Below, in pieces: positions 1 through 64,000 of a stretch of DNA of 64,000 nucleotides. The stretch is from NCBI GenBank assembly GCA_965214705.1, contig OZ243972.1, forward strand, positions 1,184,001 to 1,248,000, in the 5' to 3' direction. Source of the DNA: Alphaproteobacteria bacterium (lineage in GTDB: Bacteria > Pseudomonadota > Alphaproteobacteria > UBA828). The notes beneath the pieces were generated by a model. The model was not told the origin of the DNA, ran no database searches, and saw nothing but the letters and a program-made list of their open reading frames with translations. Position 1 is the stretch's first letter; the number at the start of each line of letters is the position of its first letter. Position numbers and translations under genes: made by a program.

Positions 1-51
1 CCAGATCGGCGCTCGCCGTCATCTGCGTTCCCCGTGCTTGAGTGCGCGAAG

Positions 52-885
52 CTAGTGCTCCGCCCGCGCCGAATCAACGACCCGTCCGAAGAAGACCGAG
101 GCCAGCGCCGCGCCGCCGTGGCAGAGCGTGAAGAGTGCGAGCGCTGCGACCACGATCGACGGGCCGGACGGCGTATCCCAGGCGAGCGAGCCGTGCAGTC
201 CCCCGGCCACCGCCACTGCCCCGATCGCACTTGCGAGCAGCGCCATCTGTTCGGGTGAGCGGGCTAGTCTGCGCGCCGTCGCCGCCGGGATGATCAGCAG
301 CGACACGATCAGGATCAGCCCGATGATTTTCATGGCGATGGCGACCGCGAGGGCGATCAGGAGGGTGAAGACGATGCGGACGAGACCGGCCCGCACGCCT
401 TCGGCACGCGCGAGCTCTTCGTGGACCGTGACGGCCAGCAGGGGCCGCCAGATCAGCGCCGTCGTCACGAGCACTGCGCCGCCGCCGCCGTAGATCCAGA
501 TCAGGTCGCGGCCGGTGATGGCCAGGATGTCACCAAACAGGTAAGTCATCAGGTCCACGCGCACGCTCTGGAGGAAGCTGATTCCGACGAGACCGAGAGC
601 CAGCGTGCCGTGCGCGAGGATGCCGAGGAGCGTGTCTGTGGCCAGTCGACGCTGCTGCTGGAGCAGGAGCAGCAGCAGGGCCAGCGCGACACACATGAGG
701 ATGATGCCGCCGTTGAGGTCGATGCCGAGGACGACGCCGAGCAGAACACCGAGCAGCGCGCTGTGCGCGATCGAATCGCCGAAATAGGCCATGCGCCGCC
801 ACACCATAAAGCAGCCGAGGGGCCCGGTGGCGAGCGCCACGCCGATGCCGCCCGCGAGCGCGCGCGCAAAGAAGTCGTCGAACAT
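52..885 (-). CDS. znuB: Zinc ABC transporter permease
   Basis: MFDDFFARALAGGIGVALATGPLGCFMVWRRMAYFGDSIAHSALLG is a typical ZnuB N-terminus; multi-TM; downstream of znuC and zur. Confidence 0.93.
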   Translation of the reverse strand: MFDDFFARALAGGIGVALATGPLGCFMVWRRMAYFGDSIAHSALLGVLLGVVLGIDLNGGIILMCVALALLLLLLQQQRRLATDTLLGILAHGTLALGLVGISFLQSVRVDLMTYLFGDILAITGRDLIWIYGGGGAVLVTTALIWRPLLAVTVHEELARAEGVRAGLVRIVFTLLIALAVAIAMKIIGLILIVSLLIIPAATARRLARSPEQMALLASAIGAVAVAGGLHGSLAWDTPSGPSIVVAALALFTLCHGGAALASVFFGRVVDSARAEH

Positions 886-894
886 TGCGCGCGG

Positions 895-1740
895 TTAGTC
901 GGCCCGGTCGGGCTCGAGACCGGCGTCGGGTGGGCCGTCCTCGACCGGTGCCACCGCGATGGGGTGGTCGTGGCGGTGGGCGGGGTCGTGGGTGTAGACC
1001 GCGAGCGCGGCGGCTGCACCGGGCCCGAACAGCGAGATGTACTCGGGGTGCCGGCTCACCGCCTCCGGCTCGCCGGCGCAACAGACATGCCCGTTGATGC
1101 ACACCACGCGGTCGGTCGCGCCCAACACCAGGTGGAGGTCATGGGAGATGACCAGCACGCCGCAGCCGCGCCGATTCCGCAGGCGGGCGATCAATTGGTG
1201 CATGGCAAACTGGCCCGCGAAATCGACCTGCTGGATCGGCTCGTCCAGCACCAGCAGGTCGGGGTTACGAAGCAGCGCGCGGGCGAGCAGGACACGCCTG
1301 AACTCGCCGCCGGAAACGTTGCTGAGCTGACGGTCGATCAGGGGCGCCGCCCCCACCTCGTCCAACACCGCGGCGATATCGGCGCGGGCGCGCCGCCCCG
1401 CCATCGCGAGGAAGCGGCGGGCGGTGAGTGGCAGGAGCTCCTGCGGCTCGATCCGCTGAGGGACGTAGCCCACCACGACGCCGGGCGCGTGATGAACGAC
1501 GCCCGCATCCGGCTTGATGAGGCCGAGCAGGGCGCGCACGGCCGTGGTCTTGCCGGCCCCGTTCGGCCCGATCAGGCTCACTACCTCGCGGCGGCGAACC
1601 TCGATCGAGACCCGATCCAGCACCGTGCGGCCGCCGTAGCGCACGACCAGGTCGCGAGCCGAGGCGAGCGGCGCTCCCTCAACGACGTCCTGCGGCGGGC
1701 GGGTCAGGGGGTCGGTGGAAGCGTCGCGCAGCGCGGACAT
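895..1740 (-). CDS. znuC: Zinc ABC transporter ATP-binding protein
   Basis: Walker A GPNGAGKT, signature VSGGE, Walker B LLVLDE, C-terminal CINGHVCC and His-rich tail; exact start uncertain. Confidence 0.92.
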   Translation of the reverse strand: MSALRDASTDPLTRPPQDVVEGAPLASARDLVVRYGGRTVLDRVSIEVRRREVVSLIGPNGAGKTTAVRALLGLIKPDAGVVHHAPGVVVGYVPQRIEPQELLPLTARRFLAMAGRRARADIAAVLDEVGAAPLIDRQLSNVSGGEFRRVLLARALLRNPDLLVLDEPIQQVDFAGQFAMHQLIARLRNRRGCGVLVISHDLHLVLGATDRVVCINGHVCCAGEPEAVSRHPEYISLFGPGAAAALAVYTHDPAHRHDHPIAVAPVEDGPPDAGLEPDRAD

Positions 1741-2210
1741 CTGCCGTGAAGCTCGATAATCGAGCGTGAGAGCGCAAAGCCGGAGTCTGCCGCCCGGTCG
1801 GCGACGGCACGGTCGATACTCGCCGCATTCAGCTCCGATACGTCACCGCAGCCTCCGCATATGAGGAATTGCGCGCTGTGGCGGTGGTCGGGCTGCGGGC
1901 AGCCGACGAAGGCGTTGAGGCTGTCAATTCGATGGACCAGACCCTGGGCCATCAGGAACTCGAGGGCGCGGTACACCGTGGGCGGCTTCGCCGCGCCCAC
2001 CGCATCGCCGAGCGCCGCGAGCAGATCATAGGCCTTGACCGCCCGATGGCTGCTCCAGACCAGCTCCAGCACCCTGCGCCGCAACGGGGTGAGACGAACG
2101 CCGCGCTCTCGGCACACGTCATCGGCGCGGGCGAGCGCGTCCTCGATACAGGACTGGTGCTCGTGCCCGCCTTCGTGGAAGGCCGGCTTGTCGCCCCGCG
2201 TGGTGTTCAT
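1704..2210 (-). CDS. zur: Fur-family zinc uptake regulator
   Basis: RLTPLRRRVLELV, PPTVYRALEFL, CxxC pairs (CGGC, CPRC); directly upstream of znuCB. Confidence 0.9.
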   Translation of the reverse strand: MNTTRGDKPAFHEGGHEHQSCIEDALARADDVCRERGVRLTPLRRRVLELVWSSHRAVKAYDLLAALGDAVGAAKPPTVYRALEFLMAQGLVHRIDSLNAFVGCPQPDHRHSAQFLICGGCGDVSELNAASIDRAVADRAADSGFALSRSIIELHGRCPRCATLPPTP

Positions 2211-2261
2211 TCCTATCTCGATCGCGCCGCCCGCGGCCGTGACGCGCGGGGCCGGCAGGAC

Positions 2262-2274
2262 GTTACACTATAGC
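2262..2274. promoter_or_regulatory. Putative Zur box upstream of zur-znuCB
   Basis: GTTACACTATAGC, an imperfect palindrome with two mismatches to the GTTATA-N-TATAAC Zur core, ~50 nt upstream of the zur start in otherwise GC-rich DNA. Confidence 0.5.
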
Positions 2275-2320
2275 AGAGCCGTCGTGGATTGTTCAGCGAC
2301 CAAGGGCGTTGCGGACGCCG

Positions 2321-3259
2321 TCAGCGCGCCCAGATCGAAACGGTGCTGAGATAAGTGCGATTGTCGCGGTCGAGCGGATAAAAGATCGTGCTGTCGCGCC
2401 CGAACCAGCGCTCATAGATCTCGTCGTAGCGGCTGTTCGCGTCCTTGACGCCGGAGAACATGTCGATGATGACCCGGTTGACCGTGTCGCGCCACGGGCT
2501 GTCGTCCTGCGGCAGAACGCAGGCCAGCGTTTCCATGGCAAGCGCAAAGGTGCGCGGCAGCAGGACCACGCTGCGACGCGGTTCCTGCTTGGCTGCTAGC
2601 CCCAGCAGAGTGATGCCGATATTGGCGACTCCGCTCACCTCGCCTGCCGCAAGCGCGGTCATGGCGTCCTTCATGGTGGGGAAGAGACGCAGGTTGGCCG
2701 TGGGTAGCTGATCCTGGACGATCGTTACCGTGGTGGTGCCCTCGACCACTCCGATATCGAGCATTCCAAGGTCCACGCCACCCATGGTCTTTTCCCGATA
2801 AATCAGAATGCGCGTGCCGTCGCGGAAGAACGGCACGGAAAAGTCGACCAGCGCTTCCCGATCCCAGGTAGGCGTCGTGATGCCGCACACGATGTCGAGC
2901 TCGCCAGCCGCGACCCGCTCGAGCCGGTCAGCGGGCGTTACCTCGTGCAGTTCCAACGCAACGCTCCGCCCCACCTTCTTCTCTGCGGCGGCGCGAATGG
3001 CCTCCAGCAAGTCGACTGAGAAGCCCTCGAAACTGCCTGTTTCCAGCTTCCGGGCGAAGGGCGGTGCGCTCGCCCTGGTACCGGCGCGAATGACGCCCTC
3101 GGCTTCGATCTTGGCAAGGACGCCATCGGCGGCGGCGTGCGCCGGCGGTGCGAGTTGCGGCACGGCCAACGTCAGGAGAGCAAGCACAAGGCCAACGTAT
3201 CGAACGGGCGACCAAGGGCGAGGCCGAGCGAGATATCGACGTTCACCGAAGCCGGTCAT
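2321..3259 (-). CDS. Polar amino acid ABC substrate-binding protein (family 3, GltI/GlnH-like)
   Basis: Signal-peptide-like segment, then GVIRAGTRASAPPF, GFSVDLL, VDFSVPFF, YDEIYERWFG; start set at ATG 3259 (the ORF track extends to 3511). Confidence 0.85.
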   Translation of the reverse strand: MTGFGERRYLARPRPWSPVRYVGLVLALLTLAVPQLAPPAHAAADGVLAKIEAEGVIRAGTRASAPPFARKLETGSFEGFSVDLLEAIRAAAEKKVGRSVALELHEVTPADRLERVAAGELDIVCGITTPTWDREALVDFSVPFFRDGTRILIYREKTMGGVDLGMLDIGVVEGTTTVTIVQDQLPTANLRLFPTMKDAMTALAAGEVSGVANIGITLLGLAAKQEPRRSVVLLPRTFALAMETLACVLPQDDSPWRDTVNRVIIDMFSGVKDANSRYDEIYERWFGRDSTIFYPLDRDNRTYLSTVSIWAR

Positions 3260-3720
3260 CACTACCCCCGAAGGTCTGTTGCCGCTCGCGAAGATTCTTG
3301 GTGCACACACTGGTACCGCGTGCAGGGCGAGCACTGGTAGAGCGACAGCAGAAACTGACTCCTCGCTACTACTACGATACTCTATTTCGCGATTTAGCCA
3401 TATCGGATAGGCTTTCGACTCGTTGCGGCAAGGGGCACCGTGGCAATGGCCTGGAAGGCCATCGGCATGATCCGCCGATCTTTCCTTGGCCACGTCAAAT
3501 CGAGTTGGCACGATGATTCACGCGACGATCATCGACATCCGACGCGCTGCGGCCAAGGCTTCTCGCCGGGCCTCCATGGTGAATACGGCTTCGGCGCGGA
3601 CAAGGTGATGCGATCGCGCGCTCGAGTCTCGCGCTCTGACAGGGAGGTTGCCGAGGACGGCGGCCACTCCAACGACATTCCCATTCCCGAATCGGCAAAT
3701 TTTCACCTGCGGGTTGGCGC

Positions 3721-5322
3721 ATGAGCCGGCGTCTTTCCAAGTGGTGGCTCCTTCTCGCGGTCTTGCTCACCGCCTGGGCAGGCTTGGCCGTTCCCGCGCT
3801 CGCCGACCGGCTGCAGGAAATTCAGGACCGCGGCCACGTGATCGTCGGCGTCAAGGAGGACTATGCGCCCTTCGGCTTCCGCGACGCAGAGGGAACGCTG
3901 GTTGGCTACGACGTGGACGTGGCGCGCGGCTTCGCAGAGGCCATCGGTGTCGACGTCGAGCTGGTGCCGGTGACCAGCGCCAATCGCCTGCAAAAGGTAG
4001 GCCGGGGCGAGATCGACATCGTCGCCGCCACCATGGGGGATACCCGCAGTCGCCGCGAGCTGGTCACCATGATCGAGCCGCAATACTACGGCGATGGCGC
4101 CAACGTGCTGCTGCGGGACAGCGCCAAGATCGGCACCTGGGCCGACCTGCGCGGCCAGACCGTTTGCGGGCTTCAGGGCTCGCTCTGGAACCGGCTGGCC
4201 AAGCAGCGGCTGCTGCTCGACGTGACAGCATTCAACAGCACCCGCGAAGCCGCCCAAGCGTTGCGCAACGAGCATTGCGTCGGCTGGATCTACGACGAGG
4301 TCCTCCTTCTCCACGAGATCGAGACCGGCGATTGGGAGGGCTATAGCGTCTCCCTGCCGACGCGCTTCGTGCTGCCCTGGGCCGTCGCTATCGCCAAGGA
4401 GGAGGGCGGTGGATCGCTCGATCAGATACTTGGCGACACGCTAGCGCAGTGGCATCGCGACGGCTTCCTGCAATCGCTGGAAAAGAAGTGGGGCCTGCCG
4501 CCTTCTCCGTTCATCCGAGACGCGCGCACCACCTGGCAAGAGGTCGACGAGGCCGGCGAGTTGAAATGCCAGCGCAACGAGCAGGGTCAGTGGCCGCTGG
4601 AATGCCGCGAGGTTGCTCTCGTCACCGGCAGCGGTATCGGCGGCCTCTCGGGCTTCTCGCTGACCATCATGGAGGTGACGGGTCTCGACATCAGCATTCT
4701 GTACGACCCGCTCGACCGAGACGTATTCCTTTATGGGCTGGGACTGACGGCGCTTCTGTCAGTGATCACGGTGGTTGGCAGCATCGTCCTCGGCGTGCTG
4801 TTCGGCTGGCTGATGCACCGGCGAGTGCCCGGCGTGAGCCACTTCCTGCGGGGGTTCAGCGAGTTCATGCGCATGACGCCCCCGCTGCTCCAGCTCTATA
4901 TCGTGTTCTTCGGCCTGGGCGGCGTCCTGCTGGCTCTCGGTTTCACCCTCGACGCCTTCCTTGTCGCCGCCGTGGTGCTGTCGCTCTACGCGGCGTCGAG
5001 CAATGCCATCGCGTTTTCGCTGGCGGCCGATGTTGCCGCTGCAGGCGGCCGCCGGCTCCGCCTCACGCCCAGGGACATTCAGCGGGGATTCGCGCTCTGC
5101 TACGCCGCGGTCATGGGCAACTCCGCCAACATCGTGAAAGCCACAGGGATGGCCAGTACCCTCGCGCTGCCCGAGCTCGTCCACGCCAGCACCTCCATCG
5201 TGGCCGAAAAGGGCAACGCCGACGTGATGATGAATCTGCTTCTGATCTGTTACTTCGTCCTGGTCATCATCACGGTCCAGCTCTTCCGGCGTTTCGAGCG
5301 GGGCAAGGCCGTCACGCGATGA
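3721..5322 (+). CDS. Fused family-3 substrate-binding domain + amino acid ABC permease
   Basis: Signal peptide; VGVKEDYAPFGF...GYDVDVA binding domain; C-terminal HisM/GlnP-type TM domain (FMRMTPPLLQLYIVFFGL). Confidence 0.88.
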   Translation: MSRRLSKWWLLLAVLLTAWAGLAVPALADRLQEIQDRGHVIVGVKEDYAPFGFRDAEGTLVGYDVDVARGFAEAIGVDVELVPVTSANRLQKVGRGEIDIVAATMGDTRSRRELVTMIEPQYYGDGANVLLRDSAKIGTWADLRGQTVCGLQGSLWNRLAKQRLLLDVTAFNSTREAAQALRNEHCVGWIYDEVLLLHEIETGDWEGYSVSLPTRFVLPWAVAIAKEEGGGSLDQILGDTLAQWHRDGFLQSLEKKWGLPPSPFIRDARTTWQEVDEAGELKCQRNEQGQWPLECREVALVTGSGIGGLSGFSLTIMEVTGLDISILYDPLDRDVFLYGLGLTALLSVITVVGSIVLGVLFGWLMHRRVPGVSHFLRGFSEFMRMTPPLLQLYIVFFGLGGVLLALGFTLDAFLVAAVVLSLYAASSNAIAFSLAADVAAAGGRRLRLTPRDIQRGFALCYAAVMGNSANIVKATGMASTLALPELVHASTSIVAEKGNADVMMNLLLICYFVLVIITVQLFRRFERGKAVTR

Positions 5323-5996
5323 CCGCGCAGGAGACCGTCGACGTCCTGTGGGCCTGGTCGCCCTACCTGGCGGAAGGATTTGGCTGGAACATCATTGTTT
5401 CCTTGGTTGCCATGGCCGTCGGTACCATCGTCGGCCTGGGGCTGGCGTTGCTGCGGGGTGGCGCCCACTGGAGTGTGAGGCATAGCGGCAGCGCGGTGAC
5501 GACGCTCGCGCGCAATGCGCCGACCTTCGTCATGTTGTTCTATCTCGCCTACATCATCCCCACCGAGTTCACTCTCTTCGGCGCCGCCGTGACATTCCCG
5601 GCGTGGATCAAGGCGTCGCTCGCGTTGGGCATCGCCGTCGCCGGTTACGTGTCCGACAACGCGCTCGCCGCCATACGGCATCTGCGCCGCCACGAGATCG
5701 CGGAGGCGCTGCTGTTCGTGCCGGCATGGACCAGCTACTTTCTGATCATCGTCATGGCCTCCAGCACCGCCTCGGTAATCGGTGTGCCCGAGCTCGTACG
5801 CCGCGCGGATACGGTGATCGGCGCGGTCGACAAGGTGGGGCTCGCGCTCTGGGTCTATCTTTGGGCCATGATCTGGTTCCTCGGGTTTAGCCTGCTGCTG
5901 ACCTTCGGCATGAACCGGCTGAGCGGCTATCTCAGGCGGCGCGCACACCACCCGGAGACGGAGACCACGGACCTCACTGGGAGTCCGCTGCCATGA
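5319..5996 (+). CDS. Amino acid ABC permease (HisM/GlnP-like, atypical)
   Basis: ATGA overlap with the previous gene; PYLAEGFGWNIIVSL, RNAPTFVMLFYL, SSTASVIGVPEL. Confidence 0.85.
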   Translation: MTAQETVDVLWAWSPYLAEGFGWNIIVSLVAMAVGTIVGLGLALLRGGAHWSVRHSGSAVTTLARNAPTFVMLFYLAYIIPTEFTLFGAAVTFPAWIKASLALGIAVAGYVSDNALAAIRHLRRHEIAEALLFVPAWTSYFLIIVMASSTASVIGVPELVRRADTVIGAVDKVGLALWVYLWAMIWFLGFSLLLTFGMNRLSGYLRRRAHHPETETTDLTGSPLP

Positions 5997-6051
5997 CGGC
6001 GTCCCCCGCCCGGCGTCGGCAGTCGCTGGGCACCGTTGCCGACCGCTCCCT

Positions 6052-8037
6052 GTGACCCTTTCCAGACGACTGATCATCACGGTCGCCGCGTCCGTCGGCG
6101 TCGCGATCATCGGCGTCTCGCTGGCGATGGGCTTGCTCGCGCGCGATGCCTTGATCGAGCAGGCCGAAGATCAGGCGCGGCTCGTCGCCGGGCTGATCGC
6201 GAGCGAAGCCAACCGTGCGGAGCACACCGCCGACGAGATCGACCGAATGATCGTCGGGCAGATGGAAGCGCAGGCGCTGGCCATCGCCCGCCATCTCGAT
6301 AACCGCGCGCATGGGACAGAAGACGAGGGCGCTCTCGGCATCTATTTCGCAAAGCTGACGGCGGACAGCGTTGTCGATGATGTCTGGCTGCTGGACGAAG
6401 CCGGTACGCCGCTGGTGCGCGCGGTCGAAGGCCTGAGCCAGAGCGATGCGCCGGATCTGGCGTCCGCCGGGATCGATCCCCGTGTCGTGGAGGCCTTAGT
6501 CTCGGGGCGGCGTTTTTCCGTCGCCTTCCAGTCGATGCCGCCGAAGGGGTTGGAAAAACCTATCAGGTACGTCGGCGTTCGCGCAGGCACTCGCGAGTCC
6601 GTGCTGGTCGGGACGCTGGCGGCGGACACCAGCGGTCCCGGCGAGGTCATCGGCATCGACGCGGCTCTGGACTCGCTGGCCGGGCGGGAAGCCGTCCAGG
6701 CGATCTGGGTGGTCAACGACTTGCTTCACCTCATCGGCATGGCCACCTTCGGGGGCAGAGGCGTCTCCGAAGCCGAGGCGGCGTTGTCGGCGGAGGACCA
6801 GGACCTTGCCACCCGCGCTCTCGGTATCGACGGCGCCGTCTCGTATCTCGGCGAGCATGCCCTCCATGTGGCGGCGCCGATCCTTGATCGCGGTGGGGTC
6901 GCCACGGGCGCCGCCGTAATCCACATGCAGCGAGACCATCTGGATCAGCTGTTCGCGGACCACATCAAGTACGGATTGATCGTGGCTGCGGCAGCCTTCG
7001 CCATCGGCTCGCTCATCGCGGCGTTCTCCGCGCGCCGTATCGTGCAGCCGGTCACCGCGTTGACCACGGCGGCAGCGGAGGTGGATACCGATACGCTCAG
7101 TTTCGCCCCGGAAACGCTGGACCCGGTGGCCGTTCGGCGGGACGAGCTCGGGACGCTGGTCCGCGTCTTTCAGAACATGGTGCGACAGGTCCAGGCGCGC
7201 GAGGAATACCTGGAAAGCATGGTGCGCGCCCGCACGCGCGAGCTGGAGGCATCGAACGCGCAGCTGGAAAAGGCCAAGCAGCGGATGGAATCCGAGCTCA
7301 TGATCGCGCACGCCTTGCAGGGAGCGATCCTACCCAAGACGCTGCCGGAGAGTTCGAGCTATTCGGGGCACGCGGTCATGACGCCTGCGCGCGAAATGGG
7401 CGGCGACTTCTACGACTTCTTCACCCTCGACGACGGTCGCCTCAGCGTGGTCATGGCGGACGTTTCCGGTAAGGGCGTGCCGGCCGCGTTCTTTATGGCG
7501 ATCGCGCGGACCGTCATGCGGGCCGCCGCGGCCCGGCATCCCACCCCGGGCCCATGCCTGGAGGAAGTCAACGACGCCATATGCGAGCAGAATCCCCAGG
7601 ACCTGTTCGTGACGCTCTTCTACGGCATCCTGAATCCCGAGACTGGAGAGTTCGTGTACGCCAACGCCGGGCACAACCCGCCCTACGTGGTTCAGCATCC
7701 TGGCGCAGTTTCGGCGTTGCCAATGACCGGGGGCATGGCTGTCGGTGTCATGCCCGGATTGCCCTATGCCGAGGACGCGGTAAATCTGGCTCCGGGAGAC
7801 ACGATGTTCCTCTACACCGACGGCATCACCGAGGCCATGAACGTGGACGACGAGGAGTTCACCGAGGCACGCCTGGAGGAGGTCTTGGCCGAAGGTCGCG
7901 ATCTGCCTGTCGATTCCATCCTTGAGAATGTCACCAGCGCGGTGGTTAACTTCGCTGCGGGAGCAGAGCAGTCCGACGACATCACCTGCATCGTGCTGCG
8001 CTATGACGGTACGGCAGATCACGGCGCCTCCGGCTGA
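6052..8037 (+). CDS. Membrane sensor PP2C/SpoIIE (RsbU-like) serine phosphatase with HAMP domain
   Basis: Two TM segments flank a periplasmic region; HAMP (RRDELGTLVRVFQNM); SpoIIE motifs GGDFYDFF, ADVSGKGVPAA, NAGHNPP, YTDGITEA, SDDIT. Confidence 0.92.
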   Translation: MTLSRRLIITVAASVGVAIIGVSLAMGLLARDALIEQAEDQARLVAGLIASEANRAEHTADEIDRMIVGQMEAQALAIARHLDNRAHGTEDEGALGIYFAKLTADSVVDDVWLLDEAGTPLVRAVEGLSQSDAPDLASAGIDPRVVEALVSGRRFSVAFQSMPPKGLEKPIRYVGVRAGTRESVLVGTLAADTSGPGEVIGIDAALDSLAGREAVQAIWVVNDLLHLIGMATFGGRGVSEAEAALSAEDQDLATRALGIDGAVSYLGEHALHVAAPILDRGGVATGAAVIHMQRDHLDQLFADHIKYGLIVAAAAFAIGSLIAAFSARRIVQPVTALTTAAAEVDTDTLSFAPETLDPVAVRRDELGTLVRVFQNMVRQVQAREEYLESMVRARTRELEASNAQLEKAKQRMESELMIAHALQGAILPKTLPESSSYSGHAVMTPAREMGGDFYDFFTLDDGRLSVVMADVSGKGVPAAFFMAIARTVMRAAAARHPTPGPCLEEVNDAICEQNPQDLFVTLFYGILNPETGEFVYANAGHNPPYVVQHPGAVSALPMTGGMAVGVMPGLPYAEDAVNLAPGDTMFLYTDGITEAMNVDDEEFTEARLEEVLAEGRDLPVDSILENVTSAVVNFAAGAEQSDDITCIVLRYDGTADHGASG

Positions 8038-8109
8038 GGGCGACTGGTTGTGCCATCGCGCAGCAACGTATCAAATGAGCGAAGACCATCTGAGGGTGAA
8101 GAAATCGGT

Positions 8110-8690
8110 AGCGGAAATTGCTCTTCCACGCTGTCATAAGAGAACACGTGTAGTGTGGAACCAGCGCAAACGACGTCAGTTCGAGGTTTGGCGTCAAAAA
8201 TGAGTTTCCGAAGCGGCGAAACAGGGAGGCGATGATCATGAGCGGATACGAGAAAGTGCCCCCGTAAGAGCAGCTAAGGTGAAGGCGGCCGGCGATACCG
8301 AGGCGAAAGGGATCGTCGGCGGGACCAGGCAAGGGAGCCCAAATCACGCCAGCCGACGGAAGGAGAGTTCACGAACTCCACCGGCGGCCGAAGCCCCGGC
8401 GTTCCGTCGCGAAACCGCCGAGTTGGTCCGCTAGAACCGAAGCTGCACAGCCAATCCCACGCGTCCCAGCGGGCCCCTGAATTTTGCCAGAGGCCCGGGC
8501 GGGGCAGCTACAACAAGCCCGACCAGGCGAGATGGGTTCCCTGTCGCCTGGACGGGGCCAAACCTTACGGTCGAACGTTCGACGCCTCGACCTGGGACGG
8601 ATGGGAGGTATCGGTGGATCCACCCCGGCCCCTATCGGTGGGCCGGCACAGCGCGACTCAAACAATTTCGACGTTGCGGTCGCGCCCTTA
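8110..8690. ncRNA. Candidate large structured non-coding RNA, family not recognised
   Basis: About 660-nt gap with no convincing long CDS and many nested helices, e.g. 8112-8119/8203-8210, 8124-8133/8151-8160, 8172-8179/8188-8195, 8288-8296/8312-8320, 8354-8361/8402-8409, 8462-8469/8592-8599, 8523-8530/8544-8551. Confidence 0.45.
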
Positions 8691-8700
8691 GGGATAGGCC

Positions 8701-9645
8701 ATGCCCGTTACGTTGCGCCAGCTAAGATACTTTCAAGCACTGATCGAGCACGGCTCCTTCAGTCGCGCGGCAGAGAGCGTTCACGTCTCGCAACCGGCAC
8801 TCTCGCTCCAAATTCGCGAACTGGAGGCCTCGCTCGGCGGGCCGCTGGTCGAGCGCGAGAGCCGCGGCATCCTCCTCACCCCCCTCGGGCGGGAGGCGCA
8901 TGAGCAGACGCTCCGGATACTGGACGAAACGCTGCTTCTCGAAACCATGGGGCAGCGATTCGAAGCGGGTCCGCTCAGAGTCGCCGTTGGAGTCGTCTCT
9001 ACGCTCGCGCCCTACCTGCTTCCAGGAATGCTGAGCCATCTGCCCGACGCTTCACCCCGTATCGAAATCGACATCCTGGAAGCACCGGGTCAGGCCCTCG
9101 TGTCCGGGCTCCTCGCCGGACGTCTCGACGCCGCCATCGTCTCGCTTCCGCTGGGAATGCTGGAGCTGCCCGAGCGCGAGCTGTTCGAGGACCGCCTCGT
9201 GCTCGCCGGTCGCGCCGAGCGTCTCGCCTCGATTCGCCGCTCTCTCGGCGACGACTTGCGCCCGGAGGACTTGGCCCGCGCCGACATAGGACCGCTCCTT
9301 ACGCTCGGCGACGGTCATTGCCTGGCTGATCAGGTTCTGGGTGCCTGCCTGATGTGGCGCATGCAAGAGGTGCGCCGCGGAGCACAATCGCTCGCCACAC
9401 TGTCGCGGCTCGTCGCAAGCGGTGCGGGATTGACGCTCCTGCCTGAGACGGCCGCGCTCGCCGAGAGCACGGCCACCCCGGAGCTGAGTTTTCTCCGTTT
9501 CGCTGCGCCTGAGCCCCTGCGGCGGATCGGCCTCACCCATCGCGTCGCCGCTCACGGCCAACGCTGGATCGATCTGCTGGCCGAGGCTGCGACGAGAGCC
9601 GGTCAGGCTCTCACGGAGGAAGCACAGAAGGAAATCGGATCGTGA
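8701..9645 (+). CDS. LysR-family regulator, OxyR-like
   Basis: HTH TLRQLRYFQAL...SQPALSLQIRELE; GHCLADQVLGAC matches the OxyR C199/C208 spacing. Confidence 0.88.
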   Translation: MPVTLRQLRYFQALIEHGSFSRAAESVHVSQPALSLQIRELEASLGGPLVERESRGILLTPLGREAHEQTLRILDETLLLETMGQRFEAGPLRVAVGVVSTLAPYLLPGMLSHLPDASPRIEIDILEAPGQALVSGLLAGRLDAAIVSLPLGMLELPERELFEDRLVLAGRAERLASIRRSLGDDLRPEDLARADIGPLLTLGDGHCLADQVLGACLMWRMQEVRRGAQSLATLSRLVASGAGLTLLPETAALAESTATPELSFLRFAAPEPLRRIGLTHRVAAHGQRWIDLLAEAATRAGQALTEEAQKEIGS

Positions 9646-9681
9646 GCTTAGCCCGCGGAAGGGCGATTGGGCTTCAGGCAG

Positions 9682-10020
9682 TCACCCGTCGACGGAGGCG
9701 AGTGCTTCGTCTCGCGACGCGTGGACCGGGATGATGGTGTCGAAGCCGCTCGTCTCGAAGACGACCCGGACCTGATCCGAAAGCGAGTGCAGCGCGAACC
9801 GCGTGTCGCGATTCGAAAGGCTCTTGGCGATGTTGAGTATCGTGCGGAGACCCGCGCTGCCAATGTAGAGCAGCCTCTCGCAGTTCACGATGACCGCGCG
9901 ATCGCTGTCGGCGACCGCGGTTTCGATCGCCTCTCGGAACTCGAGCACGGTGGAGCCGTCAATGCGGCCTTCCACCCGCACCGATAGCACGCCGTCCTTC
10001 CGATCCATCGTTACGTCCAT
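9682..10020 (-). CDS. STAS-domain anti-sigma factor antagonist (RsbV/SpoIIAA-like)
   Basis: VEGRIDGST...YIGSAGLRTIL (phosphoacceptor Ser region)...VFETSGFDTII; start 10020 or 10032. Confidence 0.88.
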   Translation of the reverse strand: MDVTMDRKDGVLSVRVEGRIDGSTVLEFREAIETAVADSDRAVIVNCERLLYIGSAGLRTILNIAKSLSNRDTRFALHSLSDQVRVVFETSGFDTIIPVHASRDEALASVDG

Positions 10021-10102
10021 GGTGTGCTGCATCGCCACGAGCGCCCCTAGTGCGGCTCGACCCGCTTCCGCCTGGTGCGGCGTTCGCTTCGCTCGACCGG
10101 CG

Positions 10103-11407
10103 TCATACGACAGCGAGCCGCTCAAGCGCAGGCGGGCGCGGCCCTCCGGTCGCCCAGTCGAGCAGCTCGACCGTGTGCACCACCGGCAACGTGGTGTGCC
10201 CGGCGATCTGGACCATGCAGCCGATATTGCCTGCAGCCACGAGCGCGGCACCGGTGCCCTCGATCGCCGCTGCCTTGCGAGCGCCGAGTTCACCGGCCAA
10301 GTCGGGCTGAAGCATATTGTATGTGCCCGCCGAACCGCAGCAGAAATGCCCGTCCGGGACCGTTCGCACGGTAAAGCCGGCGGCGGCAAGGAGCGCTATC
10401 GGCTGTCGGTCGATCTTCTGGCCGTGCTGCAGCGAGCAGGCCGAGTGATAGGCGACGGGTGCATTCGTCGGCGGCGTCGCGGAGCCCGAGACGCCCAGTT
10501 CGTCGAGCACCTCGCTGACGTCGCGAGCGAGCCCTGCCACCTGCGCACCGGCTTCGGCGTGGGTCTCGTCGTCCTTGAGCAGGTGGCCAAAGTCCTTGAG
10601 CATCGTCCCGCAGCCGGACGCCGTGGCGACGATCGCATCGAGACCGCCCGGGGCTGCCTCGCGCGCGAATGAGGCCGCCGCACGTCCGGCTTGCGCGTGG
10701 CCCCGCTCCTCGTCTCCCAGATGGTGCGCAAGTGCGCCGCAACAGCCGGCGCCGCGCGGCACCACCACTTCGCAGCCGTGGCGGGTGAGCACGCGCACCG
10801 CCGCCTCGTTGATCTCCGGCGCCAGCACGCATTGCACGCAACCCGTGAGCAGCGCCACCCGCTTGCGCCGCTGCCCCTGGGCCGGGATGACCTGCGGTCG
10901 CTCGACCCAGCTCGGCCCGTACGACGGACGGCCCGCAAGCCTGAGCAGGGCGCCGAGCCTTCCACTGAAGAGCGGCGCCAGCAGCGCCGGCCCCCGTGCG
11001 GCGAGGAGCGCGAGACGCGCCAAACTAGGGCGGGGCAGCACAGCGCCAAGCAGGGTGCGAATCGCGCGCTCGACGAGCGGTCGTTCCCAGGTGCGCTCGA
11101 TGTGGCCGCGCGCATGGTCGACCAGATGCATGTAGTCGACTCCCGCCGGGCAGGTCGTCATGCACGAGAGGCAGGAGAGGCAGCGGTCGATGTGGCGGGT
11201 GACCGTGGCGTCAGCTGGCGCGTCCTGCTCCAGCATGTCCTTGATCAGGTAGATGCGCCCGCGCGGGCTGTCCCGCTCGTCGCCGAGCAGCGCATAGGTC
11301 GGGCAGGTGGCGAGGCAGAGTCCGCAATGGACGCAGGTGCGGAGCACCTCGTTGGCTTGCGCCAGTGCCGGGAGCGCCAGCTGGCTCTCGGAGAACTGGG
11401 TCTGCAT
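10103..11407 (-). CDS. glcF: Glycolate oxidase iron-sulfur subunit
   Basis: CVHCGLCLATCPTY, CLSCLSCMTTCP, CCG domains; start MQTQFS at 11407. Confidence 0.93.
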   Translation of the reverse strand: MQTQFSESQLALPALAQANEVLRTCVHCGLCLATCPTYALLGDERDSPRGRIYLIKDMLEQDAPADATVTRHIDRCLSCLSCMTTCPAGVDYMHLVDHARGHIERTWERPLVERAIRTLLGAVLPRPSLARLALLAARGPALLAPLFSGRLGALLRLAGRPSYGPSWVERPQVIPAQGQRRKRVALLTGCVQCVLAPEINEAAVRVLTRHGCEVVVPRGAGCCGALAHHLGDEERGHAQAGRAAASFAREAAPGGLDAIVATASGCGTMLKDFGHLLKDDETHAEAGAQVAGLARDVSEVLDELGVSGSATPPTNAPVAYHSACSLQHGQKIDRQPIALLAAAGFTVRTVPDGHFCCGSAGTYNMLQPDLAGELGARKAAAIEGTGAALVAAGNIGCMVQIAGHTTLPVVHTVELLDWATGGPRPPALERLAVV

Positions 11408-11412
11408 CGGCG

Positions 11413-12630
11413 CTAGATGCCCGCGTACATGCGCCCGGGATTGAGCACGCCTGCCGGGTCGAAGGCGCGTTTGATGCGCTCGGTCAGAGCCGCGAGGCCC
11501 GCCGCCTGGGGCTGGAATACCGCGCGCGCCGCCCGTGTCGGCGCATCGGCGCGGACCAGAGTCGCGTGCCCCCCCACTGCCGCAACGGCTTCGCGCACCG
11601 CGGCCTCGCCCGCATCCTCTGCCCCGTCGACCGCGAGCCAGACGAGCCCGCCGCCCCAGTCGAAGAGGGTACGCACGTCTGCCGCGTCCGCGACGCGGGT
11701 GGCTGCTGCTGCACCCGATGCCGGCGGCACCGAGAGGCGCCAGAGCGGCCCGCTGTCCCCGGCGAAGGCCCGGACGTCCCGAATTTCGCGCCAAAGCATC
11801 GCCGAGTTCTTCGAGTGAAGCTCCTCGACCGCGCCGAAGCGCCCGAGCAGCTCACGCAGCGCCTCGCAGCGCGCCTCGACCGAGGCGGGGAAGCCCTCGA
11901 CCCGGACCGCGCTGACCGAAGCGCCCGCCTCCGCGACGTAGGAGACCGCCGAGCGCGCCGCCGCCTCGGCCGGCATGTGGGCCGCGCCCGAGACCTCGTG
12001 CGCGCTAGAGAGTGCAGCCTCCAAGGCGTCCATCGCCGCGGCCGGTTCCAGCCCATAGACCAGGACCGTGCGCGTCCGCTCCGGCGTGGGCAGGACCTTG
12101 ACCGTCACCTCGTGCATGAGTGCGAGTGTGCCGTAGGAGCCCGCGAGCAACTTGCAGACATCGTAACCGGTCACGTTCTTGACCACGCGGCCGCCGGCCT
12201 TGAAGCGCTCGCCCCGCCCGCTTACCGCGTGCACGCCAAGAAAATGATCGCGCGCGGCACCCGCCTTGATCCGACGCGGGCCCGAGAGGTTGCAGGCCAG
12301 CGCGCCGCCGAGCGTCGCGCTGCCGTTCGTGCCCAACAGGGGCGCATAATCGGCGGGCTCGAACGCCAGCATCTGTCGTTCGGCCCTGATCGCGGCTTCA
12401 ATAGTGGTGAGCGGCGTCGCTGCCTTGGCCGTCAGCACCAGCTCGGAGGGCTGATAGTCGACGATGCCGTCGAACGCGGCGAGCGAGAGGGTGGCCGCGC
12501 TCTGCACCGGCCGGCCAAAGTCCCGCTTGGAGCCGCCGGCGATGACCTCAAGCGGTTGTTCGCCTGCAACCGCCCAGCGCACGGCATCCGCGAGGCCGTC
12601 CGCGTCCGTCGGCGCCAGATTGTCGGACAT
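11413..12630 (-). CDS. glcE: Glycolate oxidase FAD-binding subunit
   Basis: GPRRIKAGAARDHFLG, GGRVVKNVTGYD, FDPAGVLNPGRM. Confidence 0.93.
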   Translation of the reverse strand: MSDNLAPTDADGLADAVRWAVAGEQPLEVIAGGSKRDFGRPVQSAATLSLAAFDGIVDYQPSELVLTAKAATPLTTIEAAIRAERQMLAFEPADYAPLLGTNGSATLGGALACNLSGPRRIKAGAARDHFLGVHAVSGRGERFKAGGRVVKNVTGYDVCKLLAGSYGTLALMHEVTVKVLPTPERTRTVLVYGLEPAAAMDALEAALSSAHEVSGAAHMPAEAAARSAVSYVAEAGASVSAVRVEGFPASVEARCEALRELLGRFGAVEELHSKNSAMLWREIRDVRAFAGDSGPLWRLSVPPASGAAAATRVADAADVRTLFDWGGGLVWLAVDGAEDAGEAAVREAVAAVGGHATLVRADAPTRAARAVFQPQAAGLAALTERIKRAFDPAGVLNPGRMYAGI

Positions 12631-14120
12631 CAGAAGCGGGGCAGGTCGGGGAACGGCGTCTCGCCGCGGTGGACGTGCATCTGGCCGAGCTCGGCGCAGC
12701 GATGCAGCGTCGGGAAGACCTTTCCGGGGTTGAGCAACTGGTCGGGATCGAAGGCGCACTTGATCCGCTGTTGCTGCTTGAGATCGTCCTCGCTGAACAT
12801 CGTGCCCATCAGGTCGCGCTTCTCAACGCCGACCCCATGCTCGCCCGTGAGAACGCCGCCCACCTCGACACAGAGCTTGAGGATCTCCGAGCCCATCTCC
12901 TCGGTGCGCTGAAGGGCACCGGGGATGCTGGAATCGTACATGATGAGCGGATGCAGGTTGCCGTCGCCCGCGTGGAAGACATTGGCGACCGGCAGGTCGT
13001 ATTCGCGGGAGAGCTCGCCGATCCGGGTCAGCACCTCGGGCAGGCGCGCGCGCGGAATGGTGCCGTCCATGACGTAGTAGTCGGGCGCCATGCGGCCTGC
13101 GGCGCCGAAGGCGGACTTGCGGCCGAGCCAGAAGCGCTCGCGCTCCTCCTCGCTCGTGCTCGCGCGGATCGTCGTCGCTCCCGACTTCCGGGCGAGGCCG
13201 CCGACGAGCGCGACGAGCTCGTCGACCTCGACCTCGGGCCCGTCCAGCTCGCAGATCAGGATCGCCGCGACGTCCATGGGATAGCCGGGCTGACAGAAGC
13301 TTTCCGCCGCCTCGATCGCCGGCTTGTCCATCATCTCCAGGCCGGCGGGAATGATTCCGGCAGCGATGATCTCGCCCACGCAGGCGCCGGCCGATGCGTT
13401 GTCGGGGAAGCCGAGCAAGAGCGCGCGCACCGTGGCGGGCTTGGGCAGCAGCCGCACCGTCACCTCGGTGACGACCCCGAGAAGCCCCTCGGAGCCGGTC
13501 ACCACGCCAAGCAGGTCATAGCCCTCGGCATCGAACTGCTTGCCGCCGAGGCGCAGGACCTCGCCGTCCATCAGCACCAGCTCGACGCCGAGCAGGTTGT
13601 TGGTGGTGAGCCCATACTTGAGGCAGTGCACGCCGCCGGAATTCTCGGCCACGTTGCCGCCGATGGAGCAGGCGATCTGGCTGGAGGGGTCCGGCGCATA
13701 GTAGAAGCCGTAGGGGCTGACCGCCGTGCTGATGGCAAGATTGGCGACGCCCGGTTGGACCACGGCGCAGCGGTTGGCGGTATCGATTTCGAGGACCCGG
13801 TTGAGCTTGCCGAAGCCCACGGTGACCCCGTCGGCAAGCGGCAGGGCGCCGCCGGAAAGCCCGGTGCCGGCGCCGCGCGGCACGATCTTGACGCCGCGTT
13901 CGTGGCAGAGCGCCAGCACGCGGCTGACTTCCTGCGTATCGCGCGGCAGGACGACGACCATCGGCAGCGACCGGTAGGCGCTGAGGCCGTCGCACTCGAA
14001 GGGGCGCAAGCCCCGTTCGTCGTCGATCACGCAGTCCTCGGGCAGCAGCTTGCGCAGAGCCGCGACCAGGGACTGGCGCTGGCTGATGACGCCCGCGTCG
14101 GGCTCAGGCATGGCGATCAC
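12630..14120 (-). CDS. glcD: Glycolate oxidase subunit (FAD-linked oxidase)
   Basis: PRGAGTGLSGGA, PDPSSQIACSIGGNVAENSGG, HAGDGNLHP, GEHGVG. Confidence 0.94.
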   Translation of the reverse strand: MIAMPEPDAGVISQRQSLVAALRKLLPEDCVIDDERGLRPFECDGLSAYRSLPMVVVLPRDTQEVSRVLALCHERGVKIVPRGAGTGLSGGALPLADGVTVGFGKLNRVLEIDTANRCAVVQPGVANLAISTAVSPYGFYYAPDPSSQIACSIGGNVAENSGGVHCLKYGLTTNNLLGVELVLMDGEVLRLGGKQFDAEGYDLLGVVTGSEGLLGVVTEVTVRLLPKPATVRALLLGFPDNASAGACVGEIIAAGIIPAGLEMMDKPAIEAAESFCQPGYPMDVAAILICELDGPEVEVDELVALVGGLARKSGATTIRASTSEEERERFWLGRKSAFGAAGRMAPDYYVMDGTIPRARLPEVLTRIGELSREYDLPVANVFHAGDGNLHPLIMYDSSIPGALQRTEEMGSEILKLCVEVGGVLTGEHGVGVEKRDLMGTMFSEDDLKQQQRIKCAFDPDQLLNPGKVFPTLHRCAELGQMHVHRGETPFPDLPRF

Positions 14121-14235
14121 GGCAGCACCTTTCGGAGCCCGGCGAGGACCCTCCCTTGTGAGCGTGACGGATTGTCGGTGCGCACGTGCCGCCCGTCAAT
14201 GCGAGGCGGCGGTGAGCCGGAGCAGCCCTGTGCGG

Positions 14236-14361
14236 TCAGCCCTGGCGCGCCTTGAAGCGCGGGTTGCGCTTGTTGATGACCAGCACGCGCCCCTTGCGCC
14301 GCACGATCTGGCAGTCCTTGTGGCGCTTCTTGGCGGCGCGCAGCGAGTTGAAGACCTTCAT
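14236..14361 (-). CDS. rpmJ: 50S ribosomal protein L36, type B (lacks the zinc-ribbon motif)
   Basis: Translated by hand (below the ORF-track cutoff): [41 protein letters not shown]. Confidence 0.95.
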
Positions 14362-14426
14362 CTCATCCCCTCCCGGCAAGGCGGCGCACCATAGGGAGCG
14401 CCCTGGTCCCTGTCAATCGGCACTGC

Positions 14427-15281
14427 CTACGCTTGGCGGAGCGTCTGGCGCTGGCGGCCGAGGCCTTCGACTTCGAGCTCCATCACGTCGCCGGGCTTGA
14501 GGTAGACCGGCGGCTTCATGCCCATGCCGACGCCGGGCGGCGTGCCGGTCGAGATCAGATCGCCGGCGTCCAGCACCATGAACTGGCTGAGATAGTGCAC
14601 GAGGTGGGCCATGCCGAAGATCATCGTGGCCGTGCTGCCGGTCTGGCGCACCTCGCCGTTTACCGTGAGCGACATGGCGAGGCTCTGCGGATCAGCGATC
14701 TCCTCGGGCGTGACCAGCCACGGCCCGGTCGGGCAGAAGGTCCGTGCCGACTTTCCCTTGATCCAGGTGGGGCCGCGTTGGAGCTGGAAGTCGCGCTCGG
14801 AGACATCGTTGCAGATGCAGTACCCGGCGACATGGTCGAGCGCCGCCGCCTCGTCGGGCAGATACTCGCAGGTGCGGCCGATCACCACGCCGAGCTCGAC
14901 CTCCCAGTCGGTCTTCGTGCTGCCGCGCGGGATCAGCACATCGTCGTCCGGCCCACTGTAGGAGCTCGGCGCTTTGGAGAAGACCACCGGCTCCGTCGGA
15001 ATATCCATCCCCGCCTCCTTGGCGTGGTCGGCGAAGTTGAGGCCGATGGCGATGATGTGGCCGGGCCGCGCCACCGGCGGGCCGATCCGTGTGCCGGGCT
15101 CGACGCTCGGGAAGCGATCCGTGCCCTCGCCCAAGGCTTTCGCCAGCCGGTCGATGCCGCCGCCTTCGAGCCAGGCACCGTCGATCTCGCCGACCGCGCT
15201 CGATACGTCGATGATGGTTCCGTCGTCCAGCATCACGGCCGGCCGCTCGGCGCCCGCCTCGCCAACACGCAACAGCTTCAT
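14427..15281 (-). CDS. Fumarylacetoacetate hydrolase family protein
   Basis: IGLNFADHA, TDWEVELGVVIG, NDVSERDFQ, ISTGTPPGVG; start MKLLRVG at 15281. Confidence 0.92.
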   Translation of the reverse strand: MKLLRVGEAGAERPAVMLDDGTIIDVSSAVGEIDGAWLEGGGIDRLAKALGEGTDRFPSVEPGTRIGPPVARPGHIIAIGLNFADHAKEAGMDIPTEPVVFSKAPSSYSGPDDDVLIPRGSTKTDWEVELGVVIGRTCEYLPDEAAALDHVAGYCICNDVSERDFQLQRGPTWIKGKSARTFCPTGPWLVTPEEIADPQSLAMSLTVNGEVRQTGSTATMIFGMAHLVHYLSQFMVLDAGDLISTGTPPGVGMGMKPPVYLKPGDVMELEVEGLGRQRQTLRQA

Positions 15282-15466
15282 CGGTTCTCTCCCGGGTCTG
15301 AAACCGCGCGCACTATACCAGCGGGCCCGGGCTGTACCAGTCCGGTGAGACGGTTGCGCTTGCCGCGCTCTTCTGGCACTTTCCGGCCCGCCGGCGGGGC
15401 CGCCCCGGCGCGCGCAGCCGCGTGCACCAAGTGCCTTCTTCCCCATCGCTCAACGAGGTTGCCACC

Positions 15467-17560
15467 ATGTCAGCAATCCTTTGGTTTGCCGTGGCCAGCG
15501 GACTGGTCGCGCTCGCCTATGGTCTCTACGCCACCCGGTCGGTCTTGAGCGCGAGCGCCGGCACCGAGCGCATGCAGGAGATCGCCGGTGCCGTGCAGGA
15601 AGGCGCGCGGGCCTACCTCAACCGCCAGTACCTGACGATTTCGCTCGTCGGCTTGGTGCTGTTCGGCATTCTGACCGGCCTGCTCGGCTACCTGGTGGGC
15701 ATCGGCTTCCTCATTGGCGCGGTTCTGTCCGGCGCGGCCGGCTATATCGGAATGCACGTCTCGGTGCGGGCCAACGTGCGGACCGCCGATGCGGCCAGAA
15801 CCGGCGGGCTCAAGCCGGCGCTCGGCGTCGCTTTCCGCTCCGGCGCCATCACCGGCCTCCTGGTGGTGGGCCTCGGCCTGCTCGGCGTCGCGGTCTACTA
15901 CGCGATACTTCTGATCGCGGATGTCGAGACCAAGACCGTGCTGGAGGCGCTCGTGGCGCTCGGCTTCGGCGGCTCGTTGATCTCGATCTTCGCGCGGCTG
16001 GGCGGCGGTATCTTCACCAAGGGCGCTGATGTCGGCGCCGATCTAGTCGGCAAGGTGGAAGCCGGCATCCCCGAGGACGACCCGCGCAACCCGGCCGTGA
16101 TCGCTGACAACGTGGGCGACAACGTGGGCGACTGCGCCGGCATGGCGGCGGACCTCTTCGAGACCTACGCCGTCACTATCGTCGCCACCATGCTGCTGGC
16201 GGCGGTGTTCTTCACCGGAGAATTGCAGAAATCGCTCATGCTTTATCCGCTGGCGATTGGCGGTGCCTGCATCCTGGCCTCCGTGATCGGCACCTTCTTC
16301 GTCCGCCTCGGCAAGAGCCAGAAGATCATGCCTGCGCTCTATCGCGGCTTCCTGGTCTCGGCTGTGCTGTCTGCCGTCGCGTTCTATCCAATTACCGACT
16401 GGGTAGTTGGCTGGGACACCGAGTTCACCGTGAGCGGTGTGACGGCCTCGGGCCTCGATCTCTTCCTCTGCGGGCTGATCGGACTGGTGGTGACCGGCCT
16501 CATGATCTGGGTCACCGAGTATTACACATCGACCGAGTTCGGACCGGTGCGCGGCATCGCCAAGGCATCGACCACGGGCGATGCCACCAACATCATCCAG
16601 GGGCTTGCAGTCTCGATGCAGGCGACGGCGATCCCCGCGATCATCATCGCGGCGGGAATCATCCTCGCCTTCCTCGCCGCCGGCCTCTTCGGCATCGCGG
16701 TGGCGGTCACGGCGATGTTGGCGCTCGCCGGCATGGTGGTGGCCCTGGATGCCTACGGCCCGGTGACCGACAACGCCGGCGGCATCGCCGAGATGGCCGA
16801 GCTGGACGAGGACGTGCGCAAGACGACCGACGCGCTGGATGCGGTCGGCAACACCACGAAGGCGGTGACCAAGGGCTATGCCATCGCGTCTGCCGGTCTC
16901 GCCGCGCTTGTGCTCTTCGCCGCCTACACCGAAGACGTGGTGCGATACTTCCCAGGGGTGGAGCTCGACTTCTCGCTGAGCAATCCCTATGTGGTCGTCG
17001 GCCTCTTCTTCGGCGGCCTCCTGCCCTTCCTCTTCGGCTCCATGGCGATGCTTGCGGTGGGCCGCGCCGCGGGTTCCGTGGTGCTCGAGGTGCGCCGGCA
17101 GTTCAGGGAGATCCCCGGCATCATGGAAGGGACCGGCAAGCCGGAGTACGGCCGCGCTGTCGATCTGCTCACCAAGTCGGCCATCCGCGAGATGATTCTG
17201 CCTTCGCTGCTACCGATCCTGGCGCCAATCCTGCTCTACATCGTGATCTGGGCGATTGCCGGCCAGTCAGCGGGCTTCTCGGCGCTGGGTGCGGCGCTCA
17301 TGGGCACGATCGTGACCGGGCTCTTCCTCGCCATCGCGATGACCGCCGGCGGCGGCGCATGGGATAACGCCAAGAAGTACATCGAGGACGGCAACCACGG
17401 CGGCAAGGGTTCGGACAGCCACAAAGCGGCGGTCACGGGCGACACCGTGGGCGATCCCTACAAGGACACCGCCGGGCCCGCCATCAACCCGATGATCAAG
17501 ATCACCAACATCGTGGCGATCTTGCTGCTGGCCATCATCGCGAAGTTCGTCGCCGGTTGA
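15467..17560 (+). CDS. hppA: Membrane-bound H+-translocating pyrophosphatase, predicted K+-independent
   Basis: [39 protein letters not shown]; GNTTKA has Lys at the position that marks K+ independence. Confidence 0.95.
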
Positions 17561-17601
17561 TGCACCGAAGCGCGGGAGGGGGAGCGACGGGGGAAGCCGC
17601 C

Positions 17602-18102
17602 CTACTGGCTTCTCGGAGCCGGCCGGCCGATGTTGCCGAAGAGCTGCTCCAGCAGGCCGAGCTCGCGGCCGCGCGTCGCGGTCTCCTCGTCAATCGGCAC
17701 GACTGCGCGTGCCTCTTCGGTCGATACCGACGTGACCTCAGCCACGACGCCGCTCTCGTCGAAGGCAATCACGATGACGCTTTGGTCGACCAGTTCGGGC
17801 GCGTTGAACGCCTCCGTCTCCGTGCGACGGCTGATGTAGTACCAGCGCGCGTCGTCGAAGGTCCCCACCGCCGACGGCGTGCCCAGCAGGCGCGCGACCT
17901 CCGCGCGGGTCTGCACGCCGGGCTTGATCTCGGCCAAGGCTTCGGAATCGCTGACATGGCCTTGCTGATGGACGATCGGCGTGCAGCCGGCGACAAGCGC
18001 CGCCGCCAACGCGCAGCCCAGCAAGGCGCGTCCGCCGCGCCAGCCTGGCGCGCGCGCTGCGGCACTCACTGCGTGTCTGCGCCGGAGCCTCATGGGAACC
18101 AC
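17602..18102 (-). CDS. bamE: Outer membrane protein assembly factor BamE (lipoprotein)
   Basis: Lipobox LVAGC; TRAEVARLLGTPS, WYYISRR, EQLFGNIGR. Confidence 0.88.
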   Translation of the reverse strand: MVPMRLRRRHAVSAAARAPGWRGGRALLGCALAAALVAGCTPIVHQQGHVSDSEALAEIKPGVQTRAEVARLLGTPSAVGTFDDARWYYISRRTETEAFNAPELVDQSVIVIAFDESGVVAEVTSVSTEEARAVVPIDEETATRGRELGLLEQLFGNIGRPAPRSQ

Positions 18103-18167
18103 CTCCGCTCGCCGAGCCGCGCCAACCTGCGCGCGTTGTCGGGGCGTGTCAACGGCGCGCGCGGGGT

Positions 18168-18776
18168 ATGGCGGAACGGGCCGTCATGGCGGTCGGGCGC
18201 GTCTGGCACCATCTGAAAGGGCGCAAGCGCCGGCGTGAGGCGGCCCGCCGTCTCTATACGGTAGCAGTACGTCAGGCGCGCGATCCGATCCTCTACACCG
18301 AGGGCGGGGTTGCCGACACGCTCGATGGCCGCTTCGACCTGATCGTGCTGCACGTGGTGCCGGTGATGCGCAGGCTGCGCCAGTGCGACGACGCAGGCCG
18401 GCAACTGAGCCAGGCGCTCTTCGACGTGATGTTCGACGACATGGACCAAAGCCTGCGGGAGATGGGCGTCGGCGACCTGCGCGTCGGCAAGCGGGTGAAA
18501 CAGATGGCGCGCGCCTTCTACGGGCGCGCCAAGGCCTACGACCAGGCATTCGAGCAGGCGCCAGGGGCGGAACGCCGCCAAGCCATCGCCGAGGCGCTGG
18601 AGCGCAACGTCTTCAACAACGAACCGCCGCCCGCCGCCCGCGTGCTCGCGATGGCCGCCTATGTCGAGACGATTCTGGACGCACTCGATGGACAAAACGC
18701 GGAGACGCTGCTCGGCGGCGAGGTTGAGCTGCCCCTCGTGCACCCGCTCGCGGCTGCGGCGGAAGGCGGCCGGTGA
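18168..18776 (+). CDS. Ubiquinol-cytochrome c chaperone (Cbp3) family protein
   Basis: DTLDGRFDLIVLH, DMDQSLREMGVGDLRVGKRVK, FYGRAKAYD. Confidence 0.88.
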   Translation: MAERAVMAVGRVWHHLKGRKRRREAARRLYTVAVRQARDPILYTEGGVADTLDGRFDLIVLHVVPVMRRLRQCDDAGRQLSQALFDVMFDDMDQSLREMGVGDLRVGKRVKQMARAFYGRAKAYDQAFEQAPGAERRQAIAEALERNVFNNEPPPAARVLAMAAYVETILDALDGQNAETLLGGEVELPLVHPLAAAAEGGR

Positions 18777-19345
18777 GCGCTGACGCACGCGCCGGAGCCG
18801 AGAGCCGGCTCCTGGTCACGGCAGACGAGGTGGGGCGCTCCGGTCTCACTGTTGCGTTCGAGGCCGGCGAGGCGGAGAGGGAGGCGCTCGCGCGCCGCCT
18901 GGACCTGCTGGGGTTGGACGCGCTCACGGCAGAGCTCCGCTTCGCGCTGGCCAACGAGGCGGACGGTGCCATCCGTGTGAGCGGGGCGATCGACGCGCGG
19001 CTGGTTCAGCGTTGCGTCGTGACGCTCGAGCCCGTGCCGCGCTCGGTGAACGAGCCTGTCTCCGCCCTCTACGCGCCACCGCCCGCCGAGCAGCCCGAGC
19101 ACGAGGTCGAAGTCTCGGCGGAAGGTGACGAGGCCGAGCCACTACCCGAGGACGGTATCGATGTAGGCGCGCTGGTGGCGGAGCATCTCGCCCTTATCCT
19201 GGATCCCTATCCGCGCCATCCCGATGCGCCGGACGGGCCGCTCACCTACGCGGCGGGCGAGGATGGACCCAAAAAGGGTGTGCCGGACGACGAAGGAGAC
19301 ACCGGACCCTTCGCGGCGCTTGGCCAACTCAAAAGCAAGTTGTAA
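18773..19345 (+). CDS. YceD/DUF177 family protein
   Basis: QRCVVTLEP, LILDPYPRHP, GPFAALGQLK; upstream of rpmF. Confidence 0.88.
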   Translation: MSADARAGAESRLLVTADEVGRSGLTVAFEAGEAEREALARRLDLLGLDALTAELRFALANEADGAIRVSGAIDARLVQRCVVTLEPVPRSVNEPVSALYAPPPAEQPEHEVEVSAEGDEAEPLPEDGIDVGALVAEHLALILDPYPRHPDAPDGPLTYAAGEDGPKKGVPDDEGDTGPFAALGQLKSKL

Positions 19346-19439
19346 TGTGCGACTCTATTGTGTAGTGCCGGCGCAATTGGTGCGCTGCCGTTGAAGCGGC
19401 GGCGCGGTGCCCGCGCAGTCAAGCGATGAGAACCTGTCC

Positions 19440-19619
19440 ATGGCCGTCCCAAAAAAGAAAGTGTCCCGCGCACGCCGCGGCAACCGTCGTTCCCACGACG
19501 CGTTGGCCAAGGTCAACCCGACGGAATGCCCCAATTGCGGCGAGCACAAGCTGCCCCACCACGTGTGTCGGGCCTGCGGCTACTACAGGGGCCGCGAGGT
19601 GATCGAGGGCGAGGTCTAG
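19440..19619 (+). CDS. rpmF: 50S ribosomal protein L32
   Basis: [19 protein letters not shown]...[20 protein letters not shown]. Confidence 0.96.
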
Positions 19620-19650
19620 CCCCATACCAGGCCGACACGAAGGCCCGCAG

Positions 19651-20703
19651 ATGAGCAACTCGGAGATCGTAATCGCCCTCGACGCAATGGGTGGCGATGG
19701 TGCTCCCGACGTGGTGATCAGGGGCGCCAACATCGCCCGCGTGCGCCATCCGCAACTCCGCTTCAAGTTCTTCGGCAAGGAGTCGGCCATCACTGCGGGC
19801 TTGGCGAAATTCAAGCGCCTGAAGTCGGTCAGCACCGTCCACCATGCCGAGAAGGTGATCGCCGACAACGACAAGCTCGTCCAGGTGTTGCGCCAGCGCC
19901 AGGCATCGAGCATGCGGCTCGCCATCGACGCCGTCGGGGAGAATACGGCGGACGGTGTGGTTTCGGCGGGCAACACCGGCGCGCTCATGGCGCTCGCCAA
20001 GGTCACGCTCAAGACCCTGCCGGGGATCGGGCGTCCCGCGATGGGATCGGTCTTCCCTACGGTGCGGGGCGAGAGCGTGATGCTCGACCTCGGCGCCAAT
20101 ATTGATTGCGATTCGGCAACGCTCGCGCAGTTCGCCGTGATGGGGGAGGTCTTCGCGCGCAACGTTCTCGGCGTGCGCGAGCCCACGGTGGGCCTGCTCA
20201 ACATCGGCACCGAGGAGCTGAAGGGCTCTGAGACTATCCGCACGGCGGCCGCGACGCTGCGGGATTCCGGCCTGCCGATCAAATTCCACGGCTTCGTTGA
20301 GGCTGACGACATCGCCGCCGGCACCGTCGACGTGATCGCCACCGACGGCTTCGCCGGCAACATCGCGCTCAAGTCGGCGGAGGGCACGGCGCGCCTCTAC
20401 ACCGAGTACCTCAAGAGCGCCTTCCGGCGCTCACTGTTCTCGCGGCTCGGCTATTTGCTGGCGCGGCCGGCGCTCCGGTTGCTCCGGGAGCGGGTCGACC
20501 CCCGCGCCTACAACGGTGCCATGTTCCTGGGTGTAAACGGGGTCGTGGTGAAGAGCCACGGCGGCACCGATCACAAGGGCTTCGCCAATGCCATCGGCGT
20601 CGCCTTCGACATGGTGAGCCAAGGGATCAATCCCAAGATCATCGACGAACTGTCGCGCCTCCAGCTTGCCGCCCTACCGGAGCCGAAGAGGGCCGCGCTC
20701 TAG
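19651..20703 (+). CDS. plsX: Phosphate acyltransferase PlsX
   Basis: [29 protein letters not shown]. Confidence 0.95.
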
Positions 20704-20705
20704 CC

Positions 20706-21677
20706 ATGCGCCGCTCCCGGCTGATCGGCTGCGGCGCCTACCTCCCCGAGCGTGTGCTCAGCAACGACGAGCTCAGCACGCGCATCGACACCAGCGACGA
20801 GTGGATCAAGACTCGCACCGGCATCAGGCAGCGGCACGTCGCGGCCGATGACCAGCTGACCTCCGATCTCGCTTGCGAGGCGAGCCGGGCAGCGCTTGAA
20901 GCGGCAGGCGTCAGCGCGGACTCTCTCGACCTCGTGGTGTTGGCGACGTCGACGCCGGACAACACCTTCCCCGCCACCGCGACCAAGGTGCAGGCCAGGC
21001 TCGGCATGACCGGCGGCATCGCCTTCGATGTCCAGGCCGTGTGCGCGGGCTTTGTTTGCGCGCTCTCGGTGGCCGACAGCATGGTCCGAAGCGGCGCGGC
21101 CGACACGGCGCTCATCGTCGGCGCCGAAACCTATTCGCGCATCCTGGACTGGGACGACCGCCAGACCTGCGTGCTCTTCGGCGATGGCGCGGGCGCAGCC
21201 GTGCTGCGCGCAGATACCGGCGCCGGGACCACGGCCGACCGGGGCGTGCTTGCGGTCCGCATGCGTTCCGACGGGCGCCATTACCAGGCGCTCTACGTGG
21301 ACGGCGGTGTCTCCTCCACCCAGACCGCCGGCTACCTGCGAATGCAGGGGCGCGAGGTCTTTCGCCATGCCGTGGCCAATCTGGCGGAGATCGCGGGCGA
21401 GGCGCTGGATGCCGCCGGCGTCGGCGCAGACGACGTCGATTGGCTGGTCCCCCATCAAGCCAACCGCCGGATAATCGATGCAACCGGCAAGAAGCTCGGA
21501 ATTCCGGCGGAAAAGACGATCGTCACCGTGGACCGTCACGCCAATACCTCGTCTGCCTCCATCCCGCTCGCGCTCAAGGCCGGCATCGACGACGGGCGGA
21601 TTACGCCGGGCGATCTGCTGGTTGTCGAGGCGATCGGCGGCGGGCTGGTCTGGGGCGCCGGTGTCATTCGTCTCTAA
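20706..21677 (+). CDS. fabH: Beta-ketoacyl-ACP synthase III
   Basis: [26 protein letters not shown] catalytic triad. Confidence 0.95.
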
Positions 21678-21792
21678 AGCGCTGTACCGGGTCAACAATT
21701 ACGCATGGGCCCCGGTTCGGCCCGCGCATGACGGTTGACGGTCCGGCACCGAGGCAGTACCGTGGTGCGGACATAAAGGGAGGCGGGAGACA

Positions 21793-22161
21793 ATGGCCGG
21801 GCGAACGGTCACCCGCGCCGATCTCGCCGAGGCTGTCTTCCGCGAAATCGGCCTGTCACGGAAGGAATCTGCTGATCTGGTCGAATCGGTCCTCGGCCTG
21901 ATCGCCGATGCGCTCGCGCACGGCGAGCCGGTGAAGATTTCCTCCTTCGGCAGCTTCAGCGCGCGGATGAAGGGCCAGCGTATCGGCCGCAATCCCAAGA
22001 CCGGCGAGGAGGTTCCCATCCTGCCGCGCCGCGTGCTGGTCTTCCGCGCCTCACACGTGTTGAAGGACCGCATCAATGGCTCGCTCGCGCCCGTCGAGGA
22101 GGACGAGGGCCTGGAAATAGTTCTGGATAGCGAACGGCCCGACGGGCCGGCCTCTTCCTAG
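21793..22161 (+). CDS. ihfA: Integration host factor subunit alpha
   Basis: [32 protein letters not shown]. Confidence 0.94.
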
Positions 22162-22164
22162 GCG

Positions 22165-22578
22165 ATGCCAGGCGCCGAGCCCGCAAGCGCGGGCGTTCCG
22201 AAATCGCCGGATGCGTTCCGCACCATCGGCGAGGTCTCTGAAGAGCTTGCCGTGCCGCAGCACGTTCTGCGCTTCTGGGAGACCAAGTTCCCGCAGGTCA
22301 GGCCACTCAAGCGGGGCGGCGGACGCCGCTACTACCGGCCCGAGGATGTGGCGCTGCTGCGCCACATCCGGCACTTGCTTCACGCCGAGGGATATACCGT
22401 GCGCGGCGTGCAGAAGCTGCTGCGCGAGCGGGCCTCGAGACCGGGCGCCCCACCTCTACTGCCCGATCGGATCGAGGAGGATAGCCCTCTCGCTCCCGAA
22501 GATCGCGCCAAAGCCGCCCAGGTGCTCGACGAGCTCTGCGTTCTCCGTGACCTGCTGCGCGGCCGCACCCGGTCCTGA
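22165..22578 (+). CDS. MerR-family transcriptional regulator
   Basis: [39 protein letters not shown]; the usual gene after ihfA. Confidence 0.92.
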
Positions 22579-22628
22579 CACACTCTCCGCGCCAACACTC
22601 GGCTAGCCGGGGCGTCCGGTATTCCCGA

Positions 22629-23369
22629 TTACCCGATCGCGGCGAGACCGGGAAAGGCTTCGAGCAGCCAGAAGGCGAAGGAGCTAAGGTAGCCGGTAAT
22701 CAAGGCTGCCCCCATGGCCACCAGAATGACTCCGGCACCGATCTGCAGTGGCCTGCTGATCCTGCGGATGCGCCTCATGTGGCGGAGGAAGAATCCGGTG
22801 AACGCCGCCGCGATCAGGAACGGCACCCCAAGCCCCAGCGAATAGACTGCCAGCAGGCCGACGCCGAGGCCGACATCGGCGGAGGTCGCGGTCAGCGTGA
22901 GGATGCCGCCCAGCACCGGGCCGATGCAGGGAGTCCAGCCGAAGGCGAAGGCCGCACCCAGCAGGAAGGCGCTCGCCGGCTTGCCGCCGGCGAGACGGCC
23001 GGCGAAGCGCGCCTCACGTTCGAAGAACGGGACCCTGATCAGGCCCGTGAGGTAGACGCCGAAGACGATGATTACGGCGCCTGCGACATATTCGAAAATT
23101 GTCTTGTGCTGGAGCAGGAAACCGCCGACGGCGCTCGCGCTCGCCCCGAGGGCCACGAAAACCGCCGTGAAGCCGAGGACGAAGAACGCGCTCAGCATCA
23201 GTGCCGCAAGTCGCCTGCGGGAGAGTCCCTCCTCGTCCCTCAGCTCCTCGAGCGAGCCGCCAGCGACGTAGGAGACGTACCCCGGCACCAGCGGCAGAAC
23301 GCAGGGCGAGAGGAAGGAGATCAGCCCGGCGACGAAGACCGAGACGATGCCGATGGCGGAGAGTTCCAT
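22629..23369 (-). CDS. ccdA: Cytochrome c biogenesis protein CcdA
   Basis: SFLSPCVLPLVP and FGWTPCIGPVLG. Confidence 0.92.
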   Translation of the reverse strand: MELSAIGIVSVFVAGLISFLSPCVLPLVPGYVSYVAGGSLEELRDEEGLSRRRLAALMLSAFFVLGFTAVFVALGASASAVGGFLLQHKTIFEYVAGAVIIVFGVYLTGLIRVPFFEREARFAGRLAGGKPASAFLLGAAFAFGWTPCIGPVLGGILTLTATSADVGLGVGLLAVYSLGLGVPFLIAAAFTGFFLRHMRRIRRISRPLQIGAGVILVAMGAALITGYLSSFAFWLLEAFPGLAAIG

Positions 23370-23409
23370 GATCGCCGATCCCGCGAGGGGTGTGCCCGGG
23401 CCTGCGCCG

Positions 23410-23991
23410 CTACTCGACGATGTGGCGCACCAGCTCGATCACGTCCGGGTCGTCCCAGTGTCGATCGCCGAGCACGCGCGCGACCTCCGCGCCCTCGCCG
23501 TCAAAGAAGACCGTGGCGGGAATGCCGTGCACCCGGAGAGCGCGCCCCGCCGCCATTTTCTCGTCGATGAAGATGGGCAGCGTGGTGAGATTGTGGTCGT
23601 TGTAATACCTGCGCACGAGCTTGGCACCGCCGCGGTCGAGCGAGAGCGGAAGGATCACCAGGTCGTCCCCAAGCTCCCGCTGCAGGGCGTCCATCGTCGG
23701 CATCTCGGCGCGGCAGGGGAAGCACCATGTAGCCCAGAAGTGCAGGGCGATCGGCGTGCCGCGATAGTCGGTGAGGTTCTTCTCTTCACCGGCCTCGTCG
23801 ATGAAGGCGATGGGTGGCGGCTCCATCGGCCCGTCGGTCACGACCAGATTGAGGATGGGGCTCCCGTCAATGCGTTTGTCGAGGGCGCGCAGCGTCTCTC
23901 CATCGGCGGCAAGCAGAGCGCCGCCGTAAAGCATTGCGCTGAGCACGGCGACGGCGGCGGTGAGGCGCGCCAAAATTCCAATTTTCTTCAT
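23410..23991 (-). CDS. TlpA-family thiol:disulfide oxidoreductase
   Basis: Signal/anchor segment, HFWATWCFPCRAEMP, GIPAT; start set at MKKIG 23991. Confidence 0.9.
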   Translation of the reverse strand: MKKIGILARLTAAVAVLSAMLYGGALLAADGETLRALDKRIDGSPILNLVVTDGPMEPPPIAFIDEAGEEKNLTDYRGTPIALHFWATWCFPCRAEMPTMDALQRELGDDLVILPLSLDRGGAKLVRRYYNDHNLTTLPIFIDEKMAAGRALRVHGIPATVFFDGEGAEVARVLGDRHWDDPDVIELVRHIVE

Positions 23992-24064
23992 GGCTGTCGC
24001 TCCATCTCTGCCAGCCGTCTGCTCGGGCATAGATAGTAACCTCAGAGCGCCCTGCCTAGCGCCG

Positions 24065-24853
24065 TTACGCGCGCTCACCATGATTTGAAGCGGTACTAGC
24101 TCCGGCGATTCCCTCCACAGCGGCGGTGAGCCGGGCGAGGTCATCGTCGCGCGAGAGGCGGTGGTCGCCGTCCTTCACCAGTTCGACCGTGACGCGCTCG
24201 CTCTCCACGAGCTCGGCGATTTGGAGCGCGGTGCGCCAGGGCACGTCCTCGTCGCGCATGCCCTGCAGCAGGTGAATGGGGCAGCCAATCGCGATTTGCG
24301 CGCGCAGCAGCAGGTGCTCGCGCCCCTCCTCGATCAGGCCCTTGGTGATGGGGTAGGGGTCTTCGCCATAGTCGCAGGGCATCACGATTTCGCCGGCCTC
24401 GGCGAGGGTCCGCCGCCCTTCGTCGTCGAGCGCGGACCAGATGGGGTCTTCGGTGAAATCGGGTGCCGCCGCGACGCCGACGAGTCCGGCGACGCGCTCG
24501 GGCCGCACCAGCGCGAGCAGTAGCACGATCCAGCCGCCCATGCTGGAGCCGACCAGGACTTGCGGACCGCTGGCGACGCGGTCGAGCACCGCCAGCGCGT
24601 CGTCCCGCCAGCCGCCGATGGTGCCGTCCCGAAACGCGCCGCCCGAGGCGCCGTGGCCGGCATAGTCGAAGCGCACGAAAGCCCGGCCGATGCGGCGGCA
24701 GTGGGCCTCCAGCGCCGTGGCCTTGGTGCCGGTCATGTCCGACATGAAGCCGCCGCAGAACATCACGCCCGGCGTACTGCCCGCCATCGCCCGGTAGGCG
24801 ATGGTCTCGCGGCCGTCGCGCTCAAGCAGCGATGGCGGTGGGGGTTCTTGCAT
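24065..24853 (-). CDS. Alpha/beta hydrolase (ABHD10-like)
   Basis: GGFMSDMTGTKA, RFDYAGHG, GSSMGG nucleophile, GDHRLS. Confidence 0.9.
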   Translation of the reverse strand: MQEPPPPSLLERDGRETIAYRAMAGSTPGVMFCGGFMSDMTGTKATALEAHCRRIGRAFVRFDYAGHGASGGAFRDGTIGGWRDDALAVLDRVASGPQVLVGSSMGGWIVLLLALVRPERVAGLVGVAAAPDFTEDPIWSALDDEGRRTLAEAGEIVMPCDYGEDPYPITKGLIEEGREHLLLRAQIAIGCPIHLLQGMRDEDVPWRTALQIAELVESERVTVELVKDGDHRLSRDDDLARLTAAVEGIAGASTASNHGERA

Positions 24854-24894
24854 GGGTCTCTCGCTCGATCCCACCGTCGGCCAGATGGCTTTCC

Positions 24895-26310
<1,416 letters not shown>

Positions 26311-26328
26311 CGGTCTCCTCTTCCCGCG

Positions 26329-27978
26329 CTAGACGCGGTTGCGGTCGAAGGTTGGCTGCACACCCGACCCGTAGAGCTTGAGCGCTCCGTCGGGGCCGAC
26401 GGTGTTTGGGCGCTGGAATATCCAGTTCTGCCAGGCGGAGAGGCGGCCGAAAATCTTGGTCTCGAGAGTCTCTGGCCCGGCGAAGCGGAGCGATGCCTCC
26501 ATGCCGGAGAGCGCGTCGGGCGAGAACGCCGCGCGCGCCTCGATGGCGATACGCACCTCGTCCTCCCAGTCGATATCGTCGGGGATGAAGGTGACGAGCC
26601 CCAACGCCTCCGCCGCCTCGGCGTCGAGATCGGTGTCGAGGGCCGCGTGCGTTGCCGCAAGCGCTTCATCATCGTCGAGGAAGCGGCTGGCAAGGCGGGA
26701 GAGCCCGTTCGCCATTGGCAGCGAGCCGGCGTTCATCGCCGTGAGCCGCACCGTCGCCGGCGCCTCGTTCGAGCCCTCGAAGGTGCCGTCCAACATGAAG
26801 CTGCGATCACCCGCGAGTGCGAGCTCCAGCAGCGTGCCCGTGAAGCACGAACCGGGCTCGATCAGCGCGACGAGGCTGCGCGCGCTCACGTCGAGGCGTT
26901 TCAGGGTCCGCTTCAAATAGAGAGTGATCTCGCGTACCAGCCAGTCGCCGGCATTGGCTGCGAGCGCGGCATCCGCCGCCGCAACGCGCTCTGCCGCTCC
27001 TGTCGTCTTGAGAACCCAGGTGCCGAGCGCCGGCTCATTGAAGCGCAGGTGCAGGATCGCGTCGTCAAGCTCGCGCGCGAGCGCCAGCGGCCAAAAGTCC
27101 GCGCCGGCTGTGTGGATCGCGTCGGGCTCGGCAGACGGCGGCGCGTCCGGCGCGGCCACCGTGAGCGTCGCCGTTCCCTGCGCCCGGTCGAGCGCGACCT
27201 GGACGTGGCGGTAGGCCATGGCGTCCTCGCTCACCGTGCGCTCCAGCGGGGGCAATTTGATCCCGCGCGCATCGGCCGGCCGGTCCGATGTATCCGTCAA
27301 GGCTGCGGCGCGGGCGGCGACGGCATCGTCGAGCCGCGAGCGCGGCACCAATTCGTCCACCAGCTTCCACTCCAGCGCACGGCGCCCGCGCACGCCCTCG
27401 CCCGTGGTGCAGAAATAATCAGCACGGTCGCGCCTGACGCATCGCTTGTCGACGACGCGGGTGAGCCCGCCGGTGCCCGGCAGCACCGCCAGCAGCGGCA
27501 CCTCGGGCAGCGACACGGCAGTCGAGCCGTCATCGACCAGAATGATGTGGTCGGTCGCGAGCGCGAGCTCGTAGCCGCCGCCCGCGGCGGTTCCAGCGAT
27601 TACCGTCATCCAGCGCTGGCCCGCGTTGGCCGAGGCATCCTCGATGGCGTTGCGGGTCTCGTTGGTGAACTTGCAGAAATTGACCTTGTCGATGTGCGAG
27701 GAGCGGGACAGCATCGGGATATTCGCGCCGGCCGAGAAGACGCGCTCCTTCGCCGACGTCAGCACCACTGCCCGCACCTGCGGATGTTCGAAGCGGAGCC
27801 GCTGGGCGGCATCCGCGAGCTCGATATCGACGCCGAGATCGTAGGAGTTGAGCTTCAGCGCATAGTCGCCGCCGATGCCGCCATCCTCGTCCACGTCGAG
27901 CGCGAGCGTGGCGATGGCGCCGTCGATGGAGAGCCGCCAGTGGCGGTATTGGTCCGGATGGGTCCGGAAGTCGATCAT
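26329..27978 (-). CDS. boxC: 2,3-epoxybenzoyl-CoA dihydrolase
   Basis: IDFRTHPDQYRHW, KLNSYDLGVDIELADA, KVNFCKFTNETRN, RLSAWQNWIFQRPN. Confidence 0.95.
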   Translation of the reverse strand: MIDFRTHPDQYRHWRLSIDGAIATLALDVDEDGGIGGDYALKLNSYDLGVDIELADAAQRLRFEHPQVRAVVLTSAKERVFSAGANIPMLSRSSHIDKVNFCKFTNETRNAIEDASANAGQRWMTVIAGTAAGGGYELALATDHIILVDDGSTAVSLPEVPLLAVLPGTGGLTRVVDKRCVRRDRADYFCTTGEGVRGRRALEWKLVDELVPRSRLDDAVAARAAALTDTSDRPADARGIKLPPLERTVSEDAMAYRHVQVALDRAQGTATLTVAAPDAPPSAEPDAIHTAGADFWPLALARELDDAILHLRFNEPALGTWVLKTTGAAERVAAADAALAANAGDWLVREITLYLKRTLKRLDVSARSLVALIEPGSCFTGTLLELALAGDRSFMLDGTFEGSNEAPATVRLTAMNAGSLPMANGLSRLASRFLDDDEALAATHAALDTDLDAEAAEALGLVTFIPDDIDWEDEVRIAIEARAAFSPDALSGMEASLRFAGPETLETKIFGRLSAWQNWIFQRPNTVGPDGALKLYGSGVQPTFDRNRV

Positions 27979-28089
27979 CGTACCCGCCGTCTATCGGGCA
28001 GCGGCCAACGCGTCCCGACATCGATTGTTCCTTGCGGACTATATGGCGCGCCGCTCTCCGCCATCCACGGGAATCTTCCCGACAAACCG

Positions 28090-29406
28090 CTAGTCCTTGG
28101 GGCGCAGGTCGACGATACGCTTGGCCTTGCCGGCCGAGCGTTCGATCGAGCCCGGCTCTCCGACCGTGACTTTGCTGCTGATGCCGATCAGAGACCGAAT
28201 GCGGCCGGCGAGATCGCGCCCAGCCACCCGTCGCGTCTCGTCATCGGCGGCGCCGGGCTTGGCCTCGACGACCACCGTCAACTCGTCGAGGCGGCCCGGC
28301 CGCCGCACTTCGAGGTAGTAGTGCGGCGTGAGACGCTGGTCTTCGAGCACGATCTCCTCGATGAACGGCGGGAACAGGTTGACGCCGCGGATGATCAGCA
28401 TGTCGTCGTTGCGTCCCGTGACCCGCTGCATGCGCCGCATGGCGCGCGCGGTGCCTGGCAGCAGCCGGGTGAGGTCGCGGGTGCGGTAGCGAATGATGGG
28501 GCACGCTTCCTTGGTGAGAGACGTGATGACCATTTCTCCCGCCTCGCCGTCGGGCAGCACGGCGCCGGTCTCGGGATCGATGATCTCGGGGTAGAAGTGG
28601 TCCTCCCAGATGTGGAGACCGTCCTTGCTCTCCACGCACTCGATGGAGACGCCGGGGCCGATCGCCTCGGAGCACCCGTAGATGTCGATCGCCTGCATGG
28701 CGAAGCGGGTCTCGATCTCCTCGCGCATCGCTTCAGTCCACGGTTCGGCGCCGTGAATGCCGATCTGCAGCGAGCAACGCCGCGGGTCCAGCCCCAGGCG
28801 CTCGAACTCGTCGCCGATCGCCAGCATGTAGGACGGCGTGACGGCGATGACCCGCGGCTCGAAGTCGTAGATCATGCCCACCTGTCGCTCGGTGAACCCG
28901 CCCGACGCCGGGACCACGGTGCAGCCGAGCTTCTCGGCGCCGGCGTGAAGGCCGAGGCCGCCGGTGAAGAGCCCGTAGCCGTAGGCGATGTGAACCATGT
29001 CGCCGGGGCGGGCGCCGGCGGCGCGCAGGCAGCGGGCGACCAGGCCGGCCCAGGTGTCGAGGTCGTTCCTCGTGTAACCCACGACGGTGGGAATGCCGGT
29101 GGTGCCGCTCGAGGCATGGATGCGGATGATCTGCTCGCGCGGAACCGCGAACATGTCGAAGGGGTAGTTGAGGCGGAGGTCGTCCTTGACCGTGAACGGG
29201 AACCTGGCGAGGTCGTCGAGGGACGTGAGATCGGCCGGGCTCACGCCCGCTTCGTCGAAACACCTCTTGTAGTGAGGCACGTTGTCGTAGGCGCGCCGCA
29301 GGGTCGCTTGCAGCCGCGTGAGTTGCAATGCCGCGATCTCGTCGCGGCTCGCGGTCTCGATGGGGTCGAGCTCGTCCGGGCGCGGGGGGCGAACGGGGTC
29401 GTTCAT
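28090..29406 (-). CDS. paaK: Phenylacetate-CoA ligase family (PaaK-like) aryl-CoA ligase
   Basis: HASSGTTGIPTVVGYT, YGYGLFTGGLG, IWEDHFYPEII, IIRYRTRD; start MNDP at 29406. Confidence 0.85.
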   Translation of the reverse strand: MNDPVRPPRPDELDPIETASRDEIAALQLTRLQATLRRAYDNVPHYKRCFDEAGVSPADLTSLDDLARFPFTVKDDLRLNYPFDMFAVPREQIIRIHASSGTTGIPTVVGYTRNDLDTWAGLVARCLRAAGARPGDMVHIAYGYGLFTGGLGLHAGAEKLGCTVVPASGGFTERQVGMIYDFEPRVIAVTPSYMLAIGDEFERLGLDPRRCSLQIGIHGAEPWTEAMREEIETRFAMQAIDIYGCSEAIGPGVSIECVESKDGLHIWEDHFYPEIIDPETGAVLPDGEAGEMVITSLTKEACPIIRYRTRDLTRLLPGTARAMRRMQRVTGRNDDMLIIRGVNLFPPFIEEIVLEDQRLTPHYYLEVRRPGRLDELTVVVEAKPGAADDETRRVAGRDLAGRIRSLIGISSKVTVGEPGSIERSAGKAKRIVDLRPKD

Positions 29407-29551
29407 GGCATCCCTCTTGCGGTGCCGCACCATAGCGCATCCCGCGCCGGCGGCATCGCCTGCGTTGACACGCCCCCGCCCTGAGCGGATAGTCCGGCGC
29501 CTGTCGAAGGGGCGCCGGTATCGGCCGCCCGCACCCGTCAGGCGCCTGCTC

Positions 29552-30454
29552 ATGTCTCCATCGAATGTCTCAACCGACAGCGCCGGGCCGATCGAGGACC
29601 CGGCGGGCGTGATTGCCTTCCAGGGGGCGCCGGGCGCTTTCTCCGAGGCCGCCTGCATGGCCCGCTACCCGGCGATGACCACGCTCCCCTGCAAGACTTT
29701 CAGCGATACCTTCGCCGCCGTCGCCCAGGATCGCGCCGGGCTCGCCATGATCCCGATCGAGAACTCGGCGGCGGGCCGCGTTGCCGACATTCACCAGCTC
29801 CTGCCGGAATCCGACCTCCACATCGTCGAGGAACACTTCGAGCGCGTGCGCCACAACCTCCTTGCTTGCCACGGCGCCGACCCGTCGAAGCTCGAGACCG
29901 TGCGCTCGCACGTGCACGCGCTCTCCCAGTGCCGCAAGCTCATCGCGCGGCGCGGTCTCGTGCCGATCGTGCACGCCGATACGGCAGGCGCTGCCGCCGA
30001 GGTGGCGGCGACGGGCGACTCGACCCGGGCCGCGATCGCCTCCCAGCTCGCCGCCGAAACCTATGGGCTGGCGATCGTCGAGGCGAACATTGAGGACGAA
30101 GCCCACAACACGACGCGCTTCGTGGTGCTGTCGCGGCAGCCGGCCGATCCCGGCGCGGACGCCGGGCCAGTGATCACCTCCTTCATGTTCCAGTGCCGCA
30201 ACGTGCCGGCGGCGCTCTACAAGTGCTTGGGCGGCTTCGCCACCAACAGCGTCAACATGACCAAGCTGGAAAGCTACATGGTTGACGGCAGCTTCTCAGC
30301 AACGGTCTTCTTCGCTGAGGTCGAGGGGCATCCGTCCGAAACCGCACTGGCGCGCGCCCTGAGCGAGCTTGACTACTTTTCGCGCGAGGTGCGGATCATG
30401 GGCGTCTACCCGGCCCATCCCTACCGCCGCGAGGCCGCCGCCATCAGGCGCTGA
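29552..30454 (+). CDS. pheA: Prephenate dehydratase
   Basis: AFQGAPGAFSE, IPIENS, NTTRFVVL, ACT domain NMTKLES. Confidence 0.93.
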   Translation: MSPSNVSTDSAGPIEDPAGVIAFQGAPGAFSEAACMARYPAMTTLPCKTFSDTFAAVAQDRAGLAMIPIENSAAGRVADIHQLLPESDLHIVEEHFERVRHNLLACHGADPSKLETVRSHVHALSQCRKLIARRGLVPIVHADTAGAAAEVAATGDSTRAAIASQLAAETYGLAIVEANIEDEAHNTTRFVVLSRQPADPGADAGPVITSFMFQCRNVPAALYKCLGGFATNSVNMTKLESYMVDGSFSATVFFAEVEGHPSETALARALSELDYFSREVRIMGVYPAHPYRREAAAIRR

Positions 30455-30493
30455 TCGGGGCGCCCAGCAGAGGGATACTGGAGCTAAGCCGAC

Positions 30494-30760
30494 ATGCACG
30501 ATCCCGCCCTGACGCCGCTGCGCTGGACCTTCTCGTGGCCCGTGATCCGCAACTCGCTGATTGTTGGCGCCATCGTCGGGACGATCCTCAACATGATCAA
30601 TCAGGGCGATCACATCACCGGCGACGGCGCAATCAACTGGTTCAAGCTCGGGCTGACCTATTGCGTGCCGTTCTGCGTCGCCACCTATGGCGCCTTCGCC
30701 GCCGCGCGGCTATTCGCGAAGCAGATGCGCGCGAAGAGGGAGGGCAGCGGCGCCAATTGA
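30494..30760 (+). CDS. Small membrane protein, NrtS-like
   Basis: VGTILNMINQGD...KLGLTYCVPFCVATYGA pattern of the NrtS family. Confidence 0.75.
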   Translation: MHDPALTPLRWTFSWPVIRNSLIVGAIVGTILNMINQGDHITGDGAINWFKLGLTYCVPFCVATYGAFAAARLFAKQMRAKREGSGAN

Positions 30761-30773
30761 TGCGGGCACGCGC

Positions 30774-31544
30774 TTACTCCCAGCGCGGGTCGCGGCCCGC
30801 GCGGTAGGCCTCCATGGCCTCGGCGAAGTCCGGCGCGGCCACGGCGTTTCCCTGCAGCACCAGGTACTTGTGGAAGAAGGCCTCCCACCCGAGGTCGAAG
30901 CAATCCAGCAACATCTGCTTGGAGGCTCGGCAACCGGCCGAGTTGGTGCTGGCGTACTCGCCGATTAGGGCTTCGAATTCCTCCAGTGCCGTATCCTCGG
31001 CGACGAGGTGATCGACCATGCCGATGCGCTCGGCCTCGGCACCGTCGATCATGTTGCCGCGGATAATCAGCGACTTGGCCCGGCCGAGCCCGATGTAGCG
31101 CGCGAGGCGGAAGGTCCCGAGCCCAGGAATCAGCCCTTCCTTGATCGCGGGCAGGCCGAGTTGGGCCGAGGGCGTGCAGACGCGGATATCGCAGGCCAGC
31201 GCCAGTTGTAGACCGCCGCCGACGGCATAGCCGTGAATCAGGCACAGCACGAGCTTGTCCATCGTCTCGAACACCCGGAGCGCCCTGTCCCACATGTCGA
31301 AGTAGCTCGGCTCGATCTGCCCGGCGGCCAGATCCTTGAGGTCGATTCCGGTGGAGAACGCCCGGCCCGAACCGGTGATCGACACCATGCGGACATCCTC
31401 ATCAGCGGCGAGGCGGTTGGCCGCGTCGAGCAGCTCCCGGGTGCCGGTCATGGCGAAGGCGTTGAGTCGCTCGGGCCGCGTCAGCTCAATACGGACGAGC
31501 CGGCCTTCACGCGAGAGCGTCATGGTCTCGTAGTCTGCGGTCAT
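30774..31544 (-). CDS. Enoyl-CoA hydratase/isomerase (crotonase) family protein
   Basis: RAFSTGIDL, HGYAVGGGLQLALACDIR, GLIPG. Confidence 0.88.
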   Translation of the reverse strand: MTADYETMTLSREGRLVRIELTRPERLNAFAMTGTRELLDAANRLAADEDVRMVSITGSGRAFSTGIDLKDLAAGQIEPSYFDMWDRALRVFETMDKLVLCLIHGYAVGGGLQLALACDIRVCTPSAQLGLPAIKEGLIPGLGTFRLARYIGLGRAKSLIIRGNMIDGAEAERIGMVDHLVAEDTALEEFEALIGEYASTNSAGCRASKQMLLDCFDLGWEAFFHKYLVLQGNAVAAPDFAEAMEAYRAGRDPRWE

Positions 31545-31683
31545 TGTGGGGTCCCTGGACTCTGTGCCTGCCAAACAGCCCGCAGTTTATCCGATCGGCA
31601 GCGTGACGCGTGGTGGTGGGCCGCCTGTTCGTTCCTCGTTGTGAGCGCTATCGTAGCCGCCGGCAGCCGTTATAAGGCGAGCG

Positions 31684-32979
31684 ATGCGCAAGAACGCAGC
31701 GAGCCGGAGCCTGCACGAGCTCTATCGGGAGGATCCCGACAAGGCCGACCGCCTGCTGTTCGGCCGTGTCGCTCATCCCGACCGGCGCGGGTTTCTCAAG
31801 GGTGCCGGGCTTGCCGCCATGACGGCGCTGGTGGGTGGGACGATCCCCCTCCACCGCACCATGCCCACGCACTTCATTCCCGTCGCGCTCGCGAACGAGC
31901 CCGTCATTCAGGGCAAGGATGGCTTGGTCGTGCTCAACGACCGGCCGCTCAGCGCGGAGACCCCGGCGCACCTGCTCGATGACGCCATCACGCCGACCGA
32001 GAGGCACTTCATCCGCAACAACGGTATTCCTCCCGCGAGCGCGGATGCAGCCGCCTGGATGCTTACCGTTGACGGCCTGGTCGAGACCCCGCTGACGCTC
32101 GGCATCGCCGATCTGAAGCGCCGGTTCGATGTCGTCACCCGCGCGCTGACCCTGGAATGCGCCGGCAACGGCCGCGCCTTCTTCGACCCGCCGGCCACCG
32201 GCTCGCAGTGGACCTACGGCGCTGTCGGCTGTTCGGAATGGACCGGCGTCCGCCTCGCCGACGTGCTCAAGGCGGCAGGATTGAAGAGCGACGTCGTCTA
32301 CACCGCGCATGAGGGCGCGGACACGCACCCCTCCGGCGCGGCGAGCGGGCTCCCGATCTCGCGCGGCGTGCCCATCGCCAAAGCTTTGGACCCCGACTCT
32401 CTCATCGCCTTCGCCCAGAACGGGCAGCCGATCCACTCCATGAACGGGGCGCCGCTCCGTCTTGTCATTCCGGGATGGCCGGGGTCGTGCTCCCAAAAAT
32501 GGCTTACGCGCGTCTGGCTGCGCGACCGGGTCCACGACGGGGCGAAGATGACCGGCACGTCCTACCGCGTTCCGAGCCGCCCGGTGGCGCCGGGGGAGCA
32601 ACTGGACGAGACGGAGTTCGTCATCATCGAGGCGATGCCGGTCAAGTCGCTGATCACGCATCCCGCCACCGGGCACAGGGCTGCGGCGCCGGCCCTGGAG
32701 GTGCGCGGCCACGCCTGGGCGGGCGAGCGGACCATCGACGCGGTCAGGCTCTCCATCGACTTCGGCGCGACCTGGACCCCCACCACGCTCGATGAGCCGA
32801 TGAACGCGCACGCCTGGCAGAACTGGCGTGCTGCGATCGAATTACCGAGACCCGGCTACTACGAGGTCTGGGCCAGGGCGACGGATTCAGAGGGCGTAAG
32901 CCAGCCCCACGCCGTCGCCTGGAACCCGAAAGGCTATCTCAACAACGCGATGCATAGGGTGGCGGTCACGGTCGCTTAG
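31684..32979 (+). CDS. Sulfite oxidase family molybdoenzyme (SoxC/SorA/SorT-like), Tat-exported
   Basis: Tat motif RRGFLKG; HFIRNNG, LECAGNGR (Mo-ligand Cys), GAPLRLVIPGWPGSCSQKWL, WNPKGYLNN. Confidence 0.9.
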   Translation: MRKNAASRSLHELYREDPDKADRLLFGRVAHPDRRGFLKGAGLAAMTALVGGTIPLHRTMPTHFIPVALANEPVIQGKDGLVVLNDRPLSAETPAHLLDDAITPTERHFIRNNGIPPASADAAAWMLTVDGLVETPLTLGIADLKRRFDVVTRALTLECAGNGRAFFDPPATGSQWTYGAVGCSEWTGVRLADVLKAAGLKSDVVYTAHEGADTHPSGAASGLPISRGVPIAKALDPDSLIAFAQNGQPIHSMNGAPLRLVIPGWPGSCSQKWLTRVWLRDRVHDGAKMTGTSYRVPSRPVAPGEQLDETEFVIIEAMPVKSLITHPATGHRAAAPALEVRGHAWAGERTIDAVRLSIDFGATWTPTTLDEPMNAHAWQNWRAAIELPRPGYYEVWARATDSEGVSQPHAVAWNPKGYLNNAMHRVAVTVA

Positions 32980-33066
32980 GGACGGTATCGCCGCCCGTTA
33001 AATTCTTCCGGTGGCAGGCACAATTGTGTTGCTCACGTGGGCCCGCCTCCCCATGTCCGCATCGCC

Positions 33067-34317
33067 ATGACCGCGACGCTTCGACAGCTTGCCGCGCTGC
33101 TGCTCAGCACGGCGATCCTCTTCACCGGCAACGGGCTGATCAACACGCTCCTGCCCGTGCGGGCGGAGATCGAGGCCTTCTCGACGCTCGAGATCGGTCT
33201 GCTCGGCACTGTCTACTTCGCGGGCTTCATCCTGGGCTGCCTCAACGTGCCCTTCGTGGTGCGCCGCGTCGGCCACATCAGAACCTTCGCGACGCTCTCC
33301 AGCATCATCGCCGCCACGGCGCTCGCCCATGTCTTCCTGATCGACCCCATCGCCTGGGGGGTGCTGCGTCTCTTCGTCGGCTTCGCCTTCGCCGGCCTCT
33401 ACGTGGTGATCGAGAGCTGGCTGAACGACCGCGCCACCACCGCCAACCGCGGCGCGGTCATGTCGGCCTACACCTTCATCAGCCTCTGCGTGTTGATGGC
33501 AGGGCAGTTCCTGCTGACGACCTACGACCCCGCGGGCTTCGAGCTGTTCGCACTCATCGCCATCCTGATCGCAATCGCGCTGGTTCCGGTTTCGCTGACC
33601 AGGGCGCCGGAGCCGCCGCGGCCCGCGACCATCGGTCTCGACATCGTGGGGCTCTGGCGCCTCTCGCCAGTTGGCTTCATCGGCTGCCTGAGCGTCGGCC
33701 TCGTGAACGGCTCGTTCTGGACGCTCGGGCCGGTCTTCGCGAGCCGCAGCGGCCTCGACATCGACAACTTGGTCTACTTCATCGCAGGTGCCACGCTCGC
33801 CGGCGCCGTCGCGCAATGGCCGCTCGGCCTGGTCTCCGACCGCATCGACCGGCGCTTCGTGATCGTCGGGGCGACGCTCTGCGCGGCAGCCAGTGGCGTT
33901 CTGCTCAGCACCTGGGTGGAGCCATCGACGACCCTGCTCATCGGGCTCTCCGCCGCATTCGGCGGCTTCGCCATGCCGCTCTACGCAGTCTCGGTGGCGC
34001 ACGCGAACGACCACGCCGAGGACACGCGCTTCGTGGCGACCGCCGGCGGGCTCCTGCTGGTCTACGGGCTCGGTGCCTCGCTCGGCCCGCTGATCGCATC
34101 GGCCCTGATGGGGTACTACGGCAGCGGCGGCCTGTTCATGTTCACGACCTCGGTCCACGCCGCGCTGGCGCTGTTCACCATCGTCCGCCTCGTGCAACGC
34201 CCGCGACCGAAGCAGGACGATCGTGCCGGGTTCGTGGCGGTACCGCGCACTTCGCCCACCCTCTACGAGCTGGACCCGCGCTCCGAGACGGAATCGGACG
34301 GCGACAAGTCGCCCTAA
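33067..34317 (+). CDS. MFS transporter (YcaD-like)
   Basis: About 12 TM segments; RRVGHIRTF, VIESWLN, QWPLGLVSDRIDRR. Confidence 0.88.
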   Translation: MTATLRQLAALLLSTAILFTGNGLINTLLPVRAEIEAFSTLEIGLLGTVYFAGFILGCLNVPFVVRRVGHIRTFATLSSIIAATALAHVFLIDPIAWGVLRLFVGFAFAGLYVVIESWLNDRATTANRGAVMSAYTFISLCVLMAGQFLLTTYDPAGFELFALIAILIAIALVPVSLTRAPEPPRPATIGLDIVGLWRLSPVGFIGCLSVGLVNGSFWTLGPVFASRSGLDIDNLVYFIAGATLAGAVAQWPLGLVSDRIDRRFVIVGATLCAAASGVLLSTWVEPSTTLLIGLSAAFGGFAMPLYAVSVAHANDHAEDTRFVATAGGLLLVYGLGASLGPLIASALMGYYGSGGLFMFTTSVHAALALFTIVRLVQRPRPKQDDRAGFVAVPRTSPTLYELDPRSETESDGDKSP

Positions 34318-34394
34318 TACGGGCATTCTTGCGCCCGATTCAGGCGGACGTCCCAGCGCGTCCCGGCCGATCTCGCAAATCGTGAGGAGGCCTC

Positions 34395-35282
34395 TTGACC
34401 ACGATCCTGGGTTCCGGGCCCGATCGCGGCCGCGTCACGGGCCGCCTCTGGGTGCTCTCGGCCGGGCTCTGCATGAGCCTGGGCGGGCCGATCATCCGGC
34501 TCGCCGACGAGAGCACGCCGTGGCAGTTCCTGTTCTACCGCTCCCTCGGGGCGGCGCTGGCGATCCTCGTCTATCTAATTGTCACCGGCCGTCCGGTGCT
34601 TCCGACCATCCGCCGCGCAGGCGTGACCGGCGCGGTGGCGGGCCTGGGTCTCGCGGTCGCCTTCACCGGCTACGTGTGGGGCGTGATGCACTCCACTGTG
34701 GCGAATGCGCTTCTCCTGATCAGCGCGTCGCCGCTATTCGCGGCGTTCATCGGCTGGATGGTGCTGCGCGAGCGCGTCGCGCGCTCGATGTGGTTCGCCA
34801 TGGCCGGTGTGATCGCCGGTGTCGTCATCATGATCGGAGAGGGTCTGGCCGAGGCCGACATCCTCGGCGATCTGGCGTCGCTCGCCTCGGCGGTCGGGTT
34901 CGCCGGCTTCTCAGTCGCCATCCGGCGCGGCCGGCACACCGACATGAGCCCGTCGATCCTGATCGCCGCCGCCATCACCATCGTGTTCAGCGGGATCATG
35001 GCGGCAGCCAGCGGCACCGGCCTCGCACCGCCGCTCGTGGATGTGGGCCTCGCCACCATGTACGGCGTGCTGGTCATCGGGGCCGGAATCTTCATGCTGA
35101 CCATCGGCGCTCGAAACGTCCCCGCCGCCGAGCTGCTCGTCCTCTCGTTGACCGAGGTGGTGTTCGCGTCGCTCTGGGTGGCGCTCGCGTTCGGCGAGGT
35201 GCCGAGCATCCTCACCCTCGTCGGCGGGCTGATCATCCTTGGCAGCATTGGCGGCCAGGCCTTCGCCGGGATGCGCAGATAG
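34395..35282 (+). CDS. DMT/EamA family transporter
   Basis: About 10 TM segments with two EamA repeats (LFYRS, LRERV, FGEVP). Confidence 0.85.
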   Translation: MTTILGSGPDRGRVTGRLWVLSAGLCMSLGGPIIRLADESTPWQFLFYRSLGAALAILVYLIVTGRPVLPTIRRAGVTGAVAGLGLAVAFTGYVWGVMHSTVANALLLISASPLFAAFIGWMVLRERVARSMWFAMAGVIAGVVIMIGEGLAEADILGDLASLASAVGFAGFSVAIRRGRHTDMSPSILIAAAITIVFSGIMAAASGTGLAPPLVDVGLATMYGVLVIGAGIFMLTIGARNVPAAELLVLSLTEVVFASLWVALAFGEVPSILTLVGGLIILGSIGGQAFAGMRR

Positions 35283-35292
35283 CTTTGCCCGC

Positions 35293-36582
35293 TCACTCCA
35301 CCTTGGAGGGGCCCTGACGCACCAGCTTGGTGCCGAAGCCGCGGCCCCTGACGATGGCGTCCTCTCCGAACTTTTCGCGCACCGCATCCAGAGCCTTGTC
35401 GATCTTCTCCTCCCCAGGTGCGGCACCGCTGAAGAGGTCGCCTTGGACGACTTCGGCCGCCGGGGCGAAGTCATGAGCGGCGATGCCGATCAGGCGGAAC
35501 GCACGGCCATCGGCCTCGCGCGTGAGCAGCGGCTCGGCCGCGCGGAACATCTCGTCCGCCGATTGGGTGGCGGCGCCGAGGCGGCGGGCGCGGGTGAGGA
35601 TGCGGAAGTCGGCGGTCTTGAGCTTCAACGTGACGCCGCCGCCGGCGAGGCCGGCCTTCTTCAGGCGCCGCGCCACCGTCTCGGTCAGCCGCCACAGGAT
35701 CGGGCGCAGCGTCGCCGGGTCGGACAGGTCTTCGTCGAGGGTGATCTCCGAGGAAATGCTCTTGGTCTCGCGCTCGGGATTGACCGGGCGGTCGTCCTCG
35801 CCACGCGCGCACATGTGGAGCCGCTTGCCGATCTTGCCGTAGCGCGCGGTGAGCGTCGCCTCGTCGAGCCGGGCGAGTTCGCCGATCAGATTAATGCCGT
35901 CTTGCGCGAGGCGCTTCTGCATGGCTGCCCCCACGCCCCACAACAGCCCCACCGGCTTGTCGGCGAGGAAGGCGCGGGCCTCGGCCCGTCCGATCACGGC
36001 GAAGCCGCGCGGCTTGTCGAGATCGGAGGCGATCTTGGCCAGGAACTTGTTGTAGCTGAGGCCGATGGAGACGGTGATGGAGAGCGCCTCCTCCACCCGG
36101 CGCGCGAGGGCCGCGAGCGTCTCGGCCGCGCTCGCGCGGTGCAGGGCCTCGGTGCCGGAGAGGTCCATGAACGCCTCGTCGATGGAGAGCGGCTCCACCA
36201 GCGGCGTGCATTTCAGCATCATCGCGCGGACCTCGCGACCGACGCCCGCGTACTTCTTCATGTCGGGCTTGATGATTTCGGCCTCGGGGCAGGCCTTGAG
36301 CGCCTTGAACATGGGCATGGCCGAGCGCACGCCGTAGGTGCGGGCGATGTAGCAGCAGGCGGCGACCACGCCCCGGTGGCGGCCGCCCACGATCACCGGG
36401 CGGTCGCGAAGCTCCGGGCGGTCGCGCTTCTCGATCGCGGCGTAGAACGCGTCGCAGTCGAGATGGGCGATGGTGAGGTCGTGAAGCTCGGCGTGGCTCA
36501 GCAAGCGCGCCGACCCGCAGGCCGGGCAGGTGCCGGCTGAGCCGAGCGGCCGGTGGCCGCAATCGCGGCACAATGTCTCCAC
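35293..36582 (-). CDS. dinB: DNA polymerase IV
   Basis: N-terminal CRDC/CPAC ribbon, HLDCDAFYAAIE, PLSIDEAFMDL, KIASDLDKPRG; start set at GTG 36582. Confidence 0.93.
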   Translation of the reverse strand: METLCRDCGHRPLGSAGTCPACGSARLLSHAELHDLTIAHLDCDAFYAAIEKRDRPELRDRPVIVGGRHRGVVAACCYIARTYGVRSAMPMFKALKACPEAEIIKPDMKKYAGVGREVRAMMLKCTPLVEPLSIDEAFMDLSGTEALHRASAAETLAALARRVEEALSITVSIGLSYNKFLAKIASDLDKPRGFAVIGRAEARAFLADKPVGLLWGVGAAMQKRLAQDGINLIGELARLDEATLTARYGKIGKRLHMCARGEDDRPVNPERETKSISSEITLDEDLSDPATLRPILWRLTETVARRLKKAGLAGGGVTLKLKTADFRILTRARRLGAATQSADEMFRAAEPLLTREADGRAFRLIGIAAHDFAPAAEVVQGDLFSGAAPGEEKIDKALDAVREKFGEDAIVRGRGFGTKLVRQGPSKVE

Positions 36583-36646
36583 GGGGCGATCATAGGACTC
36601 GATCCGTGCCGTGCGAAGGCATAGGGGACGCGCGTCCAGATAGCCG

Positions 36647-37831
36647 TTACTCGAAGCCGCAGGCCGCCGCCGTCGTCCCGATCGAGGCCCACTGGCCAGT
36701 GCGCTCGCCGAAGCAGCCGTCGCGCCAGGCCCCCTCGAAGATGGTGCCGTCGGCTTGCGTGTATGTGCCTTGGCCGTGCGGCCTACCCTCGTGCCATCCA
36801 CCCACGTAGCGCGCGCCGTTGGCCTGGGTAAGTGTCCCATGCCCGTGCTGCTTGCCGCCCCGAAGCTCGCCCTCGTAGCGGAAGCCGTTGGCCCAGTCCA
36901 GGACCCCGCGTCCGTGCATCTTGCCGTTCCGCATGGCGCCGTCGTACACGCCCTCGCCACCGCGAAAGACCAGGCGGCCACTGCCGGAGGCCTTGCCATC
37001 GGTGCACGCGCCCGACCAGGTGAGCGGCTCGTAGTCCGTGTTGCCGTAGTTCCATACCTCGCAGAGCTGGTTCTCCGCTATCGACCAGCTCGCGCCCGAG
37101 GGCTGGGGAGAGGCTGGTGTATCGGGGGCCGGCGTGGACGGCGTGCTTGGCGTCGCGCGCGGCCGTTCCGCCACCAGTCTCAGCAGCGGTCCGTAGATGT
37201 ACGCCTCATCGCCGCTGCGCGGATATTCCACCCGCAACCAGTCTCGCCCCCGAACCTCGCCGGTCACGTGCAGCTCGTCGCCGGACATCACCGTCCCCAC
37301 GATGTCGTAGTCGGGGCTGGGGCCGGTCCTGATATTGGCCGCTTCTCTCGCCGACATCAGGCGATCAACCGGCTTTACCCTGTGGCGTCCCCCCAGCGTG
37401 GTTTCCAGGACGGGCTCTTCGTCCTGTTCGCTTGCTGCGTCATCGACCCGGAGAGGGTCCTCGGCCCCGCACTTGGAGCGCTCGAACGAGAAGTGCCCGA
37501 CGCATGCCCGCGCCTGGTCGCGGAACTTGGGCAGACAGTCGGCAAACTCCTGGTTTTCGACCTCGGTCGCGAACCGGGTGTTCTCCCAGCAAAGCGCAAT
37601 CTTGCGGTCGATGGTACCGAGGCACTGCGCGCGTTGCGCGGGGAGGTCCGTGTACGTGTCGCCTTCGATATCGCCGTGCAGGGGCTTGACGATGCGCCCG
37701 TCGGCCGTCTCGCAATCGAAGGAGAAGCTCCGGATTTCCGCTTCCGCCGCTTCGGCTCCAGACCAGAACATCAGCGCGGCGAGCCACGCTGCTACCGCTG
37801 CAAAGATGCTTATGCCCATGCGGTGCTGCAT
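36647..37831 (-). CDS. Secreted protein with Cys-rich N-terminal domain, bacterial SH3 domain and MORN repeats
   Basis: Signal peptide; ANIRTGPSPDYDIVG...WLRV (SH3b); YDGAMRNGKMHGRG, YEGELRGGKQHGHG, YVGGWHEGRPHGQG (MORN). Confidence 0.8.
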   Translation of the reverse strand: MQHRMGISIFAAVAAWLAALMFWSGAEAAEAEIRSFSFDCETADGRIVKPLHGDIEGDTYTDLPAQRAQCLGTIDRKIALCWENTRFATEVENQEFADCLPKFRDQARACVGHFSFERSKCGAEDPLRVDDAASEQDEEPVLETTLGGRHRVKPVDRLMSAREAANIRTGPSPDYDIVGTVMSGDELHVTGEVRGRDWLRVEYPRSGDEAYIYGPLLRLVAERPRATPSTPSTPAPDTPASPQPSGASWSIAENQLCEVWNYGNTDYEPLTWSGACTDGKASGSGRLVFRGGEGVYDGAMRNGKMHGRGVLDWANGFRYEGELRGGKQHGHGTLTQANGARYVGGWHEGRPHGQGTYTQADGTIFEGAWRDGCFGERTGQWASIGTTAAACGFE

Positions 37832-37970
37832 GTCCTGCACCAGCCTCTGAGCCCGATCCGGTGGCCGCTTGGCCAAGGTATGCGCCACTGTGGCCTGAGT
37901 ATAGTACAGGTGGCGGCGGCTCTGAATCCCAACGGGCATAGCCTCCGGGCCCGGAGAAGGAAGGCCGCCG

Positions 37971-38390
37971 ATGGAAGCCGACGAGATCATCGCCCGCTAC
38001 GAACTGACGCCCCACCCGGAGGGTGGCCACTACCGCGAGATTTTTCGGGCGCACGCCGAAGACGGTGGCCGCGGCGCGGTGACCTCCATCTATTACCTAT
38101 TGCGGGCCGGGGAGGTCTCGGCCTGGCACCGGGTCGATGCGGTGGAGATCTGGCACTACCACGCCGGCGATGCGCTCAGACTCGAGATTTCGCTCGATAG
38201 CGTGACGACCACGAGCCATCGGCTTGGCGTGGGCGAGGGGGCCTGGCCGCAGGTCGTGGCACCCGTCAGCGCCTGGCAGAGCGCGCGTTCGGAAGGCGTC
38301 TGGACCCTGGTCGGCTGCACGGTCGCGCCGGCCTTTGAGTTCGACGGCTTCGAGCTCGCTCCGCCCGGCTGGCAGCCGGCTGGCTCGTAG
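37971..38390 (+). CDS. Cupin domain protein (DUF985/Cupin_5)
   Basis: LTPHPEGGHYRE, TSIYYLL, EIWHYHAG, GCTVAPAFEF. Confidence 0.9.
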   Translation: MEADEIIARYELTPHPEGGHYREIFRAHAEDGGRGAVTSIYYLLRAGEVSAWHRVDAVEIWHYHAGDALRLEISLDSVTTTSHRLGVGEGAWPQVVAPVSAWQSARSEGVWTLVGCTVAPAFEFDGFELAPPGWQPAGS

Positions 38391-38411
38391 CACTCGTGTG
38401 GGGAGGCCGGG

Positions 38412-39815
38412 TTAACCCCGCTCTGCTGCGAAGGCCGCCAGCCGATCCACGACAAAGCGGAGCGATTCTTCCGTCGTCCTGCGGCTGATGATGCCGAGGC
38501 GGACGGCCTCGGGCTCGTCGGGTCTCAACGCCTCGGCCCAGGCCAGCACGCCTTCGTCCCGCAGATGCTGGACCGCGTCGGCCGCGCTGAAGGCGCCGGC
38601 CCGCATCGCCGGGTGAACCGTACAGACGACCGGCAGCGGCGTCCGGTTGACGATCTCCCAGCCCGCCTCGCGCAACTGGTGCCGCAGTGTGTCGCCGAGC
38701 GCCGCTTCCCCCTCGATCCGCTGCGCCAGCGCTGCCGGCTGGAGAACAGACGTGAGCACCCGGAGCCCGCTGTTGGCGCGCGAGCCCTGGAGCGACATGG
38801 AGGAGAACTCATGCCGCTCCACCGGCCGGTCATAGATGTTGAACGCGCGCTCCACCGCCTCACGGTGGCGGCAAACGAACATGCCGCAACCGCCCGCACC
38901 GAGCGGCACCAGCGTCTTGTGCGGGTCGAAGATGAGCGAATCCGCGGCATCGAGCCCGGCGAGGCAGTCCTCGCGCAGTCGAGGTGAGAAAGCCGCGATG
39001 GCGCCCCACGGCGCGTCGAGGTGGAACCATGCCCCGTGCTCGCGGCACACCGCGCCGATCTCGGCGAGCGGATCGACGATCCCGGACGGCGTCGCGCCGA
39101 CCGAACCGACGGCCATGAACGGCAGGAACGCCCCCGATGCGGCGTCCGCCGCCATCGCGTCTGCGAGCGCGCCCACGTCCATGCGGAGGTCGCCGTCCAC
39201 GGGCACCGTGCGAATCGAGGCGGTACCGATCAGATTGCGCGCGTTCTTCTCGATGGAGAAGTGGGTCTGGGGCGAGACGTAGAGCGCCGGCCGCACCTTG
39301 AGCGGCAGCGCGCCGTGGCGCCAATACTCGTAAGCCTCCTCGCGCCCGGCCGCGTCGGTACAGAGCGCTTGGTCGTAGGCGGTGCAGCGCGGGTTGCGGT
39401 GGGAAAGCCGGTCGGTAAGCGCGACGATCATGGCGGTCTGGTTCGCCTCGGTGCCGCACGCGGTGAAGTGACCGGCCCCGCTCTCGGGATGGATGCCGAA
39501 GGTCTCCATGATCAGGTCGACGGCGTACTGCTCGATGGCGGCGGAGGCCGGATGCTGGCCCCTGACCACGATGTTCGCGCCGCGCCGATTGGTCTCGTCC
39601 ATGGCGGCGATCGAGGCCGCATCGGCGTCGATGCAGAAGTAGCCCATGTTCAGCGGGCTGCTCACATCGGTGTCGTAGAGGTCGGCGAGCCGGCGGAAGA
39701 CCTGCATGAGCCGGTCTACCGGTATATCACCGGCGCCGGGGTCGAGGTTCTCGCGCACGAGCGCATAGACCGTCTCGAAGGCCGGGGCGTCGCGGGTGGC
39801 GGGCGCCTGGATCAT
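38412..39815 (-). CDS. Group II PLP-dependent decarboxylase
   Basis: GTEANQTAM, GATPSGIVDPL, WFHLDAPWG, DPHK (PLP lysine); start set at MIQAP 39815. Confidence 0.85.
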   Translation of the reverse strand: MIQAPATRDAPAFETVYALVRENLDPGAGDIPVDRLMQVFRRLADLYDTDVSSPLNMGYFCIDADAASIAAMDETNRRGANIVVRGQHPASAAIEQYAVDLIMETFGIHPESGAGHFTACGTEANQTAMIVALTDRLSHRNPRCTAYDQALCTDAAGREEAYEYWRHGALPLKVRPALYVSPQTHFSIEKNARNLIGTASIRTVPVDGDLRMDVGALADAMAADAASGAFLPFMAVGSVGATPSGIVDPLAEIGAVCREHGAWFHLDAPWGAIAAFSPRLREDCLAGLDAADSLIFDPHKTLVPLGAGGCGMFVCRHREAVERAFNIYDRPVERHEFSSMSLQGSRANSGLRVLTSVLQPAALAQRIEGEAALGDTLRHQLREAGWEIVNRTPLPVVCTVHPAMRAGAFSAADAVQHLRDEGVLAWAEALRPDEPEAVRLGIISRRTTEESLRFVVDRLAAFAAERG

Positions 39816-39971
39816 GGCATGAACTCCATTGCGGCAGGCCGCTGTGGGATACGAAACGGCCCTCCTCATGTAGCAATCAAGAGTAGTGCCGAAGATTCGC
39901 GTTTGACATTACAAGCATATCTTCAATATACTCACGATCACTATCGTGTCACCAATGGTAAAGAATTTGAA

Positions 39972-40463
39972 ATGAGCGATCAGACAGAAAATCCCGGCTC
40001 GGACCATGACCTGTTACGCATGACTGCAGACGTGGTCACCGCATATGTCGGTAATAATACCGTGGCGCCGTCCGAGCTTGCGGAGGTCATTCGCACGGTC
40101 CATGCCTCGCTGCGAGAGGCCCAGGCCGGCGCGACAGCCGTTGCGGCACCGCCGAAGCCTGCCGTCCCGATCAAGAAATCGATCACGCCCGACTACCTGA
40201 TCTGCCTCGAAGACGGCCGCGAGTTGAAGATGCTGAAGCGGCATCTGCGCACGACCTACAACATGACCCCCGACGAGTACCGGGCGAAGTGGGGCCTCGA
40301 TGCCGACTATCCGATGGTCGCGCCCAACTACGCGCGGCGGCGCTCGGAGTTTGCCAAGCAGATCGGCCTCGGCCAGAAGCGACGGAAGGCCGAGACTTCC
40401 GAGAGCGACATGGCCTCGGTCGAAGGCGGCGCGTCATCCACGGCAGGCGGCGGCACCTATTAG
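39972..40463 (+). CDS. mucR: MucR/Ros family transcriptional regulator
   Basis: PAVPIKKSITPDYLICLEDGRELKMLKRHL...YPMVAPNY; AT-rich upstream region. Confidence 0.93.
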   Translation: MSDQTENPGSDHDLLRMTADVVTAYVGNNTVAPSELAEVIRTVHASLREAQAGATAVAAPPKPAVPIKKSITPDYLICLEDGRELKMLKRHLRTTYNMTPDEYRAKWGLDADYPMVAPNYARRRSEFAKQIGLGQKRRKAETSESDMASVEGGASSTAGGGTY

Positions 40464-40482
40464 GGGCCCGTCGAGCCTCGCT

Positions 40483-41391
40483 CTAGTCTTCTTTGTCTTC
40501 CCGCCGGCCGGTCGTGGTCACGAGGAAGAGCCCGGCGAACATCAGCACCACCGCGCCCCAGATATAGGCTGACGGCGCATCGCCGAAGAACCACATGCCG
40601 AAGCCCATGCCCGACAGCGTGGCCACGTAGTTGACGGTCGAGAAGATCACCGGGCCGGCGCGACGAATGACCTCGAAGACCAGATAGAACGACACGCAGT
40701 TGTTGGCCATCGCGGCGATCGTGGCCCAGTGGCCGGTGCCAAATGAACCGCCGAAGACCCACCACTGGCCGGTCGCAGCCATCACGATGAGCACGTAGCC
40801 GGCCGACGCCAGCATCAGGCCTGCGCCGAGCGCCAGCGAGGTGGTCTGCTGCGGGCGCCAGCGGGCGATCAGCACCGCATTGACCGCATAGGAGAGCGAC
40901 GGCAACAGGCCGAGCGCCACCCAGCCGGCCATGCCGGGCGCCGGCAGGCTCGCCTGCGGCACCAGTACCAGAAGAATGCCGGCCAGCCCCAGCAGGATTC
41001 CGCCGAAACGGAGCGAGTGGAAGCGCTCCTGCCTCAGGGTCAACGCCAGCGCGTAAATCATCACCGGCACCAGCGCGAGGCCCAGAGTAAGCAGGCTCGC
41101 CGGCACCTTGTGAGCGAGGTAGGCAAGCAGCATGTAGGGAAACGAGAGATTCAGCGCCCCGGTGGAGAGGAAGATTCGTATGTGGGGGAAGTCGATAGGC
41201 GGCAAACGGCGCAACGCCGCGGCCAGGAGAAGAAGCGCGCCGCCGCCGCCCAGCGACTGCCAGAAGACATAGGGCAGGAAGGGCACGCCGCCGTCCGCCG
41301 CGAAGCGGTTGAGCGATATCGCCAGCGCGAAGGAGACGCCGAGCACGAACAGCATCCCGATCAGGAGCGAGCTCGGTCGGGTGGCGGGCAT
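40483..41391 (-). CDS. DMT/EamA family transporter
   Basis: About 10 TM segments; RQERF, IRRAGPV. Confidence 0.85.
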
Positions 41392-41492
41392 GGACGGAGC
41401 CTCCCACGGGTCGCGGCATCGCCGCCGGGTGCGGGCAGGCTTGGTACGCCTATGCCCGGATGCTAGAAAAACGCGTCGTCCAGGAGGGAATC

Positions 41493-42707
41493 ATGGTCCA
41501 AACCGCAGCGGCCGCCAAGGCCGCACCGTCCCGCACGAAACCGATATTCCAGTGGGACGATCCGTTCCTGCTCGACGACCAGCTCGGTGAGGACGAGCGG
41601 CTGGTGCGCGACACCACCCGCGCCTACGCCCAAGAGCAGTTGATGCCGCGCATCCTCGAGGCGAACCGGCACGAGCGCTTCGACCGTGAGATTCTGAATG
41701 AGATGGGCGCCCTCGGCCTCTTGGGCTCGACCATCCAGGGCTACGGCTGCGCCGGCGTGAGCTACGTCTGCTACGGCCTCGCCGCGCGTGAGGTGGAGGC
41801 GGTCGATTCCGGCTATCGCTCCGCGATGAGCGTGCAGTCGAGCCTGGTGATGTATCCCATCGACGTCTACGGCACCGAGGCGCAGAAGCAGCAGTGGCTG
41901 CCGCGCCTCGCAACCGGCGAGGCCGTTGGCTGCTTCGGGCTCACCGAGCCGGACTCCGGCTCCGACCCCGGCAGCATGACGACGCGCGCACGCACGGTCG
42001 ACGGGGGATTCCTGCTTTCCGGCGCGAAGAACTGGATCTCCAACTCGCCCATCGCCGATGTCTTCCTGGTCTGGGCCAAGAATGACAAAGGCACGATCCG
42101 AGGCTACCTGCTTGAGAAGGACATGAAGGGGCTGGCGGCGCCCAAGATCGAGGGCAAGTTCTCGCTGCGCGCCTCCGTCACCGGCATGATCCAGATGGAC
42201 GAGGTGTTCGTACCGGCGGAGAACGAGCTTCCCGGTGCGAGCGGGCTTGCCGGCCCATTCCGCTGCCTCAACCGGGCCCGCTACGGCATCGGCTGGGGCG
42301 CGCTCGGCGCCGCCGAGTTCTGCTGGCGCGCCGCCCGCGACTACACGATGGACCGCCAGCAGTTCGGCCGGCCGCTCGCGGCCAACCAGCTGATCCAGAA
42401 GAAGCTCGCCGATATGCAGAGCGAGATCGCCATCGGCCTGCAGGCTTGCCTGCGCGTCGGCCGGCTCTTCGACGAGGGCAGGGCGACGCCCGAGATGATT
42501 TCGCTGATCAAGCGCAACTCCTGCGGCAAGGCGATCGAAGTTGCCCGCGAAGCCCGCGACATGCACGGCGGCAACGGCATCAGCGACGAGTTTCACGTGA
42601 TCCGCCACGTCATGAACCTCGAGGCGGTCAACACCTACGAGGGCACCCACGACATCCACGCCCTGATCCTCGGCCGGGCGCAGACCGGCATCCAGGCCTT
42701 CGCCTGA
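41493..42707 (+). CDS. gcdH: Glutaryl-CoA dehydrogenase-like acyl-CoA dehydrogenase
   Basis: [58 protein letters not shown]. Confidence 0.9.
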
Positions 42708-42711
42708 CGCC

Positions 42712-44010
42712 ATGGCGCGGCGCGGCGGGAAGGGGTGGAAAACAAAGCTTCTGCTCGGCGCCATCGCCGACGACCTCACCGGCGCAACCGATCTCTGCAA
42801 CACGCTGGTGGCGGGCGGGATGCGAACGGTCCAGGTGATCGGCGTTCCCCGTGCCGAGACCGCAGTGCCCGATGCCGATGCCGTCGTGGTCGCGCTCAAG
42901 TCGCGCACGGTGCCGCCCGCCAGAGCGGTGCGTGAGTCCCGCGCGGCGCTCGCTTGGCTCAGGAAGGGCGGCGCGCGTCAGATCTTCTTCAAGTACTGCT
43001 CGACCTTCGATTCAACGCCGCGCGGCAATATCGGGCCGGTGGGCGATGCGTTGCTGGACGATCTGGGGGCCGACCTAACCATTGGCTGCCCGGCCTTCCC
43101 GGCCAACGGGCGTACCGTCTACAGGGGGCACCTCTTTGTCGGCGACGTGCTGCTCGAGAACTCGGGCATGCGCAACCATCCGCTGACCCCGATGCGGGAC
43201 TCCAATCTCGTGGCGGTGCTCGGCGCCCAGACGCCGCGCCCGGTGGGGCTGGTCGGGCACGAGACCGTGCGCAAGGGTGCCGGCGCCATCCGCGGGGCGT
43301 TCGAGGGGCTTCGGCAGGCAGGCACGCGCCACGCCATCGTCGACGCGATCGCCGATCCCGACCTCATGGCGATCGGAGCGGCCTGCGCCGATTTGCCGCT
43401 CGTCACCGGCGGCTCCGGGGTCGCCATGGGGCTGCCGGCGAACTTCCGGGAGAGCGGCTTGCTCGGAGAGGCGGAGGAAGCGGCCACGCTGCCGGGCGCA
43501 GCCGGCCACGCGGCGGTGATCGCCGGCAGCTGCTCGACCGCAACGCTCGGGCAGATCGAGCGCATGGCGGCCACGTGCCCGGCGTTCTTCGTCGATGCCG
43601 AGGCGCTCGCCGCGCGCCGGCGGGTGGCGGCCGAGGCGCTGGCCTGGGCGCGGCCCAAGCTCGCCGAAGGGCCGGTGCTGATCTACGCCAGCGCCGCGCC
43701 GGCGCGGGTCAGGCGGATTCAGAAGCAGCTGGGCCCAGAAAAAGCGGGCGCGATGATCGAGCGTTGCCTCGCGCGCATCGCCAAAGGCCTCGTGGATGCC
43801 GGCACAGGCCGGCTGGTGGTGGCCGGCGGCGAGACCGCGGGCGCCGTGGTCGGCGCGCTCGGGGTTCAGGCGCTCCGCATCGGGGCCGAGATCGACCCCG
43901 GCGTGCCGTGGACCATGAGCGTCGGCGAGCCCCGGCTCCATCTCGCGCTGAAGTCCGGCAACTTCGGCGCGCCCGACTTCTTCACCCGCGCATTCGAGGT
44001 CTTGCCGTGA
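42712..44010 (+). CDS. otnK: 3-oxo-tetronate kinase (four-carbon acid sugar kinase)
   Basis: GAIADDLTGATD, FKYCSTFDST, AGGETAG, LKSGNFG. Confidence 0.88.
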   Translation: MARRGGKGWKTKLLLGAIADDLTGATDLCNTLVAGGMRTVQVIGVPRAETAVPDADAVVVALKSRTVPPARAVRESRAALAWLRKGGARQIFFKYCSTFDSTPRGNIGPVGDALLDDLGADLTIGCPAFPANGRTVYRGHLFVGDVLLENSGMRNHPLTPMRDSNLVAVLGAQTPRPVGLVGHETVRKGAGAIRGAFEGLRQAGTRHAIVDAIADPDLMAIGAACADLPLVTGGSGVAMGLPANFRESGLLGEAEEAATLPGAAGHAAVIAGSCSTATLGQIERMAATCPAFFVDAEALAARRRVAAEALAWARPKLAEGPVLIYASAAPARVRRIQKQLGPEKAGAMIERCLARIAKGLVDAGTGRLVVAGGETAGAVVGALGVQALRIGAEIDPGVPWTMSVGEPRLHLALKSGNFGAPDFFTRAFEVLP

Positions 44011-44639
44011 GCGAGGCAGCGCTGCGCGAGCAGATCGCGCTTCACGGCGAGTCCCTGTTCACGCGGGGCTACGGCTGTGGCGCGTCGGGCAACATCAGCG
44101 CGCTGTTGGACGACGGCATGCTGGTCACGCCGACCAACTCCTGTCTCGGCCGGCTCGACCCCGCGCGGATCGCGAAGCTCGGGCCGGACGGCACCCTGAT
44201 CTCCGGCGACCCGCCCTCGAAGGAGGCGTTCCTGCACCAGTCGATCTACCGGGCGAGGCCCGATTCCCGCGCCATCGTGCACCTGCACAGCACGTGCTCG
44301 GTCGCGGTTTCCTGCCTCGCCGACGTCGACCCAGCCGACGTGCTGCCGCCGATCACCGCCTATTACGTGATGCGCGTGGGCCGACTGCCGCTCATCCCCT
44401 ACTACCGGCCGGGCGACCGGACGCTCGCAGACGCCGTGCACGACGCGGCCCGCACGCACCACGCGGTTCTGCTGGCCAATCACGGGCCCGTGGTGGCGGG
44501 GAAGGCGCTGGATGCCGCGGTCTATGCCGCCGAGGAGCTGGAAGAGACGGCGAAGCTGCACCTGCTGCTGCGCGGTGCGCCGGTCAGGCTGCTGACCGAC
44601 GAGCAAGTCACCGAATTGAGGGAGATATTCCCGACCTGA
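44007..44639 (+). CDS. otnC: 3-oxo-tetronate 4-phosphate decarboxylase (class II aldolase)
   Basis: GTGA overlap with otnK; SGNISA, TPTNSCLG, PSKEAFLH, VHLHS, LLANHGPV. Confidence 0.87.
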   Translation: MSEAALREQIALHGESLFTRGYGCGASGNISALLDDGMLVTPTNSCLGRLDPARIAKLGPDGTLISGDPPSKEAFLHQSIYRARPDSRAIVHLHSTCSVAVSCLADVDPADVLPPITAYYVMRVGRLPLIPYYRPGDRTLADAVHDAARTHHAVLLANHGPVVAGKALDAAVYAAEELEETAKLHLLLRGAPVRLLTDEQVTELREIFPT

Positions 44640-44679
44640 GCCGGGCTCTGTGGAAGGGTTGGCGGCGAAGGCTCGCGGC

Positions 44680-45111
44680 TTACGCGGCTTCCTCCTCCTC
44701 TTCCTCCTCGTCGTCGCCCGGAACGGGGCCCGAATCCTTGCCCTTCTCGTCCTCGTCCCGATCGACCAGCTCGATGATCGCCATGGGCGCGGCGTCGCCG
44801 TAGCGGTGACCGGCCTTCAGCACGCGGGTGTAGCCGCCCGGGCGCTCGGCGTAACGGGGCCCCAGCGTGTCGAAGAGCTTGCGCACGACCGCATCGTCGA
44901 CGAGATAGCTCAGCGCCTGCCGGCGGGCGTGGAGATCGCCGCGCTTGCCAAGCGTGATCATGCGCTCGACAACGCCGCGCAGCTCCTTCGCCTTCGGCAG
45001 CGTGGTCTCGATCTGCTCGTGCTTGAGCAGCGACGTCGCCATGTTGCGGAACATCGCGCGGCGGTGGCTGGACGTCCGGTTCAGCTTGCGGCGGCCATGT
45101 CGATGGCGCAT
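44680..45111 (-). CDS. rplQ: 50S ribosomal protein L17
   Basis: [24 protein letters not shown]. Confidence 0.97.
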
Positions 45112-45152
45112 GGCGTATCCCCCTGTAACGTGGCCTTGGGCGGGTCCGGTCC

Positions 45153-46166
45153 CTAGTAGGGCTCGTCCAGCCTCTTGGCCAGTTCCTCGATGTTCTCGGG
45201 CGGCCAGTCGGTGAGCTCCATGCCGAGATAGAGGCCCATGGCGGCCAGCACGTCCTTGATCTCGTTGAGCGACTTGCGGCCGAAGTTGGGCGTCCGCAGC
45301 ATCTCGGCTTCGGAGTACTGCACCAGGTCGCCGATGTAGATGATGTTGTCGTTCTTGAGGCAGTTGGCGGAGCGGACGGAAAGCTCCAGCTCGTCCACCT
45401 TGCGCAGCAGGTTCGGATTGAACTCCGGCTCGATCGCCTCCTCGGCGCGCGGCAGCTCGCGCGGCTCCTCGAAGTTGATGAAGAGCTGGAGCTGATCCTG
45501 GAGGATGCGGGCGGCCAACGCGATCGCGTCCTCGGGCGAGACGGTGCCGTTGGTCTCGACCCGCATGGTCAGCTTGTCGTAGTCGGTCACCTGGCCCACG
45601 CGGGTGTTGTCCACCTTGTAGGCGACCTTGCGCACAGGGCTGTAGAGCGCATCGACCGGGATCAGGCCGATGGGCGCATCCTCGGGCCGGTTCTGGGCGG
45701 CAGGCACATAGCCCTTGCCGGTCTCGACCGTGAACTCCATGTCGATCTTGGTGTTCTCGTCGAGGGTGCAGATCACCACGTCGGGGTCGACGATCTGGAT
45801 GCCGTGACCGGCCTGGATCTGCGCCGCCGTGACCTCGCCCGGCCCAGTCGCGCTCAGCGCCATCCGCCGGGGGCCTTCGCCGTGCAGGCGGAGCGCCAGC
45901 AGCTTCACGTTGAGGACGAGATCGGTGATGTCCTCGCGCACGCCCTGGAGCGAGGAGAACTCGTGCAGCACGCCGTTGATCTGCATCGACGTGACCGCGG
46001 CACCCTGCAGCGACGACAGCAGGATGCGCCTGAGCGCGTTGCCGAGCGTCATGCCGTAGCCGCGCTCGAGCGGCTCGGCCACGATGCGCGCGAAGCGGGA
46101 GCCGTCTCCTTCGGGCGTCACTTCGAGCTTGTGCGGCTTGATGAGTTCCTGCCAGTTCTTCTTCAT
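45153..46166 (-). CDS. rpoA: RNA polymerase alpha subunit
   Basis: [34 protein letters not shown]; start MKKNWQ at 46166. Confidence 0.97.
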
Positions 46167-46248
46167 GACACAGACTGTCCCGTGTGATGGGTTGTACGCC
46201 CGTTGAATGAACGAGGTGGCGCGCCGCGGCGCGCCGGTCAAGGTGCCG

Positions 46249-46635
46249 TCAGACGCGCCGCCGTTTCGGCGGCCGGCAGCCATTGTGCGGGATCGGGGTC
46301 ACGTCCCGGATCGCGGTGATCACGAAGCCCGCGCTCTGCAGCGCGCGTAGCGCGGATTCGCGCCCTGAGCCCGGCCCCTTGATCTCGACCTCGAGGGATT
46401 TGACACCGTGCTCCGCAGCCTTGCGGCCGGCTTCCTCGGCCGCCATCTGGGCAGCGTAGGGGGTCGACTTCCGCGAGCCGCGAAAGCCCATGCTGCCGGC
46501 CGACGACCAGGCGATCGCATTGCCCTGGACATCGGTGATGGTAATCATCGTGCTGTTGAAGGTGGCGCTGACGTGGGCGATGCCGGAGGAAATGTTCTTC
46601 CGCTCGCGGCGCCGTGTGCGTGTCGGCTTCGCCAT
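46249..46635 (-). CDS. rpsK: 30S ribosomal protein S11
   Basis: [29 protein letters not shown]. Confidence 0.97.
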
Positions 46636-46647
46636 CCCCGCTGCCCT

Positions 46648-47016
46648 CTACTTCTTCTTGCCCGCGATCGGGCGTGCCGGCCCTTTGCGCGTGCGTGCGT
46701 TGGTGTGGGTGCGCTGGCCGCGCACGGGCAAGCCGCGCCTGTGCCGGAGGCCCCGATAGGTGCCGAGGTCCATGAGGCGCTTGATGTTCATCGCGACCTC
46801 GCGGCGGAGGTCACCCTCGACCACGTAGCTCTGGTCGATCACCTCGCGGATGCGGATGACCTCCGCATCGCTCAGCTGGCTCACCCGCTTCTCGGCCGGC
46901 AGGCCCACCGTCTCGCGAATTTGCCGGGCCTTGGTGCGCCCGATCCCGTGAATGTAAGTCAACGAAATCTCGACCCGCTTGTTGGTCGGGATGTTGACGC
47001 CGGCAATACGCGCCAC
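46648..47016 (-). CDS. rpsM: 30S ribosomal protein S13
   Basis: [27 protein letters not shown]; GTG start. Confidence 0.97.
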
Positions 47017-47255
47017 GCTGGAGCCTCCTCATAGGGAAAGGGCGCGCGGCGATGCCTGCTGCGCGCGCCCTGAGTGGCACGTCGATTACACCTAGCGTGC
47101 GTCCGAGTCAATGGCGCGTGCCGGCTCGCGGCGCTTCGGCGGGAGCGGGGCCGTCCTTGACGGACTCGCGACAGGCCGCGACCGCGGCCCGCCGCCAATG
47201 CGGCGCGCCCGCGCAGGCGCCGGCCGTAGGCCGGCTGCCGTGAGCGACAAGTGGG

Positions 47256-47285
47256 AGAGCGTTTCCGCTGGGGCGGAAACGCTCT
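47256..47285. repeat. Perfect 13-bp inverted repeat
   Basis: AGAGCGTTTCCGC-TGGG-GCGGAAACGCTCT in the gap between the divergent rpsM and tartrate dehydrogenase genes. Confidence 0.7.
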
Positions 47286-47318
47286 AGCATGCGCGCGCCT
47301 GCGAGGGGGGGCCGGTCC

Positions 47319-48374
47319 ATGGCGCACTATCGAATTGCGGTAATTCCTGGCGATGGCATCGGCAACGAGGTCATGCCCGAAGCTATGAAGGTGCTGGAAG
47401 CCGCCGGCCGGCGCTTCGATATCGGTTTCGACTGGCAGCATTTCGGCTGGAACTGCGAAACCTACGGCCAGACCGGCCGAATGATGCCCGAGGACGGGAT
47501 CGAAGTTCTGCGCCCGTTCGACGCCATCCTGCTGGGCGCGGTGGGCTTCCCCGGCGTGCCGGACCACGTTTCGCTCTGGGGCCTCCTGATTCCGCTGCGC
47601 CGGGCCTTCCGTCAGTACGTCAACCTGCGCCCGATCAAGCTGCTCAAGGGCGTCACCTCGCCGCTCGCGAACCGCACCCCGGCCGACATCGACTTCGTCA
47701 TCGTGCGCGAGAACAATGAGGGCGAGTATTCGGAGATGGGCGGGCGCATCTACGCCGGCACCGAGCAGGAGGCGGTGGTGCAGGAGAGCGTCTTCACCCG
47801 CCAGGGCGTCGACCGGGTGATGCGCTACGCCTTCGAGCTGGCCCGCACCCGGCAGGGCCGCGTGGCCTCGGCCACCAAGTCCAACGGCATCATCCACACG
47901 ATGCCCTATTGGGACGAGCGCTTCGCGGCCCACGCCGCCGAGTTCCCGGACGTGGAGACCGACAGCTTCCATATCGACATCCTGAGCGCCCACTTCGTGC
48001 AGCATCCGGACTGGTTCGACGTGGTGGTGGGCAGCAACCTGTTCGGCGACATCCTCTCGGACCTCGGCGCCGCTGTGGCGGGCGGCATGGGGCTCGCACC
48101 CGCCGCCAACCTCAACCCCGATCGCGACCATCCCTCCATGTTCGAGCCGGTGCACGGCTCTGCGCCGGACATCGCCGGCCGCGCCATCGCCAACCCGGTC
48201 GCGATGATCTGGACCGGCGCGATGATGGTGGACCATCTCGGCCACGGCGACGCCGCGCGCGCCATCGAGGGTGCGATCGAGACCGTGCTCGGCGAAGGCG
48301 CCCCGCTGACCCCCGACCTCGGCGGCAGCGCGTCCACCTCCGATGTCGGTGAGGCCATCGCCCAAGCGCTCTGA
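47319..48374 (+). CDS. Tartrate dehydrogenase / D-malate dehydrogenase (decarboxylating)
   Basis: IAVIPGDGIGNEV, VPDHVSLWGLL, RENNEGEYS, SNLFGDILSDL, EPVHGSAPDIAG. Confidence 0.92.
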   Translation: MAHYRIAVIPGDGIGNEVMPEAMKVLEAAGRRFDIGFDWQHFGWNCETYGQTGRMMPEDGIEVLRPFDAILLGAVGFPGVPDHVSLWGLLIPLRRAFRQYVNLRPIKLLKGVTSPLANRTPADIDFVIVRENNEGEYSEMGGRIYAGTEQEAVVQESVFTRQGVDRVMRYAFELARTRQGRVASATKSNGIIHTMPYWDERFAAHAAEFPDVETDSFHIDILSAHFVQHPDWFDVVVGSNLFGDILSDLGAAVAGGMGLAPAANLNPDRDHPSMFEPVHGSAPDIAGRAIANPVAMIWTGAMMVDHLGHGDAARAIEGAIETVLGEGAPLTPDLGGSASTSDVGEAIAQAL

Positions 48375-48446
48375 GGCTGGCACCGTCCCGCGTGCCGCGG
48401 CCCGAACCAAGCCCTGTCACGCTTGTGCTACAGCACAGCATTGTCT

Positions 48447-48462
48447 AGGTTACATGTAACCT
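48447..48462. promoter_or_regulatory. Palindromic operator of the toxin-antitoxin operon
   Basis: Perfect 16-bp palindrome AGGTTACATGTAACCT, 13 nt before the antitoxin ATG; a second inverted repeat TGTGCT-AC-AGCACA lies at 48424-48437. Confidence 0.7.
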
Positions 48463-48475
48463 GGGGTGACGATCC

Positions 48476-48703
48476 ATGGCAAGCCCGCCGAAGAGCTCGA
48501 AGGCAACGCACGAGAAGGTTCGCCGGCATCGTGCGCGCCTGCGTGAGCAGGGGCTTCGTCCTCTGCAAATCTGGGTACCCGACACCCGGACACCGGGATT
48601 TTCGGAGGAGGCGCGTAGACAGTCGCTGGCCGTGGCCGCGAGTGTGCATGCCGAGTCCGACCAGCGGTTCGTCGACGCCATCAGCGAAATTGATATCGCG
48701 TGA
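48476..48703 (+). CDS. Antitoxin, MazE-like (DUF3018)
   Basis: KVRRHRARLREQGLRPLQIWVPDTRTPGFSEEARRQS. Confidence 0.88.
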   Translation: MASPPKSSKATHEKVRRHRARLREQGLRPLQIWVPDTRTPGFSEEARRQSLAVAASVHAESDQRFVDAISEIDIA

Positions 48704-49026
48704 AGCGGGGCGAATTGTGGGTCGCTGCGGGGGGCGGCGACTATACGGGCAAGCCGAGACCCGTCGTGATCGTTCAGGACGACCGCTTCGAGCATTCAAA
48801 CTCGGTGACGGTCTGTGCATTGACCAGCGACCCGACCGATGCGCCACTGTTTCGCGTCGCTCTCTCCCCGAGCTCCGAGAACGGCCTGCACGAGACTTGC
48901 CGGGTCATGGTCGACAAGATCACCACCGTCCGCCGGGAGCGTCTGGGTCGACGGATCGGCGCCCTCTCCGCTAGGGATATGCGACGGATCGATCAGGCCA
49001 TTCTCGTCTTCCTCGGCATTGCCTGA
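48700..49026 (+). CDS. Type II toxin, PemK/MazF family endoribonuclease
   Basis: MKRGELW...GKPRPVVIVQDD...VMVDKITTV; GTGA overlap with the antitoxin. Confidence 0.9.
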   Translation: MKRGELWVAAGGGDYTGKPRPVVIVQDDRFEHSNSVTVCALTSDPTDAPLFRVALSPSSENGLHETCRVMVDKITTVRRERLGRRIGALSARDMRRIDQAILVFLGIA

Positions 49027-49182
49027 CGGGATGTTCGCCCGACGGGCCGCTCGTAGACGCCCGCGCGTTTGCTTGACAGCCTTGCGGCGGGTGCTAGGGT
49101 CGGTGGCCTTAGAGAGGGGCAGGGAGCGGCACGATTGGCGGGCCGCGCGACCTCCAGCGAAGCCCCGACACACGGCGAGGCC

Positions 49183-50598
49183 GTGGCGAAAAAGCTCTAC
49201 GTCAAGACCTTCGGCTGCCAGATGAACGTCTACGACTCCGCCCGCATGGCGGATGTCCTGGCGCCGCTCGGCTATCGCTCGACGGCGGCGATCGAGGACG
49301 CCGATCTGGTGGTCCTCAACACCTGTCATATCCGTGAGAAGGCGGCGGAGAAGGTCTACTCCGAGCTCGGGCGGTTGCGCGCGCTGAAGCAGACGCGCGA
49401 GCGGGGCGGTGGGGAGATGCTGCTCGCCGTCGCCGGCTGCGTCGCCCAGGCCGAGGGCGAGGAGGTCGCTGCCCGCGCCCCCTTCGTGGATATCGTGGTT
49501 GGCCCCCAAGCGTATCATCGCCTGCCGGGCATGGTGGCGCGCGCGAGGCGTGAGCGCCGGGCTGCGGTCGATACCTCCATGCCGGCGGATTCGCGCTTCG
49601 ACCACTTGCCGGAGGAGCTGGCCGGCCCGCTGCCAGGAAGGGGCGTTTCGTCCTTCCTCACGATTCAGGAAGGCTGCGATCGCTTCTGCACGTTCTGCGT
49701 CGTGCCCTATACCCGAGGCGCCGAGGATTCCCGCCCCGCTGCTGATGTCGAAGCCGAGGCACGCCGCCTCGTCGTCGCCGGCGCCCGCGAGATCGTGCTG
49801 CTGGGCCAGAACGTCAACGCCTATCACGGCGCGGCCGGCGAGCCCGACGAGGGCGAGACGGACTTGGCGAGTCTGATCGGCCGCCTGGCAGCCATCGAAG
49901 GGCTGGAGCGGCTGCGCTACACCACTTCCCATCCGCGCGACATGACGCCGGCGCTGATCGAGGCGCACGGCGCGGAGCCGAAGCTGATGCCCTTCCTGCA
50001 TCTGCCGGTGCAGTCGGGCTCGGACCGCATCCTCGCCGCCATGAACCGGGGCCACGGCGCCGAGCGTTACCTGCGTCTGGTGGCCGCGCTCCGGGCCGCT
50101 CAGCCCGAGATCGCGCTCTCCAGCGACTTCATCGTGGGCTTTCCCGGTGAGACCGAGGCGGATTTTGAGGAGACAATGGCGCTCGTGCGCGAGGTCGAGT
50201 TCGCGCAGGCCTTCTCCTTCAAGTACAGCCCGCGCCCCGGCACGCCTGCGGCAGAGCGCGACGACCGCGTGCCGGGCGAGGTCGCTGCCGAGCGTCTGAG
50301 CCGCCTCCAGCGCCTGCTCGACGAGCAGAAGCGGCGCTTCAACGCGGGCATGGTGGGGCGGACGCTCCCGGTACTCTTCGAGAGGCGCGGCCGCCACCCT
50401 GGTCAGGTCGCAGGCCGCACGTCCTACATGCAGTGGCTCCATGTGGCGGGCGACGAGAGCTTGATCGGCACCGTCGCAGAGGCAACCGTGACCGACGCTT
50501 CGCCCAACGGCCTCGCAGGTGCGCTGGCGGGTGGCACGGGCGCGCTTACCCAGGGCCGCGACGCCGGCTTGGGCGTTGCAGGAGGCGTTCCCGCGTGA
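49183..50598 (+). CDS. miaB: tRNA-i6A37 methylthiotransferase
   Basis: [21 protein letters not shown], radical SAM motif CDRFCTFC. Confidence 0.95.
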
Positions 50599-51650
50599 GC
50601 CGCCCTGCAGCCGGGGCGCCGGGCGAGGCCGGCGCGCAGATCCGTTTCGATGACAACACCTTGCTGCCGCTCCTCTTCGGCGATCACGACCGCCATCTGG
50701 TGCGGATCGAGCACGCGTTGGGCGTGGTGCTGCGCTCGCGCGGCAACGAGGTTGCGATCAGCGGCCCGCCCTCTTCGGTCGCGGCGACGGAAGAGGTGCT
50801 GCGGACGCTCTACGACAAGCTGAAGCAGGGCCTGCCCATGGGCGGCGGCGAGGTCGAAGGCGCGATCCGCATGGCGACCGGGCCGCGCGGCGCCGGTGTC
50901 GCGGGCACGGCAAACCAGCGGGCCGAGCCTGAGCCTGCGCTCACGCTCCGCACCCGCAAGCGCCCGGTCAGTCCGCGCTCGCCGCGCCAGGCCGACTATG
51001 TGCGCGCCATGCAGAACAACGACCTGGTGTTCGGGCTCGGCCCCGCCGGCACCGGCAAGACCTATCTCGCGGTGGCGATGGCGGTCTCGCTCTATCTCAC
51101 CGGCCGGGTCGAGCGCATCGTGCTCTCGCGCCCGGCGGTCGAGGCGGGCGAGCGCCTCGGTTTCCTGCCCGGCGATTTGAAGGACAAGGTCGACCCGTAT
51201 CTCCGCCCGCTCTACGACGCGCTCTACGACATGCTGCCGGCGGACCTGGTGTCGCGGCGCATCGACTCGGCGGAGATCGAGATCGCCCCGCTCGCCTTCA
51301 TGCGCGGGCGCACGCTCTCCCAGGCGTTCGTCATCCTGGACGAAGCGCAGAACACGACGCCGCTACAGATGAAGATGTTCCTCACCCGGCTCGGCGAGGG
51401 CTCGCGCATGGTCGTCACCGGCGACCTCACCCAGGTAGACCTCCCGGCTGGTGCGCAGTCGGGCCTGCGCCATGCCGTCAAGACACTGGAGGGATTGAGC
51501 GGGGTTTCCTTCGTCCGCTTCGGCACCGCCGATGTCATGCGCCATTCCCTGGTGACGCGCATCCTCGAGGCCTACGACGCCGAAACCCCCGGCGATGACC
51601 GAGATCGAGATCAGCCTCCGCGATTCGGCGTGGTCGACCGCTCTTCCTGA
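50595..51650 (+). CDS. PhoH-family ATPase (YbeZ)
   Basis: [32 protein letters not shown]; start GTG 50595. Confidence 0.93.
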
Positions 51651-52083
51651 CGCCGCCGCCGTGGCTCGCCGTGCCGCCTCCGCGGCCCTTGAGGCCGAAG
51701 CGGACCTACCCGGTCGCGTGGAACTCAGCGTGGTGCTGGCGGACGATGCCTTCGTGCGAATGCTGAACAGGGACTACCGGGGCCAGGACCGCGCGACGGA
51801 CGTGCTCTCATTCCCGGTCCACGAGCCGCCGCGCCTCGACCCGCCACCCGGCGAAATGCCGCTCATGCTGGGCGACGTGGTGCTTGCCCGCGAGACCGTG
51901 CAGCGCGACAGCACGTCGGTCGGGGTGGGCCTTGCCGATCGGGTGAGCCACCTGGTCATCCACGGCGTGCTCCATCTGCTCGGCCACGACCACGACGAGC
52001 CGGATGCCGAGCGTCGCATGCGCGCGCTCGAATCCCGAACGCTATTGGCACTTGGCTTATCCGATCCCTACGTTAACCTGTGA
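51595..52083 (+). CDS. ybeY: rRNA maturation endoribonuclease YbeY
   Basis: LNRDYRGQDRATDVLSF, HGVLHLLGHDH. Confidence 0.94.
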   Translation: MTEIEISLRDSAWSTALPDAAAVARRAASAALEAEADLPGRVELSVVLADDAFVRMLNRDYRGQDRATDVLSFPVHEPPRLDPPPGEMPLMLGDVVLARETVQRDSTSVGVGLADRVSHLVIHGVLHLLGHDHDEPDAERRMRALESRTLLALGLSDPYVNL

Positions 52084-52125
52084 GAGTGAGAGTTGCCCCG
52101 CGGTCACGGGCCGCGGAGCGGAACG

Positions 52126-53052
52126 ATGAGCGAAGACGACAAACCTCCATCTAGCAGCGACAGTGTAGGCGGCGACCGAAGCGGGCGGGCTCGCGCGTCG
52201 GTTGTTGGGCTGATCGGCAATTGGCTGCGCAAGGGGCTCGGCCGCGGCAACGGCGGCTCCTGGCGCGAGTCCCTCGGCGAGATCCTCGAAGAAGAGGAAA
52301 TCGCCGATCAGATCAGCCCGGACGAGCGCGACCTGCTGCTCAACCTGCTGCGCTTCGGCAGCCTGACCGCCGAAGACGCGATGGTGCCCCGCAACGACGT
52401 CACGGCGGTCGAGATCACGGCGCCGTTGGATGAGGTCGTCGCCATCATCAAGGAGGAGGGCCATTCGCGGATGCCGCTCTACCGCGGCAATCTCGACGAG
52501 ATCGTCGGCATGATTCACATCCGCGATGTCATGGGCCATTGGGGCGGAGACGGTCCCTTCGACCTGGAGGCGATCCGGCGCGAAATTCTGTACGTGCCCG
52601 AATCCATGCCGATCCCGGCCCTGCTGAAGGAGATGCGCGAGACCCGGCTGCACATGGCGGTGATCGTCGACGAGTACGGCGGCACCCACGGCCTGGTGAC
52701 GATCGAGGACGTGGTGGAGGAGATCGTCGGCGAGATCGAGGACGAGCACGACGAGATCGAGGCCCCGGCCCTGATCCGCCTGGATGACGGCGCGATGGAG
52801 GCGGATGCCCGCGTTCGGGTGGACGAGCTGGAGCGCCAGCTCTCGGTCCCACTGCTCGACGGAGATGAGGAGGACGCGGTCGATACCCTCGGCGGGCTCG
52901 TGTTCACCCTGGCCGAGCGGGTGCCCCGTGTGGGCGAGCAAATTTGCCACCCGGTCGGATTCACATTCGAGGTACTGGAGGCCGACCCGCGGCGAATCAA
53001 GAGGCTGCGAGTCAGCCGCACTGAGTCACACCCGGCGCACGGTCGTCCGTGA
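52126..53052 (+). CDS. corC: CBS/CorC-HlyC domain protein (Mg/Co efflux CorC-like)
   Basis: [38 protein letters not shown]. Confidence 0.88.
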
Positions 53053-54677
53053 CCGACTACGGGCGCCTTGCCGCCACGCGGTATGTGGCGCTGGCGCGTT
53101 GGGTCGGCGCCGCATCCGGTTGGCGCCGGTCGGGGATCGCCGCCGGCCTCGGCGCCGTCTCGGCGACCGCGCTCCCGCCGGGGCACGCGCTCCCCCTGCT
53201 GGTGGTCTCGTTCACGGGCCTGGTCTGGCTGATCCACGCCAGCCGCTCGCCGTGGCGAGCCGCCGTCGCGGGTTGGTGGTTCGGCTTCGCTCACTTCGTC
53301 TTCAGCATCTATTGGATCGGCGCCGCCATGCTGACCGATCCCTCGCGCTTTGGCTGGATGGTGGCGCCGGCGGTGATCGGGCTCTCCGCCGGCTTCGCGC
53401 TGTTCCCAGCGCTGGCTGCCTTCGCGGCGCGGCTACCACCGTTGCCCATCGCGGGCCGTGTGCTCGCCCTCGCCGTCACCTGGACCGCGGCCGAGTGGCT
53501 GCGCGGCAACATCCTCACCGGCTTTCCCATGAACCTGATGGGAACGGTCTGGATGCCATCCGTGGGCATGATCCAGTCCGTGGCGGTGGTCGGGGTCTAT
53601 GGGCTGAGCTTCGTGACCGTGCTCGCTGCGGCGGCCCCGGCGGTGCTGGCGACACCCGGCACGGACGAACGCCCCCGCCGCCGGCGCTGGCTGTTGCCCG
53701 CCGTCGCGTTCGGATTGCTGGCGGCGATCTGGGTCGGCGGGCAGGCGCGCCTCGCGCTGGCGCCCGATCTGGCGCCGACCGAAGTCACGCTCCGCCTGGT
53801 TCAGGCCAATATCGATCAATCCCGGAAGTGGGAGGACGGCGCGCGCGAGGCGGGGCTCGCGCACCACGTCGTGCTCTCGCACGAGCCGGGGCTCGACGAG
53901 ACCGACATCGTGATCTGGCCGGAGACGGCCGTGCCCTTCTTCATGGATGAGAGCGCGACGATCCAGGCATTCGTGTCGCGGGCCGCGCCCCCCGGCGGCT
54001 ATGTGATCACCGGCGCACCCCGGCGCACCCGTTCGGCGGGGCGCACGATCGCCGTCTGGAACAGCCTGCATGCGCTAGGCCCGGCGGAAGCCATCACGGC
54101 GTCCTACGACAAGCACCACCTGGTACCGTTCGGCGAGTACATGCCCCTGCGCGGGATCATTAATCTGCGGGCAATCGCGGCGGCTGGAACGGTCGACAGC
54201 TCTCCCGGGCCGGGGCCGCGCACGCTCAGTCTGCCCGGCGTGCCGCCCTTCAGCCCGCTGATCTGCTACGAGGCAATCTTCCCCGGCGAGGTGGTGGCCG
54301 ACAACGCGCCACCGGGCGAGCGGCCGCAATGGCTGCTCAACATCACCAACGACGCCTGGTTCGGGCACACGGCCGGGCCCTATCAGCACTTCCAGGCGGC
54401 GCGCCTCCGGGCCGTGGAAGAGGGCATGCCGCTGGTGCGGGCGGCGAACACCGGCATCTCCGCCGTCGTCGATTCCTACGGTCGCATGGTGGGCCGGCTC
54501 GGGCTGGGGGAGATCGGCGTCCTCGACGCGCCGCTGCCGCCGGCGCTCGAGCCGCCGCCGATGGCCCGGCTGGGCGACTGGATCCTGGCCATTCTCCTGC
54601 TTCTTGCTGCGGCCGCGACTCTCGCCATCGACGTCCAGCATTGGTTGCGCAGCGAGCGGCACGGTCAGGGTGAATAA
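53049..54677 (+). CDS. lnt: Apolipoprotein N-acyltransferase
   Basis: [41 protein letters not shown]. Confidence 0.94.
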
Positions 54678-55534
54678 GACCAGGGTGGCACTCCCCCACT
54701 AATCGCAGTTGCGAGGATCAACGCGAAGGCGGCGGCGGCGAACGAGTCGCCCCGGTCCAGAATGCCGCCGTGGCCGGGGATCAGACGGCCCGAGTCATCG
54801 GCGCCGACCCGCCGCTTGAGGGCGGACTCGGCGAGATCGCCCATTTGCCCAACGATCGAGCCAAGCACGCCGGCAACTGCCAGCACGGCAAGGCTCGGGC
54901 GTTCCGCCACCCAGCCGGCGAGCGGCATCAGCCAGCCGAGCAGGATGCTGGCGCCCGCCGCTGCCGCCACACCACCGCAGGCGCCGGCCCAGGTCTTGGC
55001 CGGGCTGATGCGGGGCGCGAGACGCGGGCCACCAAGCGTCCGCCCGGCGACGTAAGCACCGGTATCGCTCGCCCAGACCACGGCAAAGAGCCAGAAGACG
55101 GACGCGCGACCCGTCGTGTCGTCCCCGCGCAGCGTGAGCGAGGCGACGACGAGAAGGAGGATGATGCCGGCGCCCGCCAGTCCCGCCGCGCGCACGCGCA
55201 GCCCGCCACGTTCTGCGCCTGCGACGACGAGCGCGGCCGCCGCAGCGGCGCCGGCGGCGGCAACCGTTCCGATCACCGCGAAGAGCGCGCAGACCGCGGC
55301 CAGGCCCGCGATGCCGACCGCCGCGGCGACATCAATCGCCGGCCGGCCGAGCAGCCTGCGCCATTCGAGCCAGGCGAGCACGCCCGCCGCTCCCACTGCT
55401 GCGATGAAGACGGGGCCGCCCAGGTAGGCCGTGCCAAGCGCAACGGGCACGAGCACCGCAGCCGACGCTGCGCGCAGACCAAGGCCGCCCGCGCTGCCCC
55501 CCGCTTGCGGGTCCGTCATGCCCGATTCTGCCAT
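54665..55534 (-). CDS. cdsA: Phosphatidate cytidylyltransferase
   Basis: WASDTGAYVAGR, ISPAKTWAG, GDLAESALKR, IPGHGGILDR; start 55534 or 55519. Confidence 0.9.
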   Translation of the reverse strand: MAESGMTDPQAGGSAGGLGLRAASAAVLVPVALGTAYLGGPVFIAAVGAAGVLAWLEWRRLLGRPAIDVAAAVGIAGLAAVCALFAVIGTVAAAGAAAAAALVVAGAERGGLRVRAAGLAGAGIILLLVVASLTLRGDDTTGRASVFWLFAVVWASDTGAYVAGRTLGGPRLAPRISPAKTWAGACGGVAAAAGASILLGWLMPLAGWVAERPSLAVLAVAGVLGSIVGQMGDLAESALKRRVGADDSGRLIPGHGGILDRGDSFAAAAFALILATAISGGVPPWSYSP

Positions 55535-55629
55535 ATCAATGCCACATTCGACGGCCATATCGTCATGCGGGTGACGGTGAAGCGCTTCGTCCCTCCCGCT
55601 GTCTCCCAAACGACTGGTCGGTCCTCCAG

Positions 55630-55661
55630 CTGGGGCGGTCCTCGCGACCGCCCCAGTTTTT
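55630..55661 (+). terminator. Rho-independent terminator in a divergent intergenic gap
   Basis: CTGGGGCGGTC-CTCGC-GACCGCCCCAG (11-bp stem) followed by TTTTT. Confidence 0.7.
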
Positions 55662-55782
55662 GGTCGGCATGGGCCGCCCATGCGTCTTGCGCCGGCGCCT
55701 CGGCTGGGGTTCGTGCGCGCCGTTCCGGCTATGCGGATGATGGGATAGCATGGCGCCCCTTTGCCGACCACGGGACATCGCC

Positions 55783-56217
55783 ATGCCGATCACGCCGATC
55801 CACCATATCCCCCTCAAGCCGGAATACCGCAGCCCCTTCAGCGCCGCCTTCGCGGTCGAGGATGCGCGGCTGTTGCTCTTCTCCGGGTGTGGTCCGATCC
55901 CGATCTATCACGCGCACCCGCACGATCCGGTGGCCGAGGCCGAGTGGTTGGCAGGCGGCATCCGCGTGCAGACCGAGAAGACCTTCGCCAACATCGGCAC
56001 CATTCTGGAGGCGGCGGGGGCCGACTTCTCCCAGATCGTCAAGCTCAACATCTATCTCACCGACATGTCGGGGCAGAACGTCGTGAACGAGACCTCCGCC
56101 CGGCACTTCGATCCGGCGAACCCGCCGCCGCGCACCCTCGTCGGCGTGACCGAGCTCGCCCACCCCGGAATGCTGATCGAGATCGAGGGCATGGTGGCGA
56201 CGCCGCTCGAAAACTGA
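55783..56217 (+). CDS. RidA/YjgF/UK114 family protein
   Basis: ILEAAGADFSQIVKLNIYLTDM, PPRTLVGV, LIEIEGM. Confidence 0.88.
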   Translation: MPITPIHHIPLKPEYRSPFSAAFAVEDARLLLFSGCGPIPIYHAHPHDPVAEAEWLAGGIRVQTEKTFANIGTILEAAGADFSQIVKLNIYLTDMSGQNVVNETSARHFDPANPPPRTLVGVTELAHPGMLIEIEGMVATPLEN

Positions 56218-56335
56218 GAAATAGTCCGGCCGTTTGATCGGGTCTACGGGCAGCGGCACAATAAGCGACAAGAAAAACGAACAACGGCGGAAATCGTGCA
56301 CCGCCCGGCGGGCGGACGGAGAACGGGAGGCGGTC

Positions 56336-57412
56336 ATGCAGAACGGAGCAATCAAGGTGCTCGTGGTAGGCGTCGGCAACATGGGGCTCAGCCACGCGCT
56401 CGCTTACGACAAGATCGATGGCTTCGAGCTCGTCGGGCTGTGCAGCCGCAGCATTCGCGGGCGCAACGACCTGCCCGCCGAGCTGGCGTCGCTGCCGCGC
56501 TACGAGAACGTCGACGAGGCGCTCGCCGAGTCCCGGCCCGATGCGGTCTCAATCAACACCTATCCCAACACCCACGAGGAATTCTGCCTCAAGGCGTTCG
56601 ATGCGGGCTGCCACGTCTTCGTCGAGAAACCGCTCGCCACCACCGTGGAGGGTGCGCAGGCGGTGGTGGACAAGGCGCGGGCGACCGGAAAGAAGCTGGT
56701 CATCGGCTACATCCTCCGCGTGCACCCCGCCTGGACGGAGTTCATCGCGCGCGCGCAGACTCTCGGCAAGCCGCTGGTCATGCGCATGAATCTCAACCAG
56801 CAGAGCCGGGGGCCGGCCTGGAACTGGCACCGCAACCTGATGGAGTCGCTGACACCGATCGTCGATTGCGGGGTCCACTACGTCGATGTCATGTGCCAGA
56901 TGACCGGCGCCCAGCCGGTGCGCGTGCACGGCGTCGGCGCGCAGCTTACCGACCAGACCAAGGTGCAGAACTACGGCCACCTCCACGTCGAGTTCGACGA
57001 CGGTTCGGTGGGGTGGTACGAGGCCGGCTGGGGCCCGATGATGAGCGAGGTTGCGTTCTTCGTGAAGGACGTGGTCGGGCCCAAGGGCTGCGTCAGCATC
57101 GTCATGCCGCAGGAAGGGCAGGATCACGCTGCTTCGGACGATATCGACTCGCACACAAAGACCAACGCGCTGCTCTGCCATTCGAGCGAGATCGACGAAG
57201 CCAACAACTTCGTGCACGAGGACGAGTGGGTCGACATGGCCGACGAGCCGACCCATCAGGAACTGTGCGATCGCGAGCAGGAATTTCTGCTCAAGGCGAT
57301 CCGCGAGGACCTCGATCTTTCCGAGCACATGGATAGCGCGGTCAACAGCCTGCGTATCGTCATTGCCGCCGACGAGAGCATCAAGCGGCGGGAGGTCGTG
57401 CATCTCGGCTGA
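56336..57412 (+). CDS. Gfo/Idh/MocA family oxidoreductase
   Basis: VVGVGNMG, HVFVEKPLA, DCGVHYVD. Confidence 0.9.
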   Translation: MQNGAIKVLVVGVGNMGLSHALAYDKIDGFELVGLCSRSIRGRNDLPAELASLPRYENVDEALAESRPDAVSINTYPNTHEEFCLKAFDAGCHVFVEKPLATTVEGAQAVVDKARATGKKLVIGYILRVHPAWTEFIARAQTLGKPLVMRMNLNQQSRGPAWNWHRNLMESLTPIVDCGVHYVDVMCQMTGAQPVRVHGVGAQLTDQTKVQNYGHLHVEFDDGSVGWYEAGWGPMMSEVAFFVKDVVGPKGCVSIVMPQEGQDHAASDDIDSHTKTNALLCHSSEIDEANNFVHEDEWVDMADEPTHQELCDREQEFLLKAIREDLDLSEHMDSAVNSLRIVIAADESIKRREVVHLG

Positions 57413-57465
57413 GGGGCACGGGGATGCAGCGAGGCACTTAAGGGAAGGCCCAGGGGAGGCACAAC

Positions 57466-58893
57466 ATGGCATCGGCAGATCTCGAGCTTTGCTATCTGAC
57501 GGCGACCGAGGCGCTGGAGCGCTTCAAGGCGCGCACGCTCTCGCCTGTAGAGCTGCTGGACGCGCAGATCGCGCGTACGCAGGAAGTCAATCCCAAGCTC
57601 AACGCCATCACTTACGACTATTTCGACCGCGCGCGCGAGCAGGCGCAGAAGGCCGAGGCGAAGTACGGGAAGACTGATGGCCGGCTCCGCGCTCTCGAAG
57701 GGGTGACGGTGGGCATCAAGGACTTCCACCCGGTCAAGGGCGAGATCACGACCATGGGCTCGAAGATCTTCGAGGATTTTCGGCCCGACTACTCAGCGGC
57801 GACGGTGGACCGGCTGCTGCGCGCCGGCAGCATCATGCACTTGCGCACCACGACACCGGAGTTCGCCTATTCCGGCAATACTCACAGTCCGCTCTGGGGC
57901 GTTACGCACAACCCGTGGAACCTGGACTACACCCCCGGCGGCTCCTCCGGCGGTGCGGGCGCGGCGGTCGCCGGCGGCATGACCACGCTTGCCGATGGGA
58001 CGGACGGCGGCGGCTCGATCCGCATCCCGTCATCCGCCTGCGGTATCTTCGGCTACAAGCCTCCCTTCGGCCGCAATCCGCTGGACCGCGACCATCCGCT
58101 GGAGACGATCCTGCATTACGGCCCCATGGTCCGCAGCGTCGCCGACGCCGCACTGATGCAGAACGTCATGTCCGGCCCGCATCCGGACGACCTGTGCAGC
58201 CTGCCGAACAAGATTCGGCTGCCCATGACGTACGATGACATCCGCGGCTGGAAGGTCGCCTTCTCCATGAACCTCGGCTACTTCGAGGTCGACCCGGAGG
58301 TGCAGGCGAACATGCGGCACGCGGCGGACGTGCTGCGCGACCTCGGCTGCGAGGTGGACGAGGTCGACGTCGGCTTCAACTGGGGCGTCCAAGATTGCTG
58401 GATGACCTGGTGGGAGGGTCTTTTCGCCGGGATCGCGGGCCACCTGCTGCCCCGCTGGCAGTACGAGATGGACCCCTTCGTGGTCAGGCTTCTGGAGAAA
58501 GGCATGACTCACAGCGCCGCGCGCCTCTACCAGTGCCAGGTGTTCCGCGGCTGGATGTGGGAGCAGTTGCAGCCGATCCTCAAGCGCTACAACTTCCTGA
58601 TCTGCCCGACGCTGGCGGTGCCGTCGGTCAAGGCCGACCAGAACGACGCAGACCCCAATTTCCAGATCAACGGGGTGCGCGTGATGGCCTATGTCGGCTG
58701 GATCTGCACCAACCCCTTCAACCTGCTGAGTCAGTGCCCGGTGATGAGCGTGCCGACCGGCTTCTCCTCATTCGGGGTGCCGACCGGCATGCAGGTCGTG
58801 GGCCGGCCCTACGACGATCACTCCGTGTTCCGCGCGGCCGCCGCCTTCGAGGGCGCGACCCAGCCCTGGCAGAGCAAGCGGCCCGCGATCTAG
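57466..58893 (+). CDS. Amidase (amidase-signature family), copy 1
   Basis: IKD, PGGSSGG, GTDGGGSIRIP. Confidence 0.92.
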   Translation: MASADLELCYLTATEALERFKARTLSPVELLDAQIARTQEVNPKLNAITYDYFDRAREQAQKAEAKYGKTDGRLRALEGVTVGIKDFHPVKGEITTMGSKIFEDFRPDYSAATVDRLLRAGSIMHLRTTTPEFAYSGNTHSPLWGVTHNPWNLDYTPGGSSGGAGAAVAGGMTTLADGTDGGGSIRIPSSACGIFGYKPPFGRNPLDRDHPLETILHYGPMVRSVADAALMQNVMSGPHPDDLCSLPNKIRLPMTYDDIRGWKVAFSMNLGYFEVDPEVQANMRHAADVLRDLGCEVDEVDVGFNWGVQDCWMTWWEGLFAGIAGHLLPRWQYEMDPFVVRLLEKGMTHSAARLYQCQVFRGWMWEQLQPILKRYNFLICPTLAVPSVKADQNDADPNFQINGVRVMAYVGWICTNPFNLLSQCPVMSVPTGFSSFGVPTGMQVVGRPYDDHSVFRAAAAFEGATQPWQSKRPAI

Positions 58894-59003
58894 GGCGCGT
58901 GCAGAACGGCCGCCGGCGGCGGGAAGGGTCGTGTACCGCGCGTGAGCGGCGGAGCCACAAGGCCGAGGACGGCGCGCGGCGATCCTGCGGCAGGAGGTGA
59001 GTC

Positions 59004-60437
59004 TTGGCATCGGCGGACCTGGAGCTTTGCTATCTCTCGGCGAGCGAGGCGCTAGAGCGCTTCAAGGCGCGCACGCTTTCGCCTGTCGAGCTGCTGGACG
59101 CGCAGATCGGGCGCACGCAGGCGGTCAACCCCAAGCTCAACGCCATCACCTACGACTACTTCGACCGGGCAAGCGAGCAGGCGAAGAAGGCCGAGGCGAA
59201 GTACGGCAAGACCGACGGCCGGCTACGCGCGCTCGAAGGCGTGCCGGTCGCGATCAAGGACTTCCACACGGTCAAGGGCGAGATCACCACTCTCGGCTCG
59301 AAGATCTTCGAGGATTTTAGGCCGGACTACACGGCACCGACGGTGGACCGGCTGCTGCGTGCCGGCGCCATCATGCACATGCGCTCCACATCGCCGGAGT
59401 TCGCCCACTCGGGCGCCACTCACAGTCCGCTCTGGGGAGTCACGCGCAACCCGTGGAACCCGGAGTACACCCCAGGCGGCTCCTCCGGCGGCGCGGGCGC
59501 GGTGGTCGCGGCCGGTATGGCGACGCTTGCCGACGGCACCGACGGCGGCGGCTCCATCCGCATCCCGGCCGCAGCCTGCGGCCTCTTCGGCTACAAGCCG
59601 CCTTTCGGTCGCAATCCGCTTGACCGCGACCATCCCTTCGAGACCATCCTGCATTACGGCCCGATCGTCCGCAGCGTCGCCGATGCCGCGCTGATGCAGA
59701 ACGTCATGTCCGGCCAACACCCGGAGGATCACCGCTCCCTGCCGGGCCGGGTCCGGCTACCGGCCAGCTACGAGGGAATTCGCGGCTTCAAGGTCGCCCT
59801 CAGCATGGATCTCGGCTACCTCCAGGTCGATCCGGAGGTGGAGGAGGCGACGCGGCGCGCGGCGGCCCTCTTCCGCGAGCTCGGCTGCGAGGTGGAGGAG
59901 GTCGAACTCGGCTGGGATTACGGTGCACTCGACATCTGCGTGACCTGGTGGGAGGGCATCTTCGCAGGCCTCGTCGGCCAATACCTGCCCCGCTGGCAGT
60001 ACGAGATGGATCCCTTCGTCGTGAAGCTGGTGGAGCGGGGCCTCAGTCTCAGCGCCGCCCGCCTCTATCAGTGTTACGAAGCGCGTGGCCGGATGTGGCA
60101 ACAGCTGCAGCCGATCCTCAAGTCCCACGATATCTTGATCTGTCCGACGAATACGGTGCCGGCGGTCAAGGCCGACCATGACAATGCGAACCCGGATTTT
60201 CGGATCAACGGGGTCCGGGTCATGGCTTACGGCGGCTGGATCGCGACCTACGGCTTCAATCAGGTGAGCCAATGCCCGGTGATGAGCGTGCCGACCGGGT
60301 TCTCCGCTAGCGGCGTGCCGATCGGGATGCAGATCGTGGGGCGGCCCTACGACGACCATTCCGTGTTCCGCGCATCTGCTGCCTTCGAGGCCGCGACCCG
60401 GCCCTGGCAGAGCAAGCGGCCCGCGATCGGGGCGTGA
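59004..60437 (+). CDS. Amidase (amidase-signature family), copy 2
   Basis: TTG start after AGGAGG; same motifs as copy 1 and colinear with it throughout. Confidence 0.92.
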   Translation: MASADLELCYLSASEALERFKARTLSPVELLDAQIGRTQAVNPKLNAITYDYFDRASEQAKKAEAKYGKTDGRLRALEGVPVAIKDFHTVKGEITTLGSKIFEDFRPDYTAPTVDRLLRAGAIMHMRSTSPEFAHSGATHSPLWGVTRNPWNPEYTPGGSSGGAGAVVAAGMATLADGTDGGGSIRIPAAACGLFGYKPPFGRNPLDRDHPFETILHYGPIVRSVADAALMQNVMSGQHPEDHRSLPGRVRLPASYEGIRGFKVALSMDLGYLQVDPEVEEATRRAAALFRELGCEVEEVELGWDYGALDICVTWWEGIFAGLVGQYLPRWQYEMDPFVVKLVERGLSLSAARLYQCYEARGRMWQQLQPILKSHDILICPTNTVPAVKADHDNANPDFRINGVRVMAYGGWIATYGFNQVSQCPVMSVPTGFSASGVPIGMQIVGRPYDDHSVFRASAAFEAATRPWQSKRPAIGA

Positions 60438-60469
60438 GGCGCCGCAAGGCGCGACGGGGAGGAACGACA

Positions 60470-61099
60470 ATGAAGCTTTACAGTTGGGGGGCTGCGCCCA
60501 ATCCGCGCCGGGTGCTGATCTACATCGCCGAGAAGGGCATCGAGATACCGGTGGTGGAGGCCGGCGAGGGCGCGCATCTCACCGACGAGTACCTCGCCCG
60601 CTACGACGGGCGCATCGTGCCGATGCTGGAGCTCGACGACGGCACACAGATCGGCGAGGCGATGGCGATTTGCCGCTTTCTCGAAGAGGCCTATCCGGCA
60701 CCGCCGCTCTTCGGCGTGAACCGGCGGGACCGCGCAATGGTCGACATGTGGGAACGCCGCGCCGAGAACGAAGGCTTCAACGGCGTGGCCGAGGTGTTCC
60801 GCAACTCCACCCCGGCGTTCGCGGGCCGTGGCCTGCCGGGCTTTGCCGAGCCGATCGAGCAGATCTCCGACCTAGTGGAGCGCGGCAAGAAGCGGCTCGC
60901 CCGCTTCTACGGCCGCATCGAGCGCCAGCTTGCGGACAACCGGTTCATCGCCGGCTCCCGCTTCAGCGTCGCCGACATCACCGCGCTCTGTATCGTCGAC
61001 TTCGCGACCAGGGGAGCCAAGGTCGGGCTGCCGGAGGATCACACCAACGCCCGGCGCTGGCACGCCGAGGTCTCCGCCCGCCCCAGCATTACCGGGTAA
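60470..61099 (+). CDS. Glutathione S-transferase family protein
   Basis: APNPRRVLIYIAEKG, VPMLELDDG, FSVADITA. Confidence 0.9.
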   Translation: MKLYSWGAAPNPRRVLIYIAEKGIEIPVVEAGEGAHLTDEYLARYDGRIVPMLELDDGTQIGEAMAICRFLEEAYPAPPLFGVNRRDRAMVDMWERRAENEGFNGVAEVFRNSTPAFAGRGLPGFAEPIEQISDLVERGKKRLARFYGRIERQLADNRFIAGSRFSVADITALCIVDFATRGAKVGLPEDHTNARRWHAEVSARPSITG

Positions 61100-61160
61100 C
61101 CCAGCCACGCCCTGGGCCCTGCGGGTTGCCGCGCATCGGGTCACCACTTAGACTCGTTCC

Positions 61161-61409
61161 ATGGGCGAGAGCGGCGAGAAGGACGGTGAGGCGCAGACCT
61201 TCGAGAGCGCGATGCGCGAGCTCGAAGGGATCGTGCACGAGTTGGAGGCCGGCGAGACCGGCCTCGAAGCGGCCATTGCGGCGTATGAGCGCGGCGTCAA
61301 GCTGAAGACGTTCTGCGAGGAGAAGCTCAGGCAGGCCGAGCTTCGCGTCGAGAAGATCGACAGCGATGCGGCCGGCGCCGCCCGCACGGAGCCGTTCGAG
61401 ACCGGCTGA
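61161..61409 (+). CDS. xseB: Exodeoxyribonuclease VII small subunit
   Basis: TFESAMRELEGIVHELE...AYERGVKL...AELRVEKI. Confidence 0.92.
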   Translation: MGESGEKDGEAQTFESAMRELEGIVHELEAGETGLEAAIAAYERGVKLKTFCEEKLRQAELRVEKIDSDAAGAARTEPFETG

Positions 61410-61418
61410 GGGCACCCG

Positions 61419-62306
61419 GTGAGATCGCTGGATGATGCGCTCCGCGATGCCGCGGAGGCCGTAGACGAAGCCCTCGAATCGCTGGTTCCCGCGCCTGACG
61501 GTGCCGACGGGCAGCTCTTCGAGGCGATGCGGTACTCCCTCTTCGCCGGTGGCAAGCGGCTCAGGCCCTTCCTCGTCCTCTCAGGCGCCGACCTCTTCGA
61601 GGTGCCACGCGCCTGGTCCGTCAACACCGCCGCCGCCATCGAGATGGTGCACACTTACTCGCTGGTCCACGACGACCTGCCGGCGATGGACGACGACAAC
61701 CTGCGCCGCGGCAAGCCCACCTGCCATATCGCCTTCGACGAGGCGACCGCGATCCTGGTGGGCGATTCGCTGCTCACGCTTGCCTTCGAGGCGGTGACGA
61801 CGCCGGCCGGGCATCCTGACGCTACCGTGCGCGCCGAACTCGCCTGCGCGCTGGCGCAGGCCGCCGGCGCGGACGGCATGGCCGGCGGCCAGGCGATCGA
61901 CCTCGCGGCGGAGAGCCGGGAGCTCACCCTCGACGAAGTGGTCCGGCTGCAGCGACTCAAGACCGGCGCGCTGTTCGGCTTTTCCTGCGAGGCCGGCGCC
62001 ATTCTCGCGGGCGAGGACGGTGCGGCCCGCAGGGCGCTCCGCGACTATGCCGCCTGCATCGGGCTCGCGTTCCAGATCGCCGACGACCTGCTCGACCACG
62101 AGGGCACGGAGGCCGCCCTCGGCAAGGCTGTCGGCAAGGACGCCGCTGCCGGCAAGGCAACCTTCGTCGGCTTGCTCGGTGCGGAGGAAGCGCGACAGCG
62201 GGCCGAGGCGCTGGTGGACGATGCCATCGCGGCGCTGAGCGCCTTCGACGAGAAGGCAGCCCCGCTCCGCGCCGTCGCCCGCTACATCGTGGAGCGTCGC
62301 CACTGA
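61419..62306 (+). CDS. ispA: Farnesyl diphosphate synthase
   Basis: GGKRLRP, HDDLPAMDDDNLRRGKPT, FQIADDLLD. Confidence 0.93.
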   Translation: MRSLDDALRDAAEAVDEALESLVPAPDGADGQLFEAMRYSLFAGGKRLRPFLVLSGADLFEVPRAWSVNTAAAIEMVHTYSLVHDDLPAMDDDNLRRGKPTCHIAFDEATAILVGDSLLTLAFEAVTTPAGHPDATVRAELACALAQAAGADGMAGGQAIDLAAESRELTLDEVVRLQRLKTGALFGFSCEAGAILAGEDGAARRALRDYAACIGLAFQIADDLLDHEGTEAALGKAVGKDAAAGKATFVGLLGAEEARQRAEALVDDAIAALSAFDEKAAPLRAVARYIVERRH

Positions 62307-63052
62307 ACCGCCGTCCGCCCGGCAAGGAGCGGCTCGACACTCTGCTGGTCGCACGCGGGCTCGCCGAGACCAGGACGAAGGCGCAGGCGCTGCTGCTGGC
62401 GGGCCGGGTATATTCCGGCGAGCGCCGGCTCGATAAGCCCGGAACGCAGGTCGACCGTGCGCTCCCGCTCACAGTCAGGGGCGCGGACCACCCTTGGGTC
62501 TCGCGCGGTGGCATCAAACTGGATCACGCGCTCACGCATTTCGGGATCGACCCGAGCGGGCTGACCGCGCTCGATATCGGGGCGTCCACCGGGGGCTTCA
62601 CCGATGTGCTGTGCCAGCGGGACGCGCGGCGGGTCTACGCGGTCGATGTCGGCTACGGCCAGCTCGACGCACGGCTGCGCAACGATGCCCGCGTCACGGT
62701 GCTGGAGCGGACCAACGCCCGCCACCTCTCGCGGGAGCAGGTGCCGGAGCCGGTCGACCTCATCGTCTGCGACGCGAGCTTCATCGGCCTGCGCACGATT
62801 CTGCCGGCGCCGCTCGCACTCGCGGTCGCCGGCGCGCGCCTCGTCGCCCTGATCAAGCCGCAGTTTGAGGCCGGGCGCGGGCGCGTGGGCAAGGGCGGCA
62901 TCGTCCGCGACCCCGCCGTTCAAGCAGAAGTCTGCGAAACGATCCGCGACTGGCTCTTGGCCGAAGGCTGGCCGGTGATCGGCCTCACGGAAAGCCCGAT
63001 CAAGGGCCGCGACGGCAATACCGAGTTCCTGATTGCCGCGCGCAGGCGGTGA
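62303..63052 (+). CDS. tlyA: TlyA family rRNA methyltransferase
   Basis: Frame open from 62303: KERLDTLLVARGLAETRTKAQA (S4 domain), WVSRGGIKL, DIGASTGGFTD, LIKPQFE; probable CTG start. Confidence 0.9.
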   Translation: MNRRPPGKERLDTLLVARGLAETRTKAQALLLAGRVYSGERRLDKPGTQVDRALPLTVRGADHPWVSRGGIKLDHALTHFGIDPSGLTALDIGASTGGFTDVLCQRDARRVYAVDVGYGQLDARLRNDARVTVLERTNARHLSREQVPEPVDLIVCDASFIGLRTILPAPLALAVAGARLVALIKPQFEAGRGRVGKGGIVRDPAVQAEVCETIRDWLLAEGWPVIGLTESPIKGRDGNTEFLIAARRR

Positions 63053-63056
63053 TCGG

Positions 63057-64000
63057 TCAGGCGAGGGGCAGCAGCTCGGCGATCTCGCGCTTGAAGGGAA
63101 CGCCGTCGCCCTCCACCGCCGGGCCGTCCAATTCCTCCGCGTAGCGGCGCCCGGCATAGACCGCGTGGGCGATGGTCGCCGGCGCGAGTGCGTCTCCGAT
63201 CGTCGTGACCGTCTCGATCCCCGCGTTCCTCCAGTCGTCGGAACGTGCCGCAAGCTCGCGCGCGAGGCGGTCTTCCGGTGTGCGCGAGGTGACCAGCACC
63301 ACCGCGTCCGCCTCGATCTCCTCCATGCGCCCGGTGAAGACGCAGGAGGCTGTAATGGAGCCTTCGGAGACGGCGTCGAGATTCGTGAAGCTCTGGATCG
63401 TTACGCCTTTCTCCAGGAGCCGTGCCTGGATGAAGTGCTGCTCCATGGTGTTCTGGGTCCATGTCGAGGCTTCAGAGGCCGGCGTCAGGTAGTGAGTCTT
63501 GCAGCCGTGGTCGGCGAGCAGTTCGGCGATCACGCCGCCCATGTAGTAGTGGTCGTCATCCCAGACCACGACCCGCGTCTCTTCCGACGGCATGGTGCCA
63601 TCCATGATGTCGTTGGCAGTCAGCACCCGTGCGTCTGCGGCGATCGGCATGGGCCGCGCCCAGCTTCGGCCGATGCCGTCCGCCCGCCAGCGCGCGCCGG
63701 TGGCGACCACGACACGGGGCACGCCGAATTCCAGCACGGAGTCCGCGTCGAGGTCGGAATCGAAGTAGACCGCCACGTTGGGCAGCTGATGAAGCTGCTG
63801 CTCGCGGTAGTCGCGGACCCGGCCCCAGGCGGCGAGGCCCGGCAGCCGGCATTCCCGCGCGACGCGGCCGCCGAGCGCCGTGCCCTTCTCCGCCAACGTC
63901 ACCTCGTAGCCCCGCTTGCCGAGCGCTTGCGCCGCCTCGAGGCCTGCAGGGCCGGCGCCCACAATCAGGACGGGCTTCTCCGACTCCCGCGGCCGGATGC
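63057..64000 (-). CDS. C-terminal part of a trimethylamine/histamine dehydrogenase-like flavoenzyme (continues beyond the window)
   Basis: VGAGPAGLEAA, VVWDDDHYYMGGVIAELL, IGDALAPATIAHAVYAG. Confidence 0.85.
   Translation of the reverse strand, partial: IRPRESEKPVLIVGAGPAGLEAAQALGKRGYEVTLAEKGTALGGRVARECRLPGLAAWGRVRDYREQQLHQLPNVAVYFDSDLDADSVLEFGVPRVVVATGARWRADGIGRSWARPMPIAADARVLTANDIMDGTMPSEETRVVVWDDDHYYMGGVIAELLADHGCKTHYLTPASEASTWTQNTMEQHFIQARLLEKGVTIQSFTNLDAVSEGSITASCVFTGRMEEIEADAVVLVTSRTPEDRLARELAARSDDWRNAGIETVTTIGDALAPATIAHAVYAGRRYAEELDGPAVEGDGVPFKREIAELLPLA

Follow-up and report, generated by a model that had tools for sequence, protein, structure and literature searches.

We identified a five-gene set that probably encodes a receptor assembled from components of an ABC importer for polar amino acids and feeding a phosphatase switch. 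Its ABC-derived module most likely acts as a receptor and not as a pump, because the ATPase and the ATPase-docking loops have been lost and the module forms conserved clusters and fusions with a phosphatase or a kinase. Literature searches returned no description of this system.

Gene content of the locus

The set is located at positions 2321-10020 of the window (the whole stretch of DNA analysed, 64 kb long). A preliminary description had placed there a divergent family-3 solute-binding protein (SBP), an SBP-permease fusion, a second permease coupled to it by an ATGA overlap, a two-TM HAMP-SpoIIE phosphatase 55 nt further on, and a STAS protein. All five genes were confirmed at the coordinates first given. 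We add the strands, those encoding the SBP and the STAS protein being on the minus strand, and list ZnuC, which is outside the set, for reference:

895-1740: ZnuC, ABC_tran match
2321-3259, minus strand: SbpA, free periplasmic family-3 SBP, 312 aa, SBP_bac_3, signal peptide
3721-5322, plus strand: fusion of a binding domain (SBD) and a membrane domain (TMD), 533 aa, SBP_bac_3 and importer-type membrane domain
5319-5996, plus strand: second membrane subunit (permease), 225 aa, HEQRo_perm_3TM near cut-off, ArtQ-like fold
6052-8037, plus strand: membrane PP2C phosphatase, 661 aa, SpoIIE and HAMP (Pfam)
9682-10020, minus strand: single-domain STAS protein, 112 aa, Pfam STAS

Among the 56 window ORFs scanned, ZnuC was the sole ABC_tran match, which upholds across the 64 kb the earlier claim that the cluster has no GlnQ/HisP-type ATPase and that ZnuC is the only ABC ATPase. 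The claimed absence of an RsbW-type kinase also stood, as the domain scan found no HATPase_c_2 protein in the window and a tblastn search with three RsbW-like probes gave a best E-value of only 0.24. No sigma factor gene was seen adjoining the module or elsewhere in the window. Since both kinase and sigma factor are absent there, the partner switch is incomplete in this window, a point against the receptor model.

SbpA, whose gene is transcribed divergently from the fusion gene, carries a signal peptide and matches Pfam SBP_bac_3 with 76.4 bits; its best NCBIfam match is the orphan SBP GrrP (131.7 bits versus a cut-off of 190). The closest solved structures are amino-acid binders (AncQR 4zv1, E-value 1.3e-19, followed by proteins binding Glu/Asp, Gln and Arg), and the binding domain of the fusion protein (SBP_bac_3, 93.7 bits) is likewise most similar to solved amino-acid binders. 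The fusion protein is organised as follows:

Residues 1-28: signal peptide
Residues ~29-260: family-3 binding domain
C283, C295: conserved, Cys-containing linker
Residues ~318-533: ABC-importer-type membrane domain, without EAA motif

Invariant positions in the fusion alignment (A3) comprise C149/C186, C283/C295, RMTPPLL and N470/K473/A474/T475.

Loss of the ATPase-docking loop

Neither TMD is recognised by Pfam BPD_transp_1, and the second permease has no Pfam match at all. With NCBIfam, the N-terminal HEQRo_perm_3TM model (cut-off 42.2) scored 41.3 bits on the fusion membrane domain, as its only match, and 41.6 bits on the second permease. The ATGA overlap by which the second permease is translationally coupled to the fusion gene was read directly from the sequence at 5319-5322.

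The EAA loop of ABC importer TMDs is the ATPase docking site. In the AF2 model of the second permease (pLDDT 76.7, pTM 0.71), the cytoplasmic coupling loop is cut to ~9 residues, so that nothing more than a 4-residue helix (127-130) separates helix 95-123 from helix 133-154; the best Foldseek match was ArtQ (4yms_D, TM 0.66/0.69), MetI reaching 0.54. A deletion of 18+2 residues sets the permease family apart from its six nearest canonical relatives, which keep QWEA...PQ at that site; the three of these six that were scanned all match BPD_transp_1. For the fusion TMD, the family profile matched only ArtQ (4yms_D, E-value 6.4e-8), with a 10-residue gap at the position of the ArtQ EAA motif, and for both TMDs the gaps of the family profiles aligned to ArtQ fall exactly on its EAA region. 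Both TMDs keep the ABC importer fold yet lack the EAA coupling loop, and with the ATPase and both loops gone the TMD pair could not be powered like an importer.

Phosphatase and STAS protein

The phosphatase starts at a GTG 55 nt past the permease stop and matches Pfam SpoIIE (183.2 bits) and HAMP (26.5 bits); it scored 109 bits versus the SiaA cut-off of 700. It comprises:

Residues ~6-28: TM1
Residues 29-305 (6136-6966): dCache-like periplasmic domain, ~277 residues
Residues ~306-328: TM2
Residues 326-381: HAMP, followed by a coiled coil
Residues 460-651: SpoIIE/PP2C domain

Judging from its AF2 model (pLDDT 81.3), the periplasmic part is dCache-like, as the top Foldseek matches were all dCache/PDC sensor domains (probability 1.00), the LuxQ periplasmic domain included. 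Asp452, 455, 470, 590, 642 and 643 are invariant across 32 orthologues. The STAS protein (Pfam STAS, 70.2 bits; NCBIfam ant_ant_sig, anti-sigma-factor antagonist, 77.5 bits versus a cut-off of 53.45) is the likely substrate of the phosphatase. Its gene is located 1.6 kb off, on the opposite strand and past a LysR gene, which speaks against the receptor model.

Related loci and search for a cognate ATPase

We analysed 80 related loci from other genomes (+/- 10 kb) retrieved in one search that used the permease as seed; because the loci are interrelated and share this origin, their counts are not counts of independent events. All 80 loci have the fusion gene ahead of the second permease (split into two ORFs in L067), a separate free-SBP orthologue is present in 70, and a full phosphatase in 69, with one more cut by a contig end. 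The linkage to SpoIIE, whose conservation the preliminary description had proposed to survey, proved conserved: of the 70 loci offering 3.2 kb or more of downstream sequence, 64 have the phosphatase at most 1.2 kb downstream of the permease or fused to it.

Permease and phosphatase share one frame in 12 loci, and 22 of 24 longer database homologues are ~855 aa proteins with SpoIIE; in one of these ~855-aa fusions, the junction is a cytosolic linker of ~10 residues leading into TM1 of the phosphatase. Fusions of the permease to HATPase_c_2 (RsbW-like kinase) were found in two loci (L044, L079) and seven database proteins, and phosphatase and kinase fusions fall in different clades of the permease tree. 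Near the module, an RsbW-like domain occurs in 33 of the 80 loci, a STAS domain in 49 and either of them in 53; the module kinase of related loci scores 25.7 bits versus an RsbW cut-off of 145. Thirty loci have an orthologue of the window STAS protein, defined by a score of at least 100 bits (generic STAS proteins score 25-62), no further than ~6 kb from the module, its position differing between loci. In place of a missing phosphatase, another signalling or gated protein comes after the permease, namely an MCP (L047) or a PBP6-MscS protein (L050, L055, L064), an observation in favour of the receptor model. A methyltransferase gene, encoding a generic class I SAM enzyme, precedes the module in 62/80 loci; it is absent from this window and from the window's own clade.

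To survey ATPases, we used two probes (ZnuC and HisP-type) against the 80 loci (+/- 10 kb), yielding 33 ABC-ATPase ORFs: 31 with the ZnuC probe and 2 more with the HisP-type probe. ZnuC itself accounts for 15 ORFs in 14 loci, and 17 were typed with NCBIfam, which left out the two ORFs found by the HisP probe alone, as PotA/UgpC/MalK, LptB, LivF/G, DppF, sugar-type, SufC, taurine/nitrate or YbbA. The only HisP-type ATPase ORF, in L029, is 6.4 kb upstream, beside its own SBP. No polar-amino-acid (GlnQ/HisP-type) ATPase was encoded within the module or adjoining it in any of the 80 loci, in agreement with the receptor reading of the preliminary description.

Proposed mechanism and alternative explanations

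In the receptor model, the second TMD would pair with the SBD-TMD fusion into the usual membrane heterodimer, set against the dCache-HAMP-PP2C membrane phosphatase in a putative physical complex. A presumably amino-acid-like ligand would be caught by the tethered SBD and/or the free SBP, and the loaded binding domains would dock onto the TMD pair and/or the dCache domain. The resulting change may run through the TM helices and HAMP of the phosphatase to set PP2C activity, whereupon the phosphatase would take phosphate off the STAS protein and an RsbW-like kinase, which other lineages, though not this window, encode next to the second TMD or in fusion with it, would re-phosphorylate STAS; the module would thereby control a downstream output.

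Strongly conserved polar motifs of the TMDs inside the membrane (VSDN, NxxKAT, GN..MMN) might just as well belong to a translocation path that has survived, an observation that goes against the receptor model. They would agree with a rather unlikely alternative in which the SBD ligand passes through the TMD pair as through an ATP-independent facilitator or gated pore, regulated by the partner switch (from cytoplasm to transporter), or in which the substrate, once through, is trapped by the neighbouring methyltransferase. The SAM methyltransferase gene, directly upstream in most of the loci having one and left unexplained by the receptor model, would fit such a pore, as would the channel-type PBP6-MscS after the module in three loci and the kinase fused at the cytoplasmic end of the permease in some species. 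The phosphatase, however, has its own periplasmic dCache domain and HAMP, the layout of an outside-in receptor, the methyltransferase is missing from the window's own clade, and transport without ATP through a pair of type I ABC TMDs has, as far as we know, no precedent.

The dCache domain could also be a ligand sensor on its own or a direct partner of the free SBP, which is again a point against the receptor model. Sensing of the LuxP/LuxQ type only, where the free SBP binds the dCache domain and the TMD pair is a signal-less scaffold or vestige, appears improbable to us, although the match to the LuxQ periplasmic domain is consistent with it, as is a gene order seen in one large clade, with the phosphatase gene directly after that of the free SBP. 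Free SBP and phosphatase are moreover gained and lost together (both present in 67 loci, both absent in 8, discordant in 0), a pattern that fits a direct SBP-dCache route bypassing the TMDs but amounts to only 3 changes on the tree (1-3 independent contrasts). A vestige, moreover, would not be so conserved, with 47 invariant columns in 29 permease sequences and the fusion gene at every locus, or be fused in frame to a phosphatase, through a 10-residue linker, or to a kinase.

An ordinary polar-amino-acid importer with a shared ATPase encoded elsewhere and the phosphatase as a mere neighbour is very unlikely: the window is only 64 kb of the genome and GlnQ could be distant, 1/80 loci (L029) has a HisP-type ATPase and both SBDs are transport-SBP-like, but the missing EAA loop of both permeases makes uptake driven by a distant orphan GlnQ unlikely; neither TMD matches BPD_transp_1, no cluster has a cognate ATPase, that of L029 adjoins its own SBP, and the in-frame phosphatase or kinase fusions and the 64/70 linkage are unexpected for a chance neighbour.

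Comparison with known systems

The module shares with PAAT importers (Art(QN)2 of Thermoanaerobacter, PDB 4yms; GlnPQ) family-3 SBPs, an ATGA-coupled TMD gene pair and the type I importer TMD fold, and with GlnPQ chains (6h30, 4la9, 4kpt) a binding domain fused before the TMD. Unlike these importers, it has no ATPase gene (window and 80 clusters) and no EAA loops, is unrecognised by BPD_transp_1, and has its TMDs linked or fused to signalling enzymes.

LuxP-LuxQ and TorT-TorS are SBP-dependent sensors, in which, as here, a periplasmic SBP gene neighbours that of a membrane sensor whose periplasmic domain is of PDC/dCache type; they differ in that the output here is a PP2C phosphatase instead of a histidine kinase or chemoreceptor, and in the TMD pair as an obligatory extra part. 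The terms SpoIIE, PP2C, partner and anti-sigma are absent from the accessible text of a review of SBP signalling (PMC8050422). In the Bacillus cereus RsbK-RsbM-RsbY system, a methyltransferase is reported to act on the sensor that feeds a PP2C partner switch (PMC4574943), a possible parallel to the methyltransferase gene of related loci; that sensor is a hybrid histidine kinase, and the methyltransferase of related loci is a generic enzyme absent from this window.

As in RsbU-RsbV-RsbW and SiaABCD, a single-domain STAS protein and, in related loci, an HATPase_c_2 kinase accompany a PP2C/SpoIIE phosphatase whose sensor is N-terminal and whose linker is of HAMP/coiled-coil type. The window differs from both in having neither kinase nor sigma factor, and in the ABC-derived membrane module as input, of which we found no mention in the partner-switch literature searched.

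A transporter or its homologue feeds a signalling protein in BceAB-BceS, PstSCAB-PhoU-PhoR and DctA-DcuS, and in yeast Ssy1 and Snf3/Rgt2. The receptor proposed here would likewise use a transporter homologue as input to a signalling protein. The bacterial ABC systems among these have retained a working ATPase and their transport activity; the module, in contrast, lacks the ATPase and the docking loops, and resembles the non-transporting receptors of yeast, in an ABC scaffold.

Gene content of the window

We picked genes in the window (G+C about 67%) by third-position G+C and then ran family searches, yielding the following features in and around the module.

52-885, minus strand: znuB
895-1740, minus strand: znuC
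1704-2210, minus strand: zur
2321-3259, minus strand: free family-3 binding protein (SBP; SBP_bac_3, 76.4 bits)
3721-5322, plus strand: fusion of a binding domain (SBD) to a permease membrane domain (TMD) (SBP_bac_3, 93.7 bits)
5319-5996, plus strand: second permease (ATGA overlap with the fusion gene at 5319-5322, read directly)
6052-8037, plus strand: HAMP-SpoIIE phosphatase (GTG start and 55-nt gap after the permease, both read directly)
8701-9645, plus strand: LysR/OxyR-like regulator
9682-10020, minus strand: STAS protein (Pfam STAS, 70.2 bits; NCBIfam, 77.5 bits vs a cut-off of 53.45)
downstream of the STAS gene: glcFED

The preliminary description had read this region as a single cluster of ABC components with the phosphatase and STAS protein of a partner switch (PP2C phosphatase RsbU, STAS protein RsbV, HATPase_c_2 kinase RsbW). 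The family searches confirmed its gene content, with one correction as to strand: the free SBP and the STAS protein are both encoded on the minus strand. A scan of 56 window ORFs also bore out that ZnuC is the sole ABC ATPase near the module and that the window has no RsbW-type kinase: no HATPase_c_2 domain was found among these ORFs, and tblastn with RsbW-like probes returned nothing. The same 56 ORFs include no sigma factor. Between 2200 and 10200 we counted 3 promoter-like sites (1.0 expected) and 5 terminator-like sites (4.5 expected), which is uninformative, and the whole 64-kb window gave no match to Rfam.

The G+C content per kb of 2001-10000 is 0.62-0.67, vs 0.69-0.73 in the flanking zinc-uptake and glycolate-oxidase genes, a difference that would fit horizontal transfer. 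Elsewhere in the window, at 24895-29658 and 36647-37990, an AMP-binding ligase, a 549-aa protein of the enoyl-CoA hydratase family and a weak PaaA_PaaC-like oxygenase lie in a cluster that resembles an aerobic pathway for benzoyl-CoA or phenylacetyl-CoA breakdown; a MORN-repeat/SH3_3 protein is encoded there as well.

Loss of the EAA loop from both permeases

The Pfam model BPD_transp_1 finds neither TMD, and NCBIfam matches their N-terminal three helices only, just below the cut-off; as no model reaches its cut-off, the permeases do not fit into an existing Pfam or NCBIfam family. A profile of the second permease (29 homologues) matched one solved transporter subunit, ArtQ, the TMD of the PAAT importer 4yms (E-value 1.4e-8), leaving about 20 ArtQ residues unmatched exactly at the EAA region, and the profile of the fusion TMD matched ArtQ with an E-value of 6.4e-8 and a 10-residue gap at the EAA region. 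In type I importers this cytoplasmic TMD loop carries the motif EAA...G...I.LP and is the docking site for the ABC ATPase. We took the nearest canonical relatives from an exhaustive profile search (the three scanned against Pfam all match BPD_transp_1) and found that they carry 'GQWEA..AL.......Q.......PQ', where the second-permease family has a clean 18+2-residue deletion and the fusion TMD, in an alignment with canonical relatives, an unrelated and variable stretch. The importer fold is retained in the AlphaFold model (AF2) of the second permease (pLDDT 76.7, pTM 0.71), which best matches ArtQ (4yms_D, TM 0.66/0.69, E-value 2.6e-5) and then MetI (0.54), and its modelled cytoplasmic loop between helices 95-123 and 133-154 has about 9 residues; the importer fold of the fusion TMD is read from sequence alone, through its profile match to ArtQ. 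No other single argument against an ABC ATPase driving the TMD pair is as strong as the loss of the EAA loop in both subunits.

The exhaustive search, run against 1.84 billion representative proteins, retrieved 54 clusters at E-values of 1e-30 or below and 240 at 1e-10 or below, the weaker matches grading into canonical permeases; the family is small. Four distant relatives (database homologues P0232, P0235 and P0283, of 645-657 aa, and P0150, of 484 aa) carry a C-terminal NMT1_3-type binding domain or SBP_bac_3. Another homologue, P0144 (492 aa), has the permease and the start of the phosphatase joined to a PF06965 domain and looks like an assembly chimera.

Binding domains and phosphatase

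The closest solved relatives of both the free SBP and the fusion SBD bind glutamine, arginine, glutamate or aspartate, and both domains keep a T..R element at the alpha-carboxylate-binding site of family-3 SBPs. We rejected assignment of the free SBP to the orphan SBP GrrP (TIGR04262), which it matches with 131.7 bits vs an NCBIfam cut-off of 190. Two cysteine pairs of the fusion protein are invariant in 31 orthologues (C149/C186 and C283/C295), one within the SBD and the other in a conserved 'C.R...G.WP..CR' linker between SBD and TMD; they are probably periplasmic disulfides.

The cytoplasmic part of the phosphatase comprises HAMP, a coiled coil and PP2C (SpoIIE, 183.2 bits), and D452, D455, D470, D590, D642 and D643, presumably metal ligands, are invariant in 32 orthologues. 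Its 277-residue periplasmic part gave weak sequence matches to dCache_1 in 7 of the 32 orthologues (best E-value 1.6e-4) and to CHASE8 in 9 of them. The top structural matches of a model of this part (pLDDT 81.3) are all double-Cache/PDC domains of kinases and chemoreceptors (probability 1.00, TM 0.32-0.43), with LuxQ at rank 50. We also rejected assignment of the phosphatase to SiaA of the SiaABCD biofilm switch (NF038263): it scores 109.1 bits vs an equivalog cut-off of 700, and the HAMP-PP2C part (316-651) alone aligns.

Survey of related loci

To survey related loci, we scanned 185,579 species genomes with the permease profile, which yielded 145 relatives, and took the best 80 loci (L001-L080) with 10-kb flanks, translated every stop-to-stop frame of 60 aa or longer in them and used the window's proteins as queries. 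Among the carriers are several alphaproteobacteria in culture and many genomes of Competibacteraceae, Accumulibacter and Defluviicoccus from wastewater; Aquamicrobium zhengzhouense, Oryzicola mucosus and Zavarzinia aquatilis are cultured, non-pathogenic examples. The fusion gene lies directly upstream of the permease in all 80 loci (split in two frames in L067), a separate SBP is found in 70, and a phosphatase with periplasmic and PP2C parts in 69, plus L008, where it is cut by the contig end. An RsbW-like domain was detected in 33 loci (fused to the permease in two), a STAS protein in 49, and one or the other in 53.

Two of the three claims on which the preliminary description had staked its receptor reading held up across these genomes. 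The SpoIIE linkage is conserved, the phosphatase being within 1.2 kb or fused in 64 of the 70 loci whose sequence extends 3.2 kb or more downstream of that frame, and ZnuC and HisP-type probes found a cognate ATPase of the GlnQ/HisP type (those of polar-amino-acid importers) in or beside the module in 0 of the 80 loci with their 10-kb flanks. Altogether the ZnuC probe detected 31 ABC ATPase ORFs in 27 loci and the HisP-type probe 2 more. In 14 loci of the syntenic clade to which the window belongs, 15 of the ORFs are ZnuC itself; NCBIfam typing, which leaves out the two ORFs seen by the HisP-type probe only, assigned the other 17 to PotA/UgpC/MalK, LptB, LivF/G, DppF, a two-domain sugar type, SufC, a taurine/nitrate type and YbbA/LolD. 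A HisP-type ATPase is encoded by only one ORF (in L029), 6.4 kb from the module and adjoining an SBP of its own.

Some genomes carry two copies of the module, namely a Defluviicoccus MAG (L022 and L025), in which permease and phosphatase are fused in one copy and separate in the other, and a Contendobacter MAG (L062 and L066). The permease tree shows almost no divergence of L031 and L034, which bear the labels Anaerolineae and Gammaproteobacteria, from L028 and L033 of Alphaproteobacteria (terminal branches of 0.008 and 0.005), pointing to mis-binned contigs or a very recent transfer. The permease of L005 is 92% identical to that of the window, and the 8.3 kb upstream of 8334 in this locus are without the free SBP, zur and znuC, unlike the rest of the clade.

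Fusions, replacements and the methyltransferase gene

Permease and phosphatase form a single frame in 12 loci, and among 24 longer permease homologues 22 have about 855 aa with SpoIIE. In one fusion of about 855 aa, the last permease helix is followed by about 10 cytosolic residues and then by TM1 of the phosphatase, the remainder matching the window's phosphatase from its second residue on. Fusions of HATPase_c_2 to the permease C-terminus were found in five near-length homologues of about 384 aa, in two more from the exhaustive search, and also in L044 (Zavarzinia aquatilis) and L079 (a Bosea MAG). The topology is coherent, since a fold of the ArtQ type has its end on the cytoplasmic side, which would place the fused kinase domain in the cytoplasm and TM1 of the phosphatase beside the permease. 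In the permease-domain tree, computed with quick IQ-TREE and leaving several branches unresolved, one clade of 14 members holds the phosphatase fusions and a separate clade the kinase fusions; thus at least two independent kinds of fusion have arisen.

Eight loci are truly without the phosphatase, and the free SBP is absent from them too. What comes after the permease instead varies: in L047 (3709-5229) it is a methyl-accepting chemotaxis protein, and in two Azospirillum species and one MAG (L055:10698-13640, L050:10658-13666 and L064:10698-13652) a protein of about 1000 aa combining Peripla_BP_6 with an MscS channel. In Siccirubricoccus, Paracraurococcus and an Acetobacteraceae MAG (L052:10662-12446, L043:4777-6444 and L073:3663-5306) it is a protein of 548-595 aa that matches neither a Pfam nor an NCBIfam family; in L059 no protein takes the phosphatase's place. 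Since such varied proteins follow the permease, the TMD pair behaves as an exchangeable unit that fits onto a range of signalling or gated proteins.

A gene for a class I SAM-dependent methyltransferase (Methyltransf_23/25/12, without a specific NCBIfam family) was found in 62 of the 80 loci, among L015-L080. It is mostly directly upstream of the fusion gene, usually at about 7450-8400 in locus coordinates, and about 5 kb downstream instead in L046, L048, L049 and L079. The window and its clade (L001-L014) are without this gene, and no remnant was detectable at 3260-3720; tblastn of the window with the closest clade's kinase and methyltransferase proteins, with particular attention to the 461-nt gap 3260-3720 and the 664-nt gap 8038-8700, gave a best E-value of 0.09, and the ORFs there are short and unconvincing. 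In Bacillus cereus, according to a report on RsbM and RsbK (PMC4574943), a methyltransferase acts on the sensor of a PP2C partner switch.

STAS, kinase and possible outputs

Orthologues of the window's STAS protein (100-215 bits, vs 25-62 for other STAS proteins) occur in 30 loci, always within about 6 kb of the module and at varying positions. The window's clade has them after lysR, L016 and L018 have them next to the kinase, and in the L021-L042 group they are flanked by genes for an ammonium transporter and a type III glutamine synthetase. Because proximity is conserved despite rearrangement, a functional link between STAS protein and module is supported. A serine of this single-domain STAS protein, judged by eye, lies within 'YIGSAGL', presumably the site of the SpoIIAA phospho-serine motif. 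The module's kinase is a distant RsbW relative (25.7 bits vs a cut-off of 145), and no sigma factor gene was found among the annotated neighbours of RsbW and STAS genes in related loci.

Near the module, STAS genes form part of metabolic gene clusters, in two arrangements. One runs GPP34, ammonium transporter, STAS, type III glutamine synthetase (L023:1614-6437 and 13 similar loci; the transporter gene amt occurs in 18 loci and the synthetase gene GSIII in 14), and the other GlcNAc-2-epimerase-like protein, STAS, isoamylase/GlgX, STAS, RsbW-like protein (L056:14249-19527 and 12 similar loci, in Competibacteraceae and Accumulibacter). This gene order suggests that the switch may have outputs other than a sigma factor, and the position of STAS genes among nitrogen-assimilation or glycogen genes points to a possible nutrient-state control of storage metabolism.

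Proposed mechanism and alternatives

We consider it very probable that the module is ATPase-independent, derived from ABC components and functionally coupled to the phosphatase/kinase pair. With somewhat better than even confidence we take it further, to a full outside-in receptor that originated from an ABC importer. In this model, binding domains loaded with ligand would dock on the ATPase-less TMD heterodimer, on the dCache domain or on both, the change would reach PP2C via the adjoining transmembrane helices and HAMP, and phosphatase and kinase (the latter encoded outside this window) would set the phosphorylation state of STAS. A prediction of the complex of the fusion TMD (318-533) and the second permease with the phosphatase (1-345) as partner gave a score of 0.00 and a mark of 0.32, without controls, and counts neither way as to binding.

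A more specific version holds that the importer has turned into a pure receptor whose TMD pair, rid of its ATPase, translates docking of loaded binding domains into control of a membrane-assembled phosphatase/kinase; STAS, through its phosphorylation state, would then act on transporters or metabolic enzymes themselves and not on a sigma factor. This version draws on the setting of STAS genes (amt-STAS-GSIII in one clade, glycogen genes in Competibacteraceae and Accumulibacter, glcDEF in the window) and we regard it as tentative.

Two other readings are unlikely, to a similar degree. In one, the module would be a pure SBP-dCache sensor with the TMD as a passive scaffold. The free SBP and the phosphatase are both present in 67 loci and both missing from 8, a co-occurrence that amounts to 1-3 independent contrasts (three changes on the tree) and hints that the free SBP may talk to the dCache domain; the fusion gene accompanies the permease in every locus. 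In the other, the TMD pair would let its ligand pass as a facilitator independent of ATP, either under control of the switch or in concert with the methyltransferase, a reading in keeping with the methyltransferase genes directly upstream of the fusion gene in most of the 62 loci that have them, which the window's clade does without. An importer with a shared ATPase encoded elsewhere is very improbable given the missing docking loops.

The receptor reading can be set against known systems. The module shares the family-3 SBP/SBD (relatives of amino-acid binders) and the importer TMD fold with PAAT type I importers, but is without the two features that define an ABC importer, the EAA loop and a cognate ATPase (64-kb window; 80 loci). 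With canonical RsbUVW it shares the PP2C phosphatase and a STAS domain, whereas the window is without kinase and sigma factor, and with LuxPQ-type SBP-dependent dCache sensors it shares the double PDC/Cache domain and an SBP gene (70 of 80 loci). By analogy, it would work like known transporter-linked and SBP-dependent sensors, with a partner switch on the output side.

Transporter-derived receptors are textbook knowledge in yeast; to our knowledge, bacterial ABC systems act as co-sensors only while still transporting. A full-text literature search, with subscription journals largely outside its scope, turned up no account of PP2C or a partner switch tied to an ABC TMD pair, and the terms SpoIIE, PP2C, partner and anti-sigma do not occur in a review of SBP signalling (PMC8050422). 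In the module we appear to see an entire conserved family that has lost the ATPase and its docking loops and has become the input of a Ser/Thr phosphorylation switch. If so, it would add a new class of input to partner-switching systems, few of whose signals are known, and would amount to a natural experiment on an ABC membrane dimer without its motor, for which the natural 855-residue fusions are ready-made material for structural work; genes that currently bear the label 'ABC transporter permease' or 'hypothetical protein' would receive a new classification.
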